Notes under the pieces: generated by a model | Databases searched by the model: none | What the model saw: the letters and a program-made list of their open reading frames with translations, nothing else | Told to the model about the DNA's origin: nothing | Virus record (IMG/VR): IMGVR_UViG_3300025997_000012 | Coordinates: 1-58,639 of that record | DNA: 58,639 bases | From: a virus | Lineage: Duplodnaviria; Caudoviricetes | Reading direction: 5' to 3' (one strand) | Part shown: piece by piece, positions 1 through 58,639 of the stretch | Layout: every line of letters begins with the position of its first letter | Position numbering within the stretch: the stretch's first letter is position 1 | Made by a program: the position numbers and the translations under genes

Positions 1-114
1 TGTTTATTTATGTTTTTCTAAAAATAAAATGTTTATTTATGTTTTTCTAAAAATAATTGTTTATTTATGTTTTTCTGAAAATAAAATGTTTATTTATGTT
101 TTTCTAAAAATAAT
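1..114. repeat. Tandem repeat of alternating 29/28-bp units (TGTTTATTTATGTTTTTCTRAAAATAA), 4 units visible, may extend left of window
   Basis: Units start at 1, 30, 58, 87; the array runs directly into the early promoter at 117. Confidence 0.9.
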
Positions 115-170
115 TGTTTACATATTATGTTTTATTGTTTATAATAGATTTAACAAATAAACAAAAGGAG
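108..170 (+). promoter_or_regulatory. Early sigma70-type promoter cassette
   Basis: TTTACA 117-122, 17-bp spacer, TATAAT 140-145, conserved leader ...AACAAATAAACAAAAGGAG; same cassette recurs about 10 times. Confidence 0.85.
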
Positions 171-176
171 CCTGTT

Positions 177-1193
177 ATGGGTGGTAATGCAATTAAACAT
201 GTAGCACGATTAAATAAAGAAGATTATGAAAATGCTGTTGAATATTTAATTCCGAATTTAATGAATATTTTAGGTAAACGTACAATTAAAGTTGTTAAAG
301 CATATAACAACAAAGATTCATTCGGTGATATTGATATTTTAGTTGAATCTGATAATCTTTGTCAAAAATGGATGAGTACATTAAAATTTTGGTATGAACT
401 TAATGATGGTGATTTCAAAAAAAATGGTAATGTATTTAGCTTCCGTTATAAAAAATTCAATGTTCAAGTTGATTTGATTTTAACACCTAAAGATAAATTA
501 GATATCGCATGGCATTATTTCAATTATAATGACTTATCTAATTTACTCGGTCGAATGACTAAAAAATTGGGTTTTAAACTTGGTCATAATGGTTTATTTT
601 ACATTGAGCGGGTTGGTGATCATATCATCTCTGATATTTGTTTTAGTACTGATTACTTTAAAGCATTAGAATATCTTGAACTTGATATTGAACGCTATAA
701 TAAAGGTTTTGATGAACTTGAAGATATGTTTGAATTCGTAGCTAGTTCACCATATTTCAATCCTGATATCTATTTATTACACAATAGAAATCATATTTCA
801 AGAACTCGTGATAAAAAACGCAAAACTTATAATTTATTTCTTCAATGGTGTAAAGAAAATAATGAAAAATTGACACATTTTCAATATAATAATGAAAATG
901 ATTTTAATGGATATGGTAGTACTAATAATACTAGAATTGAATTCACTAAAAAGTTATTAGATGATAATCGTTTAGTACATTACGAAGTTCTTAATAACAG
1001 AGCTAATTATATCCTTAAAAGAGAATTTAAAAAATATTTTAATGGTAATACCGTTGCTGAATATTATGGGTTAGAAGGTAAAGAAATCGGCAAAGCAATG
1101 AGTTTATTAAAATACCGAAATACTGAAGATGTGATGGTTGATACTATTTCAGCAAGAACATATAAATTTCCAAAACTTACATTAAAGAATTAA
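177..1193 (+). CDS. Nucleotidyltransferase-fold protein (Pol beta superfamily)
   Basis: FGDIDILV and QVDLI motifs; likely start is MGGNA at 177 after AGGAG, not ORF start 114. Confidence 0.65.
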   Translation: MGGNAIKHVARLNKEDYENAVEYLIPNLMNILGKRTIKVVKAYNNKDSFGDIDILVESDNLCQKWMSTLKFWYELNDGDFKKNGNVFSFRYKKFNVQVDLILTPKDKLDIAWHYFNYNDLSNLLGRMTKKLGFKLGHNGLFYIERVGDHIISDICFSTDYFKALEYLELDIERYNKGFDELEDMFEFVASSPYFNPDIYLLHNRNHISRTRDKKRKTYNLFLQWCKENNEKLTHFQYNNENDFNGYGSTNNTRIEFTKKLLDDNRLVHYEVLNNRANYILKREFKKYFNGNTVAEYYGLEGKEIGKAMSLLKYRNTEDVMVDTISARTYKFPKLTLKN

Positions 1194-1383
1194 TTAAATG
1201 GTAAAATAACTAAATTTTAAGTATTAGTCGCAATCACAGGGCATTGATACAGATATTTTTTGGAAAAATTATAAGAAAGAAAATCAGAATTGCAGTTTGT
1301 ATAGATACAGTAATTGCTATATGTAATATTACTGTTATAAGTGCACCGGATATTATTAAATTAGAAGATGAGGAACATAAATA

Positions 1384-1929
1384 ATGATTAATATTAATTT
1401 ATTTGCTGGGCCAGGTACAGGAAAATCATCCACAGCTGCTGGAATATTTCATCAAATGAAAATTAAAGGGTATAATGTTGAATACATTCAAGAATATGCT
1501 AAAGATTTAACTTATGGAAAAGATGATGTTAAATTATCAGATCAATTGTTAATATTAGGTAAGCAACACCATAGAATGTTTCGTATTCAAGATCAAGTTG
1601 ATTATATCATTCATGATTCTCCTTGTATAGCTGGAATGGTATATGCATCAGAAAAATTTTTACCTTTAAAAGAATTTGAAGAATTAATTAAAGCTTTGTA
1701 TAACAGATATAATCATATTAACATTTTTTTGAAAAGAAATTTTAATATTAAATTTCAAGAATCAGGTAGACGACAATCTTTAGAAGATGCTTTATTACTT
1801 GATGAAAATCTTAAATTATGGTTAAATGAAACCAATATTATTTTTCATGAAGTTGCAATTGGTGAAAATACAATTAATGATATTTTAAAAATTATTGAAA
1901 ATACAAAATTTATAAGTTGTCAATCATAA
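1384..1929 (+). CDS. P-loop kinase/ATPase, NadR/AAA_28-like
   Basis: Walker A AGPGTGKS, EYAK and DSP motifs. Confidence 0.7.
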   Translation: MININLFAGPGTGKSSTAAGIFHQMKIKGYNVEYIQEYAKDLTYGKDDVKLSDQLLILGKQHHRMFRIQDQVDYIIHDSPCIAGMVYASEKFLPLKEFEELIKALYNRYNHINIFLKRNFNIKFQESGRRQSLEDALLLDENLKLWLNETNIIFHEVAIGENTINDILKIIENTKFISCQS

Positions 1930-1994
1930 TAAGTGTTTAAATGTTATTTTGTTATTCATTTAATAATACAGAAATAAAATACAGTGGAACTAAT

Positions 1995-2059
1995 GAAAAT
2001 AATTGTTTACATATTATCTTTTATTGTTTATAATAAATTTAACAAATAAACAAAAAAGG
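1995..2059 (+). promoter_or_regulatory. Early promoter cassette
   Basis: TTTACA 2006-2011, 17 bp, TATAAT 2029-2034, same leader. Confidence 0.85.
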
Positions 2060-2067
2060 TTTAAAAC

Positions 2068-2370
<303 letters not shown>

Positions 2371-2723
2371 AAAAGAAATTACAATGGTGTCATACTGAAC
2401 TATTAAAAATATGGTATTCATTAAATGAATAACGAAGAAAATACATTATGTGATTATATTGAGTTTGATAAATTCGCTAATATGTACAATAAAAAATGAA
2501 TTATACAATTTGTATTTAGAAGAATATGATATTTTGGGGTATTATATCATTTCATTAATGGACGATAATGTATTACCAAAAATGTTATGGTATAAAGATG
2601 AATTATATAGTGCCAAAAAATAAAAGCCTAATTGAATATATTACAAATTGAGCACATAATGTAGAAGTACAATTCCTTATTAATAACTGATGAAAATACA
2701 CAAGAATACACAGAGTACTTAAT

Positions 2724-2996
2724 ATGAATGAGTTACAAAATAGAGTTTATGGTATTTATTACAAAGATAAAATGTACAAACACCAATGTAATGAACCATT
2801 AGTTATGAAGTTTTTAAATGCTAACGAATATCATAAATACAAAAATACCACACTTAATTTATATGAAGAAATTAGAGAATTAACATTAAAAAATTATTAT
2901 CTAGTAACACAATTTTCCCATACAGAAGTTTTATATAATGATTTAATATTTATCACTGAGGAAAATGTTGAATATTATGCGGAGTACTTAATATGA
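2724..2996 (+). CDS. Hypothetical protein ending YAEYLI
   Basis: ORF with ATGA overlaps at both ends; shared C-terminal motif with neighbours. Confidence 0.6.
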   Translation: MNELQNRVYGIYYKDKMYKHQCNEPLVMKFLNANEYHKYKNTTLNLYEEIRELTLKNYYLVTQFSHTEVLYNDLIFITEENVEYYAEYLI

Positions 2997-3177
2997 ATGA
3001 TTATATAGCATATTATACAATTATCTTTAATAATGAAATATTCAATAAAAAATAATTTTTATTTTTTCTACAAAATTGCAAGAAACATATAGAGAGTGAC
3101 AAATATAGATGATTGTGTTTTTGTACATCATGATAAAAAACATGAATATGCAGAATACTTAATATAAAGGAAATAAT

Positions 3178-3711
3178 ATGTACAAAGAAATAGAACGAAA
3201 ATATTTATTAAAAGATGATGTTAATATTACAAAGTTAGTAAAAACTTTAATACCGGTGAAAATTGTACAAGGATATATTACGCCGTTATGCGTTTCGGAA
3301 ACGAAAGCATCTGTAAGAGTTCGAATTGTTGGTGATAGCGATGCAGTGATGACTGTAAAAGAAAATGTGTCTGGTATTACCCGTGTGGAGTTGGAAAATG
3401 AAATTCCTTTATCCCATGCAAAACATATGATGGACCATCTAATGACTGGAAAGGTTGAAAAAAAACGATATATTTACCATTATTATGGGCTTAATTTTGA
3501 AATTGATGTATTTAGTGGTGATAATGAAGGTTTAGTTGTCGTAGAAGTCGAATTGAAAGATGAGAACCAAGAAATTATTTTACCTGATTTCATTGGTAGA
3601 GAAGTAACATTTGAACCTAAATATTTTAACTTACAATTAGCACAGGTGCCTTATAAGGAATGGACAGATATAAGAAAGTTGCAACGTCAATTAGAAAATC
3701 AGAAGAATTAA
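3178..3711 (+). CDS. CYTH-domain protein (triphosphate tunnel metalloenzyme)
   Basis: EIERKYL (ExExK), QGY, VRVRI, EIDVF..DNEGLVVVEVEL motifs. Confidence 0.9.
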   Translation: MYKEIERKYLLKDDVNITKLVKTLIPVKIVQGYITPLCVSETKASVRVRIVGDSDAVMTVKENVSGITRVELENEIPLSHAKHMMDHLMTGKVEKKRYIYHYYGLNFEIDVFSGDNEGLVVVEVELKDENQEIILPDFIGREVTFEPKYFNLQLAQVPYKEWTDIRKLQRQLENQKN

Positions 3712-3830
3712 ATCATCAACTGAAATTAAAATTTGAACATGGCGCAAGTGTTGGTTCAATTATACCAAGAATCAATTTTTTCAAAGTCCTGCTCAAATAG
3801 TTAAATTTATTTATAAAAAGTGAAATAAAT

Positions 3831-3889
3831 GAAAATAATTGTTTACATATTATGGTTTTATAGTTATAATAAATTTAATAAAGAAAAGG
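3831..3889 (+). promoter_or_regulatory. Early promoter cassette
   Basis: TTTACA 3842-3847, 17 bp, TATAAT 3865-3870. Confidence 0.85.
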
Positions 3890-3897
3890 TATAAGAA

Positions 3898-4275
3898 ATG
3901 ACTGAATTAGTAGATGTTAAGATTACATTGGGTGCTAATAAGATTAATGGTGATTTACGAGAATTTGTTGCGAGAGCATTTAAAGAGTCTATTGTTAAAG
4001 AAGCTGAAGTTAATAAAAATCTACAACAAGAAGTATTTCAAAAATTAATCGACTTTATGGAAAGTAGTGTTAAAAGTACAACACCTAAAGATAAACATAC
4101 TATTAACACAGAATTATTAGATTATTTCGCTGGTCAATTATCAGGTTCAATTACACACGAGAAAGGCTTAGAAAGACCAGCACTATTAATATATGACGAC
4201 CATACAGATACAGCTTATGTATATGCTGATGCAATGTTAACACCTAGAAAGAAGTACGTTGATAACGCAGTATAA
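3898..4275 (+). CDS. Hypothetical phage protein
   Basis: ORF behind promoter; DYFAGQ...AYVYADAML motif is of a kind seen in small phage proteins. Confidence 0.6.
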   Translation: MTELVDVKITLGANKINGDLREFVARAFKESIVKEAEVNKNLQQEVFQKLIDFMESSVKSTTPKDKHTINTELLDYFAGQLSGSITHEKGLERPALLIYDDHTDTAYVYADAMLTPRKKYVDNAV

Positions 4276-4284
4276 ATAAATTAT

Positions 4285-4360
4285 GGCTAATTAGTTAAAC
4301 TGGTTATAATGCATCCCTCATAAGGATGAGTTTGGGGTTCGATCCCCTGATTAGCTACCA
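4285..4360 (+). tRNA. tRNA-Met(CAT), elongator-like
   Basis: Acceptor GGCTAAT/ATTAGCT, anticodon arm CATCC-CTCATAA-GGATG, GGTTCGATCC, 3' ACCA. Confidence 0.85.
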
Positions 4361-4579
4361 AATTACGAGAATGGTTGTGATGTCTGATTTTAAAGGATGT
4401 CCAACATCAGGAAAAATAATTTATAACGATATTGTTCTTGCATTGAAAGAACTTAATGCAGTATATGATTCTATATATATATATATATATGAAAATTTTA
4501 TACATGAAACACATGATGAATTATCAGGTTCAATGTTGTATGATAATTATAAAATTACCGAAATTAAATAACTTTTAAA

Positions 4580-4945
4580 GTGAAAAAGATGGCAATAACA
4601 TCCGAAATGATAAAAGTTGGTCATGCTAGAGACTGTACACATTATTGTGGAAGAGCATCTTCTTATAAAGGTATTGGGGAAAACTTATCAGTATTAGGTA
4701 ATCCTTATTTATTAACGACTGAAGATAAACGTGATTTGGTTTGTGATTTATATGAAGAGGATTTTGATAAATTAAGAGAAACAAAACCTGGGTTTCAAGA
4801 AGCATTAGATAAAATTATTGAAGATGTAGAAATACAGAAAGTTACACTTGGTTGTTTCTGTAAACCAAAAAGATGTCATTGTGATACAATACATAAATAT
4901 GTAGTTAATTATATTAAAGAAAAAATAAAATTTAAAGATTGGTAG
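4580..4945 (+). CDS. DUF4326-like protein
   Basis: YCGR...LGNPY and LGCFCKPKRCHCD motifs. Confidence 0.8.
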   Translation: MKKMAITSEMIKVGHARDCTHYCGRASSYKGIGENLSVLGNPYLLTTEDKRDLVCDLYEEDFDKLRETKPGFQEALDKIIEDVEIQKVTLGCFCKPKRCHCDTIHKYVVNYIKEKIKFKDW

Positions 4946-4981
4946 AAAGCCAGATTAAAAACCAAATTAAAAGGTAGTTAT

Positions 4982-5737
4982 ATGAATATTCAAAGTGAGT
5001 TTGAAGATTATTATGATTGGTGTGCATACATGTGTTCTGAATCAAATTTTTGGAAACGTAACTTAAACTTTTACGGTGAAATAGGCGAAGAAAATAATTT
5101 TAAGTCAGATATAGATAAAGTTATTAAAAGACACATGAGTTGTTATAACCCTAAATTCATTTTATCTGAAAAATGCAAAAAAAAATATATTGATGTATCA
5201 TTATATGATTCATTCGTAATTGTTGGTGATATATTCGTTCCTTTTATAACAATATTCACGTATTCGAAAGGGTATTCATTCATTTATAAAACCGAAGAAT
5301 TAGATGAGTTGTTCGATATTATTAATCAAAATAAAGATTTTAACATATATTGGGAATTTACAGCTCCTTCACGAAGATACGATTGGTTAAATAATCCTAA
5401 AATCGATGTTTACAATAACATTCGTAAAATTACAGATATTCCCATTATTGTATATTCAGAATATAGTGATTACATCGATAAATTCGGTAAAACATTAAAT
5501 AATTTTGATGAACCTCATATCTCTAAAGGTATGAAGTCTGGTGTTAACTTAAATGGGATTCTGAAGAAAGTTGGGTTTCATCATCATTACGATGCTCATT
5601 TTACAATTCAAGAAATTGAAATGTACTTAAATAAATTAAAAAATAAAGAAGATGATGTTCAGTTTTCTAATAAACAGAAAATTGATTCACATGGTTTTGA
5701 TAAATGCTCATTTAGACACCGTGTTCAAAAATCTTGA
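4982..5737 (+). CDS. Hypothetical phage protein
   Basis: 251-aa ORF with F.DYYD start and KIDSHGFDK.SFR end. Confidence 0.7.
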   Translation: MNIQSEFEDYYDWCAYMCSESNFWKRNLNFYGEIGEENNFKSDIDKVIKRHMSCYNPKFILSEKCKKKYIDVSLYDSFVIVGDIFVPFITIFTYSKGYSFIYKTEELDELFDIINQNKDFNIYWEFTAPSRRYDWLNNPKIDVYNNIRKITDIPIIVYSEYSDYIDKFGKTLNNFDEPHISKGMKSGVNLNGILKKVGFHHHYDAHFTIQEIEMYLNKLKNKEDDVQFSNKQKIDSHGFDKCSFRHRVQKS

Positions 5738-5743
5738 ACAAAC

Positions 5744-5801
5744 GAAAATAAAAGTTTACATTTTATGTTTTTTAGAGTTATAATAAATTTAACAAATAAG
5801 G
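5744..5801 (+). promoter_or_regulatory. Early promoter cassette
   Basis: TTTACA 5755-5760, 18 bp, TATAAT 5779-5784. Confidence 0.8.
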
Positions 5802-5808
5802 TAAAATT

Positions 5809-6117
5809 ATGAGTGCTATATTAGATATTCCAAATTTTGATGAAATAAGTACTTATTACAATAAAACTAACATAGTAGTTCAAATTTTAGATAGTAATAA
5901 TAGTGTTGAATGTATTACTAATGGGTTTCATATGAGATTTAAAGAGATACCTGATTTTTATACTATTAAATCATAGCCATCATTGTGGGCAAGGTTTTTA
6001 TTTAGAAGATGGTACATACTTAGATCGTAAACAAGCACGAGAACACGCTTTAAAGATTGTGTAAGTTTCAACAACTGATCATATGCTACTGAATTATTTA
6101 CGGGAGATTTATGGTAA
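5809..6117 (+). pseudogene. Disrupted hypothetical gene
   Basis: MSAILDIPNF... then fragments GQGFYLEDGTYLDRKQAREHAL and ELFTGDLW* separated by stops or frameshifts. Confidence 0.5.
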
Positions 6118-6362
6118 AAATGAATAAAATAATTAAAAGAACAAGTCGTCCAATGACTTTAACAGAGTGTTTTAAAGCTTATAAATTATATCAGAGAAAT
6201 GAGCGGAAAGGTTTGATTAAGATACATATTATCGGTATTGAGCAAGAACATTACACTGATGCAAGTATAGTTGAAATTAAAAGCGGACCTAATGCACGTA
6301 AAGTATATGATAATGTTAAACATATATTCTTTGTTAATTATGAACAAATAGTGACTAAATGA
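6111..6362 (+). CDS. Hypothetical protein
   Basis: ORF in tightly packed operon. Confidence 0.55.
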   Translation: MVKMNKIIKRTSRPMTLTECFKAYKLYQRNERKGLIKIHIIGIEQEHYTDASIVEIKSGPNARKVYDNVKHIFFVNYEQIVTK

Positions 6363-6691
6363 CCAATTTAAAGGTTTGGTATGAAGATTTAAATGTGATG
6401 TGTAAAGTTGTTTCTTGTTTATTTCGTGAAGATGTAATATCGTGTGTTAAAACATTTCAAGATGGTGTATTAAAATATCATTTATTTAAGAAAGATGTAT
6501 TTCGTTGTAGTTATGTAAATGATGATATTAACAATCGAGAGATTTATGAAGGTGATTACCTAGAATGTATTGAGTATCCTGCATCATTTAGTGATGGTTG
6601 TGACTGGGCAAGTTTTCGTCATAGAGATGTGTGTTATCCATTACATGAATGTTTAAAAGTACAATGCAATGTTAAAACAATTAATTGGTAA
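6359..6691 (+). CDS. YopX-like protein (possibly truncated)
   Basis: K.W at N-terminus and D.NNREIYEGD motif. Confidence 0.5.
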   Translation: MTNLKVWYEDLNVMCKVVSCLFREDVISCVKTFQDGVLKYHLFKKDVFRCSYVNDDINNREIYEGDYLECIEYPASFSDGCDWASFRHRDVCYPLHECLKVQCNVKTINW

Positions 6692-6879
6692 AAAGCATGA
6701 CTAAAGACGAATTAGAACAAGAGAATATCCGTTTAAAAGAAAAGATTGAACATGATAAATATATGGTTATTAAGTTTGTAGAAGAAGTACTTGATAAAGC
6801 AGTTGAATTACCATTAGATTTAGGATTACATTTATCAATTCAAGCATGTAAAATTAAGTTCGATTTAATTAAAAAATAA
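6685..6879 (+). CDS. Hypothetical protein
   Basis: ORF overlapping upstream gene. Confidence 0.55.
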   Translation: MVKSMTKDELEQENIRLKEKIEHDKYMVIKFVEEVLDKAVELPLDLGLHLSIQACKIKFDLIKK

Positions 6880-6941
6880 ATCATTTTTATATTTACATTA
6901 TCATAATACAATGATATAATATTTATAAATTAAATGAAAAG

Positions 6942-7250
6942 GTGATCGTTATGACTACATTAGATTTAGCTAAGAAAGAGTTCGTTGATTTTTTAAAGAA
7001 AAATAACATTTATGATTATATTAAAGATGTTAAAATTGACAAAGTTTGGATATCAGAAACAGCTGATGCTTGTGAAGTTATTACCTTTTCAGGTTTTAAT
7101 TGGATGTATTCATATCATGGTGTAGACTTTTGGAATGATATTTGTGATCAGTGGTCATTAATTTGTTTACACAATAAATTTGAAACTGTAAAGGCTAAAG
7201 ATTTATTATGGTTTCAAACTAATAAAAAGAAGAAAAGAAGAAATGAATAA
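6942..7250 (+). CDS. Hypothetical protein
   Basis: ORF after TTTACA-17-TATAAT promoter (about 6892-6920). Confidence 0.6.
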   Translation: MIVMTTLDLAKKEFVDFLKKNNIYDYIKDVKIDKVWISETADACEVITFSGFNWMYSYHGVDFWNDICDQWSLICLHNKFETVKAKDLLWFQTNKKKKRRNE

Positions 7251-7428
7251 ATTATTTATTGTGCCAACTCTATTAAAAACAAATGACAAAATATACTTTA
7301 AAGATAAAATAGATGAAGTTAAATCAGTTCAACACATTAAGGGGCAAATAAGTGTACTTATTCAATTGAAGAATCAAACAGGTTCAATTGCAATGGGAAA
7401 TGGTTTAGTTCAATTAGTAAGAGATTAA
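7243..7428 (+). CDS. Hypothetical protein
   Basis: ORF coupled to neighbours. Confidence 0.55.
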   Translation: MNKLFIVPTLLKTNDKIYFKDKIDEVKSVQHIKGQISVLIQLKNQTGSIAMGNGLVQLVRD

Positions 7429-7438
7429 CATTAAAGGA

Positions 7439-7870
7439 ATGAATATGAGTGTATTACAAGCTGTAAAAGTACAACAATTGCAAGCACGTAAAGATAAAAA
7501 TAAAAACGTTGCATCTTTGTTAACTACATTAATCGGTGAATGTGAAACATTAGCCAAATCAAAAAATATCGAATTATCAGATACTGATGTCTTTAATATT
7601 ATGGAAAAATTCATTAAGAACAACATCGAAACCATGAATGCATTAGGTCCTAATAATGTTCAGTTTGATGAATTGAAATCTGAAAATGAAATCATGAAAC
7701 TTTTTTTACCTTCAAAATTAACTGAACAAGAATTAATATATGAAATTCAGAACATTATTGATAGCAACGAAAATATCAATATGGGTGTTATTATGAAGTC
7801 ATTGAAAGAACAATTTCCTAATCGTTATGATGGTAAAACAGCATCTACATTAGTTAAGAGTATGTTATGA
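7439..7870 (+). CDS. GatB/YqeY-domain protein
   Basis: ARKDK..., FLP.KL.E.EL, NMG.IMK.LK...YDGK.AS.LVK pattern. Confidence 0.85.
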   Translation: MNMSVLQAVKVQQLQARKDKNKNVASLLTTLIGECETLAKSKNIELSDTDVFNIMEKFIKNNIETMNALGPNNVQFDELKSENEIMKLFLPSKLTEQELIYEIQNIIDSNENINMGVIMKSLKEQFPNRYDGKTASTLVKSML

Positions 7871-8016
7871 AATTATGTGGTGATGTATTATTAGTTGTAA
7901 TGATTGTGCTCATTTGGTTTTATGTACTACAAGAAGATAAAAATGATTTTAGTAAATCTATAGGTACATTTGGTAGTTATACAACTGAAGTCTATAATGA
8001 AACAGTATGGAGATGA
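7867..8016 (+). CDS. Small membrane protein (not in ORF track)
   Basis: MKLCGDVLLVVMIVLIWFYVLQ...; ATGA overlap with the YqeY gene, ends at the uvsW RBS. Confidence 0.5.
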   Translation: MKLCGDVLLVVMIVLIWFYVLQEDKNDFSKSIGTFGSYTTEVYNETVWR

Positions 8017-8017
8017 T

Positions 8018-9538
8018 TTGAAAATAAAAAAATTAAATGAATCATATTCTGAAATTAGTGGAAATTTTGAAGAACTTAGACAAATTTATGAATACTTAAA
8101 AATAAAAAGACCAGGTGCTTTCTTTGACCCTCAAGTTAAAGCAGGCATCAAGTCTGAATTTGAATATTTTGCAGTTGTAAATGATCATAAGTTATATGTG
8201 TTAAATGGACATGTTGATTTATTAAAACAGTTCAATTTAGAGTTACCAATTATTGAACCTGATTATACTGCGCAAGATATAGATAATTTTTTAATTGATG
8301 TACAAAAAGAATTACCATTTGAACCTTTTGGTTTTCAAAAAAAAGCGTTTAAAGAATCAATATTAAATTATAAACAAATCAATAAAATGTGCACTGGCTC
8401 AGGAAAAAGTTTAACAATTTCATTAATAGCAGAATTTTTCAGAAAACGAAATAAAAAAGGATTACTATTAGTTCCTAATATTAACCTTTTAACACAATTC
8501 AAAAATGACATCGAAGAATACAATCTTAAAGGGTTACATGACGAAATACATGTTATTGGCGGTGGAGAAACACTTAGACATTTTGACAAAGCTTTAACTA
8601 TTAGCACATGGCAATCATTACAAGAACGTGATAGTGTTAATTTAGATAATGTTGATTATGTAATATGCGATGAAACACATCGGTTTGCATCTGAAGTAAC
8701 GAGTTCAATCGTTAAAGAAACTATTAATTGTAAGTATAAATTTGGTTTTACTGGAACTGTACCAGATGATGTTGTTCAAAAGATGACATTAATAGGGTTA
8801 TTTGGTTTACCAAAAACATACGTAACAAGTAAAGAATTGATTGAACGTGGATTAGCTACACCGATAAAAATTAATTCAATTATCTTTAATTATAACAAAG
8901 AAGATAAAAAATTATTTAGGGAAATAAAGGCGTCAGGTCGTTCGTCAAATAAATACCCTGCACAATTAGCTTTCATTAAAGAACATGAACAACGTAACAA
9001 GGTGATTGTTAATTTAGTAACTAAACTAAAAGGTAATTCTTTAGTACTTTTTCAACATACTGAACATGGGAAATTATTATTCATAGATATTATGCATAAA
9101 TTATACCCAGATGTTGAAGTTCAAAATAAAAACATTACAGGTAAAAAATCGTTCGAATTCCAAGAACAATATTCAGTATTTTTTATTAATGGTGAAGATG
9201 ATAGTAAAATTCGTGAAAAAACAAGAAAGATTCTTGAAACTCATGACAATGCTATTTTAGTTAGTAATTATCAAATATTATCAACAGGTGTCAATATTAA
9301 AAAATTACATAATATGATTTTCACTAGTCCAATCAAATCATATACGACAATTACCCAAAGTATTGGCAGGCTGATGAGATTGCATCATAGTAAAATAATG
9401 GCTAATGTTTATGATTTAGTTGATAATTTTGGTTTACGTGGATTATCTGGAATATTTTACAAGCAATATTTACACAGACAAGCTACAAGTTATAACCCTG
9501 AAGAATACCCAATAGTAGAAAGAATTTTTGAATTATAA
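8018..9538 (+). CDS. uvsW: UvsW-like SF2 DNA helicase
   Basis: CTGSGKS, DETH, GFTGT, STGVNIK, QSIGR.MR motifs; probable TTG start at 8018 after GGAG. Confidence 0.9.
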   Translation: MKIKKLNESYSEISGNFEELRQIYEYLKIKRPGAFFDPQVKAGIKSEFEYFAVVNDHKLYVLNGHVDLLKQFNLELPIIEPDYTAQDIDNFLIDVQKELPFEPFGFQKKAFKESILNYKQINKMCTGSGKSLTISLIAEFFRKRNKKGLLLVPNINLLTQFKNDIEEYNLKGLHDEIHVIGGGETLRHFDKALTISTWQSLQERDSVNLDNVDYVICDETHRFASEVTSSIVKETINCKYKFGFTGTVPDDVVQKMTLIGLFGLPKTYVTSKELIERGLATPIKINSIIFNYNKEDKKLFREIKASGRSSNKYPAQLAFIKEHEQRNKVIVNLVTKLKGNSLVLFQHTEHGKLLFIDIMHKLYPDVEVQNKNITGKKSFEFQEQYSVFFINGEDDSKIREKTRKILETHDNAILVSNYQILSTGVNIKKLHNMIFTSPIKSYTTITQSIGRLMRLHHSKIMANVYDLVDNFGLRGLSGIFYKQYLHRQATSYNPEEYPIVERIFEL

Positions 9539-9632
9539 AAGATATAAATGAATAAACTACGTGTTTATGATTTAGGTACAATAAATTATAAAATTACACG
9601 ATTAAAATTTACATATAACATAGAAAATACAA

Positions 9633-10042
9633 ATGAATAATGAGAACGTAATGACTGAAAAACAAGAAGAAGTATTCACTATTGAAGACTTAAAGGATGG
9701 TACTCCAGCATTGCTGAACAATACTAAACAAATTAATAAATTAAATATAAAAAAATTGTTGGAAAACATCGGTTTTCTATTAAATAAACATTATCAACGC
9801 GAAAATATTAAAGCTGAAACTTTTTATAAAAATATGAAGATATTTTGTTTGATGCAGAATTTATATTTTTCATCAATTATGGTGATGATAATACATATCG
9901 CAGTAGTGTTGGTGATTATAAAATTGATGTAACAAGTAAGAAAATAATCAAAGATAGAACTCTTAAATGGGAAGATTTAAAACCATTTTCAGGTTCGATT
10001 AATATTAAAACAGAAATGTTAGATAATTTTATTAATCTATAG
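9633..10042 (+). pseudogene. Hypothetical gene probably split by a frameshift (ORFs 9633-9932 and 9845-10042)
   Basis: Two overlapping frames; protein-like sequence switches frame near TTTTTATAAAAAT (about 9820-9833). Confidence 0.4.
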
Positions 10043-10051
10043 AGGCGAACC

Positions 10052-10339
10052 ATGGCTAAATTAATTAGAGACAAATTTGTTGATATCATAGACAAAGATA
10101 AGATTTATTATGAAAAACATGATAAAAACAAATTTGCTCATTTACACCACAAAATATTAGAAGAACTAGGTGAACTTAAAGACTCAGTTTATTTAGATGA
10201 AACTGAATGGGCGGATGTAATTGAATCTCTCTTAGCCATGATGAAATACCAAAATATTAATATCAAAGATGTTAGTACATCATTATATAAAAAGCGCAAA
10301 GAATATGGCAAATTCGATGACTTCCTTATTTTAAAATAA
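10052..10339 (+). CDS. MazG-like/phosphoribosyl-ATP pyrophosphohydrolase-family protein
   Basis: KLIRDK, KILEELGE, EWADVIE, KR.EYG.F motifs. Confidence 0.8.
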   Translation: MAKLIRDKFVDIIDKDKIYYEKHDKNKFAHLHHKILEELGELKDSVYLDETEWADVIESLLAMMKYQNINIKDVSTSLYKKRKEYGKFDDFLILK

Positions 10340-10481
10340 TCACATTTAAATACTAAATTCAAAGCCGACTGTGATATATCCAAGTTGGTTTTTTTATTTT
10401 CTGGCTTGACTAACTAATGTAATTGAATTAACTGCTTTTGTAATATAATAAATAAAGTATCAAAAAAAACAAGGAACATAA

Positions 10482-11588
10482 ATGGAACAAATTATTGACA
10501 TAAAGAATCTTGTCACGCCCAAGTCACAGGAGAAGATATTTTTTGGTAAGTATTCATCTTTTCAAAGATATGATAATCCTACATATAAATTTGCAGTCGA
10601 TATGGAAGAAAAGCAGCGTAATTCGTTTTGGAATCCTAACGAAATATCGATGAATACTGATTCACAGAAGTTTTTCGATATGCCACAATTTGCACAAGAT
10701 GTAATGGTGCGCATATGGTTATTTCAGACTTTGATGGATTCAGGTCAGAATAAAGGATTAGAAGAAGTAATTTCGGAGTTGTGTACTAACCCTGAATTCG
10801 AAGCAATGTTCAAAACATGGGGTTATTTTGAATTAATACATTCATTGTCTTATTCACATTTATTGCGTGGTATCTTTTCTGATGCTAGTGTAATTTTTGA
10901 TAAAATCGGTGAATATCCGGAAATCCAGCATCGTATTGATAAAGAAATTGATTTATATTCAAGAGTGAAAAATATTAATTCTTTAGATACATTAGAAGAA
11001 AAGAAAAAATTAGTTCTTGAATTATTAGTGAATATATTTACACTTGAAGGTATTAAATTTTACATTAGTTTTTTAGTAACTTATGTTATAAATAATGCTT
11101 ATAATTCAAAAATTCCTGGTGCAACTAGAATTATTAAACTTATTAATTTCGATGAAGATTTACATACTAACATGGGTATGGGTACATTAAACATTCTTAA
11201 AAAAGAAACATCAGAAGGATTTTCTGAATTAATAAATTCACAATGGTACGACGATATGGTTAAATATACATTAATGCGCACATATGAAGATGAATTATCA
11301 TGGGCTGATTACTTATTATCATTGGGAGATATTCCTACATTAACCAAACCTGTTGTTGATAATTTCTTAAAATATTATGTTGATTTAAGAGGTACACAGC
11401 TTGGTCAAGATAAGATTTTTAATCAAGAAAAAACAGATGTTGTACAATGGTTCGAATCATATAAAGATTTGAATAAAGATAATAGTGCTTTACAAGAATC
11501 TGATTTAGCTGTTTATAGTATTGGTATTTTGAAAAATGATGTTCCAGATGGTGTATTTAATTTAGATTTTTTAAAGGATAATAAATGA
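10482..11588 (+). CDS. nrdB: Ribonucleotide reductase class Ia beta subunit
   Basis: FW.PNEI, ELIHSLSYSH, LEGIKFY.SF, DEDLH iron ligands, C-terminal QE....Y. Confidence 0.95.
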   Translation: MEQIIDIKNLVTPKSQEKIFFGKYSSFQRYDNPTYKFAVDMEEKQRNSFWNPNEISMNTDSQKFFDMPQFAQDVMVRIWLFQTLMDSGQNKGLEEVISELCTNPEFEAMFKTWGYFELIHSLSYSHLLRGIFSDASVIFDKIGEYPEIQHRIDKEIDLYSRVKNINSLDTLEEKKKLVLELLVNIFTLEGIKFYISFLVTYVINNAYNSKIPGATRIIKLINFDEDLHTNMGMGTLNILKKETSEGFSELINSQWYDDMVKYTLMRTYEDELSWADYLLSLGDIPTLTKPVVDNFLKYYVDLRGTQLGQDKIFNQEKTDVVQWFESYKDLNKDNSALQESDLAVYSIGILKNDVPDGVFNLDFLKDNK

Positions 11589-13975
11589 AAAAAGATACAA
11601 AAAAAGATACAAAAAAAGATACAAAAAATGCAAGAAGATATAATAAATTATCACTAGATAATTTATTAAATGCAGTACAATCAAAAGAAAAAATCGATAT
11701 CAGTAATCAAGATGCAATAAAAGCAAACAAAATTACTATCATCAAACGTTCTGGTAAAAAGGAACCATTTAATCCAGAAAAACTTAGAAAAGTATGTCTA
11801 TGGGCTACTAATAATAATGAACATTTCGCTGATGAATTAATTCGTGATACTGAAATCAAACTTCACAAAGAAATCCATATTAAAGACATGTTTCAACAAT
11901 TAATTGTAACTGCGGTTAATAAAATTTCTATGCTTTATCCAGTTTGGGAAGATTATGCTGCTAAATTACAATTAATGTCTATATATAAAGAAACATATAA
12001 TGTTAACACGACGAATGAATATCCACATATCAGAGAGATTCTTGATAAAGGTCTTGAATACAAAATTTATGACAAAAAAACAATAAACAATTATTCTGAT
12101 AAAGAAATTGAACAAATTAATGATATTATTCAACCAGAACGTGATTTTCTTTTCAATTATAAAGGACTTGTAACATTTTTCGATAAATACTGCTTGAATT
12201 ATACAAAAACAAGAAAACTCGAATTACCTCAACATACTTATATGCGTGTAGCTATGGCTTTAATGGTAAATGAATCAAATAGAATCGAAAAAATAAAAAA
12301 ATTATATAACGCTATATCATTACACTGTATTACTGAAGCCACACCAATTATGCTTAATACATTAACACCTGGTCAACAATTAAGCTCATGTGTACTGAAT
12401 AAAGTAGATGATGATTCACATAGTATTCTTGATACTGGTAAAAACCTTGGGATTTATTCAAAATATAAAGGTGGTACAGCATTGGATATTTCTGCTTTAA
12501 GAGCTAAAGGTGGATATATCGAAGGGACTCAAGGTTATAGTTCTGGGCCTGTTCCTTTCGTTAAAAACTTTGAATCTATCATGAAAGCATGGAACCAAGG
12601 TGGTAAACGTCCTGGTGCATTAGCAATTTACTTCAATTGGTGGCATCTAGATATAAGTGACTTGTTATCATTGAAATCAAATGGTGGTACAGATGACAAC
12701 AGGGCCCGTGGTTTAAAGTATGCATTGAAACTTAATAGATATTTTGTTGATGCATTTATTAATGATAACGATGTTGTATTATTCGACCCTAAAGATGTAC
12801 CTGATCTAATAGGTAAAGTTGGTACTGAATTTGAAAAAATTTATGTAAAATACATTAATAAAACATCTATCAGAAGAAAAATTATTTCTGCTCGTGAACT
12901 ATGGAATAAAATATTCAAGGAACGCTCTGAAACTGGTAATATTTACTTATTCCATGAAGAAAATGTTAATGAACAATCACTTTTAAATCGTTATATTGGT
13001 TCAAGCAACTTATGTACAGAAATCGTTTTACCTTCAATTGCATCTAAAGCTATAGATGAAGAATTAGTAACTATGGAAGATGGCTCAAAACGCATTGTTA
13101 AACGTTATGAAGCAGGTGAAATTGCATTATGTAACCTTAGTTCCATCAACCTTGAAAAATGGTTTTATATGAATGAAGAAGAACGAATGGACTTGGTTAG
13201 AACTTGTGTTAGATCATTAGATAACACAGTCGATATTGCGAACTATCCTGTTAAAGAAGGTAAAAATTCTAATCTTATGTATAGATACTTAGGAATTGGT
13301 GTTCTTAATTACACGAATTACTTAGCACTTAAACATATTGTGATTGATTCTAAAGAAGCTGCAGAAGAAACTGATGCTTTATTTGATGATTTATCTTATA
13401 AAATTATTTCTGCTTCAGTTGAATTAGCTATCGAAAAAGGTAAATTTGAAAAATTCTATGAAACTGAATGGGCTCAAGGATTATTACCAATACATAAAGC
13501 TAACAAAAACGCATTTGAATTAACTGATTATGAAGTTGATATGGATAAATGGAATGAACTAGCCGAACGTGTTAAAACATTCGGTATTAGAAATGCTCAA
13601 TTAATGGCAATCGCTCCTACTGCTACAAGTGGTAAAGCTGTTAATGCTATTGAAAGCATTGAACCTATACATGATTTATTCTACAAGGAAGAAGGTACAA
13701 CTACTATCCCAACGGTTGTTCCTAACTTTAGAAAAAATAATATGTATTACAAACGTGCATTTGATTGTGATCAATATGCTTTATTAAGAAACGCGTGTAT
13801 CAGACAAAAATATTATGATCAAGCTCAATCAGTTAATATTAATATCAAACGACCTGATTCATTAAATGATTTAAGTAAATTACACATATATGGGTTTCAT
13901 TATGGTATGAAAACGTTTTATTACTTAAAACAACAAAAAAATACTGATGAAGAAGTTTGTGAAAGCTGTACATAA
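11585..13975 (+). CDS. nrdA: Ribonucleotide reductase class Ia alpha subunit with ATP cone
   Basis: IIKRSG ATP cone, ATP, SSC, NQGGKRPGA, SNLCTEI, APTATS, C-terminal CESCT. Confidence 0.97.
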   Translation: MKKDTKKDTKKDTKNARRYNKLSLDNLLNAVQSKEKIDISNQDAIKANKITIIKRSGKKEPFNPEKLRKVCLWATNNNEHFADELIRDTEIKLHKEIHIKDMFQQLIVTAVNKISMLYPVWEDYAAKLQLMSIYKETYNVNTTNEYPHIREILDKGLEYKIYDKKTINNYSDKEIEQINDIIQPERDFLFNYKGLVTFFDKYCLNYTKTRKLELPQHTYMRVAMALMVNESNRIEKIKKLYNAISLHCITEATPIMLNTLTPGQQLSSCVLNKVDDDSHSILDTGKNLGIYSKYKGGTALDISALRAKGGYIEGTQGYSSGPVPFVKNFESIMKAWNQGGKRPGALAIYFNWWHLDISDLLSLKSNGGTDDNRARGLKYALKLNRYFVDAFINDNDVVLFDPKDVPDLIGKVGTEFEKIYVKYINKTSIRRKIISARELWNKIFKERSETGNIYLFHEENVNEQSLLNRYIGSSNLCTEIVLPSIASKAIDEELVTMEDGSKRIVKRYEAGEIALCNLSSINLEKWFYMNEEERMDLVRTCVRSLDNTVDIANYPVKEGKNSNLMYRYLGIGVLNYTNYLALKHIVIDSKEAAEETDALFDDLSYKIISASVELAIEKGKFEKFYETEWAQGLLPIHKANKNAFELTDYEVDMDKWNELAERVKTFGIRNAQLMAIAPTATSGKAVNAIESIEPIHDLFYKEEGTTTIPTVVPNFRKNNMYYKRAFDCDQYALLRNACIRQKYYDQAQSVNINIKRPDSLNDLSKLHIYGFHYGMKTFYYLKQQKNTDEEVCESCT

Positions 13976-13999
13976 ATGTACATAAAAAAGGAGAATTAA

Positions 14000-14203
14000 A
14001 TGTTATTAAATAATATTGTAAAAATCGATTCAAATGTTTATCTAGTAAATGAACATATTAAAATAATTATCAACGAAGATACATCTGTTACTGCTGATTA
14101 TGATGAAAAATATTATAATGAAGATCAAGTTAATCAGATTATTGATGAAATTTTTGCCGGTGTTAATGAATTATTAAAACAAAAAGCTAAATCAGACAAT
14201 TAA
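14000..14203 (+). CDS. Hypothetical protein
   Basis: ORF with GGAG RBS. Confidence 0.6.
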   Translation: MLLNNIVKIDSNVYLVNEHIKIIINEDTSVTADYDEKYYNEDQVNQIIDEIFAGVNELLKQKAKSDN

Positions 14204-14204
14204 T

Positions 14205-14229
14205 AAAAACCTTTAATTAGGGTTTTTTT
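14205..14229 (+). terminator. Rho-independent terminator
   Basis: AAAAACCT-loop-GGGTTTTTTT after the nrd operon. Confidence 0.65.
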
Positions 14230-14230
14230 A

Positions 14231-14283
14231 GTTTACATATTATGTTTTTATTGTTATAATAAATTCAACAAATAAACAAGAGG
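14231..14283 (+). promoter_or_regulatory. Early promoter cassette
   Basis: TTTACA 14232-14237, 17 bp, TATAAT 14255-14260. Confidence 0.85.
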
Positions 14284-14292
14284 TACAAAATT

Positions 14293-14433
14293 ATGAGTCA
14301 TGTTGAACGTATCGAATTAATTGAGAATTCCACTAAAGAAGAAGCCGAACACTTGATTTACAAATGGATTAAGAAAAGAAAAACTACTAATTCAGAATTA
14401 ATTGAATTATATGCATTAAAAGAGAAAAAATAG
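14293..14433 (+). CDS. Small hypothetical protein, 46 aa (not in ORF track)
   Basis: MSHVERIELIENS... directly after promoter and GAGG. Confidence 0.55.
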   Translation: MSHVERIELIENSTKEEAEHLIYKWIKKRKTTNSELIELYALKEKK

Positions 14434-14495
14434 ATATACATTCCATTATAATTTTGATATAATAATATAGAACAATTAACTGAAGGAAGAATGAT

Positions 14496-14675
14496 ATGAC
14501 TGATATGACTGCAAATACCGTGTTACGTGAAGTTTTAAACAATTATAAAAACTTTGAAGAATATAAAAAAGCTGTTGAATCTGGTGAAGTTACAGTTGAA
14601 GATGTTTTAGGGGATGTTGAGTACTTATTAGAAATGTTTGAATATGCAGAAACTTTAACAGAAGGAGAAGAATAA
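14496..14675 (+). CDS. Small acidic hypothetical protein, 59 aa (not in ORF track)
   Basis: MTDMTANTVLREV...TEGEE, AAGGA upstream. Confidence 0.55.
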   Translation: MTDMTANTVLREVLNNYKNFEEYKKAVESGEVTVEDVLGDVEYLLEMFEYAETLTEGEE

Positions 14676-14677
14676 TT

Positions 14678-15163
14678 ATGTTTTTAAAACCAAGCTATAT
14701 TTTGTCTAGTGAACTAACAAGAAAAATGGATATAAGTATGGCGTTCATTTCAACACTTAAGAATAAGTTTGATTATGAAGATGACATGTCGTCAATCGTG
14801 AAATTAGGTAATTGTACTTTTATTAATACAGCATCTAATAAATTACCTCAAAATATTAAGAATGGTATTGCTAATAATACATTTACACCAATGTACAATA
14901 AATTACCATGCAGTTATGCTCGTGAAGAATATACTTTATCTGATAGAAATTGGATGAATTCAGGTATTGTTAAATGTAAGTTAACTATAGAAGGAAAACA
15001 ATTTTATGAATTCACTGACGAATTTGTTCAAAATATTAAGGGAAAAATTGCTTATGTACTCGATAAACAGAAAACTCAAGAGTGTTTTGAAAAAAATCAA
15101 ATAGACGGTTTTTTAAAAATTTCAAATAATAAATACTTAACATGGTACAAACTTCATGAATAA
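14678..15163 (+). CDS. Hypothetical protein
   Basis: 161-aa ORF with GGAG RBS. Confidence 0.65.
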   Translation: MFLKPSYILSSELTRKMDISMAFISTLKNKFDYEDDMSSIVKLGNCTFINTASNKLPQNIKNGIANNTFTPMYNKLPCSYAREEYTLSDRNWMNSGIVKCKLTIEGKQFYEFTDEFVQNIKGKIAYVLDKQKTQECFEKNQIDGFLKISNNKYLTWYKLHE

Positions 15164-15674
15164 TATTAATATCTTATCTAAAAAACAAACTAAAAAACTC
15201 ATTAATTCATTATCGAAAACAAAGCAAAAAAGGATTAAATGGGACAAACGTTACATTGCCGCAGCTAAATTAATCTCTACATGGTCTTCAGACCCTTCTA
15301 CACAAGTTGGTGCTTTAATCGTAGGTGGAAAAGGTCAAATCGTATCACAAGGTTATAACGGGTTTCCACGAAATATTGATGATTCAGAAGAACGTTATGC
15401 TAATCGCGAAGTGAAATACAAATATATTTGTCATGCTGAAATGAATGCAATTTATAATGCAGTACATAATAATACACCAACTAAAGATTGTGACATTTAT
15501 GTATATGGTTTACCAATCTGTCACGAATGTGCAAAAGCTATTATTCAAGTTGGCATTAAAACAGTATACATGGCAGATGTAGGAGATGCACGTTGGAATG
15601 AATCTTGTGATTTAGCTAAAGATATGCTTAAAGAAGCTGGTGTTAAATTTAAAACAATTAAATGTACAAAATGA
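15156..15674 (+). CDS. cd: dCMP deaminase
   Basis: S.DPSTQVGA, GYNGFP, HAEMNAI, PICHECAKAIIQ.GI zinc motifs. Confidence 0.95.
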   Translation: MNNINILSKKQTKKLINSLSKTKQKRIKWDKRYIAAAKLISTWSSDPSTQVGALIVGGKGQIVSQGYNGFPRNIDDSEERYANREVKYKYICHAEMNAIYNAVHNNTPTKDCDIYVYGLPICHECAKAIIQVGIKTVYMADVGDARWNESCDLAKDMLKEAGVKFKTIKCTK

Positions 15675-16267
15675 TTATTTTAATTAATGGTAAGAAACGT
15701 TCAGGCAAAGATCATTTTGCTAAATTATTATCAAATGAACTTCATAAACTTCATAAAACAACTGAAATCATGTCGTTTGCAGACCCAATTAAAGAAATTA
15801 TAGCGTGTACTTTGGGTATTAACATTAAAGAACTTGATATATATAAAAATAACGAAAATTATACTGCTGCTATTTGTCGTGAATTTAATTTTGCTAGTAT
15901 TAAACATGTTAAAAGTATTAGAACCGTGATTCAAACATTTGGTACTGAAGCAATGCAAAACGTGTTTGGTAAAGATGTTTGGGTAAATAAGCTTTATGAA
16001 AGAAGTAAAAAATCAAAAGCTGATGTTATTATTGTACCAGACTTTAGATTTTTACATGAAAAAATTAGTCAATTTACAATTAACATTATCGATAATAATA
16101 TTAAGTCAGAAGATTCTCACGCATCGGAAAATAGTTTAGATGACTTTGATTTTAAATACGTTATTGATAATACCGGGCATCCTGATCTAACACAAGAAGC
16201 CAGAATTTTGGCTGAATTATTTTCTGATGCTGATAATATGATGTTACATATGGATACATTTTTTTAA
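15662..16267 (+). CDS. Deoxynucleoside monophosphate kinase (T4 gp1-like)
   Basis: GKKRSGKD, SFADPIK, Q.FGTE, PDFRF..E, H.SE motifs. Confidence 0.85.
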   Translation: MYKMIILINGKKRSGKDHFAKLLSNELHKLHKTTEIMSFADPIKEIIACTLGINIKELDIYKNNENYTAAICREFNFASIKHVKSIRTVIQTFGTEAMQNVFGKDVWVNKLYERSKKSKADVIIVPDFRFLHEKISQFTINIIDNNIKSEDSHASENSLDDFDFKYVIDNTGHPDLTQEARILAELFSDADNMMLHMDTFF

Positions 16268-16312
16268 AGACTAATAAATCATTGTAAATCCAACATTATC
16301 AACAATAATAAT

Positions 16313-16636
16313 TTATTTTAAGTCTTTTGATATATTAAAAATGATGGTTTTGATATTTTTTTCAAAGTCATTTACTAATTTATCTATATCCTTTGAATGT
16401 TTTTGCATTACAGTTTTCCAGATTTTTTCTAAATCTTTTTCATCAGCATCGTATTCTTTTTTAAATGTTTCTAATGATGGAAGTTTCGGTAATACTTGAG
16501 ATGCTTCAATATTCAATCTCATTAAATTATTATTCAAATCTTTTTGTAATCTAAGAATAATTAAATCACTCTCTACAATAATCCCACTATTCTGTACATC
16601 ACGTTTTTCAGTTAAAATTTGCTTTATAAATGACAT
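16313..16636 (-). CDS. Putative late virion-internal protein
   Basis: TATAAATA on minus strand at 16664-16671; N-terminus MSFIKQILTE resembles T4 capsid-targeting/gp21 cleavage leaders. Confidence 0.55.
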   Translation of the reverse strand: MSFIKQILTEKRDVQNSGIIVESDLIILRLQKDLNNNLMRLNIEASQVLPKLPSLETFKKEYDADEKDLEKIWKTVMQKHSKDIDKLVNDFEKNIKTIIFNISKDLK

Positions 16637-16672
16637 TTTATTTCCTTTTTAAAAATATTATATTATTTATAT

Positions 16673-16863
16673 TAATAACGTGTTTAATAATAGAATTTAT
16701 GTGTTATTTATGTTTCAATAAAAATAATAATTTGAATTGATAATAACGTGTTTAATAATAGAATTTATGTGTTATTTATGTTTCAATAAAAATAATAATT
16801 TGAATTGATAATAACGTGTTTAATAATAGAATTTATGTGTTATTTATGTTTTTCTGAAAATAA
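16673..16863. repeat. 68-bp tandem repeat, two full copies plus a partial third
   Basis: TAATAACGTGTTTAATAATAGAATTTATGTGTTATTTATGTTT... starts at 16673, 16741, 16809. Confidence 0.95.
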
Positions 16864-16935
16864 TATGATGGAAAGAATAGAAATATTATGTTTTTTTAGA
16901 TTTTAAATAGAATAAAAGCCTCTGCGAGGCCTTAA

Positions 16936-19194
16936 TTAGAATACCATTTTTTGTATTTGAGTTATATTTCTTGAAGGATGTAAACCTTGATCTTTAGAAA
17001 TAATAGTATCAGCTTCTTCTGGTGTAAGAACAAATTGATCTTTATTAATACATTTTTTTAAGCATTTATTCATCGATAATAAACTTTTATTATTTTTGAT
17101 TTCTTCTAATACTTCATTAATAGTACCGGATGCTAATAATGATTTACTTGTTAAAGTTTTATTCATAACGACAGCTTCCATTTTATTGAAATTGATATAG
17201 AATCCTAATTGACTTCTAGAATCTTTATTTTCGATTTTAACAGCGTAATCAACTGTAGACAAATCAACAGACACTTTATGTGAATTAGTTCTAGTCATTT
17301 TGTTTTTAGCATCAATAACTTCAATAAAGAAGTATGTATCTAGTTTATCCATTGATGCTCCACTGAATGAAACAACATGGTTATACACTAAATCATAATC
17401 TTGTACTTTACTTAAATCGATGTCAATACATTCTGTACTAAATGCATCACTTCTACAGTATGTAATATCACCTGACGAAACACCTACATTATGGATGTGA
17501 GGAGATCGCCAGCTTAATTCATCAAAAGAACCACTGTAATCGTCATAGCCTTTTTTATGAAACATTGATGATAAATCTAAATCTGTGCTAATTGAACCTT
17601 TCCACATAATACCAGTTCTGATAATTTTAGATTCATCTAATTTGATTTTGGCACCTGAATACAAAATTTCACCAGATAAAGAAATTGATTGGTTACTTCT
17701 ATCTGAAAACGGAATAACAACATTTTTAGTGTCAGGAGAAACATATACTTTACCTAATTGTACATTTTCAGCACGTTTTTTAGACTTAATAGTATTACTG
17801 ATTAATGTTTTAACTTGTTTACATAATTTTTTGTTAAGACCTAAATAAGGTGCATTATATTCATATTTTACAACTTTACCTTGGACAGTTCTTTCAGTCG
17901 TTGAGATATAGTTATTTTTATCTTCAAGTTGGACAATTAATTCCCATAACAGTTTAGTATTGCAACTCATTAATAATCTTTTAAAGTCATCAGATGCTAA
18001 ATATTCACTTGCATCTTTAACAATATAACGATCAATTTTCAATATATTATTCATTGTATTCTTAACTAAACCAATCTTTACAGGAAATGTTGAACCTTCA
18101 GTCATTCGTAAGAATTCTAAAAGATTTCTCATTAAAAATCCTGGGCGTTCTGCAGCAACGTGAATCGCTTTATCATAATCACCCGATAATTTAGCTGTTT
18201 CATAACGTGAATTAAATGTCCATGATGTATTATTATTATACAACAATTCAATCATTTTAGCATAAGAGTTGTACTTAGTATTTCGTTTTGTTACAGGTTC
18301 CCACATTAAATAACGAACGATTCTTTTCCAGAATTGTCTATATTTAAGCATATCTTCAGCCGCATTTTGAACGTTCATTCCATTTAACACGTTTACTAAT
18401 AACTTACGCGCTGATTTAGGAATATATAATTTAATAGAACGTAAATCATTTTTATCGAACTTGCCTGTAATCTCAGGACTACTAAAATCTGACAAAACTA
18501 ACCGAACAATATCAGTTGGGTTTTTTAAGTATTTAGATGCAAGTAATGTGTCTGATTCTTTAATGCATCTTGAAATAACGATATTTTTTGTTTCATTAAA
18601 TGTAATATAAGCATCATTTGATACGAACTGTAGTACACCATAAGGAACACTGTTAATTAGTTCAATTTCGTGTTTATTTAATGAACGTGTTGATTCAAGA
18701 ATATTTTTAATTAATGCTTCGAATTCAAATGATGTATACAATGTAACTTCTTTTGGTTCTTTGTTCTTATTAATGTTAATAACATTTTTCAACTTGTTAC
18801 CAAAATAGTTCTTAACTACATCTTCAGGGGTTTCGCCGAAGTATGACTCAAATACATTACTCCATCCATAAGTTAATGAATATTGTGCATAAATAGCTTC
18901 AAAGTCTTTAGTAGTATATCCTTCGATACCTTCACTAGTTAAAAATTCAATACGGAAAATAGTACCAGTTTTTGTACTTGTATTTTGAACATTACACAAT
19001 GTAGTAAGCATATCCTTAGCAGTATCTTCAGTCATACTAACTAACGCTGATGCATTTTTAACAGTAATATTTATTTCAGATAATTGAGCAAAAACATTTA
19101 ATAATGCTTCTTTAGATATAGTAGCTTCAGATGGGTTTGCATCTTTGATTAAGATACCAGAGAACCCACCGAATAATAATTTATTTAATTTCAT
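16936..19194 (-). CDS. Large helical protein with C-terminal TerD-like domain (putative Ro/TROVE-like-TerD fusion)
   Basis: C-terminal W....DLDLS, SSGDIT, E.IDIDL, V.SFSG are TerD-like; N-terminal region has TDIVRL and ERPG.LMRNL. Confidence 0.6.
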   Translation of the reverse strand: MKLNKLLFGGFSGILIKDANPSEATISKEALLNVFAQLSEINITVKNASALVSMTEDTAKDMLTTLCNVQNTSTKTGTIFRIEFLTSEGIEGYTTKDFEAIYAQYSLTYGWSNVFESYFGETPEDVVKNYFGNKLKNVININKNKEPKEVTLYTSFEFEALIKNILESTRSLNKHEIELINSVPYGVLQFVSNDAYITFNETKNIVISRCIKESDTLLASKYLKNPTDIVRLVLSDFSSPEITGKFDKNDLRSIKLYIPKSARKLLVNVLNGMNVQNAAEDMLKYRQFWKRIVRYLMWEPVTKRNTKYNSYAKMIELLYNNNTSWTFNSRYETAKLSGDYDKAIHVAAERPGFLMRNLLEFLRMTEGSTFPVKIGLVKNTMNNILKIDRYIVKDASEYLASDDFKRLLMSCNTKLLWELIVQLEDKNNYISTTERTVQGKVVKYEYNAPYLGLNKKLCKQVKTLISNTIKSKKRAENVQLGKVYVSPDTKNVVIPFSDRSNQSISLSGEILYSGAKIKLDESKIIRTGIMWKGSISTDLDLSSMFHKKGYDDYSGSFDELSWRSPHIHNVGVSSGDITYCRSDAFSTECIDIDLSKVQDYDLVYNHVVSFSGASMDKLDTYFFIEVIDAKNKMTRTNSHKVSVDLSTVDYAVKIENKDSRSQLGFYINFNKMEAVVMNKTLTSKSLLASGTINEVLEEIKNNKSLLSMNKCLKKCINKDQFVLTPEEADTIISKDQGLHPSRNITQIQKMVF

Positions 19195-19218
19195 TTCATT
19201 TTCCTTCTATTAAAAGTG

Positions 19219-19466
19219 TTTTATTTTTAAAGAACTTTGAGTATGTACAACAGTCATTGATTAAATTAAAAGTTTAAGAGTAACCGTTAATTGGACCCAA
19301 AGTTCTTTAAAAATAAAATTTAGTATGTACAACAGTTATTGATTAAATTAAAAGTTTAAGAGTAACCGTTAATTGGACCAAATTTTATTTTAATATATAC
19401 TTAAGTTTGTGTGTCAGTTTTTAGTCATTAACTGATTTATAGAGTAAATAAACACGGAACATAAGT
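19219..19466 (-). ncRNA. Candidate array of structured RNA hairpin units upstream of the TerD-like gene
   Basis: 58-nt core repeated at 19240-19297 and 19322-19379 (1 mismatch), each closed by its own inverted repeat (21 bp and 12 bp); a diverged third unit at about 19399-19466. Confidence 0.55.
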
Positions 19467-19578
19467 TTTATTTATACTTAGATTTAATTATTTAATAGAA
19501 TTGTGCATCTGATTCAAAGTATCTAAACATAAGATTTACATTTTAATTAATGTTTAATTAATAATTAAATTAATCATT

Positions 19579-20040
19579 TTATTTTTCGTAATATTCAGGA
19601 ATTAAATCCAATCCTTTCATCAATGACTGTTTAACGAAAACATTAGGCTGTCTATAAGCACCTAAATCCTCGAAACCAATCATAGTACCAACTTCTACAA
19701 CTGCACCAGAACGGCATACACCAGCGATACAGTGTACAACTACATTCATTTTATTTGCTTTAGCATGTTGTAATAAGTTAACAATACTTGCACATTGTTC
19801 GGTATTCATTCTGAATTCCCACGCAATATCAATTTCATTGTCTACATCAGCGAAGGTAAATTGATGAATTTCTTTGAACTCATTATATGGCTTCATAGTA
19901 GATAAACAGCATGTACAATTTTCATATGGAATAGGAAACTCTATACAAGGATCAACAATCTGAATCAACATAGAATTCTTTCCTGGATTAGGAAAATTAC
20001 CATGTTTAATATCATAAAATGATACATTTGTTATCCACAT
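19579..20040 (-). CDS. Protein tyrosine/dual-specificity phosphatase-like protein
   Basis: VVVHCIAGVCRSGAV (HCxxGxxRS), F.D acid loop, PN motif. Confidence 0.85.
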   Translation of the reverse strand: MWITNVSFYDIKHGNFPNPGKNSMLIQIVDPCIEFPIPYENCTCCLSTMKPYNEFKEIHQFTFADVDNEIDIAWEFRMNTEQCASIVNLLQHAKANKMNVVVHCIAGVCRSGAVVEVGTMIGFEDLGAYRQPNVFVKQSLMKGLDLIPEYYEK

Positions 20041-20048
20041 TTTATTAA

Positions 20049-20112
20049 TCCTTTTGTTTATTTGTTAAATTTATTATAACTATTAAAACATAACATGTAA
20101 ATGGTTATTTTC
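20049..20112 (-). promoter_or_regulatory. Early promoter cassette
   Basis: Reverse complement gives TTTACA-spacer-TATAAT...AACAAATAAACAAAAGGA. Confidence 0.8.
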
Positions 20113-20412
20113 ATTTTTTAAACTTCATTTTTCAATGCTGAACAAATTCTTTCAAGCATTGTTTCACTAATATCAATAGCTGTGTATAATGGGCATTGAA
20201 TTTTATTAATTAATATTTTAGCTGCTTCATATATATTAATATCTTCTTGAAGAAGAATCAATTCATAATTATTATCATTAATTAATTTATTGTTTTCATT
20301 TGAATTAATGATTTTTTTTATTATATTCAAGTTGTTTATAATCACCATCTGCAATAGTAATTTTAAAACTACCAGAATAAACATTTAAAAAAATCTCCGG
20401 ATAAAAGGTTTT

Positions 20413-20601
20413 TTAAAGAAAACCCATTTTTTTGTATATAACCGGATTTCGTTTAATATCTTCTCTTACTTTTTCAATAATTTCATCACGAGCTTCTTTA
20501 ATTAATTCCTTACGCTCTTTGATAGATTTTTCTGATAAAATTAATGCTCTAATTGCTCTGACATGTTGTTTCAATTCATCAGATTGGAATGTATACTCCA
20601 T
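20413..20601 (-). CDS. Small coiled-coil protein
   Basis: ORF with AGGA RBS; weak resemblance to T4 DsbA-type proteins. Confidence 0.55.
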   Translation of the reverse strand: MEYTFQSDELKQHVRAIRALILSEKSIKERKELIKEARDEIIEKVREDIKRNPVIYKKMGFL

Positions 20602-20621
20602 ATTTAATCCTTTAATTTTTA

Positions 20622-21060
20622 TTTAAAAGCTATATATCCAGAAGATTTAATAAATTCTTCATCTGGAACTACTCATTCAATACGTTCTTGTTCAATATGT
20701 GCACAAGTTATACAAGACTTTAATTAAGCTTTCATTACCAAACATAATATAACCAAAATCATTAGCAATTGAAAGGTCATATTTTTGAATTGTACCCAAG
20801 ATTGTTTCTTCCATTAAAAATTTAGTTGGGGTCAAATCGCAATTAGGAGTTAACAAATATAATTCATATGGTTCACCATTATCATATATATTTGAACTGT
20901 ATACATTTTTAACTGTGAATGTACCATTAACGGCAAATTCTCGAGCTTCTTTAGTATCGAAATAAGTGTTTTACAATTGTTTTGTAGTAGTACCAAAGTC
21001 TTTAGCAAATTCATCCCAATTTATTTTAACAATATCATTAACTTTAAATAAATCTTTCAT
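20622..21060 (-). pseudogene. Disrupted early gene
   Basis: MKDLFKVNDIVKINWDEF...KQL*NTYFDTKEAREF...: in-frame TAA at 20971-20973 and later lesions. Confidence 0.55.
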
Positions 21061-21068
21061 AATTTGTA

Positions 21069-21135
21069 CCTTTTTGTTTATTTGCTAATTTTATTATAAC
21101 TAATAAAACATAATATGTAAACAATAATTATTTTC
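21069..21135 (-). promoter_or_regulatory. Early promoter cassette
   Basis: Reverse complement GTTTACATATTATGTTTTATTAGTTATAAT. Confidence 0.85.
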
Positions 21136-21450
21136 ACAATTTTCCATTTATTTCATTAAGAATATCATTAACATTAACCATATAATTCTTTAAATTCTGT
21201 TAGTATACGTTGTTTTTCTTCGTGTAAATCATAGCTCACAAGAGAGTTTATCTAAAGTGTAGATATATTATTACGCAATAATTGTAATGTATTTTTCATG
21301 TCTAATGTTTCTTTTGATAGATTATCATTTTTATATTTAAAAATTTGACTTTGAATATGACTCTTATAATTATTATAAGATGTAATTACTTCTAATAATG
21401 CACTATTAATTCTGTCCTTTCTTATAAGTGATTTGATTAATACATTTGCA

Positions 21451-21648
21451 TTATCGTCTGTATAATGTATTAATCAAATCACTTATAAAGTCATTTACAG
21501 CATTATGAAATTCTTCAATTAAACTATCAATTGTTTCATCAACACTTTCAAATGTAACTAATACATCAATGTTACTGATTTTACCCCATAATGTACGACT
21601 TTCATAACAATATCGTATATAAGCAGTATATCCTTTATATTTTAACAT
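21451..21648 (-). CDS. hicB: HicB-like antitoxin (N-terminal domain only)
   Basis: MLKYKGY.A.I.Y......LWGKI.NI...VTFE....L.EEFHNAV.D pattern. Confidence 0.75.
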   Translation of the reverse strand: MLKYKGYTAYIRYCYESRTLWGKISNIDVLVTFESVDETIDSLIEEFHNAVNDFISDLINTLYRR

Positions 21649-21667
21649 ATGTTATCCTTCATAAAGT

Positions 21668-21741
21668 TGTACCCAGCGCAGGACTCGAACCCGCTGTCAT
21701 GACTTCGTAAACCCTTGGTTTATCCATTAACCGAACTGGTT
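21668..21741 (-). tRNA. Degenerate tRNA-Arg(ACG)-like
   Basis: Good T arm GCGGG-TTCGAGT-CCTGC and D arm; poorly paired anticodon stem; no CCA. Confidence 0.45.
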
Positions 21742-22288
21742 AATTATATTTTTATTGTAACATTAAAATTATGTTTTTATGATCAAAACTGTGTTGATTA
21801 TCCAATAATTTTCATCTCTTCTACTAATTACATCTATAATGTCATCTGTTTTTACATTGATTCTAAATGGTCTAATTTTTTTCATCTAAATCACGATAAT
21901 ACAAAAATTCACATAAATGATATTTACTCAACGAAATTATTGATTTTTGTTAATCAATAATATATAAATGTCTATTTTTAATTTTTTCTAAAATATGTTT
22001 TGCCTTTATTGTAACTCCTACCAAATTAAAGTAAATTTTTATTAAAAATATGATTAAATTTGTTCAAAATATCTGTTTCGGCCATAACAAATATCATAAA
22101 ATTGTTTACTATGATATATTATACTAAAAATTAAAACAAATGTAAATACTAATTTAACAGTATTTTTCTTCTTATTCGTTTACTGACATACAATCAAACA
22201 CATGTAATAAGTAACACTTTGGTTATATGATGTCTAATGTATAGTACACACAACTATTATTACATGACGTGAACGTACTTTTGAGAAT

Positions 22289-22363
22289 TGGTGCCTCGTG
22301 TTGGAGTCGAACCAACGACCTGTCGATTATGAGTCGATTGCTCTACCGTTAAGCTAACAAGGC
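22289..22363 (-). tRNA. tRNA-CAT, Ile2 (lysidine)-like
   Basis: GCCTTGT/ACGAGGC acceptor, TCGA-CTCATAA-TCGA, CCA end; resembles bacterial Ile2. Confidence 0.85.
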
Positions 22364-22364
22364 G

Positions 22365-22438
22365 TGGACCTGGCATCCGGAATCGAACTGGAATCTAAGG
22401 ATTTGCAATCCATTATACTACCGTTATACTATACCAGT
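22365..22438 (-). tRNA. tRNA-Cys(GCA)
   Basis: Loop TT-GCA-AA, U discriminator, CCA. Confidence 0.8.
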
Positions 22439-22450
22439 TTAAAATATTTT

Positions 22451-22506
22451 CCTTATTTATTAAATCTTTTATAACAATAAAACATAATATGTAAAGAATT
22501 ATTTTT
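22451..22506 (-). promoter_or_regulatory. Early promoter cassette driving tRNAs
   Basis: Reverse complement TTTACATATTATGTTTTATTGTTATAAA. Confidence 0.7.
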
Positions 22507-22525
22507 ATTATTTACATTTAAAAAT

Positions 22526-22608
22526 TGGTACTAGTATATGAACTCGAACTATCAATACCAAAGCGAGGGATTCTAAGTCCCTCGTGTATACCATTCCACC
22601 ACACTAGT
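22526..22608 (-). tRNA. tRNA-Leu(TAG), weak T stem
   Basis: ACTAGTG/TACTAGT acceptor, AGGGA-CTTAGAA-TCCCT, long variable region, CCA. Confidence 0.7.
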
Positions 22609-22620
22609 ATTATAATTAAG

Positions 22621-23040
22621 AGGGAGTTTGTTAATAAGGCATATCTCCCAACTTGAACTAAATCAGCCTCAACAGACTACGCTACTAAACGAGTCTGTGC
22701 AAAAGTATTATCATTTGCGTTTATCTTTAAAATGTATCTTATTTTACGTGCTTCAATCTTTACACGACTCTCAGGTGCACCGTACATTACCCTGTCGAAA
22801 CCAGTACATCCCCATCAAGAGCACACTTATGTGTAAAAATTATACAAACAGTTCACATAATAAATTAATAACTACTCCTGCTCCACATGTATTGGCTAGA
22901 TACAACATGTTTCCAAACTTATGAGGTCTGTTGTAGTCACTATCTGTTGTATATAATTACCCTATAATGTTATAAATGTGCTTTTGGTGGAGATGGGGAG
23001 AGTCGAACACCCGTCCAGACCAACTTTATACACCATCAAC
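22621..23040 (-). ncRNA. ssrA: Circularly permuted (two-piece) tmRNA; tag ANDNTFAQTRLVA*
   Basis: Acceptor piece ...GGACGGGTGTTCGACTCTCCCCATCTCCACCA (CCA at 22987-22985) precedes coding piece GGGGATGTACTGGTTTCGACAGGG (from 22813); G3-U70 pair; tag frame 22718-22677. Confidence 0.9.
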
Positions 23041-23755
23041 GAATTTTATAATTCTTTTAATATTGTTTAACATCTTTTGGCAAATAAGTTAAAATATTCA
23101 TCACTGAAATAACATAGAGATATAGTAATGTTGTCATAAAATATTCTGCATTAAATAACCCATATATTGCATAATATGGTCCAAGTAAAAATACCATATG
23201 TAACTATTACCGATGGCATTAATACTAACCAACATTTTAGGATTAAAAAACAATAGCTATTGTTTTACATGTAAGCCGTTAGTAATATAAAAAATATTAA
23301 TGTTATTAACATGTATTCAAATGCTGATTCAGTGATAATAACATAAATCAACTTTAATGTTTTTGGTTTCATTAATAAGTCTTTAAGTTCATTGATTCGT
23401 CTTTCACAATTATTAATTTATTCAGTGCTTCCTTTGTTAATATAATCATAAACTTTTTCTTCAGTGATTGATTTATATTCAACATTAGTGATTGTTTCTA
23501 CATGATAAACTTTATCATAGTGGTCTTATTTAGCTCCTAGATTTTCACTTTTAATATCTACAATAAAGTACTTATTATCAACTTTAACAAATGCACTTCA
23601 TCCATCACTATAATAGTCTTGACAGCAAGGTAAATATTAATCACTAACCTCTTTAAAATATGGTACAATATCTGATATAGTTTTTAATTCTACAATTTTA
23701 CTCATTTTATATTACTATTTAATTTACATTAATTTCAACAATTTATTCATTAAAT

Positions 23756-23831
23756 GAGGTAACCGAATGGATTTGAACCAAGTCTTGAGTGATTTTAGGT
23801 CACTTACCTCTACCAATTAGGTAAGATGGCA
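23756..23831 (-). pseudogene. Degenerate tRNA-like sequence (loop CCTAAAA)
   Basis: D arm, AGTGA/TCACT anticodon stem and GGTTCAAATCC present; acceptor stem unpaired. Confidence 0.5.
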
Positions 23832-23870
23832 TTATTTTTAAATATTCTTTTTAAAAACACTTAAAACTAA

Positions 23871-23944
23871 TGGTGGGTTGTAAGGGAATCGAACCCTTAT
23901 AGACCGGTTAAAAGCCGGATATTCTACCGTTGAATTAACAACCC
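23871..23944 (-). tRNA. tRNA-Lys(TTT)
   Basis: GGGTTGT/ACAACCC, CT-TTT-AA loop, CCA. Confidence 0.9.
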
Positions 23945-23951
23945 GAAAGTT

Positions 23952-24028
23952 TGGTGGATCGCTTGGGAGTCGAACCCAAAACCTACGGGTTAAAAGCCCG
24001 GTGCTCTATCCAATTGAGCTAGCATTCC
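23952..24028 (-). tRNA. tRNA-Lys(TTT)
   Basis: CGGG-CTTTTAA-CCCG, GGTTCGACTCC, CCA. Confidence 0.85.
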
Positions 24029-24085
24029 ATATATTAAATTGTGGGGATTTTTTACCAGCAAACATCTTTCGTTTCATTTATATTT

Positions 24086-24150
24086 CCTTTTTTGTTTATT
24101 TGTTAAATTTATTATAACTAATAAAACATAATATGTAAACAATTATTTTC
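24086..24150 (-). promoter_or_regulatory. Early promoter cassette inside tRNA cluster
   Basis: Reverse complement GAAAATAATTGTTTACATATTATGTTTTATTAGTTATAATAAATTTAACAAATAAACAAAAAAGG. Confidence 0.85.
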
Positions 24151-24197
24151 ACAATTTTTCATTTTTAAATATTCTTTTTCATAAAAACACTTAAAAA

Positions 24198-24272
24198 TGG
24201 TAGTTCTGTCAAGAATCGAACTTGAATTTCACGATTATCAGTCGCGGGTAATAACCATTATACTACAGAACT
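24198..24272 (-). tRNA. tRNA-Ile(GAT)
   Basis: AGTTCTG/CAGAACT, CGCGA-CTGATAA-TCGTG, CCA. Confidence 0.9.
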
Positions 24273-24274
24273 AT

Positions 24275-24349
24275 TGGTGTCAACGGTTGGTAACGATCCA
24301 ACCTATCTGGTTCTTCAGACCCGTGCTAATTCATCTCAGCTACATTGAC
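24275..24349 (-). tRNA. tRNA-Phe(GAA), atypical T loop
   Basis: GTCAATG/CGTTGAC, CT-GAA-GA loop, T loop ATCGTTA, CCA. Confidence 0.8.
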
Positions 24350-24351
24350 AT

Positions 24352-24429
24352 TGGAGTGGGTTTAGGGGATTCGAACCTACGAATAACGGATTCAAAGTCC
24401 GCTGCGTTAAACCACTTCGCCACATCCCA
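24352..24429 (-). tRNA. tRNA-Gln(TTG), aberrant 3' arm
   Basis: Identical to the next copy through the T loop; 3' strand CCCCTAAACCCACTCCA pairs poorly. Confidence 0.6.
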
Positions 24430-24435
24430 TTATTT

Positions 24436-24512
24436 TGGCTGGGACGGAAGGATTCGAACCTACGAATAACGGATTCAAAGTCCGCTGCGTTAAACCACTT
24501 CGCCACATCCCA
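24436..24512 (-). tRNA. tRNA-Gln(TTG)
   Basis: TGGGATG/CGTCCCA, GCGGA-CTTTGAA-TCCGT, GCCA end. Confidence 0.9.
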
Positions 24513-24518
24513 TTAATT

Positions 24519-24593
24519 TGGTAGCGGTGGAGGGACTCGAACCCTCGTCCATTAGGTTATGAGCCTAATAGTCTGCCGCTGACGTACACCGCG
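24519..24593 (-). tRNA. tRNA-Met(CAT), initiator-like
   Basis: CGCGGTG/CACCGCT with unpaired C1-U72, TTAGG-CTCATAA-CCTAA, CCA. Confidence 0.85.
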
Positions 24594-24600
24594 TTAATTT

Positions 24601-24676
24601 TGGTGCCGAAAGTAGGACTTGAACCTACAACCTACTGATTACAAATCAGTTGCACTACCAGTTGTGCTATTTCGGC
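24601..24676 (-). tRNA. tRNA-Thr(TGT)
   Basis: GCCGAAA/TTTCGGC, ACTGA-TTTGTAA-TCAGT, CCA. Confidence 0.95.
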
Positions 24677-24746
24677 TTAAACAATTATTAAATTTACTAT
24701 ATTTAAAAATACTATTTAATGTTATTTTAATACTCTTAAATATAGT

Positions 24747-24814
24747 TGGCCAGAATGATAGGATTTGAACCTGCACCTTCCAAGGCGAGAGAACTACCAT
24801 TATCTTACATTCCG
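24747..24814 (-). pseudogene. tRNA-Pro(TGG) pseudogene with deletion in anticodon arm
   Basis: CGGAATG/CATTCTG acceptor and T arm intact; 3' strand of anticodon stem missing. Confidence 0.6.
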
Positions 24815-24825
24815 ATTATCAGTGT

Positions 24826-24899
24826 TGGTCTCTCTGGAAAGAATTGGACTTTCATTTTACGGTCCCAAACCGTATGCATTACCATTATACTACAGAGAG
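24826..24899 (-). tRNA. tRNA-Pro(TGG)
   Basis: CTCTCTG/CAGAGAG, TACGG-TTTGGGA-CCGTA, CCA; T loop TCCAATT is atypical. Confidence 0.8.
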
Positions 24900-25111
24900 T
24901 TAGTTATCATATTTGTTTTCCGGGGATAACTAACTAATAATCAGAATAGTTATCCCTTAATAGGGCTTAACATAATTGTAATCTTCCTTTTTAATTTATT
25001 TCTAAACTTACACACATATTAAATACTTTATTCTTGTATATTTAATATTTATATATTATACAACACTTTTTATTAAATGTAAACCAATTTTTAATTATTT
25101 TTTATTTTATT

Positions 25112-25681
25112 TTAAGCAAAATCTGCTGGTGTAACATAATCTAATTCATTTAGGTTTACTAAATCATGATCTGATATATCCAAATGAAAAAATAGATTAG
25201 ACGTTGATTTAATCACAACACGATGATGATTATCAAAATATTTACTTAAATCATTATAATCAGTATATTCTATTAAACTACTAATATCTACAGCTTCGTT
25301 TCGTTCTTCTTTAATACGAATGTCTTCATTAACCGGAATATTTTCATTTAAGAAATTATTGAAATCATGAATACGTTCAAAATCATCTTTATCATAATTC
25401 TTAATCCGTTCAAGTGTTTCTATTAATTGCTTATCATCATTAAATCGTTCTATAACAGAATCAATAACATATCCATCAAAGTTTTTGCCTAATGGTTGAA
25501 TTGAGCCATTAAAAAGTTCAATCATAGTTGAACCGTCATTTGTTTCAATAATAGAATTTGAAAAAATAATATCACCTTCTTTAAGTATGATTTTACCATT
25601 AAGATAATTTTTTAAATACACATTTTTGGTCGTATCAATAACTGTACCAATCTTTATGTCTTTCATATCAGTCTCCTTCAA
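25112..25681 (-). CDS. Protein with N-terminal retention-module/FecR-like beta domain
   Basis: IGTV....VY......ILKEGDIIF....IET......IELFNGS...LG pattern. Confidence 0.5.
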   Translation of the reverse strand: MKETDMKDIKIGTVIDTTKNVYLKNYLNGKIILKEGDIIFSNSIIETNDGSTMIELFNGSIQPLGKNFDGYVIDSVIERFNDDKQLIETLERIKNYDKDDFERIHDFNNFLNENIPVNEDIRIKEERNEAVDISSLIEYTDYNDLSKYFDNHHRVVIKSTSNLFFHLDISDHDLVNLNELDYVTPADFA

Positions 25682-25874
25682 GTTCTTTAATTAAATCACT
25701 GTATTTGATATCGATTATGTGTGAATTATTATTATTATTACATTCACCACATCGAATACCAATATTCAACGATTCTTTTAAAGCATCCTTATTAATATCA
25801 GAATATTTCTCCATTAATTCTATTATATCAAAGTCTGTGACATTTGTACAGGCACAAACCAATCTTTTTTTCAT
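25668..25874 (-). CDS. BFD-like [2Fe-2S]-binding protein
   Basis: VCACTNVT...I...G.RCGEC. Confidence 0.8.
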   Translation of the reverse strand: MKKRLVCACTNVTDFDIIELMEKYSDINKDALKESLNIGIRCGECNNNNNSHIIDIKYSDLIKELEGD

Positions 25875-25879
25875 TTATT

Positions 25880-26323
25880 TTAAATTAATTCAAAATGCGG
25901 TAAATCATCGAAATTTTGATCAGTATATACATCATTTTTATCCCAATCTCCACCCCATCTTAAACTATGGAAAATCTTACCCTCACTTTTTAAACGTGCT
26001 GCTGTTGCTACCATTAAACCAGCTAAATAATAAAATCTTGCTGCATCCTTAGTATCACCCGAGAAAGCATTTGTACCTTTTTTGTATGGCATAACATCTA
26101 TAGCTCTAGATACACCTGATTCATCTGGTTGATGTTTAGAACGCTTATTAACACCGTCTAATGTTGACTTACCTGCTAAAAAGTATTCTAATTGTTTTTC
26201 AGCTGTTCGTACACCTTCAAGTACTGAAAAGTCATAAATTTTAATAACTTCTTCACAGATTTTAATGATGTCTCTATGACATGTATGTAATTGTTCTAAA
26301 CTGTTTTTACCAAAATTATACAT
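25880..26323 (-). CDS. Endolysin, M15 L-Ala-D-Glu peptidase
   Basis: EG.RT...Q, SKH.......AID, RWGGDW, D.PHFEL. Confidence 0.92.
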   Translation of the reverse strand: MYNFGKNSLEQLHTCHRDIIKICEEVIKIYDFSVLEGVRTAEKQLEYFLAGKSTLDGVNKRSKHQPDESGVSRAIDVMPYKKGTNAFSGDTKDAARFYYLAGLMVATAARLKSEGKIFHSLRWGGDWDKNDVYTDQNFDDLPHFELI

Positions 26324-26325
26324 AA

Positions 26326-26739
26326 TTATTTATCCTTTTTTGTTTGATTTGTAATTGATTTATCTTGTTTATCAGTTAGTTTTTCTTTGATAGCCTTTTC
26401 ATAGTAAAGGATTATGTTTTTTTGTTGTGTAATATATTTTCTAATTTCTGAAATGTTTATAGCTAAATTTTCATAATCATCTACACTAATAACAATATAA
26501 GTTAGCTTTGAATTTTCTTTAAGGAAGTTTATTTTAAATTCTTCATAATTTTTTTCTGTTACAACATAAAATCTTAAATAATTTAGTTGTAATTTAGATG
26601 GACGTGCAGCAATAGGTATGTCAGGTTTAACCATTTTATGTTTAGTAATGTATTCAGTTTTAGACGTTGTTGAACATGCTGTTCCAAGACTAATAATCAG
26701 TGATATTAGTAATATCTTGTAAAACTTTTTTAGAAACAT
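26326..26739 (-). CDS. Outer-membrane spanin (lipoprotein)
   Basis: Signal peptide with lipobox LGTAC; overlaps i-spanin; next to endolysin. Confidence 0.75.
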   Translation of the reverse strand: MFLKKFYKILLISLIISLGTACSTTSKTEYITKHKMVKPDIPIAARPSKLQLNYLRFYVVTEKNYEEFKINFLKENSKLTYIVISVDDYENLAINISEIRKYITQQKNIILYYEKAIKEKLTDKQDKSITNQTKKDK

Positions 26740-27082
26740 TATTGATTCCTTTTTCTATAAGTTGTGGTTTCTTTTCAATAATTAACGATAAGTTATGTTT
26801 ACGAAGATTATTTCTGAATTCAGCATTCTTTTCATCAGTTTCCTTTAACTTGATATTAAGTTCTTGTACATTTGCTTGCTGCTTAACAGTGTAATCTGAA
26901 AACACTTTAATTATTTTCTTATTGGATGTATTTACTTCTTTATATTGTTTAATAACAGCTTCTTGATTTACATTTTGTTCTATTAGTTCAGATATTCTGT
27001 TTTGTGTATCATTATAATAATATGTACAAATACCAACTAATGATAACACTAATAAGCCGATTATTATGTATTTGTTTAGCAT
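26690..27082 (-). CDS. Inner-membrane spanin
   Basis: N-terminal TM + coiled coil; late promoter at 27102-27109. Confidence 0.75.
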   Translation of the reverse strand: MLNKYIIIGLLVLSLVGICTYYYNDTQNRISELIEQNVNQEAVIKQYKEVNTSNKKIIKVFSDYTVKQQANVQELNIKLKETDEKNAEFRNNLRKHNLSLIIEKKPQLIEKGINNVSKKVLQDITNITDY

Positions 27083-27589
27083 AAATGTTTCCCCTTTATT
27101 TTATTTATATAAGGTAATCTGCATAATAATTTTCTACTGCTTTTAAAATTTGTTCATCATTAAATTCCATATTGCCAACCTTAAAAATAATATCAGTACC
27201 ATTTGAATATGCATTATTTACAATTTAAAGTTTTAGGAATAATATTACAGATGTGTCTTTCATTGTTGTAGTCATCATTCACTCCTTCAAAATATTAAAT
27301 AAATTTTTCGTGATAATCTTTTTCTAAATACCCATAATTATCATGTAATTGTTTAATGACACTATTGATGTATCTAATTTTATTTTGATTATTATCAATA
27401 ATAGTTTTATCTTTTGTGTAAAATTAAGAAGAATTGTTAAACATTTATTCATTTAAAATAACATCAAAATAATCAAATGTATAAAATCTATATAACTTGT
27501 ATGATTCAACATATAAAACGTATGTAGTGATTCCACTATTAATCTGCTATATGTATAGTAATACTTTAAGTTGCAACATTTCGCTGATA

Positions 27590-27958
27590 TTATAATATTT
27601 CTTCCGGATATTTATTGATTATATCTTTGTATTTTAATTCAAGTGATCTTGATTGTGTGTCTAACTCTTTAATTTTTCTTTTATTTTTTTCTATTTTATA
27701 TTCTAAGTTACACCGATTTTCATAGTAATTTTTACGCATTATTATAACATATTTTAATGAGGCGGCTTCTTCATTATCAGTAAGTGAATCAAGACTTTCA
27801 AGTGTTCTTGTATTATTATTTGAACAAAGTTTGAACCTATATTGTGTTTTATGACTTAATTTTTTACAACCTGTATATATGATTTTAATAATGCCTAGAT
27901 TACTAACGAAATAATATGTCTTATTAACATATAAATCTTTCTCTTCTATCTTATCCAT
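27590..27958 (-). CDS. Hypothetical protein ending KYPEEIL
   Basis: ORF; C-terminus resembles the YAEYLI family. Confidence 0.6.
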   Translation of the reverse strand: MDKIEEKDLYVNKTYYFVSNLGIIKIIYTGCKKLSHKTQYRFKLCSNNNTRTLESLDSLTDNEEAASLKYVIIMRKNYYENRCNLEYKIEKNKRKIKELDTQSRSLELKYKDIINKYPEEIL

Positions 27959-27968
27959 TGATTCTCGC

Positions 27969-28781
27969 TTATTGTTCAGTTATTGTTTTCTTAAAGTCTA
28001 TTGTTATATTTTTTGCTTCGATTTTTTCTATTAATGAAGGACTTATTAAATGTTCAGTGTAATTTTTGATAAACACTTTACTTATGTTGAAATATTCTTT
28101 GTATATGTCTATTCGTGATAACACAGCATCAGTTGAAATATAATCATTAATTACTAAAAACGGCGTATGAATATCACATGTTTTTGATAATGAACAACGT
28201 TTACATATTTGTTCATTAGCGTCTTTTTTACATTTTATAGAATGTAATTCATAAATTTCAATTAATGTATATTGCATTGATTCAACAATAACATCAGCGA
28301 TTCGTTTAAATACCACAATGAAATCTTTGTCGATAAGTTTAGTTAATTCAAGCAGAATAAATGCTGACACTTCTTTATGTAGTTTACCCCATATTTCAGT
28401 AAACATAGAATCAAAGAAATCTTTATGATCATTAAATATAATCGTTTCAATTTTGTCACTGGTTTTATTAGCCAATTCAATTATCATTTCAACACTTTCG
28501 ATATCAAACTTTGGTTTTTTATGATCACATAACATATCGATAAAGAAGTTTTCTGTTTCTGTTAAAAATCTTGACCATAAATCATATTCCAATAATAAAA
28601 TTTCTCTACGATCTTGATTAAAATAAAACCTGCCATTACCAATTTGATTTAATTGAAATGCTTGTACATTTTTAAATTTTTCCAATGCTTTACTAGATTC
28701 AATTCTAAAACCGATACTATTAGAATGAAATTGATAATTATATAAAAAGTTTTTATAACGTTCTGTTGCTTTTGGCATCAC
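27969..28781 (-). CDS. Hypothetical protein, late operon
   Basis: 270-aa ORF coupled (GTGA overlap) to upstream TM protein. Confidence 0.7.
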   Translation of the reverse strand: MMPKATERYKNFLYNYQFHSNSIGFRIESSKALEKFKNVQAFQLNQIGNGRFYFNQDRREILLLEYDLWSRFLTETENFFIDMLCDHKKPKFDIESVEMIIELANKTSDKIETIIFNDHKDFFDSMFTEIWGKLHKEVSAFILLELTKLIDKDFIVVFKRIADVIVESMQYTLIEIYELHSIKCKKDANEQICKRCSLSKTCDIHTPFLVINDYISTDAVLSRIDIYKEYFNISKVFIKNYTEHLISPSLIEKIEAKNITIDFKKTITEQ

Positions 28782-29182
28782 TTTAACTCCCTATTGCCAA
28801 ACTTATCACTACTGCGATTATACATCAAATGGCCATGGAATTGATCTAGAATTTGTTTAATATATGTAATATCATGTTGTATGTCTTTAAGTTCTTTAAT
28901 ATTATTATCGGATATTAAATCAACATTATTAATTTTTTGTGTAATATTATCCAATCTTTTTAAAATAATATCACTTTTAACTTTGGTTTTATTTACTTCA
29001 ATTCTTGTATTTTCTTTAATTTTTTGTACATGCTCCTCAAAATTTTCATTTTTTGGTAACTTAGAAAATATCTTCGTATATAATAACACAAGTAAAATTA
29101 TTATAATTATAGCTAAACCTATCGTTGGTGAAACATTTCCCACTGTCATCATTTCAACAAATTTTATTATTAGATTTTCCAT
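28778..29182 (-). CDS. Single-TM protein, holin candidate
   Basis: Hydrophobic segment IGLAIIIIILLVLLY + coiled coil; TATAAATA at 29198-29205 and 29212-29219; upstream of lysis genes. Confidence 0.45.
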   Translation of the reverse strand: MENLIIKFVEMMTVGNVSPTIGLAIIIIILLVLLYTKIFSKLPKNENFEEHVQKIKENTRIEVNKTKVKSDIILKRLDNITQKINNVDLISDNNIKELKDIQHDITYIKQILDQFHGHLMYNRSSDKFGNRELK

Positions 29183-29268
29183 TATTAAACCTTTATATAT
29201 TTATACTTTTATATTTATAAAAATTTTTAATATAAAAGGTCTAATAATGTGTGCTATTAAAGATAAAA

Positions 29269-30453
29269 TCACTTATTTTTAAGTTTGAATGCTTGCATTT
29301 TACCACTATTCATGGTCTCTACAATACTACCTGTTGGCTCAATTAACCATATAACTTTCTTATTTAAATTACTAAATTCTTGAACTTCACCACTATATAA
29401 CCAACCATCTGTTAAGACTACAATAGCATCGTAAGGTATTTTACATTCATTAGCTTTAGCGATAGCTGGGAAAATATCAGTACCACCACGGCCTTCTCGT
29501 GAAAATACTTTTGTATTTTTTGTTAATTCTTGAGGTGCATGTGCTACAGTATCGATTTGAATTAGATTAACCGTAGTATCAGTACAATTACATATATGTC
29601 TAACTTCTCCGATAGTATCATTTAATGCTTTATCACTCATTGAACCACTAACATCAGCAACGACTAATAAATCGAATGTTCTATCTTTCGTTTTACCTTT
29701 AACATCTTTACGACCAGGCATACGACGATCTCTTCTCATAATAGTTCGTCTTGTATTAGTTTTCTTATTACTAATAATATTACGTAAGACACTTCGCCAA
29801 TTAACTTCAGATGCTCTTGCATGTAATTTAATAAGATCATTAATATCACAAGGTAATGAACCAGCATGTTTAAGAGTGTATGTCATTGCATCTTCAATGA
29901 TTTTTTTAGTTATATCTTTCTGTAAGTTTTCATCACCTTGTGATTCTTCCCATGTATTATGTGTACTCATAACACCACCATCGTCACCTATATCATAATC
30001 TTTGATTTTGTCATAATAATATTCAGCTGTTTGATCGTAATCAACATCGATACCGTTATTAATAAATGTTAAAGGAGTAATACCATTTTTAGGTAAATGA
30101 TTTTTATCAATTAACTGATTAATAGCACAATCTGTAGCATATCTCCATATGTTAATGACGCGATTCATCTTTCTACCAATATGACCATGAATAATATGCA
30201 ACATTTCATGTTTAATAATAGCTAATCGACCTAATGAGTTATATTCATCAAATTTATCAGGATTAACGTACATAATGTAATGGTCTACATTAAATGATAC
30301 ACCTGTTGGTGCAGGTAATGTATAATCGATGGTGATAGAGCATTTGCCAAGTACACACGCATAAAATAAGTATGTTCTTTTAAATTCTGGATTAGACATC
30401 ATCATAGAAATTGTTGTATCTAATAACCCACGTGAAAATTTTGATTTTTGCAT
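29269..30453 (-). CDS. Metallopeptidase-like + VWA domain protein (DUF2201-like)
   Basis: HEMLH, ATDCAINQ, DVSGSMS (MIDAS), GRGGTD, VLTDG. Confidence 0.88.
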   Translation of the reverse strand: MQKSKFSRGLLDTTISMMMSNPEFKRTYLFYACVLGKCSITIDYTLPAPTGVSFNVDHYIMYVNPDKFDEYNSLGRLAIIKHEMLHIIHGHIGRKMNRVINIWRYATDCAINQLIDKNHLPKNGITPLTFINNGIDVDYDQTAEYYYDKIKDYDIGDDGGVMSTHNTWEESQGDENLQKDITKKIIEDAMTYTLKHAGSLPCDINDLIKLHARASEVNWRSVLRNIISNKKTNTRRTIMRRDRRMPGRKDVKGKTKDRTFDLLVVADVSGSMSDKALNDTIGEVRHICNCTDTTVNLIQIDTVAHAPQELTKNTKVFSREGRGGTDIFPAIAKANECKIPYDAIVVLTDGWLYSGEVQEFSNLNKKVIWLIEPTGSIVETMNSGKMQAFKLKNK

Positions 30454-30796
30454 ATTTATTCCTTATATTAAATATTCAGCAAAATAATTATCGAATTCTG
30501 ATTCTTCTAGTTATACTATTAGTGTATTAGACCTATCTTCAATACAAGTATCTGAATTTTTCCACCATTTAATTTCGTTATATTTAACATAAAATGATAT
30601 TAAATGTTCTACACTATTAAATAATGACTTCTCGGCATGTCTACCATTGTATATATCATCTTTAACAATATATATATATATATATGAATATTTTTTGTTT
30701 TTAATATTTTAATCATTTTTTAAGTACACATAATTTAATTTATAAATCTATCATATAATATAAATATAGTAATGTAAACAAAAATAATGGGGAAAA

Positions 30797-31294
30797 ATGG
30801 AATTAATTCAATTGAAAGCGATTGATGTATCTAGAATAAGAAATGAAATATTATTAAAGCAAAATAATAGATGTGCATTATGCAATGAACAAATTAATGA
30901 ATGTACAGGTTATTCATTAGATCACCAACATAAAATAGCTAGAGAAGTTATTGGTGAAGATGGTGCTGGATTAATTAGAGGTGTATTATGTAGGTCATGT
31001 AATGTATTAGAAGGTAAAATATGGAATAATACTAGAAGATATATTCAGCCAAAAAATGTACAAGAAAGAATAGAATTCTTAGAATCACTTATTTCTTATT
31101 ATAAACAACCCACATATCAATACATTCATCCGAGCGAAAATGTTAAAGAACCTATTGTGTCTAAACGTAATTATAACAAATTAAAAAAAGTTTACGATAA
31201 AAAAGCAAAATTCCCTGAATATCCTAAATCTAAAAAAATAACTATTAAACTTAAAGAATTATTCAAGGAATATAATATTGAACCTTATAATTGA
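30797..31294 (+). CDS. gp49: Recombination endonuclease VII
   Basis: QNNRCALC, LDHQH, G.IRGVLCRSCN..EG. Confidence 0.9.
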   Translation: MELIQLKAIDVSRIRNEILLKQNNRCALCNEQINECTGYSLDHQHKIAREVIGEDGAGLIRGVLCRSCNVLEGKIWNNTRRYIQPKNVQERIEFLESLISYYKQPTYQYIHPSENVKEPIVSKRNYNKLKKVYDKKAKFPEYPKSKKITIKLKELFKEYNIEPYN

Positions 31295-31298
31295 TTAA

Positions 31299-31544
31299 TT
31301 ACCAATCAGTTTCATTTTTAATATTATTGTGTAATTCACAATCTTTAGCAATAAATGATTTAAAATAAATATCGTCATTTATTGCATCTCCTACACATTC
31401 CACAGCTATATCATATTGGAAACTAAAGTCAAAAATAATATCAATTAATGATAGTTCTGGATGATGTAGTTTAGTTTCTTCTATGAATTTTAATACTTCT
31501 GCTACTAATTTTGGATAATCTTTTTCATCATAAATTGTCATCAT
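31299..31544 (-). CDS. gp33: Late transcription coactivator, gp33-like
   Basis: Small acidic protein coupled to gp55-like gene; SLIDII.DF....DI..E pattern. Confidence 0.55.
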   Translation of the reverse strand: MMTIYDEKDYPKLVAEVLKFIEETKLHHPELSLIDIIFDFSFQYDIAVECVGDAINDDIYFKSFIAKDCELHNNIKNETDW

Positions 31545-32649
31545 TTATATTCTCCTCTACTTCAGATTTTTCTGGAGTTTTTCTCATGATACTCATTTTG
31601 CTATCAAGAAGATGTTTGATTTTGTTGTACTCATCGAATTCAATTACATAATCTTCTGGATAATAAATATTTAATCTATAATTATCATTAATTGTTTTTA
31701 ATAATTCATACAATGATATCTCTGTAGATACAAGGAAAATATTGTTAGTATCTTCGATTTCATCATCATGTTCAATAACAGCTATATTATGATTATATTT
31801 TTCTAATAAATTGTTTATTTTTTCTTCATCATTTGTTCTATAAAGAATAGTATCAGGAGCATAAATAACATTTACACTATAGTGTGTTTTGATATTAAGT
31901 AATGCTTCTTCAAGTGTTTTATTGCTAAGATCAAGGTCAACATTGAATTCGAAAAATGAATCATTTATGTTTTTCTTGATATAAAATGATGTATTTAGAT
32001 ATTCTTGACTTTTAAGAGTTAAGTTATGTTTAAGATGTTCCAAGCCGAACTGTTTCTTAAGTTTTTCTAATTCACTTTTCTTAGTATTAATAATATATAA
32101 AATACTCATATGAATAATTTGTGAAATATATGCGAATGAGCTAACTGGCAAAAATGTTATTTTCGATATTTTATTATGATTAAAGTTATGTGAATACTTT
32201 AAAATTTTGTATACTGCATCTGAATAAAATTCATCGCGATATGTATAACTAGAAAATTGTGGTTTTCTTAAAATATTTTTAATCATTAATAAGATAATTT
32301 CACCAAACTTTTCAAATGATTCATCATCTATTAAAGTTTGTTCACTTAATCTGATAATAACATTTTTAAGTTTATTTTTTACACACCTTTTATTGTTAGG
32401 TAATTTATACTTGATTTTAAGTAATTTCACATACCATTTAATGTACTTATTAATCTTTTTATTATTATGTGTGTCATTTATATTTTCATCATTTCTATTA
32501 TTGATTCTTATCAGTAATGACTTCAATTCCATTTCATTTGTATAATTGTGTTTAATTTTAGTTGTGCGTGGTGTTTGTACATTTTGTACATTTTGTAGAG
32601 TTTTAGGTTTTACACCTAAACTTTTTTCATATATATATTCTTCTTGCAT
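31528..32649 (-). CDS. gp55: Late sigma factor gp55-like with C-terminal extension
   Basis: HNYTNE.EL, GEIILLMI......F..YTYRDE, FAYISQI motifs. Confidence 0.8.
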   Translation of the reverse strand: MQEEYIYEKSLGVKPKTLQNVQNVQTPRTTKIKHNYTNEMELKSLLIRINNRNDENINDTHNNKKINKYIKWYVKLLKIKYKLPNNKRCVKNKLKNVIIRLSEQTLIDDESFEKFGEIILLMIKNILRKPQFSSYTYRDEFYSDAVYKILKYSHNFNHNKISKITFLPVSSFAYISQIIHMSILYIINTKKSELEKLKKQFGLEHLKHNLTLKSQEYLNTSFYIKKNINDSFFEFNVDLDLSNKTLEEALLNIKTHYSVNVIYAPDTILYRTNDEEKINNLLEKYNHNIAVIEHDDEIEDTNNIFLVSTEISLYELLKTINDNYRLNIYYPEDYVIEFDEYNKIKHLLDSKMSIMRKTPEKSEVEENINDDNL

Positions 32650-32716
32650 TAAAACACTCCTTTAGTTCGATATAAATAATTATAATATATAATTAGTTAA
32701 CTTGGGGTAAAAAAGT

Positions 32717-33193
32717 ATGAATATTAATAACTTAGCACAAAAAACCAATTGGGTTGGTGGTAGTGCAAAATTCAAAAAAGTACCATTTTATTTGACATCA
32801 TTAAATATTCCAGGGATGGACTTCGGAAATATAGAATCTGGTGCTAGACATTCAGCTCCTATAAATTTTGCGTCTGATACTATTAGTTTTCACATATTAG
32901 CTATTGATATGTTAATAGATGAGGATTTTTTAATATACGATGAGTTTATGAAAGTAATAAACGAGCATATATCAGTAGATAATGGCACATTTTCAAATAT
33001 TGATTTTGATTTCTTCATCGATATTTCAAATAATAAAGGTAATCATTTATTCACTATTGAATTTTATGGGTGTCATTTAGAATCAATAAGTGACATATTT
33101 TTAGATACACAAGATGAATCTACCGAACACGAATTAAATATTGAAATTAAATACGATTATTTTAAATATAATAGAACAAAATTTAAAAAGTAA
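32717..33193 (+). CDS. gp3: Tail completion/tube terminator gp3-like
   Basis: F.L.S.NIPG, L.IDMLIDED...Y; late promoter at 32671-32678. Confidence 0.7.
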   Translation: MNINNLAQKTNWVGGSAKFKKVPFYLTSLNIPGMDFGNIESGARHSAPINFASDTISFHILAIDMLIDEDFLIYDEFMKVINEHISVDNGTFSNIDFDFFIDISNNKGNHLFTIEFYGCHLESISDIFLDTQDESTEHELNIEIKYDYFKYNRTKFKK

Positions 33194-33812
33194 TCGCCCA
33201 TATAATTCTTAATTTAACAGTACTATTCTTTTCTTGCTCATTAAATGTACGCATTGCAAATAATGTTCCATTTGCGTACAATCCAGCTTCACTATATTTT
33301 ACACCAATTGATTCATCTTCTGTACCGTTTCCTTCACCTGTTAATAAGTCAAAAGAGAATGTTACTGTACTCCCATTTTCTTCTACTAATATTGTTTGGT
33401 CTACTGCTCCAGATTTAGTAAATGTTGCAGGGTCATACACATAAGGATGATTATTAGGTAATCCACTTAATAAAAAATTCTTTTCATGTGTATATGAACC
33501 CAATTCTTCAGAAAACAATTGTGTTCTGAACTTATCATAAGTTTTTACTAATCCAGTATTAATATCAAAACCATCTACACCTAGTATAATCTTATCAATA
33601 AATGGTAATGGTTCTGCCTCATAATTAAATGGGTCATTAGGTGTCAAATTAGCATGTAAATTAGCAAAAATATTCATCATTACTGAACGAGCACCGTTCA
33701 TAATCATATTATTTTCTGCCCATTCAGATATAACATTATCTTTATTATCTAAAGACTGAATTTTAAAATAACCTTTTATACCTGCGTATTGTTCTTTAAC
33801 CATATTACTCAT
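33183..33812 (-). CDS. Baseplate wedge/tail-fibre attachment protein
   Basis: YSEAGLYANG.LFA.RTF...K motif; baseplate context. Confidence 0.6.
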   Translation of the reverse strand: MSNMVKEQYAGIKGYFKIQSLDNKDNVISEWAENNMIMNGARSVMMNIFANLHANLTPNDPFNYEAEPLPFIDKIILGVDGFDINTGLVKTYDKFRTQLFSEELGSYTHEKNFLLSGLPNNHPYVYDPATFTKSGAVDQTILVEENGSTVTFSFDLLTGEGNGTEDESIGVKYSEAGLYANGTLFAMRTFNEQEKNSTVKLRIIWAITF

Positions 33813-34113
33813 TAATCCACATTAAATTAGCTACAGTAGGGTCTATGGGGTCCTGTATTAAATATGCTCTATATGTCTTATTATTAGTTTCATTAAACCA
33901 TAAATCACCATTTTTAACACCATCATCAGAACTATATAATGTTTTATCAGATGCAGCATCACCAGGACTATAAATTGGAGCATTTGGTGAAGATCTATAT
34001 CTTACATAGTATTCTAATTCAGTTGTTAAGTTATGTGCTCTAATTATTGCTTTTACTGCATCTTCTGCAGGTAATCTTACACCGTATGGTGAAAAACCGT
34101 CATTTGTTGCCAT
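33805..34113 (-). CDS. Putative structural protein
   Basis: GDLWFNE motif typical of fibre/baseplate proteins; context. Confidence 0.55.
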   Translation of the reverse strand: MATNDGFSPYGVRLPAEDAVKAIIRAHNLTTELEYYVRYRSSPNAPIYSPGDAASDKTLYSSDDGVKNGDLWFNETNNKTYRAYLIQDPIDPTVANLMWINE

Positions 34114-34139
34114 ATTTTAATATCCTTTTTAATAATTAT

Positions 34140-35219
34140 TTATACAGTTGGTGTCAACATATTATCAACAGAAATTGTCTGTATACTAAATGTATCCGTT
34201 GTAAGGAAGTTATAATCGGAACTATAATCAGCGAATAATGTCCATATAGCTGAATAGTCATATATTTCGATATTAGATGAATTGACATATGAAACTTGAA
34301 CAGGATTAGCTATTCTAGTTAACACAGAACCATCAGAAAATGTTATTTGAATTTTATTTCTCACTTGATCATTTTCTAATGATGTATCAATAAAGTTTAT
34401 TATTTCTTTCTCATAAAAAACTGTTACTTGTTCATATATTTCATCAATATTAAATTTTTCACCGGTTAAAGGGTTATTTATTAACAAAAAACTGTCAATA
34501 ACACTTTGATTTATTACACCTGATGTTGTTTGGTGTTCTTGTAAAAATATGTGGTATAATCCATCTAAACTCTGTAATTTTAGGTTTGTAATATCATAAA
34601 TAATATCTAACCCATAATTATCTTGCATCGTTTTTGATGTCGTCTGAAAATAATTGTAAGTAAATCCAATCGGATGTGCTAACTCTTTTACAAATGACTC
34701 ATACAATTCTCTTACTAAACTACCTTCTACTTCGAAATGCATTGGTTGAACTTCAGTAAGTTTAATACCTGATGTAATTTCATTTGATTCTAAAAACTTA
34801 CCTAAATTATGTGCATAATTTAATGCCGCTTCAGTACCAATTCGTTCTTTGAAATTCTTATTCGTTATAAAATATTCATCATTAATAAGTTGAGCTGCTT
34901 CTTGCGCTAAAGGCATATACTTAAAATTAGAATTATCTAATTTAGTTTTTAATGTACTATCACGTTGTGCTTGTTTTAAGACATTATATAGTGATGTCAT
35001 ATATGTATTCAACATTGCTTCACGCAATATTTTCTTTGAATCTTGAACTATAACAGAATCATTATTATCATATCTATTATCATATATGTTCTTTATATCT
35101 ATAGCGATTTGAGAATTTTCTTCAATTATTCGAATAAAAATATCCATAGCATCTTGTACTAATTGAACATCCTTAATATTTTCAGGTATAATCGAATCAA
35201 ATATATTTTTTAAATCCAT
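34140..35219 (-). CDS. Baseplate wedge subunit (gp7-like)
   Basis: Follows gp6; GTE..L and LAHPIGF motifs. Confidence 0.6.
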   Translation of the reverse strand: MDLKNIFDSIIPENIKDVQLVQDAMDIFIRIIEENSQIAIDIKNIYDNRYDNNDSVIVQDSKKILREAMLNTYMTSLYNVLKQAQRDSTLKTKLDNSNFKYMPLAQEAAQLINDEYFITNKNFKERIGTEAALNYAHNLGKFLESNEITSGIKLTEVQPMHFEVEGSLVRELYESFVKELAHPIGFTYNYFQTTSKTMQDNYGLDIIYDITNLKLQSLDGLYHIFLQEHQTTSGVINQSVIDSFLLINNPLTGEKFNIDEIYEQVTVFYEKEIINFIDTSLENDQVRNKIQITFSDGSVLTRIANPVQVSYVNSSNIEIYDYSAIWTLFADYSSDYNFLTTDTFSIQTISVDNMLTPTV

Positions 35220-35228
35220 AATTTATCC

Positions 35229-38162
35229 TTAATTAAATGTTACACGTTGTAATCTTGGGATAACATTTCTACTAAATGACATATTATTAGAAGGATATGT
35301 TAAATTCAAATATCTATTAACTCTGAAATATTCCATAAGTAATGGTGATGATGTATAACTTGCAGGTGATACATGCTTAACGATTGTAGCATTTGGATTC
35401 ATCATCGATTCGTCAGCTGTTGCATAACCATCAGTCGTCAAATAATAACCATCGTTAGTTGTGAAATATAAGTTACAGTTCACACTTGATGTTAAGTATG
35501 ATTTAGGCGTAGTTAAATTCGATACACCTGATACATTAACATTTGTTCCGAATGTACTATTTACAACACCATTAATGTCATCCAATATGTTTTGTGGTGA
35601 TTCAAAATATTGATTCGCGTTAATATAAAGTTGAATAATAATGTATTTCTTATAAGAATTATATATTGTATAATGTCCACATAACACATTAGATGTGATT
35701 GTAAATTCATCATTTAAACTTAATGAAGTAATAACATTGCCATGTAATAATATAATTGAACTAATATCTGATTGGTAATCCCAATCAACACCATATTCCA
35801 TTGTAGTTCCATTATACCTAATTTCAACATTATCAAATGTGTAATCAGTAACATCAGCATTATCTAATCCAGTTGGGTCATCTGGAACAACTAAAGATTT
35901 ATCAAATGTAATATATGATTTATTACCTGAATTAAATGTAGAAACAATATTAGCATCTGTTATAGTATATGATGTGTTATCAGTCATTCTAATTGGTGCA
36001 ACGATTGCTTCATTATTAATATGTGTTAACGGCAAATTAGTCAGATCAACTTGTTGTGTAGTATCTTCTTGTGGCCAATCAACATATAGACTTTTAATAG
36101 TTTCGTTAGGTAAACCGAATGAAACAAAATTAGTCGTATCAATATTAGGCATATTATCGATAATTAAGAATCCATTTTCATCAAAATAATTTTCAAGTGG
36201 TACTGATAAAGGAATAAATATGTCCCTTAAGTCAGTGCTATAATTTTCAGTTGAAATGTTTTTAGCTGTTAATTGAATTTTAGTTGATGTATTAATATTA
36301 AAACCAGAAGCATCTGTTAAAACATAATCTATTCTACGTTCTAATGAACTTTGAAAATATTCAGAACCAAACTCTTCCATTTTTAAGTAATCGTTATAAC
36401 CAGTGAAATAATCATCCCCATTAAAATATGTATCAATTGCATTAAACACATTTGAATTAACTTCAGGTACTAAATCATCGATGTTATATTTAAGAACAGA
36501 AATGTCATATTCATAATCAACAAATATAGGGTGTCTATTATGGAATTCCATCGTAGGTATCTTATAGTTGTCTAATTTATCCCATACACCTAAGTTAATA
36601 AGCTGCTGATCACTATTATAAGTATTCGAACGAATCTCAGTATCTTCTAAATAATGACTTGAATAAAATATTTGGTTGTTTTCATACATAGTATTTAATG
36701 CATCAAATTCAACAGGGTCTTCAACGTCTAATGTATAATCCCAACTTACATTATTAGAATTATCTAAAATATAATTGTCATTATTTGCATTACTAGTAAA
36801 GTTTCTTGGGTATGTACTAGGCATAAAACTAAACCATATATGACCTGGTGATTTAGGAACTTCATCATCTCCACCCCAAACTTTAGAGTTTTTAATTGAT
36901 GTTTGTCTGTTGCAAAATGTTTCATAATCAGTCTTTAATACGATTCTATTAGCTGAATTATTAAATTTTGCAGCATTGTCGATAATAGATTGTATGGTTT
37001 CTTCATCTTGCCCATCTGATAATAAAGAAATTTTACTAACAGACATGTTATTAGATAATGTGTATTTTAATTGAAGAACATCTGTAATATCATAAATCGC
37101 ACCATCTGTGCCAGAAGTAGTTAAAACATTCATATTAACGATTGTACCTACCCTTAAACCAGCACCAACCCCAGCTAATTTAAAATATAATCTTGGTGTT
37201 CTATTTTCGATATTATCCAAGCGCATATATTGTTTACCGATTGAAAAATCAGTTTCAATTAAGAATCTATCAGCTTGTGTATATGGTTCTTTAACATTAA
37301 CTTCATTATTTTCATTGAAGCTAGTAACGAACATTTCAATACCATTTTCTTCTACATCAATATATGGAACATCAATAAAATATTGTGGAATAGTCGTACT
37401 AATAAACGAATCAACTGTTAAAATAGGGTTTCCATTGACGGAATATTCATTAATATTTTTAATTGTTGTAACATATTTAGGAAGTACTACTTTTGAAACG
37501 GTAATTTTAAATGTATCACCAGCTGATGCACCTAATTTTTCTATTTGTGAATCAAGGTAATAATATGTTTGACCATCAATTACAAATTCTGTGTATTTTT
37601 CAAGAACTAAATTCGCGTCCATTAAGAATTTTAATGTTAACGATAAATTCTGTTTTGAATCATCAGCAACATTCGTCGTAGTAACAGACAATTCATTTGG
37701 ATTATCAATATATTTGAATAAATTACCTTCTATTACAGTGATATCAATAGAATCATTAATACCATCGTTAAGATTATTATTTTCGATTGTTAACTGATCA
37801 CCCATATAGTAGTATTTTTTAGTGCCATAAGTAAATTCAGTATATTTGGGGATGATGTTTGTACCTTCACCCAATCGAATAGTTAAGTTATATTTGAAAG
37901 ATTTTTTATGTTGTATTTCGTAACCTAGAGCTCTTGCGTTTTGTAATGCATTATCTCTACGTGTTGTTAAAGGTAAAAGAGTTTCATTTATATTACCTGC
38001 AGTATTAACATTCAACATACTTGTCAAATATGACATAGCAGTTATTAATTGGGAAACATTTGAACCTTCTGCTGTATCGTATCCTTTTTCATCAAATTTT
38101 GTTTTTACACCATTATATAACTCATCAAAATTAAATGGTGCTGTTTCTTTTATGTCTGCCAT
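35229..38162 (-). CDS. gp6: Baseplate wedge subunit gp6
   Basis: FDEL, EGSN.S.L, ARALGY, DEET..SI...A....NR.V...DY, VWGG. Confidence 0.9.
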   Translation of the reverse strand: MADIKETAPFNFDELYNGVKTKFDEKGYDTAEGSNVSQLITAMSYLTSMLNVNTAGNINETLLPLTTRRDNALQNARALGYEIQHKKSFKYNLTIRLGEGTNIIPKYTEFTYGTKKYYYMGDQLTIENNNLNDGINDSIDITVIEGNLFKYIDNPNELSVTTTNVADDSKQNLSLTLKFLMDANLVLEKYTEFVIDGQTYYYLDSQIEKLGASAGDTFKITVSKVVLPKYVTTIKNINEYSVNGNPILTVDSFISTTIPQYFIDVPYIDVEENGIEMFVTSFNENNEVNVKEPYTQADRFLIETDFSIGKQYMRLDNIENRTPRLYFKLAGVGAGLRVGTIVNMNVLTTSGTDGAIYDITDVLQLKYTLSNNMSVSKISLLSDGQDEETIQSIIDNAAKFNNSANRIVLKTDYETFCNRQTSIKNSKVWGGDDEVPKSPGHIWFSFMPSTYPRNFTSNANNDNYILDNSNNVSWDYTLDVEDPVEFDALNTMYENNQIFYSSHYLEDTEIRSNTYNSDQQLINLGVWDKLDNYKIPTMEFHNRHPIFVDYEYDISVLKYNIDDLVPEVNSNVFNAIDTYFNGDDYFTGYNDYLKMEEFGSEYFQSSLERRIDYVLTDASGFNINTSTKIQLTAKNISTENYSTDLRDIFIPLSVPLENYFDENGFLIIDNMPNIDTTNFVSFGLPNETIKSLYVDWPQEDTTQQVDLTNLPLTHINNEAIVAPIRMTDNTSYTITDANIVSTFNSGNKSYITFDKSLVVPDDPTGLDNADVTDYTFDNVEIRYNGTTMEYGVDWDYQSDISSIILLHGNVITSLSLNDEFTITSNVLCGHYTIYNSYKKYIIIQLYINANQYFESPQNILDDINGVVNSTFGTNVNVSGVSNLTTPKSYLTSSVNCNLYFTTNDGYYLTTDGYATADESMMNPNATIVKHVSPASYTSSPLLMEYFRVNRYLNLTYPSNNMSFSRNVIPRLQRVTFN

Positions 38163-38195
38163 ATTGATTCCTATTTTATGTTTTATTATTTATAA

Positions 38196-38549
38196 TTACT
38201 GGAGTAAGCCAACCGAGATTTGTTCATCAACTTCAAGACCTTTATCAGTATAAGAATAAGAAATTGTTGCTATGGCTTTATTGAATTCGGGTACATCTTT
38301 AACAACTACACCTGTTACTATAATTCGTTTTTCCCATTTCTTTAAGGCTTCTTTAATATATTCAGCTATCAAAGATTTAGTCACATGATCAAGTGGATTA
38401 AATGTCACTTTATATAAATTAGAACCGAATGTTGGTTTCCCGGGCATTGAACCGATTTTTGTAAATAATATGTTCTTAATAGCATTATTAATAGCATGTG
38501 CATCAGTTACTGTTGTAGCTAATGTTCTATAGTCTGTATATAAAGCCAT
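38196..38549 (-). CDS. gp25: Baseplate wedge subunit gp25
   Basis: AI.N.IKNIL.T..G..P..P.FGS.L, WEKRI. Confidence 0.92.
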   Translation of the reverse strand: MALYTDYRTLATTVTDAHAINNAIKNILFTKIGSMPGKPTFGSNLYKVTFNPLDHVTKSLIAEYIKEALKKWEKRIIVTGVVVKDVPEFNKAIATISYSYTDKGLEVDEQISVGLLQ

Positions 38550-38580
38550 GAAAAATTTCCTTGTTTAAAAACTATTTATA

Positions 38581-39084
38581 TCAGGTTACTACTGCACTAT
38601 ATGTAGAACTACAATTACTACCACTTTCTGATATTGTCCAAATTATTGAATTTACTTGATTTTCGATAAATGAAAATAGATGTTCATAATATGGTGAAGA
38701 TTCATTCATAATACCTAATTGTGCTAAATAATCATCGATTGGCGAAGCTATTTTAGAAGCATCATTAGATATTGATGATATACTTGAACAATAAGATGGT
38801 GTTCCTTGTATAAGTTGAGCTGCCCAATATTCAGATATAACAGTACCCATCGTTTTATTAGTAAAGTTTAATAAACTTGGAGAACTTATCATAGAAACAG
38901 CTGGTGGATTAAAAGTTGCTGTTTGCGCATACGTGTCATAATTGGTACAAAAATCATACATCCACGTAGTTCCTGGATCTTTTGGAAATTGTTTTTGATT
39001 TACACCATGAGTATCATAATCATTTTTTAAAAAATCATAAGTATCATTCATATTACTTGAAAGTAAAGCATAATTTAAAGACAT
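38581..39084 (-). CDS. Hypothetical structural protein downstream of gp5
   Basis: ORF in baseplate operon. Confidence 0.65.
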   Translation of the reverse strand: MSLNYALLSSNMNDTYDFLKNDYDTHGVNQKQFPKDPGTTWMYDFCTNYDTYAQTATFNPPAVSMISSPSLLNFTNKTMGTVISEYWAAQLIQGTPSYCSSISSISNDASKIASPIDDYLAQLGIMNESSPYYEHLFSFIENQVNSIIWTISESGSNCSSTYSAVVT

Positions 39085-39085
39085 A

Positions 39086-40252
39086 TTATTTTTCCATAAT
39101 TGTTACATCAACAGGTGATAATGGAGATCTTGGATCTGTTTCAATAGGTGTTGCTGTTGGAATACCTAAATTACCGATATGGAAATGCGCATCATATTTA
39201 TCCCTTAATTGTGATAAAACACCAATATTATCTGATAAATCACCTGCACAAGTAATATCACTATTTGAGCCGATTTTCTTAGTAACTTTCAAATTTCCTG
39301 TTATAAGTACATCATTTTTGATTTCTAAATTACCGTCTGATGTGATAGTGATTGCACCTTTTACGTGTTCTTTAAGATTTTTATCTATACTTTTTAGGAC
39401 ATTACCTTTAATAATTTCTTGTAAATCATCTTCTAAATATCGTTTTACTGTTTTTTTAATGTGCTCATTAATTTCTGTCAAGTGTATAAAATGAGAAATT
39501 GCATCTTTCCCATTACTATTATCAACAGTTTTTTGAATAAATGAACCATCTGGTCTAATTTCGATATAACTGCCTGTCTTATGGTACACTCTAATTCTTT
39601 CATTACCTTCAGTATCATCTGTTTCAATAACATGTCCTGAAGGTGTTTCATTAATAGTTACATTTGGATATTCTGATTTATCATTTAAAGGATCAGGCTC
39701 AGTTTGCGAAACATCTGCACCAGTAACACTATCAGTTACACCTTCTACTTTGTCTAGGTTTGATTTAATGATATTGAATGGTGTTGTATCACCAGCTGAA
39801 TAATCAGAATTAGGAATATTTTTATCATAATATGTATCAGTTAGTTTTTCGTTTCTCACAAGACGATTAATATCTGATTCATTAGTTCTGGCTTCAAATG
39901 GGTATAGTTCGTCAGGGTCATTAAAACCTTGACCATTAGAATAAAGAGTTTTGTTAGTTGTTTTGCCAATGATTGTACCGATTACGATTGGTTTATTAGG
40001 ATTGTTATGATCTAAAATACACCATACCCATGTGCCATTTCTTGGTATACTTGTTAAACCAATTCCATTATTTAATGAGTTTTCTGTGCTACCCATTAAT
40101 TCTGCCCAAGGTAAGTCATCTGTTTTAATGAAGTTGAAGTCTTCTCCTGCATTTTCATTTTTTGGTGTATGTAAACCAAAAATTCTAACTTTTAAACGAC
40201 CTAATTTTTCTGGGTCGTTATTATCTTCTATTACACCTCTATGTAGCAACAT
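39086..40252 (-). CDS. gp5: Baseplate central spike gp5 (no lysozyme domain)
   Basis: GVIEDNNDPEKLGRLKVRI OB fold, LPWA, ETPSGHVIE.DDT.GNERI..YH.TG, C-terminal HFH. Confidence 0.92.
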   Translation of the reverse strand: MLLHRGVIEDNNDPEKLGRLKVRIFGLHTPKNENAGEDFNFIKTDDLPWAELMGSTENSLNNGIGLTSIPRNGTWVWCILDHNNPNKPIVIGTIIGKTTNKTLYSNGQGFNDPDELYPFEARTNESDINRLVRNEKLTDTYYDKNIPNSDYSAGDTTPFNIIKSNLDKVEGVTDSVTGADVSQTEPDPLNDKSEYPNVTINETPSGHVIETDDTEGNERIRVYHKTGSYIEIRPDGSFIQKTVDNSNGKDAISHFIHLTEINEHIKKTVKRYLEDDLQEIIKGNVLKSIDKNLKEHVKGAITITSDGNLEIKNDVLITGNLKVTKKIGSNSDITCAGDLSDNIGVLSQLRDKYDAHFHIGNLGIPTATPIETDPRSPLSPVDVTIMEK

Positions 40253-40255
40253 TTA

Positions 40256-41416
40256 TTATCCTTTTGTCATAAAATCTATTCTATTTAATGTGTACTTTTG
40301 CATCAATTTGTCACCGATAATTTTATCAACAACTGATGATACAAAATACTTCCCACTAGAAAATTCATCTCCTTTTAATGTTGATTCTTCAAATAATGGG
40401 TTACCTTTTAATTCTACTTTAACAATAGTACCAACATTCGAATATTTAAGTGAACCAGCCGTAACTATTGACGTTTCATTATTTAACATATATGAATTAA
40501 ATAATTGATATTTTTGAAACCCATCAGTAATTAATTCATTAGTATTAAATCTTGTGCCGTTTGTTATTTGTAAAGAACTTGAATCGAAATTATTTAACTT
40601 CAATTCTGATGCATAATCTTTAATATTTATAGTCTCAGAGACAATAGTTTTGTCAGTAGAAAACTTATAAATTTCGTCTATTGGTTTAACTAAATTTAAA
40701 TGCCCAGATGCATTAATAGTCATTTGAATTTCATGTATTTTTGCTATATATTCATTATTAAGTGTATTATTTTTAAATATTAAATCACCATTAGGACCTT
40801 TTGCAATTGGTAGTGTACTAGGTTTAACTTCTTTAATGTGTATATTTTTTTTATCTTGCCACATTCTTATGTTTTCTTTGCTTAACTGATATAAGAAAAA
40901 ATCAAGTACTGATTCATTTTGAGGTACAACAAAATTAGTCGATTCAGAAGTATCATTATCGTCGATAGATATTTTGTTTTTAGTCATAATATCAGATAAT
41001 TTTAGATTATCAACGTATTGTTTAAATGCAGACACCGGTGTATCATTAAAGCTTTTGCTTATATATGATGTATTAAGTATATAAGAGATTTCATCTACAC
41101 CGTGAATAGTAACTACTTTAAATCGTTCGTTTGACATATTAACAACATAATCAGTAATAATGAATGTTTTGTGTATTTTTTCATCTGTGATATCTGTTAA
41201 TGAAATAGTGATTAGATTTTTTTCTTTAGGTTTAATTTGATAGTTAAACATATCGAATGAATCTTTAATCTTCAGTGTTGTGATTATTGGAAAATTAAAG
41301 AAGTCATATTTAGTTTCGATAGTCAAGACATCATCTTTCGGTACAACAAAATCATCGATTTTTACTTGTACGTTTTTAAGTAAAGATGTGTTATTAAATA
41401 TTTTTTCAAAAGACAT
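40256..41416 (-). CDS. Baseplate hub protein (gp27-like)
   Basis: Size, position upstream of gp5, C-terminal SGKYFVSSV. Confidence 0.6.
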   Translation of the reverse strand: MSFEKIFNNTSLLKNVQVKIDDFVVPKDDVLTIETKYDFFNFPIITTLKIKDSFDMFNYQIKPKEKNLITISLTDITDEKIHKTFIITDYVVNMSNERFKVVTIHGVDEISYILNTSYISKSFNDTPVSAFKQYVDNLKLSDIMTKNKISIDDNDTSESTNFVVPQNESVLDFFLYQLSKENIRMWQDKKNIHIKEVKPSTLPIAKGPNGDLIFKNNTLNNEYIAKIHEIQMTINASGHLNLVKPIDEIYKFSTDKTIVSETINIKDYASELKLNNFDSSSLQITNGTRFNTNELITDGFQKYQLFNSYMLNNETSIVTAGSLKYSNVGTIVKVELKGNPLFEESTLKGDEFSSGKYFVSSVVDKIIGDKLMQKYTLNRIDFMTKG

Positions 41417-41904
41417 TAAGTTATATATCCTAATTCATAACATTTTTGTATGAATACATTTATTTTAGATGGTTTCACTATTTTAATAACCCTAAATTGT
41501 TCATTATTATCAAGACTATCAGATAATAATTTATTATACATAGCATCATATGTTGATTGTGATAATGAATTGCCATTTCTAAACTGTGTTATATAGTTCT
41601 GAATTTGTGTTTCAACACTTGCGACTAATTGGTCATATTCGTAAGGCATATCGAATAATGCATTTTTATGATTAATAATTAATAAAATGTCCCAAAAACT
41701 AGCATTGTTATATAGAATTTGAGATACTTGTTCAAGTGTTGAATTGTCATTTATTTGATACCAATCATACAGTAAGTCAGTATCATTTTGGACCATTTCA
41801 TAGATACCTTTTATGTCTACAGAAAAATAATCTTTAAAGATATATTTAGTTGATTCTATGTTTGCAAAGTTTAACAATGAGTTAGTTAAATGTGTATAAG
41901 CCAT
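41416..41904 (-). CDS. gp53: Baseplate wedge gp53-like (LysM)
   Basis: YQI......EQVS..LY.N..FWDILLIIN. Confidence 0.8.
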   Translation of the reverse strand: MAYTHLTNSLLNFANIESTKYIFKDYFSVDIKGIYEMVQNDTDLLYDWYQINDNSTLEQVSQILYNNASFWDILLIINHKNALFDMPYEYDQLVASVETQIQNYITQFRNGNSLSQSTYDAMYNKLLSDSLDNNEQFRVIKIVKPSKINVFIQKCYELGYIT

Positions 41905-41906
41905 TA

Positions 41907-42833
41907 TTAACCTCCAGGTTTAGTATTATAGTCTTGTAATGTTTTCATATCAACTTCAGCCCATTGTAGAGATAATGATATCTGTTTAGGAATACCATCA
42001 CCAGTTTGTTGCATAAACCCATCGGCACCATAATCGACAGAAATGTTAGTTAAAACAACTCTATCCATATTAATAAGTGGTTTTATATAATTATTACTAA
42101 TGTCAATTTTAAAGAATGAAGGTGCTTTAATACTTACACCGTTTATTGATTTTGACGGTGAAGAATATTGTTTTAATTTAGTAATGATAGTTAATATAGT
42201 TTCTGCTTCTGTTTTATTTCTTGGGATAAACATATATTCCATCGAAAATGTTCTAGGTGTACTACCTGAATAATTCTGGAAATAACCTGGGTCAATCATT
42301 GGTTTTCTTAAACCCATAGAAGAAGTACTAGAACCAAGAACTTTATTAACAGTAATATCACCTGTGAAACTATCAATAATATCCAATCCTTTGTTTATAC
42401 CTCCACCAATCCTGCCAGTACTGTTTTTTAATTGTGGTATCATACGTGTAAGGCTTGTAATACCAGATGCTAAATTAGCGCTCATCATAGATTCACCAAT
42501 TGCACCAAGTACACCAGTTTCTACAGACCAACCATGATTTTGAGAATCTACAAATGAGTTAGGTAAAGGTAAAACTATTACTGATTCTGTTTCTCCTTCA
42601 GATGATCGCGACCAAGAATCAAGATTTTTACTAATTTCAGTCATAGTTGATTCTGCTGATTTTAAAAAACTAGAAATGTAACTATCATCATCATATGCTT
42701 TACTTAATGCAGATGCAGAATCTTTACTACTACTAGCCATTTTTACATAAATTTTTACATGGCGATGTTCAAACTGGTCGTCTGTTATATCTGTAGGATA
42801 TGCATATTCTATTGCCATTATGGACCTCGTCAA
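41907..42833 (-). CDS. gp48: Baseplate-tail tube junction protein gp48-like
   Basis: LPLPN, RTFSMEYMFIPRN..EA, VLTNISVDY, G.PK.I.L.L...E. Confidence 0.8.
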   Translation of the reverse strand: MTRSIMAIEYAYPTDITDDQFEHRHVKIYVKMASSSKDSASALSKAYDDDSYISSFLKSAESTMTEISKNLDSWSRSSEGETESVIVLPLPNSFVDSQNHGWSVETGVLGAIGESMMSANLASGITSLTRMIPQLKNSTGRIGGGINKGLDIIDSFTGDITVNKVLGSSTSSMGLRKPMIDPGYFQNYSGSTPRTFSMEYMFIPRNKTEAETILTIITKLKQYSSPSKSINGVSIKAPSFFKIDISNNYIKPLINMDRVVLTNISVDYGADGFMQQTGDGIPKQISLSLQWAEVDMKTLQDYNTKPGG

Positions 42834-44920
42834 TGTTCAAAACTGTTGAGAAGATTATCAGAATCATAATTCTTCGCATTATAGTTATTTATATTATGAT
42901 TACTTATAGGATTAACATTTACATTTTGATTATTATTTTGTGATATTCCTAATTGCATCTTTGTTTGTTGCACAAAGTTTTCATTTAATTGTTGTGCAGT
43001 CATTTCCTTTACATCTTTGTTTGATTGAACGATAGTATCTTCTTTTTTTATTTTTTCATCTTCATAAACATCTGATGTTTTAGTAATTTGTTTAACTTTT
43101 CTTGCTGTATTTTTCGATGATTTCACATTAACTTTTGAATTAATAATTTCACGAATTCGTTCTTTATATGTATTTTTTTTCTGTACTAAATTTTCAATTG
43201 TTTCATTAATTTCAGATACTTTCTCAATAGCTCCAACTTTCGTAGCAATTACTAATTCAACTTCTTTGTTAGTGATTCTCGAATTAATCTTTTTAATATT
43301 CTTATTTATGATTTTTATTTCATTAACATTATTGTTTTCAATACTATTAACATCACCATTATTAAAAATGTTTTCGATTATTTCATTATCTTCTTGCTTA
43401 ACTTCAAGATTTTCAACTTGAAGGTTTTGAATTTTCTGCACATTAATTATGTTATTCGTGTTAGCACTATCTTCTATTGTGATATTTTTACTTAAGTCAT
43501 TTGTTTCATTTTTGACTTTCATATCAGTATTAGTGATCTTATTAACATTATTTACATTAATACTATTATCAACATTCTCTGTTTTATCTATATTAATATT
43601 AGCAATATTTTCATTTTTTGTGATATTTGTATTTTTTGTTTTATCTATATTATTTTCATTTTTTGTGATATTTGTATTTTTTGTTTTATCTATATTATTT
43701 TCATTTTTTGTGATATTTGTATTTTTTGTTTTATCTATATTATTTTCATTTTTAATATTTTCATTTTTTGTTTTATCTATATTATTTTCATTTTTAATAT
43801 TTTCATTTTTTGTGATATTTGTATTTTTTGTTTTATCTATATTATTTTCATTTTTTGTGATATTATTATCTTGTGATATTTGTTCTCTTAATATAACTGA
43901 TTTATGAACTTCAATCAATCGTTCTTTAATTTTTTCATCCCAATCATCAATGTTAATAATTTCTTGTATTTCTACAGATGATAGTTCTTTTAATTTATTC
44001 CAGTCATCAATTTTTGAATCACCAATAGTATCATGATCGATTATACCAGCATCTTCATATTTTTCAATATCATTATTTCCACCCATTAGGTTATTCACAC
44101 CTTTAGATACATCTTCACCATCAACCAAACCAAATGTAAATCCTGAAGCAATAGAACCTACTGCCGATGATGCTTTATTAATGGAAGTTAATTCAGATTC
44201 AGATATACCTAATGATTCACCAGCATTATTCCAACCGTGTACACTATCATAAACAGATAAACCAGCAGCTATTAAACCACCAACAATAGGTACTGCTTTA
44301 CCTAATCTTAAACCTCTTAATATTTTACCTGCACCAGTTTTACTAGTTTTTTTAGGAGCTTTTGGTTTAGACTTTTCGTTAGGTTTAGTTGCACTTGTTG
44401 GTTTTGGTTTATTAGGACTTTTTTTATGTTTTTTCTTACCAGTTGGAACCGGTCTTGGTTTACCTTTACCACCTTTACCACCTTTACCACCTGTACGGCT
44501 ACCAAATCTTGCTCTTGGACCAAGCATCCCAGGTAAACTAAAATTAATATCATTCCCAGGTGTACCACCATCAAGTATTTGTGTATCACTGTGTGTATTA
44601 AGTGAATCTTTTTGTAATTTGTCAGGATGTTTAATTGATGTATCTTGTTCATCGTACATATCGCGATAAATGTTATTAAGAACGTCAAGTATTTTATTAT
44701 TTACTACGAGTAATTTACCAAATGTCGGGTCGATTATTTGTTTTTTATCTGATTCAGATTTTTGATTTTTGACTAAATATTCAACTTGTTCAGCTGCAAT
44801 ATTTTCACCTGTCACATTCATATAATCGATAAGTTTTTCATTAGTACTTTCGATTTCTGATGCTGTAGCGGTGTCCATATTTAATTTTTCATCAAATTTT
44901 TGGCCATCTTCGTTTTTCAT
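42830..44920 (-). CDS. Probable tape measure/hub protein (gp29-like)
   Basis: Position between gp51-like and gp48-like genes; G/A-rich KAVPIVGGLIAAG segment; internal repeats. Confidence 0.6.
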   Translation of the reverse strand: MKNEDGQKFDEKLNMDTATASEIESTNEKLIDYMNVTGENIAAEQVEYLVKNQKSESDKKQIIDPTFGKLLVVNNKILDVLNNIYRDMYDEQDTSIKHPDKLQKDSLNTHSDTQILDGGTPGNDINFSLPGMLGPRARFGSRTGGKGGKGGKGKPRPVPTGKKKHKKSPNKPKPTSATKPNEKSKPKAPKKTSKTGAGKILRGLRLGKAVPIVGGLIAAGLSVYDSVHGWNNAGESLGISESELTSINKASSAVGSIASGFTFGLVDGEDVSKGVNNLMGGNNDIEKYEDAGIIDHDTIGDSKIDDWNKLKELSSVEIQEIINIDDWDEKIKERLIEVHKSVILREQISQDNNITKNENNIDKTKNTNITKNENIKNENNIDKTKNENIKNENNIDKTKNTNITKNENNIDKTKNTNITKNENNIDKTKNTNITKNENIANINIDKTENVDNSINVNNVNKITNTDMKVKNETNDLSKNITIEDSANTNNIINVQKIQNLQVENLEVKQEDNEIIENIFNNGDVNSIENNNVNEIKIINKNIKKINSRITNKEVELVIATKVGAIEKVSEINETIENLVQKKNTYKERIREIINSKVNVKSSKNTARKVKQITKTSDVYEDEKIKKEDTIVQSNKDVKEMTAQQLNENFVQQTKMQLGISQNNNQNVNVNPISNHNINNYNAKNYDSDNLLNSFEH
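43586..43865. repeat. Intragenic tandem repeats encoding (NT)NITKNENNIDKTK variants
   Basis: Repeated TTTTGTGATATTTGTATTTTTTGTTTTATCTATATTATTTTCA, 45-bp main period. Confidence 0.9.
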
Positions 44921-45609
44921 CGATTAATTTCCTCTTTTGATTTATTTAGCAAACTGATTAATATAAAACGTTCAAATGGCAAAAGTGTATCTATATCTTG
45001 TTTAGTGTAATTCCCATAGTAATTTAAGTCATTATAAGTTTGATATAAGCTCATAACACTATCTTCACTCATATTGTCAATAATAAATTTTGGTGCTGAT
45101 ATATCTGTGTAATTTGATTCACCACATAAATTACATCTTATTTCTTTTCTAAAATTAAACTTTGTAATTGAATTATATGTTTCCTCATATAAATCTTCAT
45201 ATTCATCCACATCTAATTCTTCAAGATTTATATCAACGAAATCTTGAAAATTATCATGAGTTAATTCTTTAAAACAATCGATAATATGTTCATTTTTTAT
45301 ATTAGCAGGTTCAATAATATTTGAAATATTGACTGGAGCCTCATTAGCTTTTTTACAATGAATACATTCAAATTTTGTATTAATTTCATCTCCGATTGAT
45401 ATTTCTCTAAATCGGTATAACAATGCTTTCTTTTCATTTGTTGTTAATGTTTCAATAATATTATTTTCTACATTACATAAAATTAATGCATCATCAAGAC
45501 TTTGATTCTCGTACATAGTCAAACATAACAACATTTCCTTTTCTTGTTGTGTATTATATGGTGATATTTTTATATCTTTACCACATTCTTTGTAATCAAG
45601 TACAATCAT
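44917..45609 (-). CDS. Baseplate hub assembly protein (gp26/gp51-like)
   Basis: PY....EK, R..SIG, CxxC pairs, ID.LLPFER.I.I.LL. Confidence 0.75.
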   Translation of the reverse strand: MIVLDYKECGKDIKISPYNTQQEKEMLLCLTMYENQSLDDALILCNVENNIIETLTTNEKKALLYRFREISIGDEINTKFECIHCKKANEAPVNISNIIEPANIKNEHIIDCFKELTHDNFQDFVDINLEELDVDEYEDLYEETYNSITKFNFRKEIRCNLCGESNYTDISAPKFIIDNMSEDSVMSLYQTYNDLNYYGNYTKQDIDTLLPFERFILISLLNKSKEEINR

Positions 45610-46268
45610 TTAATATTCCATGAGTCCGGAAAAAAGTTCGGTAATTTGTCAAATTCATAAGTATCAATAGCACCACATTTAGGACATTTCACATCATAAA
45701 TATTATTAGTTTTGAATCTCATTTTGTCCCATTGTTCGAAGATATTTTCAAATTCATCTACGTTAAGATTATTAATTACATCATTTAATTCTTCAAACGT
45801 ATATTCATTATCGTTAAATGATTTAATATGAAGTATAAAATCGAATAATGACTTTTCATCTAAAGTATCTAATGAATCCATTAATTTATCATGAAATATT
45901 CTATTTTGAATATAACCGATAGAAATTATGATATTTTTATATATAATATCGTGATATTTTTCATAATCAGCAGTGATAACTTTTTCTAAGTCAGCTGTAT
46001 ATTCATATTCATGTTTACATGATGAACAAGTAAAGTCGAATTTAATGTTTTTAGGAAGTGATTTATTTCTTATCATAGAAATAACATAAGTATATTCATC
46101 TTCACTAAGTGCTATATTTTTATCTTCTATACAATCATAAACTAATGCTTCTCTAACAGCTATTTTGTTATCAGCATTATTGATTAGTTTGTTTTTATCT
46201 TTTACCTTCCATTTTCTGAATTTTACCTTGCGATCACCAATATTCATTGAAAAATTGTACTCTGTCAT
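45606..46268 (-). CDS. Baseplate hub assembly chaperone (gp26-like)
   Basis: KVKFRKW.VKD, two CxxC motifs, NFF end. Confidence 0.7.
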   Translation of the reverse strand: MTEYNFSMNIGDRKVKFRKWKVKDKNKLINNADNKIAVREALVYDCIEDKNIALSEDEYTYVISMIRNKSLPKNIKFDFTCSSCKHEYEYTADLEKVITADYEKYHDIIYKNIIISIGYIQNRIFHDKLMDSLDTLDEKSLFDFILHIKSFNDNEYTFEELNDVINNLNVDEFENIFEQWDKMRFKTNNIYDVKCPKCGAIDTYEFDKLPNFFPDSWNIK

Positions 46269-46279
46269 ATTACTCCTTC

Positions 46280-46810
46280 TTATTTAATGTTTTCTGGGTC
46301 TGGGTTAGTACATTTGAATTCAACTGTGAATTCAGCAATTTGTGTTTCAGTATTATTACTAAATTGTAATTGTGAAACAGAATCAATCATTGCATTATTA
46401 TATGTAGCAATCTTTTTTATTGTTTCATCTGCATAATCAGCATCTTTATATAAATGAACTGTTGATTTTATGTCATCGAAATACATAGTTCTTTGAAATA
46501 AGTATGTTGCAACAAATTTCCTATACAATTTCATTTGGTCTTGGTCTCTGAATGTAATTGAGAATCTATATAATTCATCCCTACCATTATGAATGAACCA
46601 TCTATCACCTGTGTAATGTTCGATATTTTGGTTAGTAAATTGTGGTGTATTAAAACTTACGATATTCAGATTAATTGCACGAGAATTCAAGTCACTTGTC
46701 CAACCAACTAATTTTTTAATTGTTGGTGAAAGATCAAGTTCGATAGTAAATGAGTTAATATATGACCATTTAGTATTGTATGCAGTAAGCATACCATCAG
46801 CAAAATTCAT
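46280..46810 (-). CDS. Tail tube protein paralog (gp19/gp54-like)
   Basis: SITFRD, IDSVS.L.F......I.EFTVEF; likely start MNFADG at 46810 after AAGGA. Confidence 0.7.
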   Translation of the reverse strand: MNFADGMLTAYNTKWSYINSFTIELDLSPTIKKLVGWTSDLNSRAINLNIVSFNTPQFTNQNIEHYTGDRWFIHNGRDELYRFSITFRDQDQMKLYRKFVATYLFQRTMYFDDIKSTVHLYKDADYADETIKKIATYNNAMIDSVSQLQFSNNTETQIAEFTVEFKCTNPDPENIK

Positions 46811-46839
46811 ATATGTTATTCCTTTTATAATATTATTAT

Positions 46840-46851
46840 TATTTATAAATA
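46840..46851. promoter_or_regulatory. Palindromic bidirectional T4-type late promoter TATTTATAAATA
   Basis: TATAAATA on + (46844-46851) and on - (46840-46847) between divergent tail genes. Confidence 0.75.
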
Positions 46852-46878
46852 ATAAAATAACAAATATTTGGAGATACA

Positions 46879-47712
46879 ATGTCGTCAATAGTTCAGAATA
46901 TGATGCAAAAAGCCATTGGTGATGGTGCTAGAGCTAGTAAATTCGATGTAATGTTGAGGTTTACTGGTAATGCTGGATACGATTTAGATACGATTGGTAT
47001 TATGGTTAAGACTACAAAATTGCCATCTAAAACCCATCAAAAATTAGATTTTAAGTTTAAAGGTAGATCTATTCCATTAAAAGGGCAGACTAATTATGAC
47101 CAAACTTGGGAGTGTCAATTTTATTTAACACAAGATCATGCTATAAAGAATGCATTTGAATTATGGGTAGAAGCATTAGACCAAAAACATAATTATCATA
47201 ATCCTAATGATTATAAAGGTTTACCAACATTACAGGGTAATCATTATACTAATGGGTATGTTGTTCCTGAGATGCATATATATCAGAAAGATTTCGATAA
47301 TACTGCTAAGACAGCTAAATATATTATGTATAATGTGTATCCTACGGAGATATCTACAGTGCAGTATGATGCTGAAGGTAGAGGCCAAATATCTTTATTT
47401 ACTGTGACGTTTTCATATAGTCATTATAAGTCAGAAGTTATGAAGAGTAAAGATGGTAATTTCATCGATAATTTAGTTAACCGAATTAATAATGAAACCA
47501 AAGAATTTATTGACGAGAAAATGCAGTCATTGAGCAATGCTATAAATGGATTTATTGGTGAAGATGCATTAACTAGTTTAGAAAATTATGGTAAGTCTAC
47601 TGAAGATTTTTTGTTTAGTGATGGTGCTAAACCAGCTACACCTAAGACAGTATCACAATTAACAAGAGGTGGTTTAGGTGCTGCACATATGCCAAGTAAA
47701 ATAGGCGAATAA
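46879..47712 (+). CDS. Tail tube protein paralog (gp19/gp54-like)
   Basis: GARASKF, LPS, GR.I...G...Y..W, NVYP..IS, FTVTFSY. Confidence 0.8.
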   Translation: MSSIVQNMMQKAIGDGARASKFDVMLRFTGNAGYDLDTIGIMVKTTKLPSKTHQKLDFKFKGRSIPLKGQTNYDQTWECQFYLTQDHAIKNAFELWVEALDQKHNYHNPNDYKGLPTLQGNHYTNGYVVPEMHIYQKDFDNTAKTAKYIMYNVYPTEISTVQYDAEGRGQISLFTVTFSYSHYKSEVMKSKDGNFIDNLVNRINNETKEFIDEKMQSLSNAINGFIGEDALTSLENYGKSTEDFLFSDGAKPATPKTVSQLTRGGLGAAHMPSKIGE

Positions 47713-47728
47713 TTTAAAAGGATTTTAA

Positions 47729-48472
47729 ATGTTTACAATTAGTGATCTTAAAAAGCATCTTGGACCTGGTTTAGGTTTAAGAAAAAATAAATACTTATTA
47801 GAGATACCTATACCTGGAATTGAAGGTGAAAAATTAAATGTATTATGTAGAAGTGCAGGATTACCAGAACGTCAGATAACAACAACACATGTATGGCATA
47901 AAGGAAGACGATATAATACACGTGGTGAGACTGATTATATGGGTTCATATGAAGTGTCTATATTAGATGATTCAGCAATGAACATCAGAAAAACATTCGA
48001 TAAGTGGTTAAAGAAAGTTGATGATTCAGGGGAAGAAGGTGGTTTAGCATCATATGAGGGTAATTTAAAAGATTTATTAGATGTAGCTAAATCAGGCCTT
48101 ACAGTGTTGAATCAGGTTAAGAATGTTACTAAAGACCCTAGCGATGCTATTGGTGGATATTTTTTAGGTATGATAGACCCAGAGGGGGCAGATGCAACAG
48201 CTAAATATCAAACAGACATAAACATTTGGCAATTATCAGCTAGCGGTGAAAAGGTATACGGGTATAAGTTACAGAATGCGTTTCCACAAACAGTTGGAAT
48301 TGTTACATTAGATGATGGTGAAGAGAATACATTATCGGAGTTCAGTGTTACATTTGCATTTAGTGAATTTATTCCGTTAGAAAACCAGTCATTTGGTGAA
48401 GAATTATTAAGAACTACAATTGGTGATTCAGGTAATGAAGTTGTAAATGGTGTCGAAGCTTTATTTGATTGA
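47729..48472 (+). CDS. Tail tube protein paralog (gp19-like)
   Basis: R.NKY, LC.SA.LP, NAFP..VG...LD, EFSVTFAF. Confidence 0.8.
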   Translation: MFTISDLKKHLGPGLGLRKNKYLLEIPIPGIEGEKLNVLCRSAGLPERQITTTHVWHKGRRYNTRGETDYMGSYEVSILDDSAMNIRKTFDKWLKKVDDSGEEGGLASYEGNLKDLLDVAKSGLTVLNQVKNVTKDPSDAIGGYFLGMIDPEGADATAKYQTDINIWQLSASGEKVYGYKLQNAFPQTVGIVTLDDGEENTLSEFSVTFAFSEFIPLENQSFGEELLRTTIGDSGNEVVNGVEALFD

Positions 48473-48558
48473 TAAGTAAATAATTAAATATATAAATAAT
48501 AATAAAACAATATATATATATATATATTTAACGGTAAAAATAACAGGAGAAATTAACA

Positions 48559-49140
48559 ATGGCAAATAAATTGTCTCAATTAAAGAATGCTTTAGGTGCA
48601 GGTGCTAGAGCTAATAAATATAGAATTGGATTTAGTATCCCTGCTACTGTTCCGGTGTCTTCTAATTTGCGGGATGCTGAAGTACTTTGTAAAGGTTCAT
48701 CTTTCCCTGGTGCGACGATTGGTCAAATTGAAGCATATAATCAAGGTAGAAAGTTGGTATTGCCTGGTGATACTACATATACTAATATTTGGACATTAAC
48801 ATTTTATCAAACTGAAGATCATGCTTTGCGTAAAGATATGATTTCATGGATGACATCTGCTGATAACTTCCAAAATAATACACATTCAGGTAATCCTACT
48901 GATGTAATGAGTGAGTTAAATGTTGAGCAATTGGATAGTGCTGGTAATGTAACTGCTACTTACACGATGCATAATGTATTTGTGCAGGAAGTTTCAGAAT
49001 TAACAGTTGGTGATGATCAAATTGATACATTACAAGAATTCGATATTGCATTTAGTTATACCGATTGGGTTGTTGGTAATGGTGAAATGAATAATCCAGC
49101 ATCAGGCAACCCTGCCACTAAAAACGCTATTGCTGAATAA
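48559..49140 (+). CDS. gp19: Tail tube protein gp19
   Basis: GARANKY, FPG..IG, GRKL.LPGD..Y..WT.TF, QLD, EFDI.FSY; own late promoter at 48491-48498. Confidence 0.88.
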   Translation: MANKLSQLKNALGAGARANKYRIGFSIPATVPVSSNLRDAEVLCKGSSFPGATIGQIEAYNQGRKLVLPGDTTYTNIWTLTFYQTEDHALRKDMISWMTSADNFQNNTHSGNPTDVMSELNVEQLDSAGNVTATYTMHNVFVQEVSELTVGDDQIDTLQEFDIAFSYTDWVVGNGEMNNPASGNPATKNAIAE

Positions 49141-49174
49141 ATTAGAGCCCATTAAGGGTTATTTTGGATTATAA

Positions 49175-49732
49175 ATGGCAATAAAAGGCAAAGGTAAACA
49201 TAAAAATAAGAATAGATTAAAAGAATTATCTACAGCTCAATCGAATATGAAGATTAAAGATCTTATGAAAGAACGTAAGACTTTAAGAGCGCGTGATATG
49301 AAGCCTGGTAATCTTTTGTTTACGTCTTATGATGCTAAGGATAAAGAACAAACTTATGATAGAACGCCTTTGGTTTTAATATTAAGATCGGGTAGATCAC
49401 ATACATTAGGTTTGAACTTTCATTGGATACCTATGTCTATGAGAATTAATCTTATTAAGAAGATTATATCGATGAATTCTAAAAATATTAAGAAAAATTT
49501 GCCTTTAGATTTCGATTATCATGATTTAAAACCAATGTTAAAAAGTTTAGGTTATGCACCATGTATAAGACTATATATAAACCCGCGTTTGGGTAAAAAG
49601 GCTGTAATATTACCACCTGAAAGATTAATTGAAGCAGCAAGATTGAAGAGTGAATCATTTACTAATGGTAGATATTCAGCTACTCAATTATATCAAATGG
49701 CAAGAGCGTCTGGTAAAAAACGCAGAAAATAA
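49175..49732 (+). CDS. gp2: DNA end protector protein gp2
   Basis: PG.L....YDAK.K...YD..PL, GLNFHW.P...R. Confidence 0.85.
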   Translation: MAIKGKGKHKNKNRLKELSTAQSNMKIKDLMKERKTLRARDMKPGNLLFTSYDAKDKEQTYDRTPLVLILRSGRSHTLGLNFHWIPMSMRINLIKKIISMNSKNIKKNLPLDFDYHDLKPMLKSLGYAPCIRLYINPRLGKKAVILPPERLIEAARLKSESFTNGRYSATQLYQMARASGKKRRK

Positions 49733-49744
49733 AGGAGATTTAAA

Positions 49745-49933
49745 ATGGATAATGAAACAATTCAATTAGCAATTGATAAGAAGTACTCTGATTTCTCAGA
49801 TAAAGTTAAAGCCGCGTTAAATACTAAAATGAGTAATCATCCAACTATGAAACAGCATACAGATGATATTAGTGAGATTAAGGAATATAAGAAAATATTT
49901 TCACAGATCAGCTCTAATGGTGAAGAGGAGTAA
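49745..49933 (+). CDS. Small prohead core protein
   Basis: Position before prohead protease; strong RBS. Confidence 0.55.
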   Translation: MDNETIQLAIDKKYSDFSDKVKAALNTKMSNHPTMKQHTDDISEIKEYKKIFSQISSNGEEE

Positions 49934-49936
49934 GTT

Positions 49937-50632
49937 ATGAAACTTATTTATGATTTAGATGCTACTAATACATTTGAGGTTGAAGAAAACCTTGATGAAT
50001 CAAGTGGTAAGAAAACAAAGAAATATAAGATAAGTGGTGTATTTAGTACAATAGGTAAGAGAAATCGTAATGGTCGTATTTACCCTAAGAATTTATGGGA
50101 ATCACAAGTAACTAATTATCAAGATAATTTTAGTAATGGTTCTATTAATACATTAATGGAATATGAACATCCAGCACGTGCAAATATTAAGCCTATGGAT
50201 GCAGTAGCAAAAATTACCAAGTTAAACGTCGAAGGTGATTATGTTATTGGTGAAGCTGTTTTATTGAATAATGAAAGAGCGAATAAGCTTAAAGATTTAA
50301 TTGATAACGGTATTAAGTTATCTGTATCTTCACGTGCTGTAGGTACTATTAATAATGGTATTGTTGAGAAATTTAAATTGATTACTTATGATATTGTATC
50401 AGCTCCTAGTGATTATAATGCCACTATGAATGGTGTAGTTGAAAGCTATCAGTTAAATGAAGGTATTATTGAAGATCTTAATTTCAGTTTAGATGATTAT
50501 GGTAATATTGTACCATTTAATGAAAATTTATGTTCTGTTTCAGGTGCATGCGATATGTATGCTAAAGATGACATTCATAGCGCTATTGAAACGAAGTTTA
50601 ACGAATTTCTAGAAAAAATTAAAAAATTATAA
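49937..50632 (+). CDS. gp21: Prohead protease gp21
   Basis: I.GVF......NRNGRIYP, EYEHP, VSSRAVG, DIVSAPS. Confidence 0.93.
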   Translation: MKLIYDLDATNTFEVEENLDESSGKKTKKYKISGVFSTIGKRNRNGRIYPKNLWESQVTNYQDNFSNGSINTLMEYEHPARANIKPMDAVAKITKLNVEGDYVIGEAVLLNNERANKLKDLIDNGIKLSVSSRAVGTINNGIVEKFKLITYDIVSAPSDYNATMNGVVESYQLNEGIIEDLNFSLDDYGNIVPFNENLCSVSGACDMYAKDDIHSAIETKFNEFLEKIKKL

Positions 50633-50698
50633 ATATAAATATAGTTACGAATGAGTAAATATTAAAGAATTTTATTAACAAATAAGGAGATTGATTAC

Positions 50699-51421
50699 AT
50701 GGGTTTAAAAAAACTTTTTGAATCATTGGATAATAAGGTTTTCACAGATGAATTAAAAGAGTCTTTAGAAACATCTTTTAATGAAGCGGTTGAATCAAAA
50801 GCTATTATTCTAATGGATGAAAAATTAGAAGAAAAAATGGATGAGTTGGAGGAACGTGCCGACGAACACATTAAATTATTAAATGAAGATAAAGAAAAAG
50901 AACTTAATGAAGCTAAAGAAGAAATATCCAACAATGTTAACATGTATCTTGATCGTGTTGTTGATGATTTCTTAGAAGAAGTAAAAACAAAATTGGATGA
51001 GTCTGTATTATCTGAAAAAGCTGATATGATAGTTGAAGCATTCGATAGTATGTTGATTGCTACAGGTGTTAAGGTTGCTGATATTGTTGAAGCAAAAGAT
51101 AATTCTAATGTTTCTAAACAATTAGAAGAATCTAAGGTAAAATATGATGCATTAGTTGAAGAAGTATTTTCTTTGAAAAATGAAAACGAAAAACTAATTG
51201 TAATGGGTGCTATTGCTGAAATGTCTGAAGATTTATCTTTAGTTGAATCAGAAAAATTCAAAAAATTAGCTGAATTAGTTGAATTTACTAATGACAGTAA
51301 ATATGTTGAAAAACTTGAAACTATTAAAGAAAGTGTTCAAGGTACTTCAAAATCAGAAGACAACATTAATGAAAACACTGATAAAGACGAACCAGAAGCC
51401 GATTGGAAGCGTTTCGTTTAA
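50699..51421 (+). CDS. gp22: Prohead scaffold protein gp22
   Basis: Acidic coiled coil, FNEAV, YLD.VVD.F, KLETIKES; between gp21 and gp23. Confidence 0.85.
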   Translation: MGLKKLFESLDNKVFTDELKESLETSFNEAVESKAIILMDEKLEEKMDELEERADEHIKLLNEDKEKELNEAKEEISNNVNMYLDRVVDDFLEEVKTKLDESVLSEKADMIVEAFDSMLIATGVKVADIVEAKDNSNVSKQLEESKVKYDALVEEVFSLKNENEKLIVMGAIAEMSEDLSLVESEKFKKLAELVEFTNDSKYVEKLETIKESVQGTSKSEDNINENTDKDEPEADWKRFV

Positions 51422-51529
51422 TCGTGATTAAGTTTTGTTAGTTTTTTAATTTTATTTTAATAAAAATATAAATAAAAAAATATAAAAAACAAATTTTATA
51501 TATTATAATAATTAAGGAGAATTTTAAAA

Positions 51530-52855
51530 ATGCAAAAAATTCAAGCTTTACTTGAAAGTTCTAAATATACACCATTATCTGAAGCAGATAACGTTTCAAT
51601 GACTATGATGTTAAAGAACACAGAAATTGAAAATGAACGTCTAATGAACGAAGGTACTTTGTCTGGCGATGTTGCTCAATTTACACCAATCTTAATGCCT
51701 ATGGTTCGTAGAGTATATCCTAACTTGATTGCAAATGAGTTACTTGGTGTACAGCCTATGTCTATGCCTACTGGTTTTATTTATGCAATGACTAACCAAT
51801 ATACTGGTACTGCTGATACGGGTTCAAATGCTAATTCAATCATAATCGAGATGTCACGTCCTACTGGTTTAGTTGCTGGTGGTACAATTACTGGTGATAC
51901 TTCTGGCGCAGTAGCTACTGTTGTTTATGTTGAAGGTGCTAAGCTTTTAGTTGAACTTACAGCTGGTATTTTAACAGCTGAGACAATTAATACTGGTGCA
52001 GAAACTATTACAGGTATCTTTACTAACGAAGCATCATTCTCAAGAATATTCAAGAATTACACTGGTTCTTATTCAACTGCGGAAGCAGAACAATTATCAC
52101 GTGATATGCGTGAAGTTGGTTTCAGTATTGCGAAGAAAACTGTTGAAGCACGTTCAAGAGCTTTAAAAGGTCAATATACTGTTGAAATGTATCAAGATTT
52201 GAAAAATCAACATGGCAAATTAGCTGATGAAGAAATCATGAGTATGATGTCCTATGAAATGCAAGCTGAATTAGATCGTGAAGTTGTTGATTTTGTTAAT
52301 GCTAATGCAACACAATTGCAAAATACTACAAGCTTTACACAAGCATCTGATAACACAGGGCGTTGGGAAATTGAAAAATTCCGTAGAGAATCTGTTCGTA
52401 TCTCTTCAGAAGCAAAACAAATCGGTCTAGATACCAAGCGTGGACAAGGTAACATTCTTGTTGTATCTCCTAAAGTTTCTACAATGTTAGAACAAGCGGG
52501 TACTTTCAAGGTTGCTGAACAAAAAGCAAATATCAATACACCAGTTTCTGGTGGTGTTGCAGGTACATTTGATGGTAAATATAAAGTTGTTATCGATCAA
52601 TATGCTACTTCTGATTATTGCACAGTAATGTATAAAGGTGTTGACAGACGTGATGCAATGGGCTTCTTCGCTCCATATGTTCCTATGTCATTCACTAAAG
52701 TAACAAACGCAGACTCTGGTCAACCAGCAGTTATCGCGAAAACTCGTTATGCATTGGATACAATTCCTGGTGTTAGTTCGCCTACGTCAAATGACCGTGC
52801 TGCTACTTATGCTCGTTCATTCGGTATCGACTTCACAAATACTGTTTTAGCTTAA
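51530..52855 (+). CDS. gp23: Major capsid protein gp23
   Basis: PMVRR..P.LIA....GVQPM..PTG, V.ARSRALK, QDLK..HG, FFAPYVP, KTRY. Confidence 0.97.
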   Translation: MQKIQALLESSKYTPLSEADNVSMTMMLKNTEIENERLMNEGTLSGDVAQFTPILMPMVRRVYPNLIANELLGVQPMSMPTGFIYAMTNQYTGTADTGSNANSIIIEMSRPTGLVAGGTITGDTSGAVATVVYVEGAKLLVELTAGILTAETINTGAETITGIFTNEASFSRIFKNYTGSYSTAEAEQLSRDMREVGFSIAKKTVEARSRALKGQYTVEMYQDLKNQHGKLADEEIMSMMSYEMQAELDREVVDFVNANATQLQNTTSFTQASDNTGRWEIEKFRRESVRISSEAKQIGLDTKRGQGNILVVSPKVSTMLEQAGTFKVAEQKANINTPVSGGVAGTFDGKYKVVIDQYATSDYCTVMYKGVDRRDAMGFFAPYVPMSFTKVTNADSGQPAVIAKTRYALDTIPGVSSPTSNDRAATYARSFGIDFTNTVLA

Positions 52856-52874
52856 TCTTAAAGATTAAAACTTT

Positions 52875-52902
52875 TATAAAACCCACTTATGTGGGTTTTA
52901 TA
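52875..52902. terminator. Bidirectional terminator between gp23 and thyA
   Basis: TATAAAACCCAC-TTAT-GTGGGTTTTATA perfect inverted repeat. Confidence 0.85.
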
Positions 52903-52908
52903 TTATAT

Positions 52909-53769
52909 TTAAACAGCCATTGTAGCTTTAATACTATCCATAGGACTATAATTTAATAACGTATAATCAATAGTCTTTGTCAATAATAATTCATCTAATG
53001 TATAAAAATTGGGCATCTGTAATGTAGGCAATTTACGTGGTGCTCTCATTAACTGCTCATTAACTTGACCAAAATGATTCTTATAAATGTGACAATCACC
53101 ACCTACCCAAATAAATTCACCTACGTGTAATCCTGTAATCTGCGCAAACATATGTGTTAATAATGAATAACTTGCTATATTAAATGGTACACCCAAAAAC
53201 ATATCAGCACTTCTTTGATACAACTGACAAGATAACTTGCCATTTACTACTCTGAATTGTGATAATACATGACATGGCGGTAATGCCATTTGATCAATTT
53301 GTAAAGGATTCCATGCACTTAATAAGATTCTTCTAGAATCTGGATTATCCATAATTTCATTCAATACATTAACAATTTGATCTACATTTTCATTGTTAAA
53401 TCTTCTCCATTGCCCACCATAAACAGGTCCTAATTCTTTCCTTTTGTTATTATTAATATATCCTAATTTTACACCTTGGGAATCAGCATTAGCAGTCCAA
53501 ATTGTTTTCTTATCAGCCAAATTTAATCTATCATCTTCATATAAAATTTCAGCTAATCGTCTTTCGTTTTCTGAACCTTCTAAAAACCATAATAATTCAC
53601 TAACAACAGACTTCCATGCTAATCGTTTAGTCGTCATAGCTGGAAAACCTTCTTGTAAATTAAAGCGCATACTATATCCAAAAATACTTCTAGTTCCTAC
53701 ACCTGTTCTATCATTTACATCTTCACCATAATTTAAAATGTATTTTAATGAATCTAAATACTGTTTCAC
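52909..53769 (-). CDS. thyA: Thymidylate synthase
   Basis: DRTGVGT, ELLWFL.G, LGPVYG.QWR, MALPPCH, YQRSAD.FLGVPFN. Confidence 0.98.
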   Translation of the reverse strand: MKQYLDSLKYILNYGEDVNDRTGVGTRSIFGYSMRFNLQEGFPAMTTKRLAWKSVVSELLWFLEGSENERRLAEILYEDDRLNLADKKTIWTANADSQGVKLGYINNNKRKELGPVYGGQWRRFNNENVDQIVNVLNEIMDNPDSRRILLSAWNPLQIDQMALPPCHVLSQFRVVNGKLSCQLYQRSADMFLGVPFNIASYSLLTHMFAQITGLHVGEFIWVGGDCHIYKNHFGQVNEQLMRAPRKLPTLQMPNFYTLDELLLTKTIDYTLLNYSPMDSIKATMAV

Positions 53770-54260
53770 AATTTTCTCCTCAATGTTTTATAAATATTTC
53801 CTGTCTGTGTTCGTCTGATATCCACACATTCGAAATTAACTAATTCACTCAAATGAATAAATTTATCACAATCAAAATCACCTTTAATCTTAGTAACTGA
53901 TATTTCTTCAATTATGTCTAAACATTGCATAATTAAATCACGTCCACCAATAATCCATACACTTATTGGCCCATCTAATTCTTTAATAATCGATTTAATA
54001 TCGCCTGATATCTTAATCGCTCCTTCAAATTTTTTATCAGCATTACTAACTACAATATTAATTCTATCCTTTAATGGTGCAGGAAAACACGGATCATTCC
54101 ACGTATTACTACCCATCACAACAATAGAATTAGTCGTACAATGCTGAAAATGTTTCATGTCTTCTTTATTTTTAGGCCATGGTAATGTTCCATCTTTACC
54201 AAGTCCACCTTTCTCATCTATCGCAAATATCGCTTTTATCATGTTATTTTTGATTCCCAA
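53766..54260 (-). CDS. folA: Dihydrofolate reductase
   Basis: GLGKDG.LPW....DM.HF, VVMG..TW, PL..RINIV, IIGG. Confidence 0.95.
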   Translation of the reverse strand: MGIKNNMIKAIFAIDEKGGLGKDGTLPWPKNKEDMKHFQHCTTNSIVVMGSNTWNDPCFPAPLKDRINIVVSNADKKFEGAIKISGDIKSIIKELDGPISVWIIGGRDLIMQCLDIIEEISVTKIKGDFDCDKFIHLSELVNFECVDIRRTQTGNIYKTLRRKL

Positions 54261-54575
54261 TTTTTGTAATTTTTATTTAAACATTATTTTTGCTTCTTTA
54301 GAATTAATAAAACCCTTCATTTTCTAGATGATTTAGAATATATAATACTTAATTTAATGTATCACACAATTCTTCTAAAAATGTTTCTATTGTTCATTCC
54401 GCAGATTTAGATGCATTTACAGAATTAATAAATTATAAAAATTCTCGATTAACTTCTCCGACTTCTTCATTAAATTTCAGTACATTCTTCCAACGTGGTA
54501 TATCCATTAATGTTGCACTTAATTCCTCAGTTTTCCATAATCAATAAAATCTTTCATAATTCTCCTTTTTGTATA

Positions 54576-55511
54576 TTATAAATCCAAACATATTAATCCC
54601 TTAAAATTTTTCGTGTCAATATGATAAAATTTATCCTGTATAAAATAATGTTGTATTTCTCGATTAACATAAAACTTTGGTTGATTTACATTTATATTTT
54701 TGTTCATTTGTTTAATAATCTGTGAAATTCTACCTTTACTTTTGTTAGTTAATTTACCAACTTTAGTCATATTATGATGTAATAAAAATAAATTAACTAT
54801 ATTATATTCATCTTTGTCCAAATACAATTTAGTCAAATATTCAATCACAAATGTATATTTTTTATAGTACCCAATATTTTTTGCAATGGACATTAAACGG
54901 TTTGAACTAGCTTTAGATAAGTCTTGTAAAGTACATTTATTAAAAACAATGAATTCTTTTATAAACATGTAGTCATTATTCGTGAATTTTATATCAATAT
55001 ATAATTCTTGTACATCTTTTGGAGCATTTAATATATGTTTTCTTTTCCTTCTATTATCACTTGTTTTACTTGAAAACATTGTATTAAAGATTAACTTATT
55101 ATAATAATCTTTTGGTAATTTCATAATACATACGAATTCAATTATGTTAGATACACATTTATAATACTCGTTTTTTGTCAATAAACCAGGTTTGTATTCA
55201 GTACGAACTTGTTCTAAATTTTTATCGTAATAAACATTATATCCTTTATTATTTTCTTTTTTGTCAGTGTCTTTGATTCTTGTATAGTCTTTAATTTTAG
55301 ATAAGATTTTTATTTTTTCTTGAACATAATTAAGACATTCGTAATAATTATCAAAAGTTTTATACTCTCGATATGTATAATATATATTCTTTTCTATTAG
55401 TCTTTTTGTTATTCCATTTTTGATTCCATCACGACTAAATCCAAAATAAAACATCTTTAAAGAATCAAATCTAACTAAATAACATCTATATTTCATTTTA
55501 TATCTCTCCAT
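54576..55511 (-). CDS. Hypothetical protein, GIY-YIG-like N-terminus and C-terminal HTH
   Basis: CYLVRF....FYFGFSR...R; MTKVGKLTNKSKGRISQII resembles a sigma region-4 HTH. Confidence 0.45.
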   Translation of the reverse strand: MERYKMKYRCYLVRFDSLKMFYFGFSRDGIKNGITKRLIEKNIYYTYREYKTFDNYYECLNYVQEKIKILSKIKDYTRIKDTDKKENNKGYNVYYDKNLEQVRTEYKPGLLTKNEYYKCVSNIIEFVCIMKLPKDYYNKLIFNTMFSSKTSDNRRKRKHILNAPKDVQELYIDIKFTNNDYMFIKEFIVFNKCTLQDLSKASSNRLMSIAKNIGYYKKYTFVIEYLTKLYLDKDEYNIVNLFLLHHNMTKVGKLTNKSKGRISQIIKQMNKNINVNQPKFYVNREIQHYFIQDKFYHIDTKNFKGLICLDL

Positions 55512-55575
55512 TTTAAATAATTATATCACAATTAAACATTTATGTAAATATGTTTATTATAAAAATACGAAATAA

Positions 55576-55583
55576 GCCGATAT
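55576..55583 (+). promoter_or_regulatory. sigma28 (FliA)-like -10 element GCCGATAT
   Basis: 7/8 match to GCCGATAA, 50 bp upstream of flagellin ATG; no canonical TAAA at 15-bp spacing. Confidence 0.55.
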
Positions 55584-55632
55584 ATTAATTGTAAACAGAA
55601 ACAAAATAAATTAATTAAAAGAGGATATAAAA

Positions 55633-56457
55633 ATGACATTATCTATTAACACAAATATCGGTTCAGTTATTGCTGGCAACCAATTGAATAAATTAAATAA
55701 TGAATATGGCTCATTACAGGAACAAGCAACAACTGGTAAAAAAATCAACAGAGCTGCAGATGATGCTGCAGGTATGGCAATCTTAATGGGAATGAAAAAA
55801 ACCTTCATGGGCAATGAATCAGCGATGAATAACATTACACGTGGTAAAGATTTGTTAGCAGTACAAGAAGAAGCAATGACTACTATAAACACAATGATGG
55901 AACGTTTAAAAGAACTAGCGGTAACATCGGCCGATGGTACAATGTCAGCCGCTGATAGAACAAAAAATAACACTGAAGCACAATCATTAATGGGTGAAAT
56001 GGATCGTATTGCAAAAGCAACTACATATAACGGAATACAATTATTAGATGGTTCTGTGACCTCTGTAACCTTACAGGTAGGTTCTGGAAATACTGTTAAT
56101 GATCAGATTGCTGTTACAAACTACGATGCTACATTAGCCAGTATGAACATTAATGGTGGTGATATATCAACTGTAGTAGGTGCACAAACATTCTTGGATA
56201 ATTTAGATATTGATAACACAACATTAACATCTGGTTTGTCATCTATTGGGTCTACAACTAATCGATTAGATTATGCGAATGAAAACTTAGTTAACATGAA
56301 CAAATCATTAGAATCATCAATGTCAAGTATCGAAGATGCTGATATGGCGAAAGTTTCAGCACAATTAGCTAAAAATGAAACATTACAGCAATTAGGTTAT
56401 TCAATGTTAGCGAAATCTAATCAACAACCACGTTCTTATTTGAGTCTTTTCGGCTAA
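55633..56457 (+). CDS. fliC: Flagellin (minimal D0/D1 type)
   Basis: INTN, TGKKINRAADDAAGMAI, RLKELAV.SADGT, T.YNGIQLLDG, LQVG, IG...NRL, S.IEDADMA, SMLAKSNQ.P...LSL. Confidence 0.95.
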   Translation: MTLSINTNIGSVIAGNQLNKLNNEYGSLQEQATTGKKINRAADDAAGMAILMGMKKTFMGNESAMNNITRGKDLLAVQEEAMTTINTMMERLKELAVTSADGTMSAADRTKNNTEAQSLMGEMDRIAKATTYNGIQLLDGSVTSVTLQVGSGNTVNDQIAVTNYDATLASMNINGGDISTVVGAQTFLDNLDIDNTTLTSGLSSIGSTTNRLDYANENLVNMNKSLESSMSSIEDADMAKVSAQLAKNETLQQLGYSMLAKSNQQPRSYLSLFG

Positions 56458-56485
56458 AATTAGTCTAAAATACGAAAAAACAACT

Positions 56486-56534
56486 ATTTACATATTAGGT
56501 TTTATTAGTTATAATAAAATCTAACAAATAAAGG
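56486..56534 (+). promoter_or_regulatory. Early promoter cassette upstream of flaG-like gene
   Basis: TTTACA 56487-56492, 17 bp, TATAAT 56510-56515, AACAAATAAAGGA. Confidence 0.85.
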
Positions 56535-56543
56535 AATACTTAA

Positions 56544-56891
56544 ATGATTGAATCAATGAAAAATAATGATATTTCACGATTGTCCAATAGTATTCAGAAT
56601 GTGCAACCTGAAGCTTCAAAAGAGTTGCTGGCTAAAGAATTAAAAAAATCAGAAGGTTCTGAATTAAATATTAGTCTTGAAGCATATCAAAGATTAAAAG
56701 ATGATTGGGCTGAAGATAAAACTAAAACATCCTTAAAATTAGAGAAAGATGATTATGGTGATATTATATATCGCTTTTATGACAAGAAAACAGATGAATT
56801 AATTAAAGAAGTTCCATCAGAAGATGCTCGTAATAATTCTAAAAGAATTTCTGACTATCTTGACAAAATTACTAAAGATTTATTTAATTAA
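56544..56891 (+). CDS. flaG: FlaG-family flagellar protein
   Basis: L....D..G.II....DK.T.ELIKEVPSE......RI pattern; directly after flagellin as in bacterial loci. Confidence 0.75.
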   Translation: MIESMKNNDISRLSNSIQNVQPEASKELLAKELKKSEGSELNISLEAYQRLKDDWAEDKTKTSLKLEKDDYGDIIYRFYDKKTDELIKEVPSEDARNNSKRISDYLDKITKDLFN

Positions 56892-57191
56892 AGGAAAACA
56901 TGAAAAAATTAGTTTGTATGTCTTAACAACCTTTCTATTTTAGAACACTAAAAATGAAGTACGTGAAAGAATCGGCATTTGAAGTGGTTGTTCATGTTGT
57001 TCATGTTGTTTGAATACATCAAATACATAAACAACATATAATAAAATAATTGTAGTTGAATAAAACATGATTATTAAACTGGACGGTTTTTATACAATAA
57101 AAATAATGTCAGTGTTACTTACTGGTTTATAACATAACAAATTATAAGTCTTGTTGTACAAATTGACCCATTAAATAAGGAATTAAATAAA

Positions 57192-57599
57192 TTAAGATAA
57201 TTTCTTAATAGTAACGAATTTTTTCTGTTCTTGAATATATTCATCACTATTATTATAGAATGTATATCCAAAAACTCTTAATACATTATAAAATAATTTT
57301 CTTTTAATATAACCAACACCAGCCTCTTTTAACAGATCAATAAATAGTTGGTCTGATTCTTTTCTTGATAATAAATTAGTTGCATATAATGCGTCATGAA
57401 TTATACTTGGCCCAACATAATTACCATTCAATGGACAACCAACAATACTCCATGCAAATCTAGGAATAGTCGCTCCATCAGTTATAAATCCCTTTTTTAT
57501 GATTATGTCATAGTATTTATTTGTATATTGGAATTTCTTATAAATTTCATAATTATCTGAATTAATTCTTTTTAATATTGTTTCTGTTTTATAACTCAT
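57192..57599 (-). CDS. DUF1353-family protein
   Basis: GFITDGATIPR..W, IIHDALY, R.ESD.LF...L...GV, V.R.FG. Confidence 0.9.
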   Translation of the reverse strand: MSYKTETILKRINSDNYEIYKKFQYTNKYYDIIIKKGFITDGATIPRFAWSIVGCPLNGNYVGPSIIHDALYATNLLSRKESDQLFIDLLKEAGVGYIKRKLFYNVLRVFGYTFYNNSDEYIQEQKKFVTIKKLS

Positions 57600-57602
57600 A
57601 TT

Positions 57603-58637
57603 CTATATCCAATCTCTAAATATAGGAAACGAACCACCTGATTCAGGGATAATCATATCACGGTCCCAAGTTGCATGTATTCCGCCATGAGTTTCCGATG
57701 TTATTGCATATCTGAATTCGATTACGCCGGTTGTTAATATGGTTATTAAAAGTGATTGAGATACAAAACTATCGCGATAACTCTTAAAGATTACCTTAAC
57801 TAGGGTTTTAGGATATAAACTGGTGTCAAATGTATAAACTGGTGATACTAACGTTAAACGCTCAGTAATGCTTTTATATTCGAGAGACCACGCATCAAGC
57901 GTAATTTCTGCTGCTGATAATGTGAATGATGGTATTCTAAATTGAACTGTTGAATGGTCATTTCTGAATTCAAACAGCGTATTATCTGGAACTCCTGGCA
58001 AGCTTGTTAAATCTATACTCGAAACACTACCAAATCCTGTTGTTTGTGCACTAGGTAAATCAGTTAAATCATTATATGATATTTGTCCTTCTGTACTACC
58101 AGCAGTATGTGAGTGTACTGATGGTGCATAAGGATGTGTATGTCCTGTATCTGATTTGCCAGCTAAAGTTCCTGATAAATCAATAACATCACTCATAGGA
58201 TGTGTATGTCCTGTATCTGATTTGCCAGCTAAAGCTCCTGATAAATCAATAACATCACTCATAGGATGTGTATGTGTTGCATTAGCAAATGCAGTAGCAT
58301 GTTTACCATCTAACAAGTCAGCATTTAAACTAGTCACTAAAGCTGCACTTTGTACTGTAAAGGGTGCACCAGAAGTTGTTGTTGAGTTTAACACATTACC
58401 AGTAATATTACCTGTAGTATCATTATTACCTAATGTAGTAATATTACCATTGTTAATGATATTACCTAATGTATCAATGCTAGCATTATCATTTGATATA
58501 ATACCACCTGATGTAATATTACCTGTAGTATCATTATTACCTAATGTAGTAATATTACCATTGTTAATGATATTACCTAATGTATCAATGCTAGCATTAT
58601 CATTTGATATAATACCACCTGATGTAATATTACCTGT
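57603..58637 (-). CDS. Tail fibre protein, 3' part (continues beyond window)
   Basis: Frame open to window end; LNADLLDG.H, HTH/HSH motifs, GN-rich repeats. Confidence 0.8.
   Translation of the reverse strand, partial: TGNITSGGIISNDNASIDTLGNIINNGNITTLGNNDTTGNITSGGIISNDNASIDTLGNIINNGNITTLGNNDTTGNITGNVLNSTTTSGAPFTVQSAALVTSLNADLLDGKHATAFANATHTHPMSDVIDLSGALAGKSDTGHTHPMSDVIDLSGTLAGKSDTGHTHPYAPSVHSHTAGSTEGQISYNDLTDLPSAQTTGFGSVSSIDLTSLPGVPDNTLFEFRNDHSTVQFRIPSFTLSAAEITLDAWSLEYKSITERLTLVSPVYTFDTSLYPKTLVKVIFKSYRDSFVSQSLLITILTTGVIEFRYAITSETHGGIHATWDRDMIIPESGGSFPIFRDWI
58131..58275. repeat. 66-bp intragenic repeat (HTHPMSDVIDLSGxLAGKSDTG)
   Basis: AGGATGTGTATGT at 58131, 58197, 58263. Confidence 0.9.
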
Positions 58638-58639
58638 AG
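58402..58639. repeat. 111-bp intragenic tandem repeat (37 aa)
   Basis: GTAATATTACCTGTAG at 58402, 58513, 58624. Confidence 0.92.

Follow-up and report, generated by a model that had tools for sequence, protein, structure and literature searches.

Immediately upstream of the gene for a 752-aa protein (P0001) of a Caudoviricetes virus lies an array of RNA units, two complete and a third decayed, which we consider likely to be small structured RNA genes. They belong to a family of RNAs composed of a conserved handle and a variable tip, and would partner P0001 on the plan of Ro60 and its Y RNAs. Ro60 and Y RNAs form a conserved, still poorly understood RNA-surveillance particle, whose human version is a major autoantigen. 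Since the same pairing of RNA and protein recurs in distant phages, the pair described here is probably an undescribed, divergent cousin of this particle. Our search of the literature found no published description of a handle RNA paired with a Ro60-like/TerD protein.

The stretch of DNA that we analyzed, which we call the window, comprises 58,639 nt of record IMGVR_UViG_3300025997_000012; this record is only 29% complete. Features of the array are given in Table 1.

Repeat array and secondary structure

The array contains a direct tandem repeat of 82 nt (19221-19302 and 19303-19384, 87% identity). A reading of the sequence alone had previously reported a 58-nt core that occurs twice, and indeed, at an offset of 82 nt, no stretch with one mismatch or fewer is longer than 19240-19297. 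The two different inverted repeats that this sequence-only reading had found to close the copies, with 21 and 12 perfect pairs, lie inside longer ones: 24 nt at 96% for unit C (19219-19242 and 19295-19318) and 15 nt with one G-U for unit B (19310-19324 and 19377-19391). The 3' arm of unit B and the 5' arm of unit C have 19310-19318 in common. On the minus strand, which is the strand of the gene, AACGGUUA pairs with UGACUGUU in the core, as had been proposed, and this stem lengthens to 9 bp (UAACGGUUA with UGACUGUUG). The sole difference between the cores (C at 19255, T at 19337) likewise acts as claimed, turning a U-G into a U-A pair on the minus strand and preserving the base pair.

The minus strand of 19195-19480 folds into two long hairpins with z = -4.74, and none of 200 shuffled sequences folds as well. 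The expectation that G-U wobbles would favor the gene's strand was borne out: the minus-strand folds of the two units contain 4 and 3 G-U pairs, and they are more stable than the plus-strand folds in both cases, at -33.6 versus -26.0 kcal/mol for unit C and -18.2 versus -14.4 kcal/mol for the other unit. The array region is palindrome-rich and has a G+C content of 21%, in a window of 28% G+C.

Neither ARAGORN nor Rfam RF00005 calls a tRNA at 19219-19476, with 13-14 tRNAs called elsewhere in the window, and a scan of the whole window at Rfam gathering scores finds only tRNAs and a permuted tmRNA. The octamer TATAAATA, a putative promoter element, is present where it had been reported, directly upstream of unit A. 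It shows no enrichment, as the window contains 24 copies against 27 expected, and a scan for sigma-70 promoters performed no better than at shuffle level.

Table 1. Positions of the RNA units, their parts and neighboring features in the window
Feature	Position	Strand	Basis or remark
Terminator-like hairpin just 3' of the P0001 gene	16915..16933	-	Terminator scan
Gene for P0001, 752 aa	16936..19194	-	Units end 24 nt before the ATG
Unit C, complete hairpin, 23-bp closing stem, adjoins the gene	19219..19318	-	Fold; R1 match
Unit C, covariance-model core	19233-19304	-	R1 23.2 bits, E 2e-4
Unit C, tip: 5-bp stem UUAAA/UUUAA, 7-nt loop CUUUUAA	19261..19277	-	Folds
Unit C, handle: GGGUCCA atop the closing stem (19298-19292), GUUACU atop stem 2 (19285-19280)	19280..19298	-	Alignments
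Unit B, complete hairpin, 15-bp closing stem	19310..19391	-	Fold; R1 match
Unit B, covariance-model core	19315-19386	-	R1 29.1 bits, E 2.9e-6
Unit B, tip: identical 5-bp stem and CUUUUAA loop	19343..19359	-	Folds
Unit A, degenerate third copy, 82-nt spacing, exactly in phase	19397..19468	-	R2 16.2 bits, E 1.2
TATAAATA, possible promoter element (putative)	19469..19476	-	Sequence present

Conservation and covariation

To model the units we used 15 of them from 8 other phage loci, and no sequence from the window; we refer to the resulting covariance model as R1. In the 58.6-kb window, R1 matches only the cores of units B and C, and the next hit has an E-value of 0.81. When applied to 18 sources (163 kb), R1 gives 42 matches at E ≤ 1, of which 27 are outside the training set. 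All but one of the 42 share the strand of the P0001-type gene, and all of these 41 are upstream of it. Ten of the sources contributed no training sequence, and R1 has a match in six of them at E ≤ 0.01 and in seven at E ≤ 1. R1 matches nothing in 607 kb of bacterial DNA, taken from 80 loci with genes for distant relatives of the protein, which speaks for the specificity of the model. Diverged units of RcXuper and other cultured phages escape both R1 and a second model, R2.

In an alignment of the 42 units, which had been fitted to the model, 81.5% of pairing cells are paired, as compared with 55% after shuffling. The covariation score of 0.649 was reached by none of 500 shuffled alignments (score 0.200), and scores were 0.06-0.24 when pairing partners were slid. 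The closing helix is paired in 93% of cells across the 42 units, with compensatory changes at 9 of its 10 pairs; stem 2 is paired in only 65%. The check that the sequence-only reading had suggested, namely a search for covarying hairpins upstream of homologs, is therefore positive.

Unit A had been described as a diverged third unit at approximately 19399-19466. Such a unit is present, but it is weak. Its closing stem has 8 positions with one mismatch, its fold energy is only -9.0 kcal/mol, and R1 does not match it at E ≤ 10, but it is the third-best R2 match in 104 kb. GUUCC takes the place of GGUCC in this unit, UUUACUCU is retained, and the hairpin at the tip differs.

The handle and its likeness to Y RNAs

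The handle consists of a long closing stem that is variable in sequence and ends in RGU/ACU, a CMU/YAY internal loop, a second stem, and then RKUACU. The columns U, C and UACU are invariant in alignments of units from 8-9 loci, and the motifs are kept in phages whose P0001-type proteins share only 28-35% identity. Unit B has handle motifs identical to those of unit C, 82 nt upstream of them. In the folds of the window's units, as in Y RNAs, the ends pair into a long stem and the conserved motif is located at an internal loop. A further similarity is that the RNAs are encoded beside the protein's gene and on the same strand.

The known systems of bacteria and phages combine Ro60 (Rsr, with TROVE and vWA domains) with YrlA/YrlB (Rfam RF02553; PMC4201824), and the Thermus phage phiLo has a Ro60 with Yrl1/Yrl2 (PDB 9L5Y; PMC12135203). 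The sequence-only reading had likened GGUCC to the Ro-binding helix of Y RNAs. This likeness fits the family consensus, RGUCMU, and the motif of the window's units, GGGUCCA, shares GGUCC with the animal motif GGUCCGA, which is contacted by Xenopus Ro60 according to Chen et al. 2014 (PMC4201824). The motif bound by bacterial Rsr is given there as GNCGAAN0-1G. This motif is absent from the window's units, and the handle motif of the family, RGUCMU ... RKUACU, differs in this respect from that of bacterial Y RNAs.

At positions 19100-19700 of the window there is no match to Rfam's YrlA (RF02553) or Y_RNA (RF00019) models, even at E ≤ 10. YrlA does match inside units of related arrays, with E-values of 3e-8 (locus L005), 4e-6 (L015), 5e-6 (L013) and 2e-3 (L012), and in the Rhodobacter phage RcXuper it matches between a permuted tmRNA and the gene for the P0001 homolog (E 7.6e-6). 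The scores in related loci, at 31.5-48.3 bits, are below the gathering score of 69, so the units differ from YrlA in falling under the Rfam threshold or lacking any match. Canonical systems have one or two RNAs, whereas the arrays described here have 2-6 units.

Variable tips

As in YrlA, the distal module of the RNAs is variable, and in some related-array units it resembles a permuted tRNA. The tips in the window are simpler. Both of the phage's tRNA-Lys genes have an anticodon loop identical to the CUUUUAA loop of these tips, and on the basis of this sequence identity we regard the tips as mimics of the tRNA-Lys(UUU) anticodon loop. They differ from YrlA by imitating the anticodon arm and not the T/D/acceptor core: a tRNA-like (T-arm/D-arm) module is lacking in the window's array, whose units carry as their sole tip module one that is 17 nt long and anticodon-arm-like.

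Among the 42 R1 matches, CUUUUAA is found on a 4-5-bp stem in the window (twice), L003 and L004. Other tip loops are CUUCUAA (L002), CUAUAAA (L014) and CUGAUAA (L012, accompanied by a compensatory change in the stem). L001 has a CUUUUAA tip by sequence pattern alone, in a unit outside the 42 matches. At 28% G+C, CUUUUAA is an easy chance match. Units with tRNA-like modules occur in L004, L005, L007, L012, L013, L015, L016 and L020; some of the units in related arrays carry permuted tRNA-like tips, and others even whole tRNAs.

The 752-aa protein

An AlphaFold2 model of P0001 (pLDDT 93.2, pTM 0.91) predicts an N-terminal domain, a helical domain at residues ~145-517 and a TerD-fold domain at ~518-700. 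When this model was compared with 48,161 chains, Z exceeded 6 for just three helical matches, all of them Ro60 structures: 1yvp_A (Z 10.4, over 314 residues), 9l5y_B (Z 10.1) and 2nvo_A (Z 9.6). Their alignments span 305-314 residues, and the next helical match is at Z 5.9; it is important to consider that a Z near 10 for helical repeats can mean a common arrangement only. The same three structures lead when the helical domain is folded alone (Z 9.4, 9.0 and 6.8; next 5.9). Foldseek gives a probability of 0.96 for human Ro60 and of 1.00 for a phage TROVE protein. Judged by Z values and aligned lengths, the helical domain is predicted to have a helical-repeat ring fold of the Ro60 type. The proposal that Y-RNA-like RNAs partner a TerD-like protein gains support from this predicted fold and from the YrlA-like modules in related arrays.

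For the modeled residues 518-700, the comparison gives TerD structures at Z 13.7 and 11.6. TerD (PF02342) is a calcium-binding beta-sandwich associated with tellurite resistance. P0001 itself has no Pfam TerD match at E ≤ 0.01, distant members of its family do match, and the D.D.S, SGDIT and E.IDID motifs are conserved in the family. In P0001 the domain, unlike the stand-alone TerD proteins of Ter operons, is part of a 752-aa, putatively RNA-associated protein. It also takes the place of the vWA domain of Ro60, with its MIDAS site, and P0001 has an additional N-terminal domain of ~140 residues.

At the sequence level, searches with P0001 in Pfam, PHROGs and PDB are blank. Unlike Ro60, P0001 matches neither Pfam TROVE (PF05731) nor vWA_Ro60, the latter of which matches a control, Lysobacter Ro60, at E 5.7e-17. 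A profile of the P0001 family retrieved no Ro60 from PDB sequences. A comparison of family and Ro60 alignments with hhalign (A2 against A8) aligned only 25 columns (E 0.1, probability 0.6%), with a Ro60 alignment consisting of close Xanthomonadales sequences, where a more diverse one might do better. Given the E-value of 0.1, we rejected the aligned stretch ERPGFLMRNL / GRMLRNF as evidence of homology.

The protein does have sequence homology, over its helical and TerD parts, to NCBIfam NF041916 (MXAN_6230/SCO0854 family RING domain-containing protein), with an E-value of 9.8e-21 for P0001 and 1.4e-112 for a bacterial relative, P0077, and NF041916-family proteins are among the nearest clusters in the ESM Atlas. 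P0001 differs from that family in that it scores below the cut-off (far under its 600 bits) and has no RING finger. A literature search on NF041916, an uncharacterized bacterial family, gave no relevant paper. Searches for homologs of P0001 retrieved 14 at E ≤ 1e-65, and representatives numbered about 127 at E ≤ 1e-30 and 1,560 at E ≤ 1e-3.

Genomic context and alternative explanations

Handle arrays occur upstream of P0001 homologs in related loci, and family members are present in cultured phages, namely RcXuper, the Ruegeria phage RpAliso, the Rhodococcus phage Weasels2, XacN1 and LpeD. Related loci supplied the genomic context for the 14 homologs from the database. In a phage collection there is no DNA match to 18000-21000 of the window, and tblastn with P0001 finds only three weak records. 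A profile search of genome contigs with an alignment of the close family (A1) found no relative. A different alignment (A7) yielded bacterial relatives in at least 578 stretches. For the 80 of these that we examined, there is no handle RNA within 3 kb, implying that the protein family can exist without the RNA. TACTTC[TC]A is also not enriched in the bacterial relatives (15 on the gene strand, 22 on the other), and the 16 of the 80 loci that were scanned with Rfam's YrlA have no match at the gathering score.

The position of the array invites another explanation, which we consider unlikely, in which the hairpins are part of the 5' UTR of the P0001 mRNA and act in cis, either as autoregulatory sites bound by the protein or as elements for stability or for RNase III processing, instead of being free small RNAs. 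Between the array and the start codon there is no terminator-like site, and only 24 nt follow the last unit. Contigs from RNA libraries pass from the coding region into unit C, to 19250, 19270 and 19291, although such contigs cannot reveal RNA ends and those libraries may contain DNA. The contigs of four RNA-library runs leave 19292-19436 uncovered, which is uninformative because this part lies within the tandem repeat, where short-read assemblies break. The perfect closing stems of 15-23 bp would suit RNase III, which cuts long perfect stems of this kind. However, the genes of canonical Y RNAs also adjoin rsr, and Salmonella co-transcribes them, so co-transcription does not discriminate. Moreover, related arrays have up to 6 units and can be 1-2 kb away from the gene, with other ORFs intervening in L014 and L020, and their handles bear YrlA-like tRNA mimics or even whole tRNAs, which would be unusual for a leader. 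An autoregulatory leader could also coexist with a Y-RNA-like function.

We think it quite improbable that the RNAs instead serve a different partner, for example a Ro60 of the host, an enzyme that processes tRNAs, or the ribosome, and are adjacent to the P0001-type gene only because both lie in a shared tRNA/tmRNA region of phages. Genes for tRNA or tmRNA are indeed close to this gene in the window, L002, L012, L016, L020, Weasels2, RcXuper and RpAliso. A tRNA cluster of L020, at a distance of 2.3 kb from the gene, contains some of the R1 matches. In RpAliso the homolog is followed by a gene for a CCA-adding enzyme, annotated as tRNA nucleotidyltransferase, and for the corresponding gene of RcXuper the annotation says no more than nucleotidyl transferase. 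The window's record, 29% complete, yielded no member of the CCA-adding enzyme, RtcB or RNA-ligase families. Against a different partner stand the position and strand of 41 of the 42 R1 matches relative to the gene, and the fact that the best match to the predicted helical fold is the one family known to bind such RNAs. Judging from sequence comparisons, the P0001-type gene is also the only one conserved beside the arrays: tblastn matches none of the three genes that neighbor the window's array to anything in 23 related loci, and the linkage is thus specific to the pair of RNA and protein. As for Ro60 itself, a TROVE gene is absent from the window's record and from 5 related viral records, 4 of which are at least 90% complete, and is present in one of five bacterial genomes that hold a relative of P0001. 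A search of 201 genomes found no TROVE at E ≤ 1e-10, a threshold that was too strict.

We disfavor, as extremely improbable, a recent and functionless tandem duplication of AT-rich intergenic DNA, with hairpins that arose by chance or as a repeat element or terminator of the upstream gene: the region is low in G+C with many palindromes, and with one change per 58 nt a comparison within the phage says little about selection, but a model free of window sequence finds both copies and nothing else in the window, that one change keeps a base pair, and the handle motifs persist in phages with highly diverged proteins.

Proposed mechanism and significance

Under the preferred reading, in which the units are RNA partners of P0001, the array would be transcribed on the gene's strand, possibly jointly with the gene, and we infer that it is processed into separate RNAs. 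The Ro60-like helical domain would bind the RNA by gripping the conserved handle, i.e., the RGU/ACU top of the closing stem, the CMU/YAY loop, stem 2 and RKUACU, and would leave the variable tip on display for a further factor. Permuted tRNA-like (YrlA-type) modules or whole tRNAs form the tips in other phages. In the window, both tips copy the tRNA-Lys(UUU) anticodon loop, and the particle would therefore show a look-alike of the lysine anticodon to an enzyme that acts on tRNA. It could, for instance, divert an anticodon nuclease of the host by acting as a decoy, or tether enzymes of repair or modification.

More specifically, but only tentatively since we believe it unlikely, the Ro60-shaped, TerD-bearing protein might display interchangeable tRNA parts as a decoy, soaking up or misdirecting anticodon nucleases or tRNA-modifying enzymes of the host which, left unchecked, would disable translation in the course of infection. 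If this is true, swaps of the tip (Lys, Arg-like UCU, Ile-like GAU, whole tRNA mimics) would track the host defenses that the phages have met.

These observations point to a second, widespread phage lineage of Ro60/Y-RNA-like particle with four departures from the known one: a TerD and not a vWA domain closes the protein, the RNA recognition motif is different, the RNAs are in multi-unit arrays, and the tips copy different parts of tRNA. If correct, the design of a handle plus a displayed module would be a general, evolvable platform, and it would be tied directly to the contest between phages and bacterial defense over tRNA. The members in cultured phages make the idea testable at the bench.

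Phage-encoded tRNAs replace host tRNAs that are cut by anticodon nucleases. The window's units resemble such tRNAs in having a tRNA-Lys(UUU) anticodon loop and in being encoded near a tRNA gene array. They differ in that neither ARAGORN nor Rfam calls them as tRNAs. Since charging is impossible for them, the roles open to them are limited to those of a decoy, a sponge or a tether.

Hairpin units upstream of the P0001 gene

The 384-nt intergenic gap between a small phosphatase-like gene and the gene for P0001, a 752-aa protein, contains an 82-nt tandem repeat whose copies have a 58-nt core in common, with a sole difference at 19255/19337 (see table). Each core lies inside its own inverted repeat, which spans 23-24 positions in unit C and 15 in unit B, and the two units overlap through the 3' arm of B and the 5' arm of C. 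On the minus strand, the computed fold of a unit consists, from the outside in, of a closing stem, an internal loop with 5 nt on either side, a 9-bp stem (UAACGGUUA / UGACUGUUG) and a tip hairpin whose 5-bp stem carries a 7-nt loop. In this fold, a U-G pair of one copy becomes U-A in the other, and the units, which have 3-4 G-U pairs each on the minus strand, are more stable on that strand than on the plus strand. The array region as a whole folds with z = -4.74 relative to dinucleotide shuffles. These results confirm the array that a sequence-only reading had placed at 19219-19476, including its pairing core, the change of inverted repeat between copies, the U-G to U-A difference and the wobbles that favour the gene's strand. 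The diverged third unit that it described is also present, in phase and degenerate (unit A).

Features of the window and of related loci (minus sign, minus strand)
Feature	Coordinates	Strand	Remarks
68-nt tandem repeat	16673-16865		2.8 copies, 96% matches; just downstream of the P0001 gene's terminator
P0001 gene, 752 aa	16936-19194	-	downstream neighbour of array
Unit C	19219-19318	-	core 19240-19297
Unit B	19310-19391	-	core 19322-19379
Unit A, degenerate third unit	19397-19468	-	exactly one period further upstream; GU..CC, UUUACUCU and short closing stem kept
Phosphatase-like gene, 153 aa	19579-20040	-	upstream neighbour of array; weak DSPc/PTP Pfam matches
tRNA cluster, 12-13 genes	21669-24899	-	tRNA-Lys(UUU) and tRNA-Gln present in two copies each; 13-14 tRNA genes in whole window
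Circularly permuted tmRNA	22677-23044	-	Rfam RF04321, 74 bits
L020 unit	161-297		R1 E 0.11; encloses whole tRNA-Ile (GAU), called by ARAGORN
L020 unit	467-602		encloses T-arm/D-arm module, no ARAGORN call
L016 tRNA	~3779-3900		called by ARAGORN as Tyr, anticodon AUA; within handle-like flanks
Rhodobacter phage RcXuper (L111), unannotated gap, 1.9 kb	563-2485		before homolog gene; permuted tmRNA, YrlA-like match, four GGCAUACUUCUA repeats
Ruegeria phage RpAliso (L112), unannotated gap, ~1.8 kb	653-2488		before homolog gene

The array shares its strand with the tRNA cluster and the permuted tmRNA, which lie 2-5 kb upstream of it. In four metatranscriptome runs there are contigs 99-100% identical to the P0001 gene and the upstream phosphatase gene, three of which reach from the coding sequence into unit C and end at 19250, 19270 and 19291. 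These contigs are assembled, break inside the repeat, show neither RNA ends nor strand and could derive in part from DNA; they fit co-transcription of the array and the P0001 gene, and no more.

Several minor features adjoin the array. A 17-nt stretch at the 3' end of the phosphatase-like gene (19615-19631) is 94% complementary (E 0.085) to 19249-19265, which in unit C covers the 3' strand of stem 2 together with the tip flank; the match may be due to chance, or the two stretches could pair at long range as an alternative fold of the minus-strand RNA. The phosphatase-like protein has Pfam matches of dual-specificity and tyrosine-phosphatase type (E 2e-5 to 7e-3), of which the Y_phosphatase match alone, at 24 bits, exceeds its curated cut-off (20.9), and no relative of it was found in 23 related loci. 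RNA ends are the substrate of some enzymes with this fold. Each copy of the 68-nt repeat contains sigma-70-like sites on the plus strand; L006, another assembly of this phage, matches the window exactly between 21367 and 16673 and diverges from it inside the repeat.

A family of handle RNAs in related phages

The database contains 14 homologs of P0001 with 28-47% identity, and a profile search yields 1,560 representatives at E <= 1e-3, of which 127 reach E <= 1e-30. We retrieved 20 related loci; one belongs to the window's own phage, L008 duplicates L005 and L010 duplicates L004, so that 17 are distinct and foreign. Ahead of the P0001-family gene, 12 of the 17 have 400-930 nt that are free of long ORFs and contain repeated units of one common architecture. 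The closing stem is long and specific to each unit in sequence, invariably ending in RGU on its 5' side and ACU on its 3' side; the remainder comprises CMU as the 5' loop, a stem of 7-9 bp, RKUACU, a variable tip and YAY as the 3' loop. We call everything except the tip the handle.

A covariance model of these units, R1, was trained on 15 short units from 8 loci and no window sequence. Searched against both strands of the 58.6-kb window, it finds exactly units B (29.1 bits, E 2.9e-6) and C (23.2 bits, E 2e-4), with nothing else below E 0.8. Over the window and the 17 loci (163 kb) there are 42 matches at E <= 1, including the 15 training units, and all are upstream of the gene and on its strand except one (L005:126-179, opposite strand). 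Among the ten sources that contributed no training sequence, six have a match at E <= 0.01 (the window, L001, L011, L014, L017 and L020) and L002 has one at E 0.06; L009, which offers only 248 nt upstream, L018 and L019 have none. One check suggested along with the sequence-only reading, for similar hairpins upstream of homologs, is answered by these arrays and by the recovery of units B and C with a window-free model.

Another concerned covariation, which we measured on the 42 R1 matches. Paired cells amount to 81.5%, versus 55% after shuffling, and the covariation score is 0.649, versus 0.200 for shuffled alignments (0 of 500 reach the observed score) and 0.06-0.24 for slid partners. In the closing helix, 93% of cells pair, and 9 of its 10 pairs show compensatory changes. 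Stem 2 pairs in only 65%, a shortfall due in part to a register that moves as the 3' loop varies in length. Because the alignment was fitted to the model and leans towards it, these figures are supportive, not decisive.

The relative in L018, a locus with 17% G+C, is 34% identical over residues 29-670, and has in-frame stops when read with table 11; either a different genetic code or a broken gene may account for them. Bacterial relatives of ~700 aa form a large family (at least 578 stretches), common in Paenibacillus, Priestia and Lachnospiraceae; one of them, P0077, matches NCBIfam NF041916 at E 1.4e-112, and that in L095, the one locus whose ORF layout was checked, looks stand-alone. No handle RNA was found within 3 kb of the bacterial relatives in L027-L106, and R1 has zero matches in these 80 loci (607 kb; one subfamily, 3-kb flanks).

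The predicted fold of P0001

P0001 has no match in Pfam, PHROGs or PDB sequences; the uncharacterised NCBIfam MXAN_6230/SCO0854 RING family is matched below threshold (E 9.8e-21; 73.6 bits versus a cut-off of 600), and distant members of the P0001 family match Pfam TerD. Homologs in cultured phages are annotated as "hypothetical protein" or "cytoplasmic protein". We obtained an AlphaFold2 model from a 70-sequence alignment (pLDDT 93.2, pTM 0.91), in which residues 518-700 adopt a TerD fold (2qz7_B, Z 13.7; 2kxt, Z 11.6). When 48,161 chains were searched with this model, the next three matches after TerD were all Ro60, namely those of Xenopus (1yvp_A; Z 10.4, rmsd 4.1, 314 aligned), Thermus phage phiLo (9l5y_B; Z 10.1, 305 aligned) and Deinococcus (2nvo_A; Z 9.6, 307 aligned), after which the list falls to Z 5.9. 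Residues 140-520 modelled alone (10 sequences, pLDDT 80) give the same three at the top (Z 9.4, 9.0 and 6.8; next 5.9). Foldseek assigns probabilities of 0.96 to human Ro60 (E 0.02) and 1.00 to a phage TROVE protein (E 2.7e-3). Kinship to Ro60 was not confirmed by sequence profiles, as hhalign against a Ro60 alignment gave only 25 columns at E 0.1. We read P0001 as Ro60-like in its predicted fold, whether through homology or convergence. It differs from Ro60 in having TerD in the position of vWA, and in an extra N-terminal domain.

No TROVE gene was found in the window's IMG/VR record, whose completeness is put at 29%, or in five related viral records, of which four reach at least 90%; a canonical phage Ro60 is thus unlikely as the partner of the units.

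Resemblance to Y RNAs

In several arrays, the unit tip is a permuted tRNA-like module in the order T arm, stem-loop, D arm. The Rfam YrlA model matches such tips below its gathering score, in L005 (E 3e-8), L015 (4e-6), L013 (5e-6) and L012 (2e-3). The gap in RcXuper, whose homolog is ~23% identical to the tblastn query P0077, contains a permuted tmRNA (106-108 bits) that is missing from the annotation, a match of YrlA type at E 7.6e-6 and a repeat, GGCAUACUUCUA, that has UACUU in common with the window handle. Downstream of the homolog, RcXuper and RpAliso alike have genes for tRNA-Tyr and for a CCA-adding enzyme. Two R1 matches, both in L020, enclose tRNA-type tips, and in L016 a called tRNA lies within handle-like flanks; certain tRNAs, real or nearly so, may thus be produced as tips of handle units. 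The presence of differing tRNA-derived modules on one handle argues that the handle is a scaffold for mounting them, by a logic like that of Y RNAs.

Canonical bacterial and phage YrlA RNAs adjoin TROVE genes and carry GNCGAAN0-1G, which is likened to the GGUCCGA contacted by Xenopus Ro60 (Chen et al. 2014, PMC4201824). Compared with YrlA as described there, the window units lack GNCGAA; the top of their closing stem has GGGUCCA instead.

The R1 family, the YrlA-like tips and the Ro60-like fold of P0001 support the earlier proposal of an undescribed phage protein with a Y-RNA-like set of multiple ncRNAs: the array and P0001 would form a Ro60/Y-RNA-like particle with putative binding, processing and function. 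Earlier papers report canonical phage Ro60/Y-RNA pairs with TROVE and vWA (PMC4201824; PMC12135203) and mention ROT/TROVE in jumbo phages (PMC7824862). Our literature search found no description of a TerD-bearing Ro60-like protein, of the RGU/CMU/RKUACU handle motif or of Y-like RNAs displaying anticodon loops.

Anticodon-like loops at the tips

Both window tips read UUAAA-CUUUUAA-UUUAA and, with 5 bp and a 7-nt loop, are shaped like an anticodon arm; the phage's two tRNA-Lys(UUU) genes have exactly this loop at the anticodon. Tips with a 4-5-bp stem and a CU-NNN-AA loop occur in 7 of the 42 R1 matches: CUUUUAA in the window (twice), L003 and L004, CUUCUAA in L002, CUGAUAA in L012, where the stem shows a compensatory change (CAAU/AUUG instead of CAAA/UUUG), and CUAUAAA in L014. 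By sequence pattern, L001 too has a CAAA-CUUUUAA-UUUG tip, in a unit outside the 42 matches. In DNA with 28% G+C, the heptamer alone would be weak evidence; better evidence is its retention at the same unit position in phages of 34-40% G+C. Since tRNA-Lys(UUU) is a classic target of bacterial anticodon nucleases, it is a reasonable idea that the window tips might act as decoys or tethers.

Follow-up and report, generated by a model that had tools for sequence, protein, structure and literature searches.

A circularly permuted gene for a two-piece tmRNA (the RNA that rescues stalled ribosomes) lies on the minus strand of the window, by which we mean the whole 58,639-nucleotide stretch of viral DNA analysed here. 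Our preferred interpretation, to which we assign a probability of about 0.6, is that this is a genuine permuted ssrA, descended from the betaproteobacterial-type (beta-type) two-piece family of large aquatic phages and retained by a T4-like groundwater phage as part of its tRNA array. ARAGORN reports a permuted tmRNA (tmRNA*) at 22586-23077 with the tag ANDNTFAQTRLVA followed by a stop, and the Rfam model RF04321 (tmRNA_permuted) aligns along its full length (model positions 1-213 of 213) to 22677-23044 at 74.1 bits, the gathering score being 47 (E = 2.1e-12 over the whole window), a match far beyond chance. The gene order is that of a permuted gene: the 3' half of the tRNA-like domain, which ends in CCA, precedes the 5' half. 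The standard one-piece model RF00023 finds the coding piece alone (29.2 bits) and the acceptor piece alone (19.9 bits) as separate matches below its cut-off of 47. The analysis establishes the identity of the gene, its homology, and the conservation and covariation of its helices; the gene is a divergent representative of a known kind and is probably still functional. Rather than a fresh invention, it is a rapidly evolving copy of a gene type that is already widespread among big aquatic phages.

A preliminary description of this DNA had proposed a phage-encoded, circularly permuted two-piece tmRNA and had named ARAGORN and the Rfam models as the means of checking it, and both searches agree with that proposal. 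Its reading of the minus strand was also accurate in placing an acceptor piece that ends CAUCUCC-A-CCA at 22985 and a GGGGAUG that starts at 22813, in recognizing the alanine determinant G3-U70 among the seven acceptor pairs, and in two pairings between the pieces that prove real, GGUGUAU with GUGCACC (P2b, 7/7 pairs) and UUGGUCUG with CAGGGUAA (P2a, 7/8 pairs). The lower bound it gave, 22621, stands as the end of the last readable helix (CUCCC), whereas the upper bound of 23040 should be 23044. The tRNA-like domain has a 7-bp acceptor stem, GGGGAUG/CAUCUCC, with all seven pairs formed, followed by ACCA (the discriminator A and the 3' CCA), and its T loop and UGGUUUCGAC of the D-loop analogue fall in invariant alignment columns.

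Table 1. Parts of the permuted tmRNA gene and nearby features in the window.
Feature	Position	Strand	Basis or remark
Acceptor piece (3' half of tRNA-like domain)	22985..23044	-	Sequence reading, RF04321, family alignment
P2c strand AUUC	23044-23041	-	
P2b strand GGUGUAU	23034-23028	-	
P2a strand UUGGUCUG	23023-23016	-	
T stem GGGUG / CUCCC	23012-23008 / 23000-22996	-	U-U mismatch, fourth pair
T loop UUCGACU	23007-23001	-	
Acceptor 3' strand CAUCUCC	22995-22989	-	
ACCA	22988-22985	-	
Intervening sequence, 171 nt	22814..22984	-	Predicted to be removed
Leader UGAU, 4 nt	22817-22814	-	Directly before G1
Coding piece	22622..22813	-	Putative 3' end, somewhere before tRNA-Leu at 22608
Acceptor 5' strand GGGGAUG	22813-22807	-	
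D-loop analogue UACUGGUUUCGAC	22806-22794	-	
3' strands of P2a / P2b / P2c	22794-22787 / 22780-22774 / 22770-22767	-	
Hairpin CGUG/CACG, 4 bp	22766-22763 with 22750-22747	-	Aligned by RF04321
Tag reading frame, 13 codons, ANDNTFAQTRLVA	22677..22718	-	ARAGORN, RF04321, relatives
Resume codon GCA	22718-22716	-	
Stop UAG	22679-22677	-	
Proposed 3' domain	22622..22698	-	By-eye reading
Helix ACAGACU / AGUCUGU, enclosing stop codon	22698-22692 / 22678-22672	-	By eye
Pseudoknot S1 GAGGC / GCCUU	22670-22666 / 22640-22636	-	By eye
Pseudoknot S2 GGGAG / CUCCC	22649-22645 / 22626-22622	-	By eye
tRNA-Leu(UAG)	22526..22608	-	Directly downstream, same strand; ARAGORN, Rfam
Candidate promoter TTTACA-17-TATAAT	24111..24139	-	Sigma-70-like, 11/12, consensus match only

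Structure statistics were obtained from an alignment of 32 phage two-piece tmRNA genes, the window gene included, over 29 base pairs. Paired cells make up 96.1% of this alignment compared with 83.3% after shuffling, a value that 0 of 500 shuffles reached, and sliding the partners along the alignment left at most 55.5% of cells paired; both sides have changed in 15 of the 29 pairs, with strong covariation in the acceptor stem, the T stem, P2a and the stem that closes the intervening sequence, and G3-U70 (alignment column pair U-G) is present in 32/32 genes. In the register of the family, the window gene itself forms 7/7 acceptor pairs, 4/5 in the T stem, 9/10 in the intervening-sequence stem and 6/7 in P2a, where the exception is one G-G; the U-U in its T stem is the sole non-standard cell of that helix among the 32 genes. 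P2b (7/7) and P2c (4/4), read from the sequences, appear when the gene is threaded without gaps on its relative L070, from which they differ by compensatory changes (U-A to G-C and C-G to U-A). Between the two ends of the intervening sequence (22984-22973 and 22829-22818), 11 of 12 positions pair, in the register seen across the family; 8/10 pairs of this stem covary in the family, and the stem adjoins the acceptor stem.

The folding energies of the gene pieces are ordinary (z = -1.2, 0.0, +0.9 and -0.5), and such uninformative single-strand folding of separate pieces is expected because the RNAs pair in trans. We also considered a cargo inside the 171-nt intervening sequence and dropped the idea, as this segment has no minus-strand ORF of at least 25 aa and an ordinary folding energy (z = -0.5). 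Between P2 and the resume codon, the region of pseudoknot 1, RF04321 aligns a 4-bp hairpin, CGUG/CACG, with no second stem established; the base pairs of that model lie in the tRNA-like domain only (PMC11915505). A 'reduced' pseudoknot 1 was rejected because G1 and the resume codon lie 95 nt apart here, compared with 83-87 nt in most relatives and 107-110 nt in the L070 group.

The beta-type model is the best fit for the tRNA-like core of the gene: RF01850 (beta) gives 48.3 bits, compared with 27.8 for RF01851 (cyanobacterial) and 18.2 for RF01849 (alphaproteobacterial), although none of the three reaches its gathering score (84, 70 and 50 bits, respectively) and the RF01850 match is local, confined to model positions 79-164 of 331, the tRNA-like core. 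The nearest relatives of the gene are beta-type genes in other viral contigs, and 10/10 of those tested pass RF01850 with 86-175 bits; one pattern scan of viral contigs yielded 119 loci of all types, 61 of which ARAGORN calls permuted, and blastn with the gene as query returned zero matches among 50,697 phage records. The gene shares its break point, intervening-sequence stem, ...UGAU leader and P2 layout, position for position, with 31 beta-type phage genes. In the closest complete relative, a sister phage (G001) with a 100% complete genome and a major capsid protein 73% identical to that of the phage studied here, a full beta-type tmRNA gene (RF01850, 149 bits) occupies the syntenic position. 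Homology to the beta family, the shared processing stem, leader and P2, and this beta-type gene in the sister phage together indicate that the permutation is much older than the phage that now carries it, and a transfer from bacteria to phages probably took place at some earlier time, being neither recent nor special to this phage.

The phage itself is T4-like, with a genome of about 200 kb and 27% GC, some 70% of which lies outside the window, its tmRNA gene having about 36% GC; the run labels place it in groundwater or an aquifer, and among cultured phages it is closest to Vibrio phage Va1-like and Campylobacter phages. The tmRNA gene sits in a tRNA array and is probably co-transcribed with tRNA-Leu(UAG), whose own 5' maturation would contribute to setting the 3' side of that precursor RNA. 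No promoter match was found directly upstream of the gene in a consensus search. The array holds three near-identical promoter-like sites. One of them is the nearest strong sigma-70-like match on the gene's strand and upstream of it (Table 1), a candidate for driving transcription of a long tRNA-tmRNA precursor; the others are at 25083-25055 and 22146-22118. Contigs from RNA libraries in 4/4 metatranscriptome runs cover the gene, including its intervening sequence, at 99-100% identity, but these contigs carry no information on ends or strand, are possibly DNA-derived and cover flanking protein genes too. Contigs from some runs leave parts of tRNA genes uncovered, and such gaps prove nothing. 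A neighbouring 752-aa protein has no relatives among the viral contigs. SmpB was found neither in the window nor in the complete sister genome (0/2), so the RNA must rely on host factors.

A mechanism consistent with these features would begin with transcription of the gene and the neighbouring tRNAs as one long precursor, in which the paired ends of the intervening sequence would form a stem extending the acceptor stem. Host RNase P would then cut before G1 (22813) and host 3' processing would trim to the encoded CCA (22985), the intervening sequence being discarded, to leave an acceptor piece of about 60 nt and a coding piece of about 190 nt held together by the acceptor stem and the three P2 segments. 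Charged with alanine by the host alanyl-tRNA synthetase through G3-U70, the RNA would be delivered to stalled ribosomes by host SmpB and EF-Tu, and translation would resume at GCA (22718), adding ANDNTFAQTRLVA. The likely benefit to the phage would be extra ribosome rescue, and perhaps the recycling of amino acids, in infected cells, where broken mRNA abounds.

How the gene came to its present locus is a separate matter, on which we give real weight, at well under even odds, to allelic replacement, whereby the locus is ancestral to both this phage and G001 but the tmRNA now in it was swapped in by recombination from a phage carrying the L070/L031 subtype. The gene is syntenic with that of G001, while in the tree it groups with L070 (support 88/89) and G001 falls in a separate clade (100/100); it shares a AAUUCGUUGA... 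P2c/P2b layout with L070, L031 and L213 that is absent from G001; and the L070-type contigs are otherwise unrelated to the phage, with 0 or 1 weak protein match each across six contigs. We caution, however, that the placement is unreliable, given a branch of 1.08, a tree of 283 columns and a bootstrap that has not settled, and that identity over alignable columns is 66% to L070 and 59% to G001, a small gap. Replacement bears on history only and fits either functional reading of the gene. The L070-type contigs were also considered as nearer relatives of the phage as a whole and set aside, with 0 or 1 weak tblastx match each.

The window gene is the most deviant of the 32. Its branch is the longest, with 1.08 substitutions per site where the median is 0.2, and it breaks five positions that are invariant in the family, more than any other member, in an alignment with a mean column identity of 45%. 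Conservation is nonetheless graded: it keeps 67 of the 72 positions invariant in the 31 others (93%), 37 of 52 positions conserved at 80-99% (71%) and 53 of 117 variable positions (45%). The tag frame, GCA...UAG, has 13 codons in a context (AUAAAC-GCAAAUGA) like that of the family, and it ends in Leu-Val-Ala (LVA) and not in the usual Ala-Ala (LAA), with which all 38 other permuted tags read in the beta-like group end. Its length is that of a class known from relatives (the ...RLAA tags of L112 and L106), which it matches without gaps; the last five codons, CGU UUA GUA GCG UAG here and CGC CUA GCA GCG UAA in L112, differ by two synonymous changes and one Ala-to-Val. An origin from an ancestral ANDNAYALAA tag by read-through of two stops was dropped, as the gap-free match to the ...RLAA class needs one Ala-to-Val change. 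Across the family, the 3' domain (a stop-codon helix, then an H-type pseudoknot) has 81.4% of cells paired compared with 67.4% after shuffling, and its S2 covaries at 7/7 pairs. In the window gene, helices are readable by eye at places matching the family, and the domain carries a 17-nt insertion; its architecture is not significant in a shuffle test (1,070 of 5,000 shuffles match under loose criteria), and a covariance model (R1) made from the post-stop domains of 29 relatives did not find the window locus at E up to 10.

This divergence could instead mean that the copy is decaying or re-purposed, its tRNA-like domain still made, and perhaps charged or simply bound by SmpB, while its mRNA-like half no longer tags, so that it would act as a decoy or inhibitor of host trans-translation or else be a gene on its way to being lost. 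The long branch, the five broken invariant positions, the T-stem U-U and P2a G-G, the non-canonical tag end, the restriction of the RF01850 match to the tRNA-like core and the blindness of R1 to the 3' domain all point in that direction. So does the absence of a permuted tmRNA from 22 of 23 related contigs (mostly fragments) and from 3/3 cultured relatives, which implies that the gene is dispensable in the wider group. We nevertheless consider this unlikely because the tag frame is open for exactly 13 codons, a class seen in relatives, the resume context is conserved, the Arg and Leu codons have changed synonymously only, the stop codon would lie in a 7-bp helix, read by eye, placed as in the 13-residue tag class, conservation falls in graded steps and the processing stem is intact. 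In reporter studies in E. coli, LVA acts as an efficient degron for ClpXP. The precedent for an inhibitory role is the molecule of mycobacteriophage DS6A, which consists of a tRNA-like domain alone (PMC4131195).

A broader proposition, which we regard as doubtful, is that the 'betaproteobacterial' two-piece tmRNA is mainly a phage-propagated family from which a few bacteria received the permuted form; it may persist in the tRNA arrays of large myophages from aquatic and groundwater habitats, pass from one to another and evolve much faster there than in cells. It draws on the abundance and diversity of permuted beta-like genes in viral contigs (61/119 loci of all types, 10/10 relatives, 45% mean column identity), on the scarcity of the permuted form in a bacterial order with the same 5' motif and ANDERFALAA-type tags, where one of 28 examined loci is permuted and the rest are one-piece, and on a second order in which the exact 5' pattern occurs in 0/401 genomes. 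RF01850 likewise gave no match above its cut-off over 151 genomes of that second order, a weak negative with 10 candidates scored per genome. The subtype pattern AATTCGTTGA...TCTGGACG had 108 hits in bacterial genomes, with no tmRNA called by ARAGORN in the flanks of the 80 examined. A bacterial beta-type example does exist (L349, 169 bits, tag ANDENFALAA). The proposition also draws on the bacterial beta seed of Rfam, in which filtering at 88% identity was needed to leave about 100 sequences (PMC11915505). If it were true, the window gene would represent the far, AT-rich end of a phage radiation.

The preliminary description had instead suggested independent permutation or distant transfer, a view that finds little support now that the gene proves homologous to a beta-type permuted lineage widespread in viral contigs. 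Permutation from a one-piece tmRNA within the phage lineage, or recent capture from an alphaproteobacterium or cyanobacterium, is very improbable and largely refuted already, for although the tag begins ANDN, a start common in alphaproteobacterial tags, no lineage-specific model reaches its cut-off and the cultured relatives infect Vibrio and Campylobacter, whose tmRNAs are one-piece, the break point, intervening-sequence stem, leader and P2 layout are those of the 31 beta-type phage genes, the alpha and cyanobacterial scores lie below the beta score, ANDN tags also occur in beta-type phage genes (L070, L026 and L057) and the corresponding locus of the sister phage holds a gene of beta type.

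On our preferred interpretation of a genuine beta-type ssrA, the gene adds one more phage with its own ribosome-rescue RNA and brings into that list a T4-like groundwater lineage with relatives among Vibrio and Campylobacter phages. As an extreme case it is valuable for separating the parts of a two-piece tmRNA that outlast heavy sequence drift from those that do not. The former are the acceptor stem and its G3-U70, the T loop and D-loop analogue, the P2 segments and processing stem, and the resume context together with the tag reading frame; the latter are the 3' domain and the Ala-Ala tag end. The gene thus amounts to a natural experiment on the minimal requirements of such an RNA. The wider pattern, in which a lineage regarded as bacterial is better represented in phages than in the bacteria sampled, also merits a proper phylogenetic study.

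Among known systems, the beta-type two-piece tmRNA, reportedly first described by Sharkady and Williams in 2004, is the nearest: the window gene shares with it the permuted order, a similar tRNA-like core sequence, an intervening sequence whose ends form a stem followed by a UGAU-like leader, the segmented P2 helix, an AND... tag and a stop codon that would lie within a helix. It differs in its partial, sub-threshold match to RF01850, in a 13-residue tag ending LVA, in its low GC content, in being phage-borne and in a 3' domain whose 17-nt insertion accompanies its being missed by a model made from relatives. The Caulobacter two-piece tmRNA, said to have been tested experimentally by Keiler, Shapiro and Williams in 2000, offers by analogy a working model that may hold here too, with one precursor, a segment removed by tRNA-processing enzymes and two base-paired RNAs active in tagging; that gene, however, is bacterial and of the alpha lineage, for which the window gene scores poorly.

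Two-piece tmRNAs in phages, which the preliminary description had missed, are already published: Buchholz et al. 2022 (PMC9004378) describe them in aquatic myophages, including the OM43 phage Melnitz, pelagimyophages and cyanophages, and give 53 ARAGORN-called cases among 18,146 phage genomes. Like that group, the phage studied here is an aquatic T4-like myophage with a complete permuted ssrA, and the roles proposed there, to sustain the hijacked translation machinery or to recover amino acids (PMC9004378), would apply equally. Melnitz carries an alphaproteobacterial-type gene with a glutamine riboswitch in its 3' part (PMC9004378), whereas the window gene is of beta type, in a different phage group (Vibrio Va1-like/Campylobacter) and from groundwater or an aquifer; a similar riboswitch was considered here and dropped, as Rfam reports no riboswitch family at E up to 1 in 22300-23400. 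Mycobacteriophages, according to Hudson, Lau and Williams 2014 (PMC4131195), likewise carry ssrA without a phage smpB, but their tmRNAs are one-piece in the Bxz1 group and reduced to the tRNA-like domain in DS6A, for which an inhibitory, non-tagging role was proposed (PMC4131195); the gene described here, unlike either, is permuted and keeps its tag frame open.

The minus-strand stretch from 23044 to 22622 is a genuine two-piece tmRNA gene of a groundwater T4-like phage, divergent and derived from the beta type, and on reading the sequence its parts follow the order of a circularly permuted tmRNA gene. The preliminary description had proposed such a gene, to be checked with ARAGORN and Rfam, and both bear it out: ARAGORN calls a permuted tmRNA with the tag ANDNTFAQTRLVA, and the generic permuted model RF04321 (tmRNA_permuted) matches over 213/213 model positions at 74.1 bits (gathering score 47; E = 2.1e-12 for the whole window). 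On the sequence, the description is right about the coordinates, the G3-U70 pair and both pairings that it names between the pieces. Of the lineage models, beta (RF01850) scored best at 48.3 bits, followed by cyano (RF01851, 27.8 bits) and alpha (RF01849, 18.2 bits), all three below their cut-offs (84, 70 and 50, respectively) and with matches confined to the tRNA-like core; the one-piece model RF00023 gave 29.2 bits (cut-off 47).

Features of the tmRNA gene and its surroundings in the window
Feature	Position	Strand	Description
Acceptor piece	ends 22985	minus	60 nt; three P2 strands, T arm, acceptor 3' strand CAUCUCC, ACCA
T arm of acceptor piece		minus	GGGUG-UUCGACU-CUCCC
Intervening sequence	22984-22814	minus	171 nt, between acceptor and coding pieces
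Coding piece	starts 22813	minus	GGGGAUG, then UACUGGUUUCGAC, three complementary P2 strands, 4-bp hairpin, tag frame
Tag frame	GCA 22718 to UAG 22679-22677	minus	13 codons
tRNA array	21669-24899	minus	12 ARAGORN tRNAs and one Rfam-only
Rfam-only tRNA	24278-24349	minus	38.3 bits; no ARAGORN call
Sigma-70-like sites	25083-25055; 24139-24111; 22146-22118	minus	TTTACA-17-TATAAT, 11/12
Hydrophobic-peptide ORF	23057-23197	minus	MVFLLGPYYAIYGLF..., 46 codons
ABC-transporter-like ATPase gene	27969-28781
394-aa gene	29269-30453		PHROG annotated HNH endonuclease
Four successive tail-tube (phrog_45) genes	46280-49140	one minus, three plus
RNA-library contigs	22170-23363; 22583-23840; 22591-23737; 22647-23072

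Helices were assessed in 32 aligned genes (alignment A1) of the 39 distinct permuted genes extracted, over 29 pairs drawn from the acceptor and T stems, P2a and the stem that joins the two ends of the intervening sequence. Standard pairs filled 96.1% of cells versus 83.3% in shuffles (0/500 reaching the observed value) and 44.8-55.5% in slid controls, the latter comparison being biased by a structure line taken from one member (L085); covariation, with 15 of 29 pairs changing on both sides, is independent of that choice. The intervening-sequence stem occurs in all 37 genes with an intervening sequence of at least 30 nt (5-12 bp; at least 7 bp in 36), and a ...UGAU leader lies between it and G1. 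The window gene forms 7/7 acceptor, 4/5 T-stem, 9/10 intervening-sequence-stem and 6/7 P2a pairs. The minimum-energy co-fold of L070, the closest viral gene among the matches listed, is the canonical layout; the window gene aligns to it gap-free and, when threaded on it, forms 7/7 P2b and 4/4 P2c pairs, with two-sided changes from U-A to G-C in P2b and from C-G to U-A in P2a.

The last 27 nt of the tag frame match gap-free (alignment A2) a class of 13-residue tags, exemplified by L112 (ANDAFYGEDRLAA) and L106 (ANDAYFGDERLAA). Over the last five codons (CGC CUA GCA GCG UAA in L112 versus CGU UUA GUA GCG UAG in the window), two changes are synonymous, one replaces Ala by Val and the stop codon differs, giving an LVA end versus the canonical LAA; LVA is still an efficient degron on Escherichia coli reporter proteins. 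This class and the window gene also have a helix around the last codons and stop (ACAGACU/AGUCUGU, 7 bp, in the window) that ends 1 base short of the next element. Beyond the stop, the family has a helix and an H-type pseudoknot (81.4% of cells paired versus 67.4% in shuffles, 0/500), with both sides changing at 7/7 pairs of pseudoknot stem S2. A putative reading of the window 3' domain has S1 GAGGC/GCCUU, S2 GGGAG/CUCCC, a loop similar to the family AUUAC motif and a 17-nt insertion. This reading is insecure because, under loose criteria, the architecture arises in 1,070 of 5,000 shuffles, the folding z-score is -1.2, and R1, a covariance model of this domain built from 29 relatives (alignment A3) with the window gene left out, did not match the locus even with E allowed to reach 10; all 17 of its hits (E 0.52-9.9) lie elsewhere.

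The window gene departs furthest from its relatives, breaking five invariant positions (0-4 in other members), some perhaps alignment artefacts, carrying the longest branch (1.08 versus a median of 0.2) and having the sole non-standard T-stem pair of the 32 genes, all of which would suit a decoy or decaying copy. We nevertheless consider a decoy or decaying copy the less likely reading, as 67 of the 72 positions invariant among the other 31 genes are kept, along with 37/52 matches at 80-99% conserved positions and 53/117 at variable ones, which indicates constraint. Judged from sequence, this constraint in an AT-rich genome is read as continuing but loosened, or shifted, and we put the probability that the gene is a working tmRNA at roughly 0.6.

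The stretch was found in DNA runs with groundwater or aquifer labels (18, each a possible source of the contig) and in four aquifer metatranscriptome runs, all perhaps from one campaign. Contigs from all four RNA libraries cover the tmRNA gene at 99-100% identity, bridging the intervening sequence and extending over flanking protein genes. Assembled contigs reveal neither ends nor strand and DNA carry-over is possible in such libraries; such cover would fit a transcribed precursor but says nothing on processing. The contigs also cover the hydrophobic-peptide ORF, which lies within the otherwise RNA-gene array and stops 13 nt ahead of the tmRNA gene.

The viral record (58,639 bases; GC 24-33% in 2-kb windows) has an estimated CheckV completeness of 29%, implying a full genome of about 200 kb. 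PHROG profiles matched 32 of 37 window proteins, including a gp23-type major head protein, prohead protease, scaffold, tail tube, baseplate wedge and hub, ribonucleotide reductase, thymidylate synthase, dCMP deaminase and a late sigma factor, and thus indicate a T4-like myovirus; the fourfold tube-like protein genes are unusual for such a phage. Comparison of major head proteins places six Vibrio phages (191-196 kb, 71% identity) nearest among cultured phages, followed by Campylobacter phages (48-49%). The tmRNA gene sits within the tRNA array, a tRNA-Leu beginning 14 nt past its last readable helix. Three near-identical sigma-70-like sites are spaced as if the array were transcribed as three units; across the region there are 39 promoter-like sites versus 28.7 +/- 5.0 in shuffles. 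None of the three lies directly upstream of the tmRNA gene, the middle one being the nearest upstream.

Of 23 longer contigs whose head proteins relate them to the window phage, the closest relative alone, the sister phage G001 (73% identity; 205,555 bases, 100% complete), carried a permuted tmRNA; the other 22 are only 10-68% complete, so a missing match there says little. Vibrio phages Va1 and pv27 and Campylobacter phage CP21 gave no permuted tmRNA match (0/3), and an SmpB gene was found neither in the window nor in G001 (0/2). The G001 gene (RF01850, 149 bits; tag ANDESYRIAA) likewise lies inside a tRNA array, followed in the same order and orientation (tblastx) by genes matching the window at 25.7 kb and 28.0-30.4 kb. 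The ATPase and 394-aa genes adjoin the array in both phages (L329 16200-18600; tblastx segments of 53-66% identity). The G001 intervening sequence (119 nt; L196 1620-1740) holds a T-arm-like stretch, GUGGGUUCGAAUCCCAC, which may be a tRNA fragment or small structured insert.

In the tree, however, the window gene groups with L070 (support 88/89), apart from the G001 clade (100/100), and its P2c/P2b layout is common to L070, L031 and L213, whose contigs are otherwise unrelated to the window phage; either recombination has replaced the allele at the shared locus, or a long branch has misled the tree. Scanning viral contigs with a pattern for the tmRNA 5' half yielded at least 119 loci, at least 61 with an ARAGORN permuted tmRNA, bearing cyano-like, beta-like and other tags. 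L070 scores lowest against RF01850 (86 bits) of the ten loci most similar to the window gene among the matches listed, so the window gene extends a falling series. Contrary to the suggestion in the preliminary description, the gene is not an independent permutation, since the beta model scores best, these ten loci all pass RF01850 (86-175 bits) and the sister phage has a syntenic beta-type gene.

With a subtype-specific pattern, 7 of 17 viral matches proved to be real tmRNAs, against none of 108 bacterial matches, of which 80 were taken with flanking DNA, and the phage-like 5' pattern was found in 0 of 401 genomes of one bacterial order. A looser 5' pattern occurred in 124 of 301 genomes of another order, a count that takes in G463 and G642, which are flagged unpublished and used in that count alone. 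Of 28 loci inspected there, 27 hold one-piece tmRNAs whose tags are of the ANDERFALAA type, and the remaining one, L349, is permuted and of beta type (169 bits); the permuted beta type thus seems to derive from the one-piece gene of this order, and is rare among sampled bacteria. About 170 nt downstream of its one-piece tmRNA gene, bacterial genome G547 has a match to a CRISPR repeat (RF01317; L338 2038-2061).

Our literature search found no account specific to the window's phage group. Buchholz et al. (2022, PMC9004378) report ssrA in 402 of 18,146 phage genomes, 53 two-piece by ARAGORN and 50 of these from marine or aquatic samples; a 2025 tmRNA database paper describing RF04321 has 79 bacteriophage sequences (PMC11915505), and tmRNA and SmpB are mentioned in huge-phage surveys (PMC7162821). 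Phage two-piece tmRNAs are, then, already published, and the window gene is a further, divergent example.

Follow-up and report, generated by a model that had tools for sequence, protein, structure and literature searches.

The window, meaning the whole stretch of 58,639 bases that was analysed, is an IMG/VR virus record from groundwater of an aquifer and was rated 29% complete by CheckV. It carries a flagellin gene and, directly behind it, a gene for a FlaG homologue (Table 1). The original prediction had described an intact flagellin of 274 amino acids with both conserved termini, almost no variable D2/D3 region and a ribosome-binding site ahead of the start codon, and each of these points was borne out. 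In Pfam searches, Flagellin_N (PF00669) matched residues 5-143 with an E-value of 3.4e-29 and 102.1 bits, compared with a gathering cut-off of 26.6 bits. The match spanned profile positions 1-139 of 139, and the six-frame search gave 104.4 bits. Flagellin_C (PF00700) matched residues 189-273 with an E-value of 2.9e-19 and 69.6 bits (gathering cut-off 23). Chance is not a concern at these E-values. Only about 45 residues separated the two domains, and D2 and D3 are therefore absent. Judged by its sequence, the protein appears to keep all that a filament subunit needs, namely both D0 termini and a complete D1, and has no outer domains.

Table 1. Features of the flagellin-flaG locus, with positions in the window.
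Feature	Position	Strand	Remarks
Divergent 311-aa ORF (ORF311)	54576..55511	-	Possibly a degenerate GIY-YIG/HTH homing endonuclease
TTTACA-17-TATAAT promoter of ORF311	55548-55520	-	Same type as the flaG promoter
AAAATACGAAA, first of two exact copies	55562..55572	+	Before the flagellin gene; second copy at 56467-56477, before flaG
GCCGATAT, candidate sigma-28/sigma-D type -10 box	55576..55583	+	50 nt before the flagellin ATG
Shine-Dalgarno sequence AGAGGA of the flagellin gene	55620..55625	+	Read from the sequence; 7 nt before the ATG
Phage flagellin gene	55633..56457	+	ORF with ATG start, 274 aa, no internal stop; identified by Pfam domains, fold and lineage
TTTACA-17-TATAAT promoter cassette before flaG	56487..56515	+	11/12 consensus matches
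flaG, diverged FlaG homologue	56544..56891	+	115 aa; identified by Pfam FlaG (PF03646), relatives and profile match

An AlphaFold2 model of the flagellin was built from the alignment of the 27-sequence lineage described below. It reached a mean pLDDT of 78.5, with values above 90 in D1, and showed long helices and a small beta-hairpin. D0 had a low pLDDT in this monomer model; before assembly, the termini of flagellins are disordered. The Foldseek matches listed comprised minimal flagellins solved as filaments, with TMq values of 0.82-0.87 and E-values of 2e-15 to 1e-12 over 265-277 columns. They included the Leptospira core flagellin (9lrz) and the flagellins of Roseburia (9hpz), Kurthia (6t17), Shewanella (FlaA, 9oxj) and Caulobacter (FljK, 6xky). 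As modelled, the D0-D1 fold of the phage flagellin was indistinguishable from that of filament-forming minimal flagellins.

The product of flaG alone scored 21.2 bits on Pfam FlaG, under the cut-off of 23.8, and a word-based protein search returned only the query itself. An exhaustive phmmer search of 1.84 billion representatives yielded 20 proteins at E <= 0.001. Eighteen of them were aligned; the remaining two, both long and made of repeats (7,139 and 528 aa), were left out. All 18 aligned relatives matched Pfam FlaG at E <= 0.01, the best with 1.7e-8. The family profile matched the PDB entries 2hc5 (Bacillus subtilis YvyC, E 4e-5) and 6jsx (FlaG, E 3.7e-4). By these profile matches, the gene after the flagellin gene is a diverged but genuine flaG. 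It resembles FlaG of Campylobacter jejuni, Vibrio cholerae and Pseudomonas aeruginosa and YvyC of B. subtilis in its family and in its place directly after a flagellin gene. It differs from bacterial FlaG in being highly diverged (21.2 vs 23.8 bits), in lying behind a promoter cassette of which the phage has further copies and in not being followed by fliD or fliS. Genes for FliS, FliW, CsrA or a response regulator were not found in the window (~29% of the genome). When the HMM of the FlaG alignment was run against six-frame ORFs of 33 viral loci, one weak match was obtained in locus L013 (E 0.0018), beside a flagellin of 35% identity. Two matches to a degenerate FlaG pattern in viral contigs were chance matches and were rejected as FlaG.

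Phage ownership of the locus

The flagellin had been predicted to be embedded among phage genes, and the genome setting agreed with this. The T4-type (gp23-type) major head protein (phrog_138, E 3.9e-97), the head protease and the scaffold were encoded 2.8-5.7 kb upstream of the flagellin gene, with the baseplate wedge protein further upstream. Besides phrog_138, this set gave matches to phrog_207 (E 3.5e-49), phrog_237 (E 1.5e-26) and phrog_219/24789. The prohead protease, scaffold and baseplate wedge were all present, which makes the carrier a T4-like (gp23-type) myovirus. An integrase was not found in the window (~29% of the genome). The carrier phage, about 29% of whose genome is held in the window, is large, virulent and T4-like. 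By reading of the translations, ORFs resembling td (thymidylate synthase) and frd (dihydrofolate reductase) were located between the head gene and the flagellin gene. On the 3' side, the flagellin-flaG module was followed by a DUF1353 fibre chaperone and then by a fibre protein with PTR repeats. The divergent ORF311 had no Pfam or PHROG match; its Atlas feature score of 0.85 to GIY-YIG clusters is a lead only. Among 50,697 phage records, the only relatives at the nucleotide level were six Vibrio phages of 191-196 kb, with 77% identity in the capsid module.

Contig continuity was examined in two DNA runs. In both, one contig of 14,326 nt covered positions 52000-58160 with 0 differences and joined the head gene, td, frd, ORF311, flagellin, flaG, chaperone and fibre. 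Of the listed DNA runs holding the stretch, 18/18 contained every sampled word of 54300-57700; all 18 are flagged as possible sources of the window and may belong to one campaign. Four RNA-library runs of another year (2020), which are not flagged as sources, held 47-76% of the sampled words. The identical flagellin protein is on record from 53 contigs. At 23.6%, GC3 of the flagellin gene was close to the values of 14 other window genes (12.9-21.2%). Its higher overall GC arose at the first and second codon positions, and the capsid gene showed the same pattern. The original prediction had named continuity of the contig as a point to be confirmed and a chimeric assembly with host DNA as the outcome that would speak against it. 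The first was established by the contigs bridging both flanks, and the second was not upheld in view of these contigs, the GC3 value and the presence in all 18 runs. Both the identity of the flagellin and its ownership by the phage are secure.

The flagellin lineage and its unusual residues

A search of proteins of 150-480 aa returned 26 further proteins that were 54-64% identical to the phage flagellin; the next-best protein outside this lineage had 41%. The best of the proteins of 481-2000 aa reached 45% over ~55% of the query. Lengths were nearly constant, with 26/27 lineage members having 273-274 aa, and the 27-protein alignment showed 53 invariant columns and a mean column identity of 66%. 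A phylogeny against bacterial flagellins had also been proposed. In the full-length tree of 137 rows, the 27 proteins, including the phage flagellin, formed a single clade with an SH-aLRT of 99, which places the protein in a monophyletic lineage. The D1-only tree, from which P0027 was omitted for its aberrant C-terminus, recovered the other 26 rows as one clade with a support of 98-100.

A pattern-seeded scan covered 185,579 bacterial and archaeal species, each represented by one genome, and lineage members were absent from the best 80 of its 488 relatives. The closest among these 80 had 37% identity at full length (a Bdellovibrionales MAG) and 39% in a partial match. The 50,697 deposited phage records contained nothing above 40% to the flagellin. 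The matches listed for the metagenome scan were distant flagellins, the best with 37% at full length, and a single-protein scan of viral contigs gave two relatives with 31%. IMG/VR held one other contig with a lineage member, L004 (17.9 kb, GC 35.8%), whose flagellin was 56% identical; a back-translated lineage motif recovered this contig and no further one. L004 also encodes the large and small terminase subunits, a polynucleotide kinase and a DNA-transfer protein. Besides the flagellin, no ORFs were common to L004 and the window, and the pairing of flagellin and FlaG was not kept in L004. Both genomic contexts seen, 2/27 members, are phage, and the lineage is known so far only from phage DNA. 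Its sequences suggest an old flagellin lineage.

The replacement of ERLSSG by EQATTG and the unusual SYLSLFG end, both noticed in the original prediction, are real and are held across the lineage. EQATTGK occupied residues 30-36, giving Q-A-T-T-G-K at 31-36. The near-invariant R-L-S-S-G-L at these positions and the L-L type C-terminus, which are hallmarks of flagellins and not defining features, were absent; DDAAG at 43-47 was retained. A penultimate F (F273; ...SLFG end) was found in 22/27 lineage proteins, in 6/6 alphaproteobacterial rows and in 0/104 other rows. At nearly invariant sites, R31Q, L32A, S33T, L36K, A68I, S73D, R93K, A187F, A194D and V269Y were fixed in the lineage. Residue 32 is L in 103 of the 104 rows that belong neither to the lineage nor to the alphaproteobacterial set. 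Of these substitutions, L32A, A68I, S73D, A187F and A194D could change or impair the way the protein assembles together with host subunits. In length and fold, the phage flagellin is like Caulobacter FljK (6xky), Shewanella FlaA and FlaB (9oxj, 9oxk) and the Kurthia flagellin (6t17), which have ~270-280 aa and gave TMq values of 0.82-0.86 at full length. It is unlike the minimal bacterial flagellins in its sequence, with 25-33% identity to PDB chains and <=41% to proteins of similar length outside the lineage, and in the lineage substitutions at R31, L32, S33, L36, A68, S73, A187 and A194.

Variation within the lineage was highest at residues 151-180 and 196-210 and lowest at 1-15, 31-45 and 226-240. 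Both flagellin termini had low entropy, and the variable stretch 151-180 covered the beta-hairpin and loop region of the AlphaFold2 model. The pattern looks like that of a subunit with buried termini and an exposed middle.

Six alphaproteobacterial flagellins, hand-picked from 80 loci, joined the lineage in the full-length tree with an SH-aLRT of 96. The join was flagged as long branches meeting in the D1-only tree, which leaves Alphaproteobacteria no more than a candidate donor. D1 identity was 21% to the six alphaproteobacterial rows vs 33% to the other rows; for D0 it was 43% vs 37%. The phage has a permuted tmRNA gene (ARAGORN; Rfam RF04321, 74.1 bits). This form of the gene occurs in Alphaproteobacteria, a few Betaproteobacteria and cyanobacteria. 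The permuted tmRNA and the ...LF end hint, at about even chances, at an alphaproteobacterial host.

Promoters and RNA-library contigs

With <= 3 mismatches allowed, a 29-nt cassette had five copies in the window, where 0 were expected, and the promoter before flaG was one of them. A second motif, TATAAATA, which we take to be the T4 late-promoter motif, was located 36-71 nt before four plus-strand genes of the tail-to-head module, including those of the scaffold and the major head protein. Neither the 29-nt cassette nor TATAAATA was present upstream of the flagellin gene. The candidate sigma-28 type box GCCGATAT was found there. Its pattern GCCGATAW had a single occurrence in the window vs 1.17 expected, which is chance-level, and it is the position that counts, not the presence. 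By our own arithmetic, a single GCCGATAW has a chance of ~0.001 of lying in the 100 nt upstream and on the correct strand. The nearest TAAA was 12 nt upstream of GCCGATAT, a spacer ~3 nt shorter than in the consensus; the sigma-28 promoter class has a spacer of roughly 15 nt. No box of this type was found upstream of the L004 flagellin gene. That gene has a short GC hairpin ahead of its ribosome-binding site. The element AAAATACGAAA has weak significance, since with one mismatch it gave 4 matches vs 6.5 expected. Downstream of flaG, positions 56892-57100 folded no better than shuffled sequences (z -1.12).

Metatranscriptome contigs at 55609-57084 (X19) and 55604-56897 (X20) spanned the flagellin gene and flaG with 0 differences. 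They show that both genes are present in RNA libraries and are no proof of transcription, strand or level. The contig ends hint, though weakly, that a start may lie near 55604-55609. Adaptor-like letters flanked the X19 contig at 55609 and 57084, which hints at fragment ends and is no proof of a transcript end. The stretch 54664-55551, comprising ORF311 and the spacer, had a depth of 0-3 in X19 and X20 and was evenly covered in the DNA runs; the uncovered part carries no weight. Contig depths were 48.9 and 23.9 for the flagellin piece and 89 and 53.5 for the capsid piece, values that are unfit for ranking genes.

Proposed role of the flagellin and FlaG during infection

The phage has its own complete flagellin and a FlaG, and the swimming filament of the infected cell is therefore probably disturbed or taken over by it. 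The original prediction had offered a range of functions, from co-polymerisation or poisoning of the filament to exclusion of competitors, prevention of re-adsorption, titration of FliS or FliW-CsrA and altered recognition; the present data narrow this range and leave several of these functions as candidates. Our preferred reading, which we hold tentatively and regard as a little short of an even bet, is that the two genes form a flagellar module of a virulent T4-like phage, whose flagellin would be exported and assembled into the host filament while FlaG would set the flow. We infer that the flagellar type III export apparatus of the host secretes the phage flagellin during infection and that the subunits are added at the growing end of the host filament, after phage shutdown of host gene expression. 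The benefit would be that phage-supplied subunits, the only bulk component of the filament, keep or re-make a working filament. Phage FlaG, made from the recurring cassette, would by analogy with bacterial FlaG compete with chaperone-flagellin complexes at the FlhA gate. It would thereby throttle the export gate and set the amount of flagellin leaving the cell. In polar flagellates, FlaG is described as limiting filament length by competing with FliS-flagellin complexes for FlhA, a function known from C. jejuni only (PMC11536152).

Export and assembly were favoured because of the conservation over the whole length, the filament-type fold, the surface-like variation and a partner gene with no known function other than at the flagellin export gate. 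As far as sequences can tell, full-length conservation in a long-lived lineage on phage DNA, together with the adjacent FlaG, speaks for a subunit that is exported and assembled rather than for a decoy confined to the cytoplasm. Several points speak against the preferred reading, however. FlaG is a negative regulator, and the pair could equally shut flagellin export down. No FliS-like chaperone gene was found in the window (~29% of the genome), the second phage contig has not kept the pairing, and L32A, A194D, A68I, A187F and S73D are fixed at near-invariant sites.

A more elaborate form of the preferred reading is possible but rather unlikely. It takes flagellin as an auxiliary motility gene of virulent T4-like phages, and the lineage as one that is found in phages only and has long evolved in their genomes. 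Early FlaG would shut the gate to host complexes, and flagellin from the sigma-28-type promoter would then build a filament of the phage type. A host promoter of this type would confine the flagellin to cells with a finished hook-basal body, and the infected cell would swim on phage-made parts. What speaks against the sigma-28 element of this proposal is that the box is a single 8-mer, that its spacer is short and that the L004 gene lacks such a box upstream.

That the module switches the flagellum off, with the flagellin staying in the cytoplasm as a decoy, is unlikely, though less so than the other alternatives. FlaG would block FlhA, and the unexported phage flagellin would soak up FliS, or FliW where present; the phage would benefit from a halt of costly export and from a re-tuned post-transcriptional control. 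FlaG is indeed reported to antagonise flagellin delivery (PMC11536152). In the phage it is driven by a strong, recurrent promoter cassette, the window is without a FliS of its own, and the substitutions at near-invariant sites could give an assembly-poor subunit in which the C-terminal chaperone-binding region is kept. A decoy requires the chaperone-binding part only, however, and the whole of D0-D1 including the N-terminal half is conserved over 27 proteins of constant length. The variable residues 151-180 form the hairpin and loop region, as expected of a surface exposed on a filament, and neither a FliW nor a CsrA gene was found in the window.

Remodelling of a receptor is more doubtful still as the main role. 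Exported phage flagellin would alter the filament surface, and other phages that compete by binding flagella, or new virions of the same phage, could then no longer adsorb to the infected or lysed cell. The variable segments of the lineage are in the probable surface region, and tail-fibre genes adjoin the flagellin-flaG module. Flagellar filaments grow only at the distal tip, however, and old host subunits would stay exposed throughout the lytic cycle; nothing in the window marks the phage as flagellotropic. For the prophage FRphi of Enterobacter, which swaps the host flagellin, exclusion of flagellotropic phages was proposed and, by that report, could not be shown (PMC13418256). Receptor remodelling is a possible benefit of the same export mechanism, limited by growth at the tip only. 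In an aquifer, immune recognition makes little sense as a driving force.

A non-flagellar use, with the helical bundle serving as a virion fibre or decoration or in another role inside the phage, is very improbable. The gene is indeed placed between the head module and the tail-fibre genes, but its product is a full-length flagellin that stands by itself and has an export regulator as its partner, and the gene is without the late motif that precedes four plus-strand tail-to-head genes. A recent passenger or assembly artefact without function is hardly credible. The window is indeed a fragment from a metagenome, and each of the 18 DNA runs bears the flag of a possible source. Against such a reading, contigs bridge both sides with 0 differences, GC3 is near that of the phage, the lineage is deep and shows 53 invariant columns, the searches described above gave no close donor among bacteria, a second phage contig (L004) has a member, and the stretch recurs in 2020 RNA libraries not flagged as sources.

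The closest described system is FRphi, a prophage that encodes a flagellin, FliC_P, together with TldR; the phage flagellin was shown to replace the host flagellin in the filament, and the authors present it as the first known prophage-encoded flagellin (PMC13418256). As there described, FRphi resembles the present phage in combining a phage-borne flagellin with a partner gene directed against the host's supply of flagellin. The partner is the RNA-guided transcription repressor TldR in FRphi, whereas here it is FlaG, known as an antagonist at the export gate. The FRphi flagellin has large outer domains D2-D4 and the phage flagellin here has none. FRphi is temperate; the present phage has a T4-type structural module and no integrase in the window (~29% of the genome). 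Neither TldR nor a guide RNA was found beside the flagellin gene, where Pfam and PHROG searches gave ORF311 without a family, FlaG, DUF1353 and the PTR-repeat fibre as flanking ORFs.

Virulent phages keep host-function genes that sustain the infected cell, for example psbA of cyanophages. Under the preferred reading, the flagellin would be like psbA in that the phage supplies a host component of fast turnover after host expression has stopped. It is unlike psbA in being a structural subunit of an organelle and not a metabolic enzyme, and in coming with a negative regulator.

Literature on flagellin in virulent or T4-like phages was searched, and only the TldR papers and one annotation listing were found. 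The listing concerns the Nitrosospira 'phage roc1', with a genome of 338.7 kb, for which two FlaA flagellins and FlaG are given alongside FliI, FliJ, a cytochrome bc1 complex and glycolysis genes, and which is discussed among temperate phage genomes (bioRxiv 10.64898/2026.05.02.722434). By its annotation, roc1 would share a flagellin and FlaG with the present phage. Functional accounts of phage flagellin in the literature concern temperate FRphi and other tldR prophages only. To date, a phage flagellin has been shown to work in a temperate phage alone, and there it is the lysogen that gains. If the preferred reading is true, lytic phages too manipulate the motility of the cell that they infect, which would bear on the movement of infected cells and virus dispersal in groundwater and on the arms race over flagella as phage receptors. 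The lineage also bears on how far near-invariant flagellin sites can drift with assembly retained, and it is a ready natural set of variants for the rules of co-assembly. Other flagellin lineages, unrelated to the present one, were found in IMG/VR on records of 141,935 and 300,878 bases, which have terminal repeats and are rated 100% complete.

Sequences flanking the module and promoter cassette

The spacers of the module, consisting of the flagellin gene and flaG, contained several short sequence elements (table). The 11-mer AAAATACGAAA was located 61–71 nt 5′ of the flagellin ATG and 67–77 nt 5′ of the flaG ATG. A third exact copy was not present anywhere in the window, and the statistical weight of the pair is weak. 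A search for the promoter cassette at ≤ 3 mismatches detected five copies in the window, where chance predicts 0. In the DNA runs, the word depth of the copy upstream of flaG was elevated, which is expected of a sequence repeated across the genome. In the spacer 3′ of flaG, approximately 31 nt were found on very short, very deep contigs of the DNA runs. Their depths were ~1958 and ~1104, whereas the phage contig reached ~70 and ~47; the stretch is therefore common to something far more abundant in the samples.

Features in the window
Feature	Position (nt)	Strand	Remarks
11-mer AAAATACGAAA, two exact copies	55562–55572, 56467–56477		One upstream of each module gene
Promoter cassette TTTACA-17-TATAAT (29 nt), five copies	117–145, 20073–20101, 21093–21121, 24111–24139, 56487–56515		Last copy upstream of flaG
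Stretch in spacer 3′ of flaG	56958–56988		~31 nt
ORF311	54576–55511	−	Beside the flagellin gene
Tail-fibre ORF	57603–58637	−	Continues past window end; tandem repeats, Pfam PTR
Permuted (two-piece) tmRNA gene	22586–23077	−	Phage-encoded; ARAGORN and Rfam
tRNA cluster	21669–24899		12–13 tRNA genes
tRNA-Met gene	4285		Outside the cluster

ORF311, encoding 311 amino acids divergently from the flagellin gene, had no match in Pfam and PHROG. The Atlas feature search gave a weak pointer (0.85) to phage homing endonucleases with GIY-YIG and HTH domains. If ORF311 is truly a mobile endonuclease, transfer of the module between phages could be aided.

Flagellins on other viral contigs

Flagellins of other lineages, 30–35% identical to that of the window, were encoded by the IMG/VR records L005 and L007. 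These comprised 141,935 and 300,878 bases, respectively, with direct terminal repeats and a completeness rating of 100%. In the tree, these flagellins clustered with six other viral-contig flagellins. The IMG/VR contig L013 (9,065 bases) held the same ORFs at both ends and is possibly circular. At positions 1–1277 of this contig, a flagellin with 35% identity to that of the window was directly preceded by a weak FlaG-like ORF (E = 0.0018 with the profile of the FlaG alignment A2).

Tail-fibre ORF, tmRNA and tRNA genes

The tandem repeats of the tail-fibre ORF were affiliated with Pfam PTR (E = 4.7e-14), and the Logan contigs ended within this repeat region. A single T/C difference was present at position 58169: the window and run X1 agreed with each other, and run X4 and the RNA libraries X19 and X20 deviated from them. 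ARAGORN flagged the tmRNA gene as permuted and predicted a tag peptide; Rfam tmRNA_permuted (RF04321) scored 74.1 bits. The gene was located within the tRNA cluster, and an additional tRNA-Met gene was present elsewhere in the window.

What the first reader, a model, noticed from the sequence alone, without database searches (positions are those of the whole stretch)
56486..56891. FlaG homolog domesticated under a phage early promoter: a two-gene flagellum-control module
Seen: FlaG-like C-terminal domain directly after flagellin, the same order as bacterial fliC-flaG-fliD loci but without fliD/fliS, and rewired to the phage cassette. flaG loss lengthens filaments in several polar flagellates (established). 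Inference: early FlaG limits host flagellin export, saving resources or favouring the phage flagellin.
Basis: partly seen in the sequence, partly recalled or inferred. Interest (0 to 1): 0.78.

Follow-up and report, generated by a model that had tools for sequence, protein, structure and literature searches.

The report
Phage FlaG gene beside phage flagellin
A large T4-like phage from groundwater carries its own flagellin gene followed by a gene for FlaG, the small protein that bacteria use to limit flagellar filament growth, so the virus probably interferes with its host's swimming apparatus during infection.

Summary
Window 56544-56891 (+) is a 115-aa ORF directly after an intact 274-aa flagellin (55633-56457). 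It is preceded by one of eight copies of a conserved sigma-70-type promoter/leader cassette.

On its own the ORF scores just under Pfam's FlaG cut-off (21.2 vs 23.8 bits). Family-level evidence settles membership:
- All 18 aligned relatives match FlaG.
- Their profile hits the solved FlaG proteins YvyC and HpFlaG.
- The profile finds the gene between flagellin and fliD in cellular loci.

A second, distantly related phage (154 kb, 85% complete) has the same flagellin-FlaG pair without fliD, fliS or fliW. In both phages the flagellin sits behind GCCGATAT, a sigma-28-type -10 box.

Contigs from four aquifer RNA libraries cover both genes and begin 21-39 nt after that box.

Best reading (inferred): FlaG, made from infection onset, docks on the host export-gate protein FlhA and throttles flagellin export. 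The claim that it "favours the phage flagellin" has no support.

This scan has reported similar phage flagellin-FlaG modules on other DNA. My literature searches found phage flagellins only in temperate TldR phages, and no phage FlaG. I class it as a new variant of a known kind, of moderate to high interest.

The parts
56544..56891 (+). FlaG-family gene, 115 aa. The N-terminal ~40 residues are predicted disordered. The C-terminal domain is three strands plus a helix.
   Evidence: ORF. Pfam FlaG 21.2 bits, E 3.2e-4. 18 of 18 relatives match PF03646. Family profile hits YvyC and HpFlaG. AlphaFold2 with the alignment gives pLDDT ~87 for residues 60-115: strands 62-68, 74-80 and 86-90, helix 93-114.
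56487..56543 (+). Phage sigma-70-type promoter plus leader cassette: -35 TTTACA at 56487-56492, -10 TATAAT at 56510-56515, then the AACAAATAAA leader and AAGGA ribosome-binding site.
   Evidence: 11 of 12 consensus match. One of eight near-identical cassettes. The 46-nt form has 5 matches at up to 3 mismatches, against 0 in 100 shuffles.
55633..56457 (+). Short flagellin, 274 aa, with D0/D1 only and both termini intact.
   Evidence: Flagellin_N 3.4e-29 and Flagellin_C 2.9e-19. Member of a 27-cluster clade at 54-64% identity on a long branch, with the next proteins at <=41%.
55576..55583 (+). GCCGATAT, a sigma-28 (FliA/SigD)-type -10 box, 50 nt before the flagellin ATG. The -35 is weak (TTAT at N15, or TAAA at N12).
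   Evidence: It is the only GCCGATA in the window. The same octamer lies 63 nt before the flagellin ATG of phage L164, after TAAC-N15. Contigs from four RNA libraries begin at 55604-55622. The consensus is recalled, not taken from a call.
54576..55511 (-). Divergent 311-aa ORF flanking the module; possibly a GIY-YIG plus HTH homing endonuclease (lead only). It has its own TTTACA-N17-TATAAT at 55548-55520.
   Evidence: ORF. Promoter. No Pfam or PHROG family. Atlas nearest clusters are GIY-YIG, score 0.85, below the tool's trust level.
57192..57599 (-). DUF1353 (tail-fibre assembly chaperone-like) gene, the right border of the inserted module.
   Evidence: PF07087 3.2e-20 and phrog_1158 8.8e-29. 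In Vibrio phage Va1 the DUF1353 gene directly adjoins thymidylate synthase and DHFR.
53766..54260 (-). Gene I read as dihydrofolate reductase, the left border of the inserted ~2.9-kb block.
   Evidence: ORF. Identified by synteny with Va1, where DHFR, thymidylate synthase and DUF1353 are neighbours. I did not scan this ORF against a family library.

Best explanation
The ORF is a genuine, divergent member of the FlaG/YvyC family carried by a T4-like phage from groundwater. With the flagellin gene in front of it, it forms a two-gene accessory module. The module sits in a variable spot between the nucleotide-metabolism genes (thymidylate synthase, DHFR) and the tail-fibre genes.

The two genes are wired differently. 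The flagellin sits behind a host-type sigma-28 -10 box. FlaG has its own copy of the phage's conserved strong sigma-70-type promoter and leader.

Proposed mechanism, inferred by homology to C. jejuni FlaG: once phage DNA enters, host RNA polymerase makes FlaG from the cassette. FlaG docks on the cytoplasmic ring of FlhA in the flagellar export gate. There it competes with FliS-flagellin complexes, so filament growth and the large flagellin export flux are throttled, whatever the host's own flagellar checkpoint says. The phage flagellin is made only where host sigma-28 is active.

Shown: gene identity, gene order, promoter motifs, conservation of the pair, and presence in RNA libraries. Inferred: early timing, FlhA binding, the effect on filaments and the benefit to the phage.
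For: Family membership:
- All 18 of 18 aligned relatives match PF03646.
- The family profile hits YvyC at 4e-5 and HpFlaG at 3.7e-4.
- The same profile finds an ORF directly after flagellin in 13 of 80 metagenome loci. That ORF is followed by FliD in 6 of the 6 loci tested, chosen for a long next ORF.

Pair conservation:
- IMG/VR record L164 (154,123 bp, 85% complete) has a 274-aa flagellin immediately followed by a 138-aa FlaG. Its major capsid protein is only 23% identical to the window's. Its FlaG scores 27.8 bits, over the Pfam cut-off.
- For 10 FlaG-like clusters, the window's included, the longest contig has exactly the same length as that of a flagellin-clade cluster: 85428, 11578, 1793, 1258, 13364, 11982, 16300, 7792, 12779 and 10831.

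Wiring:
- The cassette is repeated 8 times with the ATG 56-62 nt downstream.
- The late motif TATAAATA precedes the capsid gene but does not occur within 1.8 kb upstream of the flagellin or anywhere downstream of it.
- GCCGATAT precedes the flagellin in both phages. It occurs once in 58.6 kb and 3 times in 154 kb. The other two copies in L164 lie in or against coding sequence.
- No sigma-70 region-2 domain was found in the three phage records.
- L164's FlaG also has a TTGAGT-N17-TATAAT promoter-like site of its own.

RNA libraries: contigs from 4 of 4 runs cover both genes, and in 3 of 4 one contig spans the gap. All begin at 55604-55622, a weak hint of a 5' end.

Mechanism template: FlaG antagonises FliS-flagellin docking at FlhA, and extra FlaG mildly shortens filaments (PMC11536152, abstract and passages).

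The insertion is seen relative to Vibrio phage Va1. GC content of FlaG is 26.7%, against 27.6% for the window.
Against: - The ORF's own Pfam score is under the cut-off.
- Neither structure search placed the model next to the solved FlaG structures. In Foldseek, 2hc5 ranked 19 at E 1.8. In the wide search the best Z was 3.1.
- The host is unknown, so no cognate FlhA could be examined.
- 'Early' timing rests on analogy alone.
- RNA contigs cannot show strand, level or a single transcript. DNA carry-over in the libraries is not excluded.
- Contigs that span both genes allow FlaG to be simply co-transcribed with flagellin, as in cells.
- A blocker of flagellin export next to a flagellin gene is paradoxical if the flagellin is meant to be exported.
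- The window's -35 for sigma-28 is poor (TTAT).
- L003, a phage fragment with a flagellin of the same clade, has no FlaG. FlaG is therefore not obligatory for phage flagellins.
- 0 of 80 other flagellin-bearing IMG/VR loci carry a FlaG-like ORF by the family profile.
Confidence: 0.5

Rival explanations
1. Filament-remodelling pair. The phage flagellin is exported and built into host filaments. FlaG rides along in its normal cellular role, keeping filaments made with extra or foreign flagellin at a workable length. The module retunes motility rather than shutting export down.
For: The order is the same as in cellular flagellin-flaG-fliD loci. The flagellin keeps both conserved termini and aligns gap-free at 274 aa with L164's flagellin. 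Its sigma-28-type box ties expression to cells with a working export apparatus. In 3 of 4 RNA libraries one contig spans both genes. Flagellar remodelling by a phage flagellin is demonstrated for the temperate phage FRphi (PMC13418256, abstract only).
Against: FlaG has its own phage cassette, independent of sigma-28. T4-type phages are lytic (general knowledge), which leaves little time for filament rebuilding. No cap (FliD) or chaperone (FliS) is supplied. L003 keeps a flagellin without FlaG.
Confidence: 0.25
2. Receptor management. The phage, or its competitors, adsorbs to flagella. Shortening filaments with FlaG and changing their subunit with the phage flagellin would block superinfection. 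It would also stop progeny being wasted on debris from lysed cells.
For: The module lies directly beside the tail-fibre genes: the DUF1353 chaperone-like gene and a phage-tail-repeat protein at 57603-58637. Flagellin as a target of flagellotropic phages is noted in the abstract of PMC13418256. This is circumstantial only.
Against: Nothing shows that this phage uses flagella as a receptor. The location may only reflect a variable region.
Confidence: 0.1
3. Cytoplasmic decoy. With export blocked by FlaG, phage flagellin accumulates in the cell. It then titrates flagellin-binding regulators (FliS, and FliW-CsrA or FlgM circuits where present), redirecting host translation or the sigma-28 regulon.
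For: It resolves the paradox of a flagellin gene paired with an export antagonist. No phage FliS or FliW was found, so host proteins would be the ones engaged. The regulatory circuits themselves are recalled knowledge, not tested here.
Against: Purely inferential. The flagellin leader has only one GGA motif, at the ribosome-binding site. There is no Rfam match in 55400-57300. The host is unknown, as is whether it has FliW-CsrA.
Confidence: 0.08
4. Hitch-hiker. The pair was captured en bloc from a bacterial flagellar locus, perhaps moved by the neighbouring endonuclease-like gene, and FlaG has no role for the phage.
For: Cellular gene order. The flanking ORF resembles GIY-YIG homing endonucleases, as a lead only. 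L164's flagellin groups with Thiomicrorhabdus-like bacterial flagellins (SH-aLRT 99, quick tree), which shows that captures do occur.
Against: FlaG is intact in at least 17 diverged relatives at 25-42% identity. It is paired with the flagellin clade on up to 10 contigs. It carries a phage-specific promoter cassette and phage-like GC content. The window's flagellin clade sits on a long branch away from all bacterial sequences sampled.
Confidence: 0.05

Closest known systems
Bacterial FlaG / YvyC (Pfam PF03646; C. jejuni FlaG in Waller et al. 2024, PMC11536152; B. subtilis YvyC, PDB 2hc5; H. pylori FlaG, PDB 6jsx)
   Same: Size is 115 aa, against about 117-121 aa. The N-terminus is disordered and the C-terminal domain is strands plus a helix. 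Profile homology. Position directly after a flagellin gene.
   Different: It is encoded by a virus. It is not followed by fliD or fliS. It is driven by a phage promoter cassette, not by the sigma-54 and sigma-28 promoters reported for C. jejuni flaG (passage in PMC11536152). It belongs to a divergent subfamily: a single-sequence search of 1.84 billion representatives found only 20 proteins.
Flagellin-remodelling prophage FRphi of Enterobacter (TldR plus FliC_P; Walker et al., Nat Microbiol 2026, PMC13418256, abstract read)
   Same: A phage carries its own flagellin plus a second gene that acts on the host's flagellin supply.
   Different: FRphi is temperate and represses the host flagellin gene through an RNA-guided transcription factor. 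Here the phage is T4-like. No TnpB/TldR-type domain was found. The partner gene is a FlaG, expected to act after translation, at the export gate.
T4-type early promoters (strong sigma-70 promoters with extended conservation; recalled knowledge)
   Same: A near-consensus -35 and -10 with a 17-nt spacer, extended conserved flanks, and many copies in front of small accessory genes and tRNAs.
   Different: Timing is untested. The conserved block here also includes a shared leader and ribosome-binding site with a fixed 56-62 nt distance to the ATG.
Gatekeepers of injectisome type III secretion systems (the analogy drawn in the abstract of PMC11536152)
   Same: A small protein that blocks chaperone-substrate delivery at the export gate.
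   Different: It would be a virus-encoded blocker acting on the flagellar system. There is no homology to injectisome gatekeepers, and none was tested.

Membership tests
FlaG/YvyC (PF03646) | Significant sequence-profile homology to FlaG proteins | tested here: met
   The ORF's own score is 21.2 bits, E 3.2e-4, just under the 23.8-bit cut-off. All 18 of 18 aligned relatives match PF03646 at E<=0.01, best 1.7e-8. The family profile hits YvyC (2hc5) at 4e-5 and HpFlaG (6jsx) at 3.7e-4. An unrelated designed protein scored a similar 4.2e-4, but with no stretch passing on its own. The L164 homologue scores 27.8 bits, over the cut-off.
FlaG/YvyC (PF03646) | Small protein with a flexible N-terminus and a compact C-terminal strand-helix domain that superposes on solved FlaG structures | tested here: inconclusive
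   The AlphaFold2 model has three strands plus a helix at pLDDT ~87 for residues 60-115, and a low-confidence N-terminus. In Foldseek against the PDB, 2hc5 ranked 19 (E 1.8) and 6jsx ranked 25 (E 2.1). The wide VIA search gave a best Z of 3.1 and listed no FlaG.
FlaG/YvyC (PF03646) | Gene located in the filament locus next to flagellin, fliD and fliS | tested here: inconclusive
   It lies directly after a flagellin, as in 13 of 80 metagenome loci. However, fliD and fliS are absent from the window and from L164.
FlaG/YvyC (PF03646) | Limits filament length by binding FlhA and antagonising FliS-flagellin delivery, and is itself secreted | not testable with these tools
   The function is known from C. 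jejuni (PMC11536152). The host, and so the cognate FlhA, is unknown. Testing needs genetics and biochemistry.
Sigma-70-type phage early promoter | Near-consensus -35 and -10 hexamers with a 17-nt spacer, repeated before non-structural genes | tested here: met
   TTTACA-N17-TATAAT, 11 of 12. 19 sites against 5.4 expected. Eight extended copies. They lie in front of small ORFs, a phosphatase-like gene and a tRNA cluster.
Sigma-70-type phage early promoter | Transcription in the first minutes of infection | not testable with these tools
   No time course exists. The RNA-library contigs carry no timing information.
Sigma-28 (FliA/SigD) promoter, for the partner flagellin | -10 box GCCGATAA/T with -35 TAAA about 15 nt upstream (consensus recalled) | tested here: inconclusive
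   The -10 box GCCGATAT is exact in the window (55576-55583) and in L164. The -35 is TTAT at N15 in the window and TAAC at N15 in L164. RNA-library contigs begin 21-39 nt downstream, a weak hint only.
TldR-FliC_P flagellin-remodelling prophage module | A TnpB-derived RNA-guided repressor next to the phage flagellin | tested here: not met
   No PF07282 match in the window, L164 or L003. The neighbour is a FlaG, not a TldR.

The most novel reading that the evidence does not exclude
Virulent T4-like phages deploy FlaG as a viral gatekeeper of the host's flagellar type III export gate. It is fired from an immediate-early promoter, while a sigma-28-driven phage flagellin reports on, and exploits, the state of the host's flagellar checkpoint. 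Together the pair would either lock flagellin in the cytoplasm to rewire flagellin-sensing regulators, or change and shorten the filament to protect progeny from flagellum-mediated adsorption. This would be a previously undescribed class of post-translational host take-over aimed at the flagellum. It is kept in at least two unrelated phage lineages, and their flagellins do not group together in a quick tree.
Probability: 0.2. Interest if true: 0.8.

Novelty: new variant of a known kind. Interest (0 to 1): 0.62.

Why it matters
Flagellin can be one of the most abundant proteins a motile cell makes, and the flagellum is both a motility organ and a phage receptor. Phage-encoded flagellins are so far described only for temperate enterobacterial phages, which act at the level of transcription through TldR.

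A FlaG gene in lytic-type environmental phages would point to a second, post-translational route at the FlhA export gate. FlaG's mechanism was only worked out in 2024. A compact viral version with its own strong promoter is a natural tool for probing gate control.

The dual wiring makes a testable prediction. Phage sigma-70 cassette for FlaG and host sigma-28 box for flagellin imply that the phage reads the host's flagellar assembly state.

Contigs from aquifer RNA libraries cover both genes. This is consistent with the module being expressed in nature, though it does not prove it.

Tried and rejected
Searches that found nothing or could not run:
- Phage GenBank collection. blastn of 55400-57100 and tblastn of the FlaG ORF gave no match. 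The flagellin hit 12 records at under 60% identity, mostly fragments or likely host DNA.
- The word-indexed protein search for FlaG found only the query itself.
The partner contigs could not be fetched, so adjacency on them rests on equal contig lengths only.
With the single FlaG protein it found no relative in IMG/VR.
- The one metagenome scan, using the flagellin alignment, was saturated by generic flagellins. Its best hit was 39% identical, so no clade member was fetched.
- Both genome-contig scans, using the FlaG proteins that sources name FlaG/YvyC, found nothing. The closest bacterial lineage and the host remain unknown.

Structure and complex:
- The single-sequence fold was poor, pLDDT 48.7.
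- Foldseek against the PDB and the wide VIA search gave no significant FlaG match.
- Complex prediction with the FlaG alignment (residues 40-115) against FLHA_HELPY 395-733, used as a stand-in for the unknown host's FlhA, scored 0.24 and 0.12, under the 0.32 mark. The verdict was 'no answer', which is neither support nor evidence against.

RNA and sequence motifs:
- No Rfam match in 55400-57300.
- The 3' region 56885-57190 folds no better than shuffles, z -0.93.
- RNA-library cover. No contig in any of the four runs lay on 55428-55571 or 54708-54995.
- AAATACGAAA with up to 1 mismatch is not enriched: 12 found against 17 expected.
- Sigma-70-like sites as a class are not enriched around the locus: 30 against 32.3 in the window region, and 8 against 7.9 in L164. 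Only the extended cassette is.

Rejected readings:
- 'Spurious ORF or chance Pfam hit'. Relatives exist and sit in the FlaG position of cellular loci.
- 'Phage-encoded FliA reads the GCCGATAT box'. No sigma-70 region-2 domain was found in three records. The window is a fragment.

Literature. 'Phage-encoded flagellin' occurs only in the TldR/FRphi papers. 'Phage flagellin', 'viral flagellin' and 'virus-encoded flagellin' gave no paper. Searches gave no report of a phage FlaG in their listings. Supplements were not opened.
Full report
**What the window is.** The 58,639-bp window is an IMG/VR virus record judged 29% complete. Its GC content is about 27.6%.
- Its major capsid protein (51530-52855) is 71% identical to that of Vibrio phage Va1 and its relatives. 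It is about 49% identical to T4-like Campylobacter phages.
- The T4-type late motif TATAAATA precedes the capsid gene.
- The window also holds 13 tRNA genes and a tmRNA-like gene.
- DNA runs labelled groundwater or aquifer metagenomes hold the flagellin-FlaG stretch completely.

**The observation.** An ORF of 115 aa runs from 56544 to 56891 on the + strand. It lies 86 nt after a 274-aa flagellin at 55633-56457. The flagellin matches both flagellin end domains strongly, at 3.4e-29 and 2.9e-19.

The ORF's own Pfam match to FlaG is weak: 21.2 bits and E 3.2e-4, against a cut-off of 23.8. It covers profile positions 17-93 of 101. At loose thresholds this model also rings in genomes without flagella, in 8 of 14 controls at E<=10. 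I therefore did not accept the hit as it stood.

**Is it FlaG?**
- An exhaustive HMMER search of 1.84 billion representatives found 20 proteins at E<=1e-3, including the query, and 8 at E<=1e-10.
- I dropped two long multi-stretch proteins (P0008 of 7139 aa and P0016 of 528 aa) and aligned the other 18. All 18 of 18 match PF03646 at E<=0.01, best 1.7e-8.
- The profile of this alignment finds the solved FlaG proteins YvyC of B. subtilis (2hc5, 4e-5) and H. pylori FlaG (6jsx, 3.7e-4). An unrelated designed protein reached a similar whole-sequence E-value, but with no stretch passing on its own.
- Sources name two of the relatives 'uncharacterized FlaG/YvyC family protein'.

As a context test I searched the ORFs of the 80 IMG/VR loci, the 80 metagenome loci and L164 with the same profile.
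- It hit L164 and 21 of the 80 metagenome flagellin loci.
- In 13 of those 21, the hit lies within 200 nt downstream of the flagellin on the same strand.
- In 6 of 6 such loci the following ORF is FliD. I had picked these six for having a long next ORF.

So the family sits exactly where FlaG sits in cells.

Structure adds little. With the alignment, AlphaFold2 gives a confident C-terminal domain: three strands then a helix, pLDDT about 87 for residues 60-115. The N-terminus is disordered. Neither Foldseek nor the wide structural search placed the model significantly next to 2hc5 or 6jsx.

**The promoter cassette.** TTTACA-N17-TATAAT lies at 56487-56515, an 11 of 12 match.
- This pattern, with up to one mismatch, occurs 19 times in the window against 5.4 expected. 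None of 100 shuffles reached 19.
- Eight sites share a much longer block: promoter, then an AACAAATAAA leader and a ribosome-binding site.
- The 46-nt form has 5 matches at up to 3 mismatches, against none in shuffles.
- In all eight, the first ATG follows 56-62 nt after the start of the block.
- Other copies precede unknown ORFs, a phosphatase-like gene and a tRNA cluster.

This looks like a T4-style early promoter set. Timing is an inference.

**The flagellin's promoter.** The flagellin has neither the cassette nor TATAAATA. The only GCCGATA in the window lies at 55576, 50 nt before its ATG. As I recall it, GCCGATAT is the -10 box of sigma-28 (FliA/SigD) promoters. The expected -35 is poor here.

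I had reached it independently.

**A second phage.** One FlaG relative (P0023) lies on an IMG/VR record of 154,123 bp judged 85% complete (locus L164).
- A 274-aa flagellin (7129-7953) is followed at once by the 138-aa FlaG (8001-8417). This FlaG passes the Pfam cut-off at 27.8 bits.
- The record's capsid protein is only 23% identical to the window's, so this is a distant lineage.
- The two flagellins are 34% identical with no gaps. The two FlaGs are 31% identical.
- L164's flagellin is preceded by TAAC-N15-GCCGATAT, 63 nt before the ATG. The octamer occurs only 3 times in 154 kb. The other two copies lie on the strand opposite to, and within or at the end of, long + strand ORFs.
- Its FlaG has a TTGAGT-N17-TATAAT site of its own.

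No FliS, FliD_C, FliW, TnpB-type or sigma-70 region-2 domain was found in the window, L164 or L003.

**How widespread is the pair?** The window's flagellin belongs to a set of 27 clusters at 54-64% identity, all 273-290 aa. After that, identity falls to 41% or less.
- In a quick maximum-likelihood tree of 116 rows, these 27 form one side of a long branch (length 0.91, SH-aLRT 100). The rows were the 115 of 120 listed proteins that are 250-300 aa long, plus L164's flagellin. The careful search did not finish.
- For ten FlaG-like clusters, the window's included, the longest contig has exactly the same length as that of a flagellin cluster of this clade.
- All ten lie outside a 15-row subclade (SH-aLRT 99). 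That subclade contains P0049, which I take to be the flagellin of L003 because both have a contig length of 17,939. I did not compare the sequences.
- L003 is a phage fragment whose flagellin has no FlaG after it and no GCCGATA before it.
- L164's flagellin instead groups with bacterial flagellins, one of them labelled Thiomicrorhabdus by its source (SH-aLRT 99, long branch). This suggests a separate capture.
- None of the 80 other flagellin-bearing IMG/VR loci has a FlaG-like ORF by the profile.

**Genome context.** In Vibrio phage Va1, DHFR, thymidylate synthase and a DUF1353 gene are neighbours. In the window, about 2.9 kb lies between DHFR and DUF1353. It holds a divergent 311-aa ORF, the flagellin and FlaG.

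The 311-aa ORF has no Pfam or PHROG family. Its nearest language-model clusters are GIY-YIG nucleases at score 0.85, which the tool rates as a lead only. FlaG's GC content (26.7%) equals the phage's. The flagellin's (34.7%) resembles that of the capsid gene.

**RNA libraries.** Four aquifer metatranscriptome runs hold 79-89% of the stretch's sampled words. Laid on 53700-58000, their contigs cover the following:

| Run | Contig cover |
|---|---|
| X19 | 55622-57168 |
| X20 | 55609-57084, with sequencing adapter at both ends |
| X21 | 55604-56897 |
| X22 | 55610-56496 and 56539-56829, as separate pieces |

- Both genes are therefore present in RNA libraries, and in 3 of 4 runs one contig spans the gap.
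- All four begin 21-39 nt after the GCCGATAT box, while the DNA runs continue upstream.
- Contigs cannot give strand, level or transcript structure.
- The four coded studies share a year and a habitat, so they may be one campaign.
- DNA carry-over is not excluded.

**Mechanism.** The template is C. jejuni FlaG. There, FlaG and FliS-flagellin complexes antagonise each other for FlhA in the export gate. Deleting flaG lengthens filaments in V. cholerae, P. aeruginosa and C. jejuni. Extra FlaG mildly shortens them, and FlaG is itself secreted (PMC11536152, abstract and 12 passages read).

By homology, I propose that the phage makes FlaG from its own strong promoter, regardless of the host's flagellar hierarchy, and so throttles flagellin export. 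The benefit could be saved resources or altered flagella. The published mechanism does not discriminate between flagellins, and the phage brings no chaperone. The rivals are a remodelling pair, receptor management, a cytoplasmic decoy and a hitch-hiker. Each is listed with its evidence.

**Novelty.** In the paper library, 'phage-encoded flagellin' occurs only in the TldR/FRphi work on temperate Enterobacter phages. The other three phrases I tried gave no paper, and the listings I saw contained no report of a phage FlaG.

Earlier agents of this scan have reported similar flagellin-FlaG modules, some with a chaperone-shaped partner, in other large T4-like phages. These are unchecked AI notes. 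My own L164 result agrees with them. No FliS-family match was found here.

I therefore rate this a new variant of a known kind, phage modules that act on the host flagellum. Its distinctive points are the split promoter wiring and the support from RNA libraries.

Noticed in passing
window 54576-55511 (-), promoter 55548-55520 (-): A 311-aa ORF is transcribed divergently from the flagellin and has its own TTTACA-N17-TATAAT. It has no Pfam or PHROG family. Its nearest Atlas clusters are GIY-YIG (plus HTH) nucleases at score 0.85, a lead only. It may be a homing endonuclease that moves the module.
   Followed up: partly
window 55563-55572 and 56468-56477 (+): The exact 10-mer AAATACGAAA occurs only twice in the window. 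One copy lies just before the flagellin's GCCGATAT box and the other 10 nt before FlaG's cassette. With one mismatch allowed it is not enriched. It may be a remnant of a duplicated promoter region.
   Followed up: no
window 24094-24139 (-), 20056-20101 (-), 21076-21121 (-): The same promoter/leader cassette precedes a tRNA cluster (tRNA-Lys from 24028) and a 153-aa phosphatase-like gene (19582-20040; Y_phosphatase 24.0 bits). The 'ATG' after some cassettes opens only 5-46 codons, so those copies probably drive RNA genes.
   Followed up: partly
window 21669-24899 (-): ARAGORN reports thirteen tRNA genes (one more at 4285) and a permuted tmRNA at 22586-23077 with tag ANDNTFAQTRLVA.
   Followed up: no
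window 56892-57169 (+): RNA-library contigs run 190-280 nt past the FlaG stop, ending at 57084-57169, just before the convergent DUF1353 gene. No terminator-like site lies there, and the fold is no better than shuffles (z -0.93).
   Followed up: partly
L164 6800-6895: Short tandem repeats (units like ACAAACAGTAT and GACCATAGCTT) lie about 170-250 nt upstream of the flagellin's sigma-28-type box in the second phage.
   Followed up: no
L164 7129-7953: The second phage's flagellin groups with bacterial flagellins, one of them labelled Thiomicrorhabdus (SH-aLRT 99, quick tree, long branch). It does not group with the window's phage clade. This points to an independent capture and hints at a sulfur-oxidising gammaproteobacterial host for that phage.
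   Followed up: partly
L003 7998-8819: This phage fragment has a flagellin 56% identical to the window's. It has no FlaG and no GCCGATA, and a GC-rich hairpin follows the gene. In the quick tree P0049, which I take to be this flagellin, lies in a separate 15-cluster subclade.
   Followed up: partly
window 57603-58637 (-): A tail-fibre-like protein with phage tail repeats (PF12789, 3.7e-14) and repeated GHTHP...DVIDLSG units runs off the window's end, directly beyond the module.
   Followed up: no
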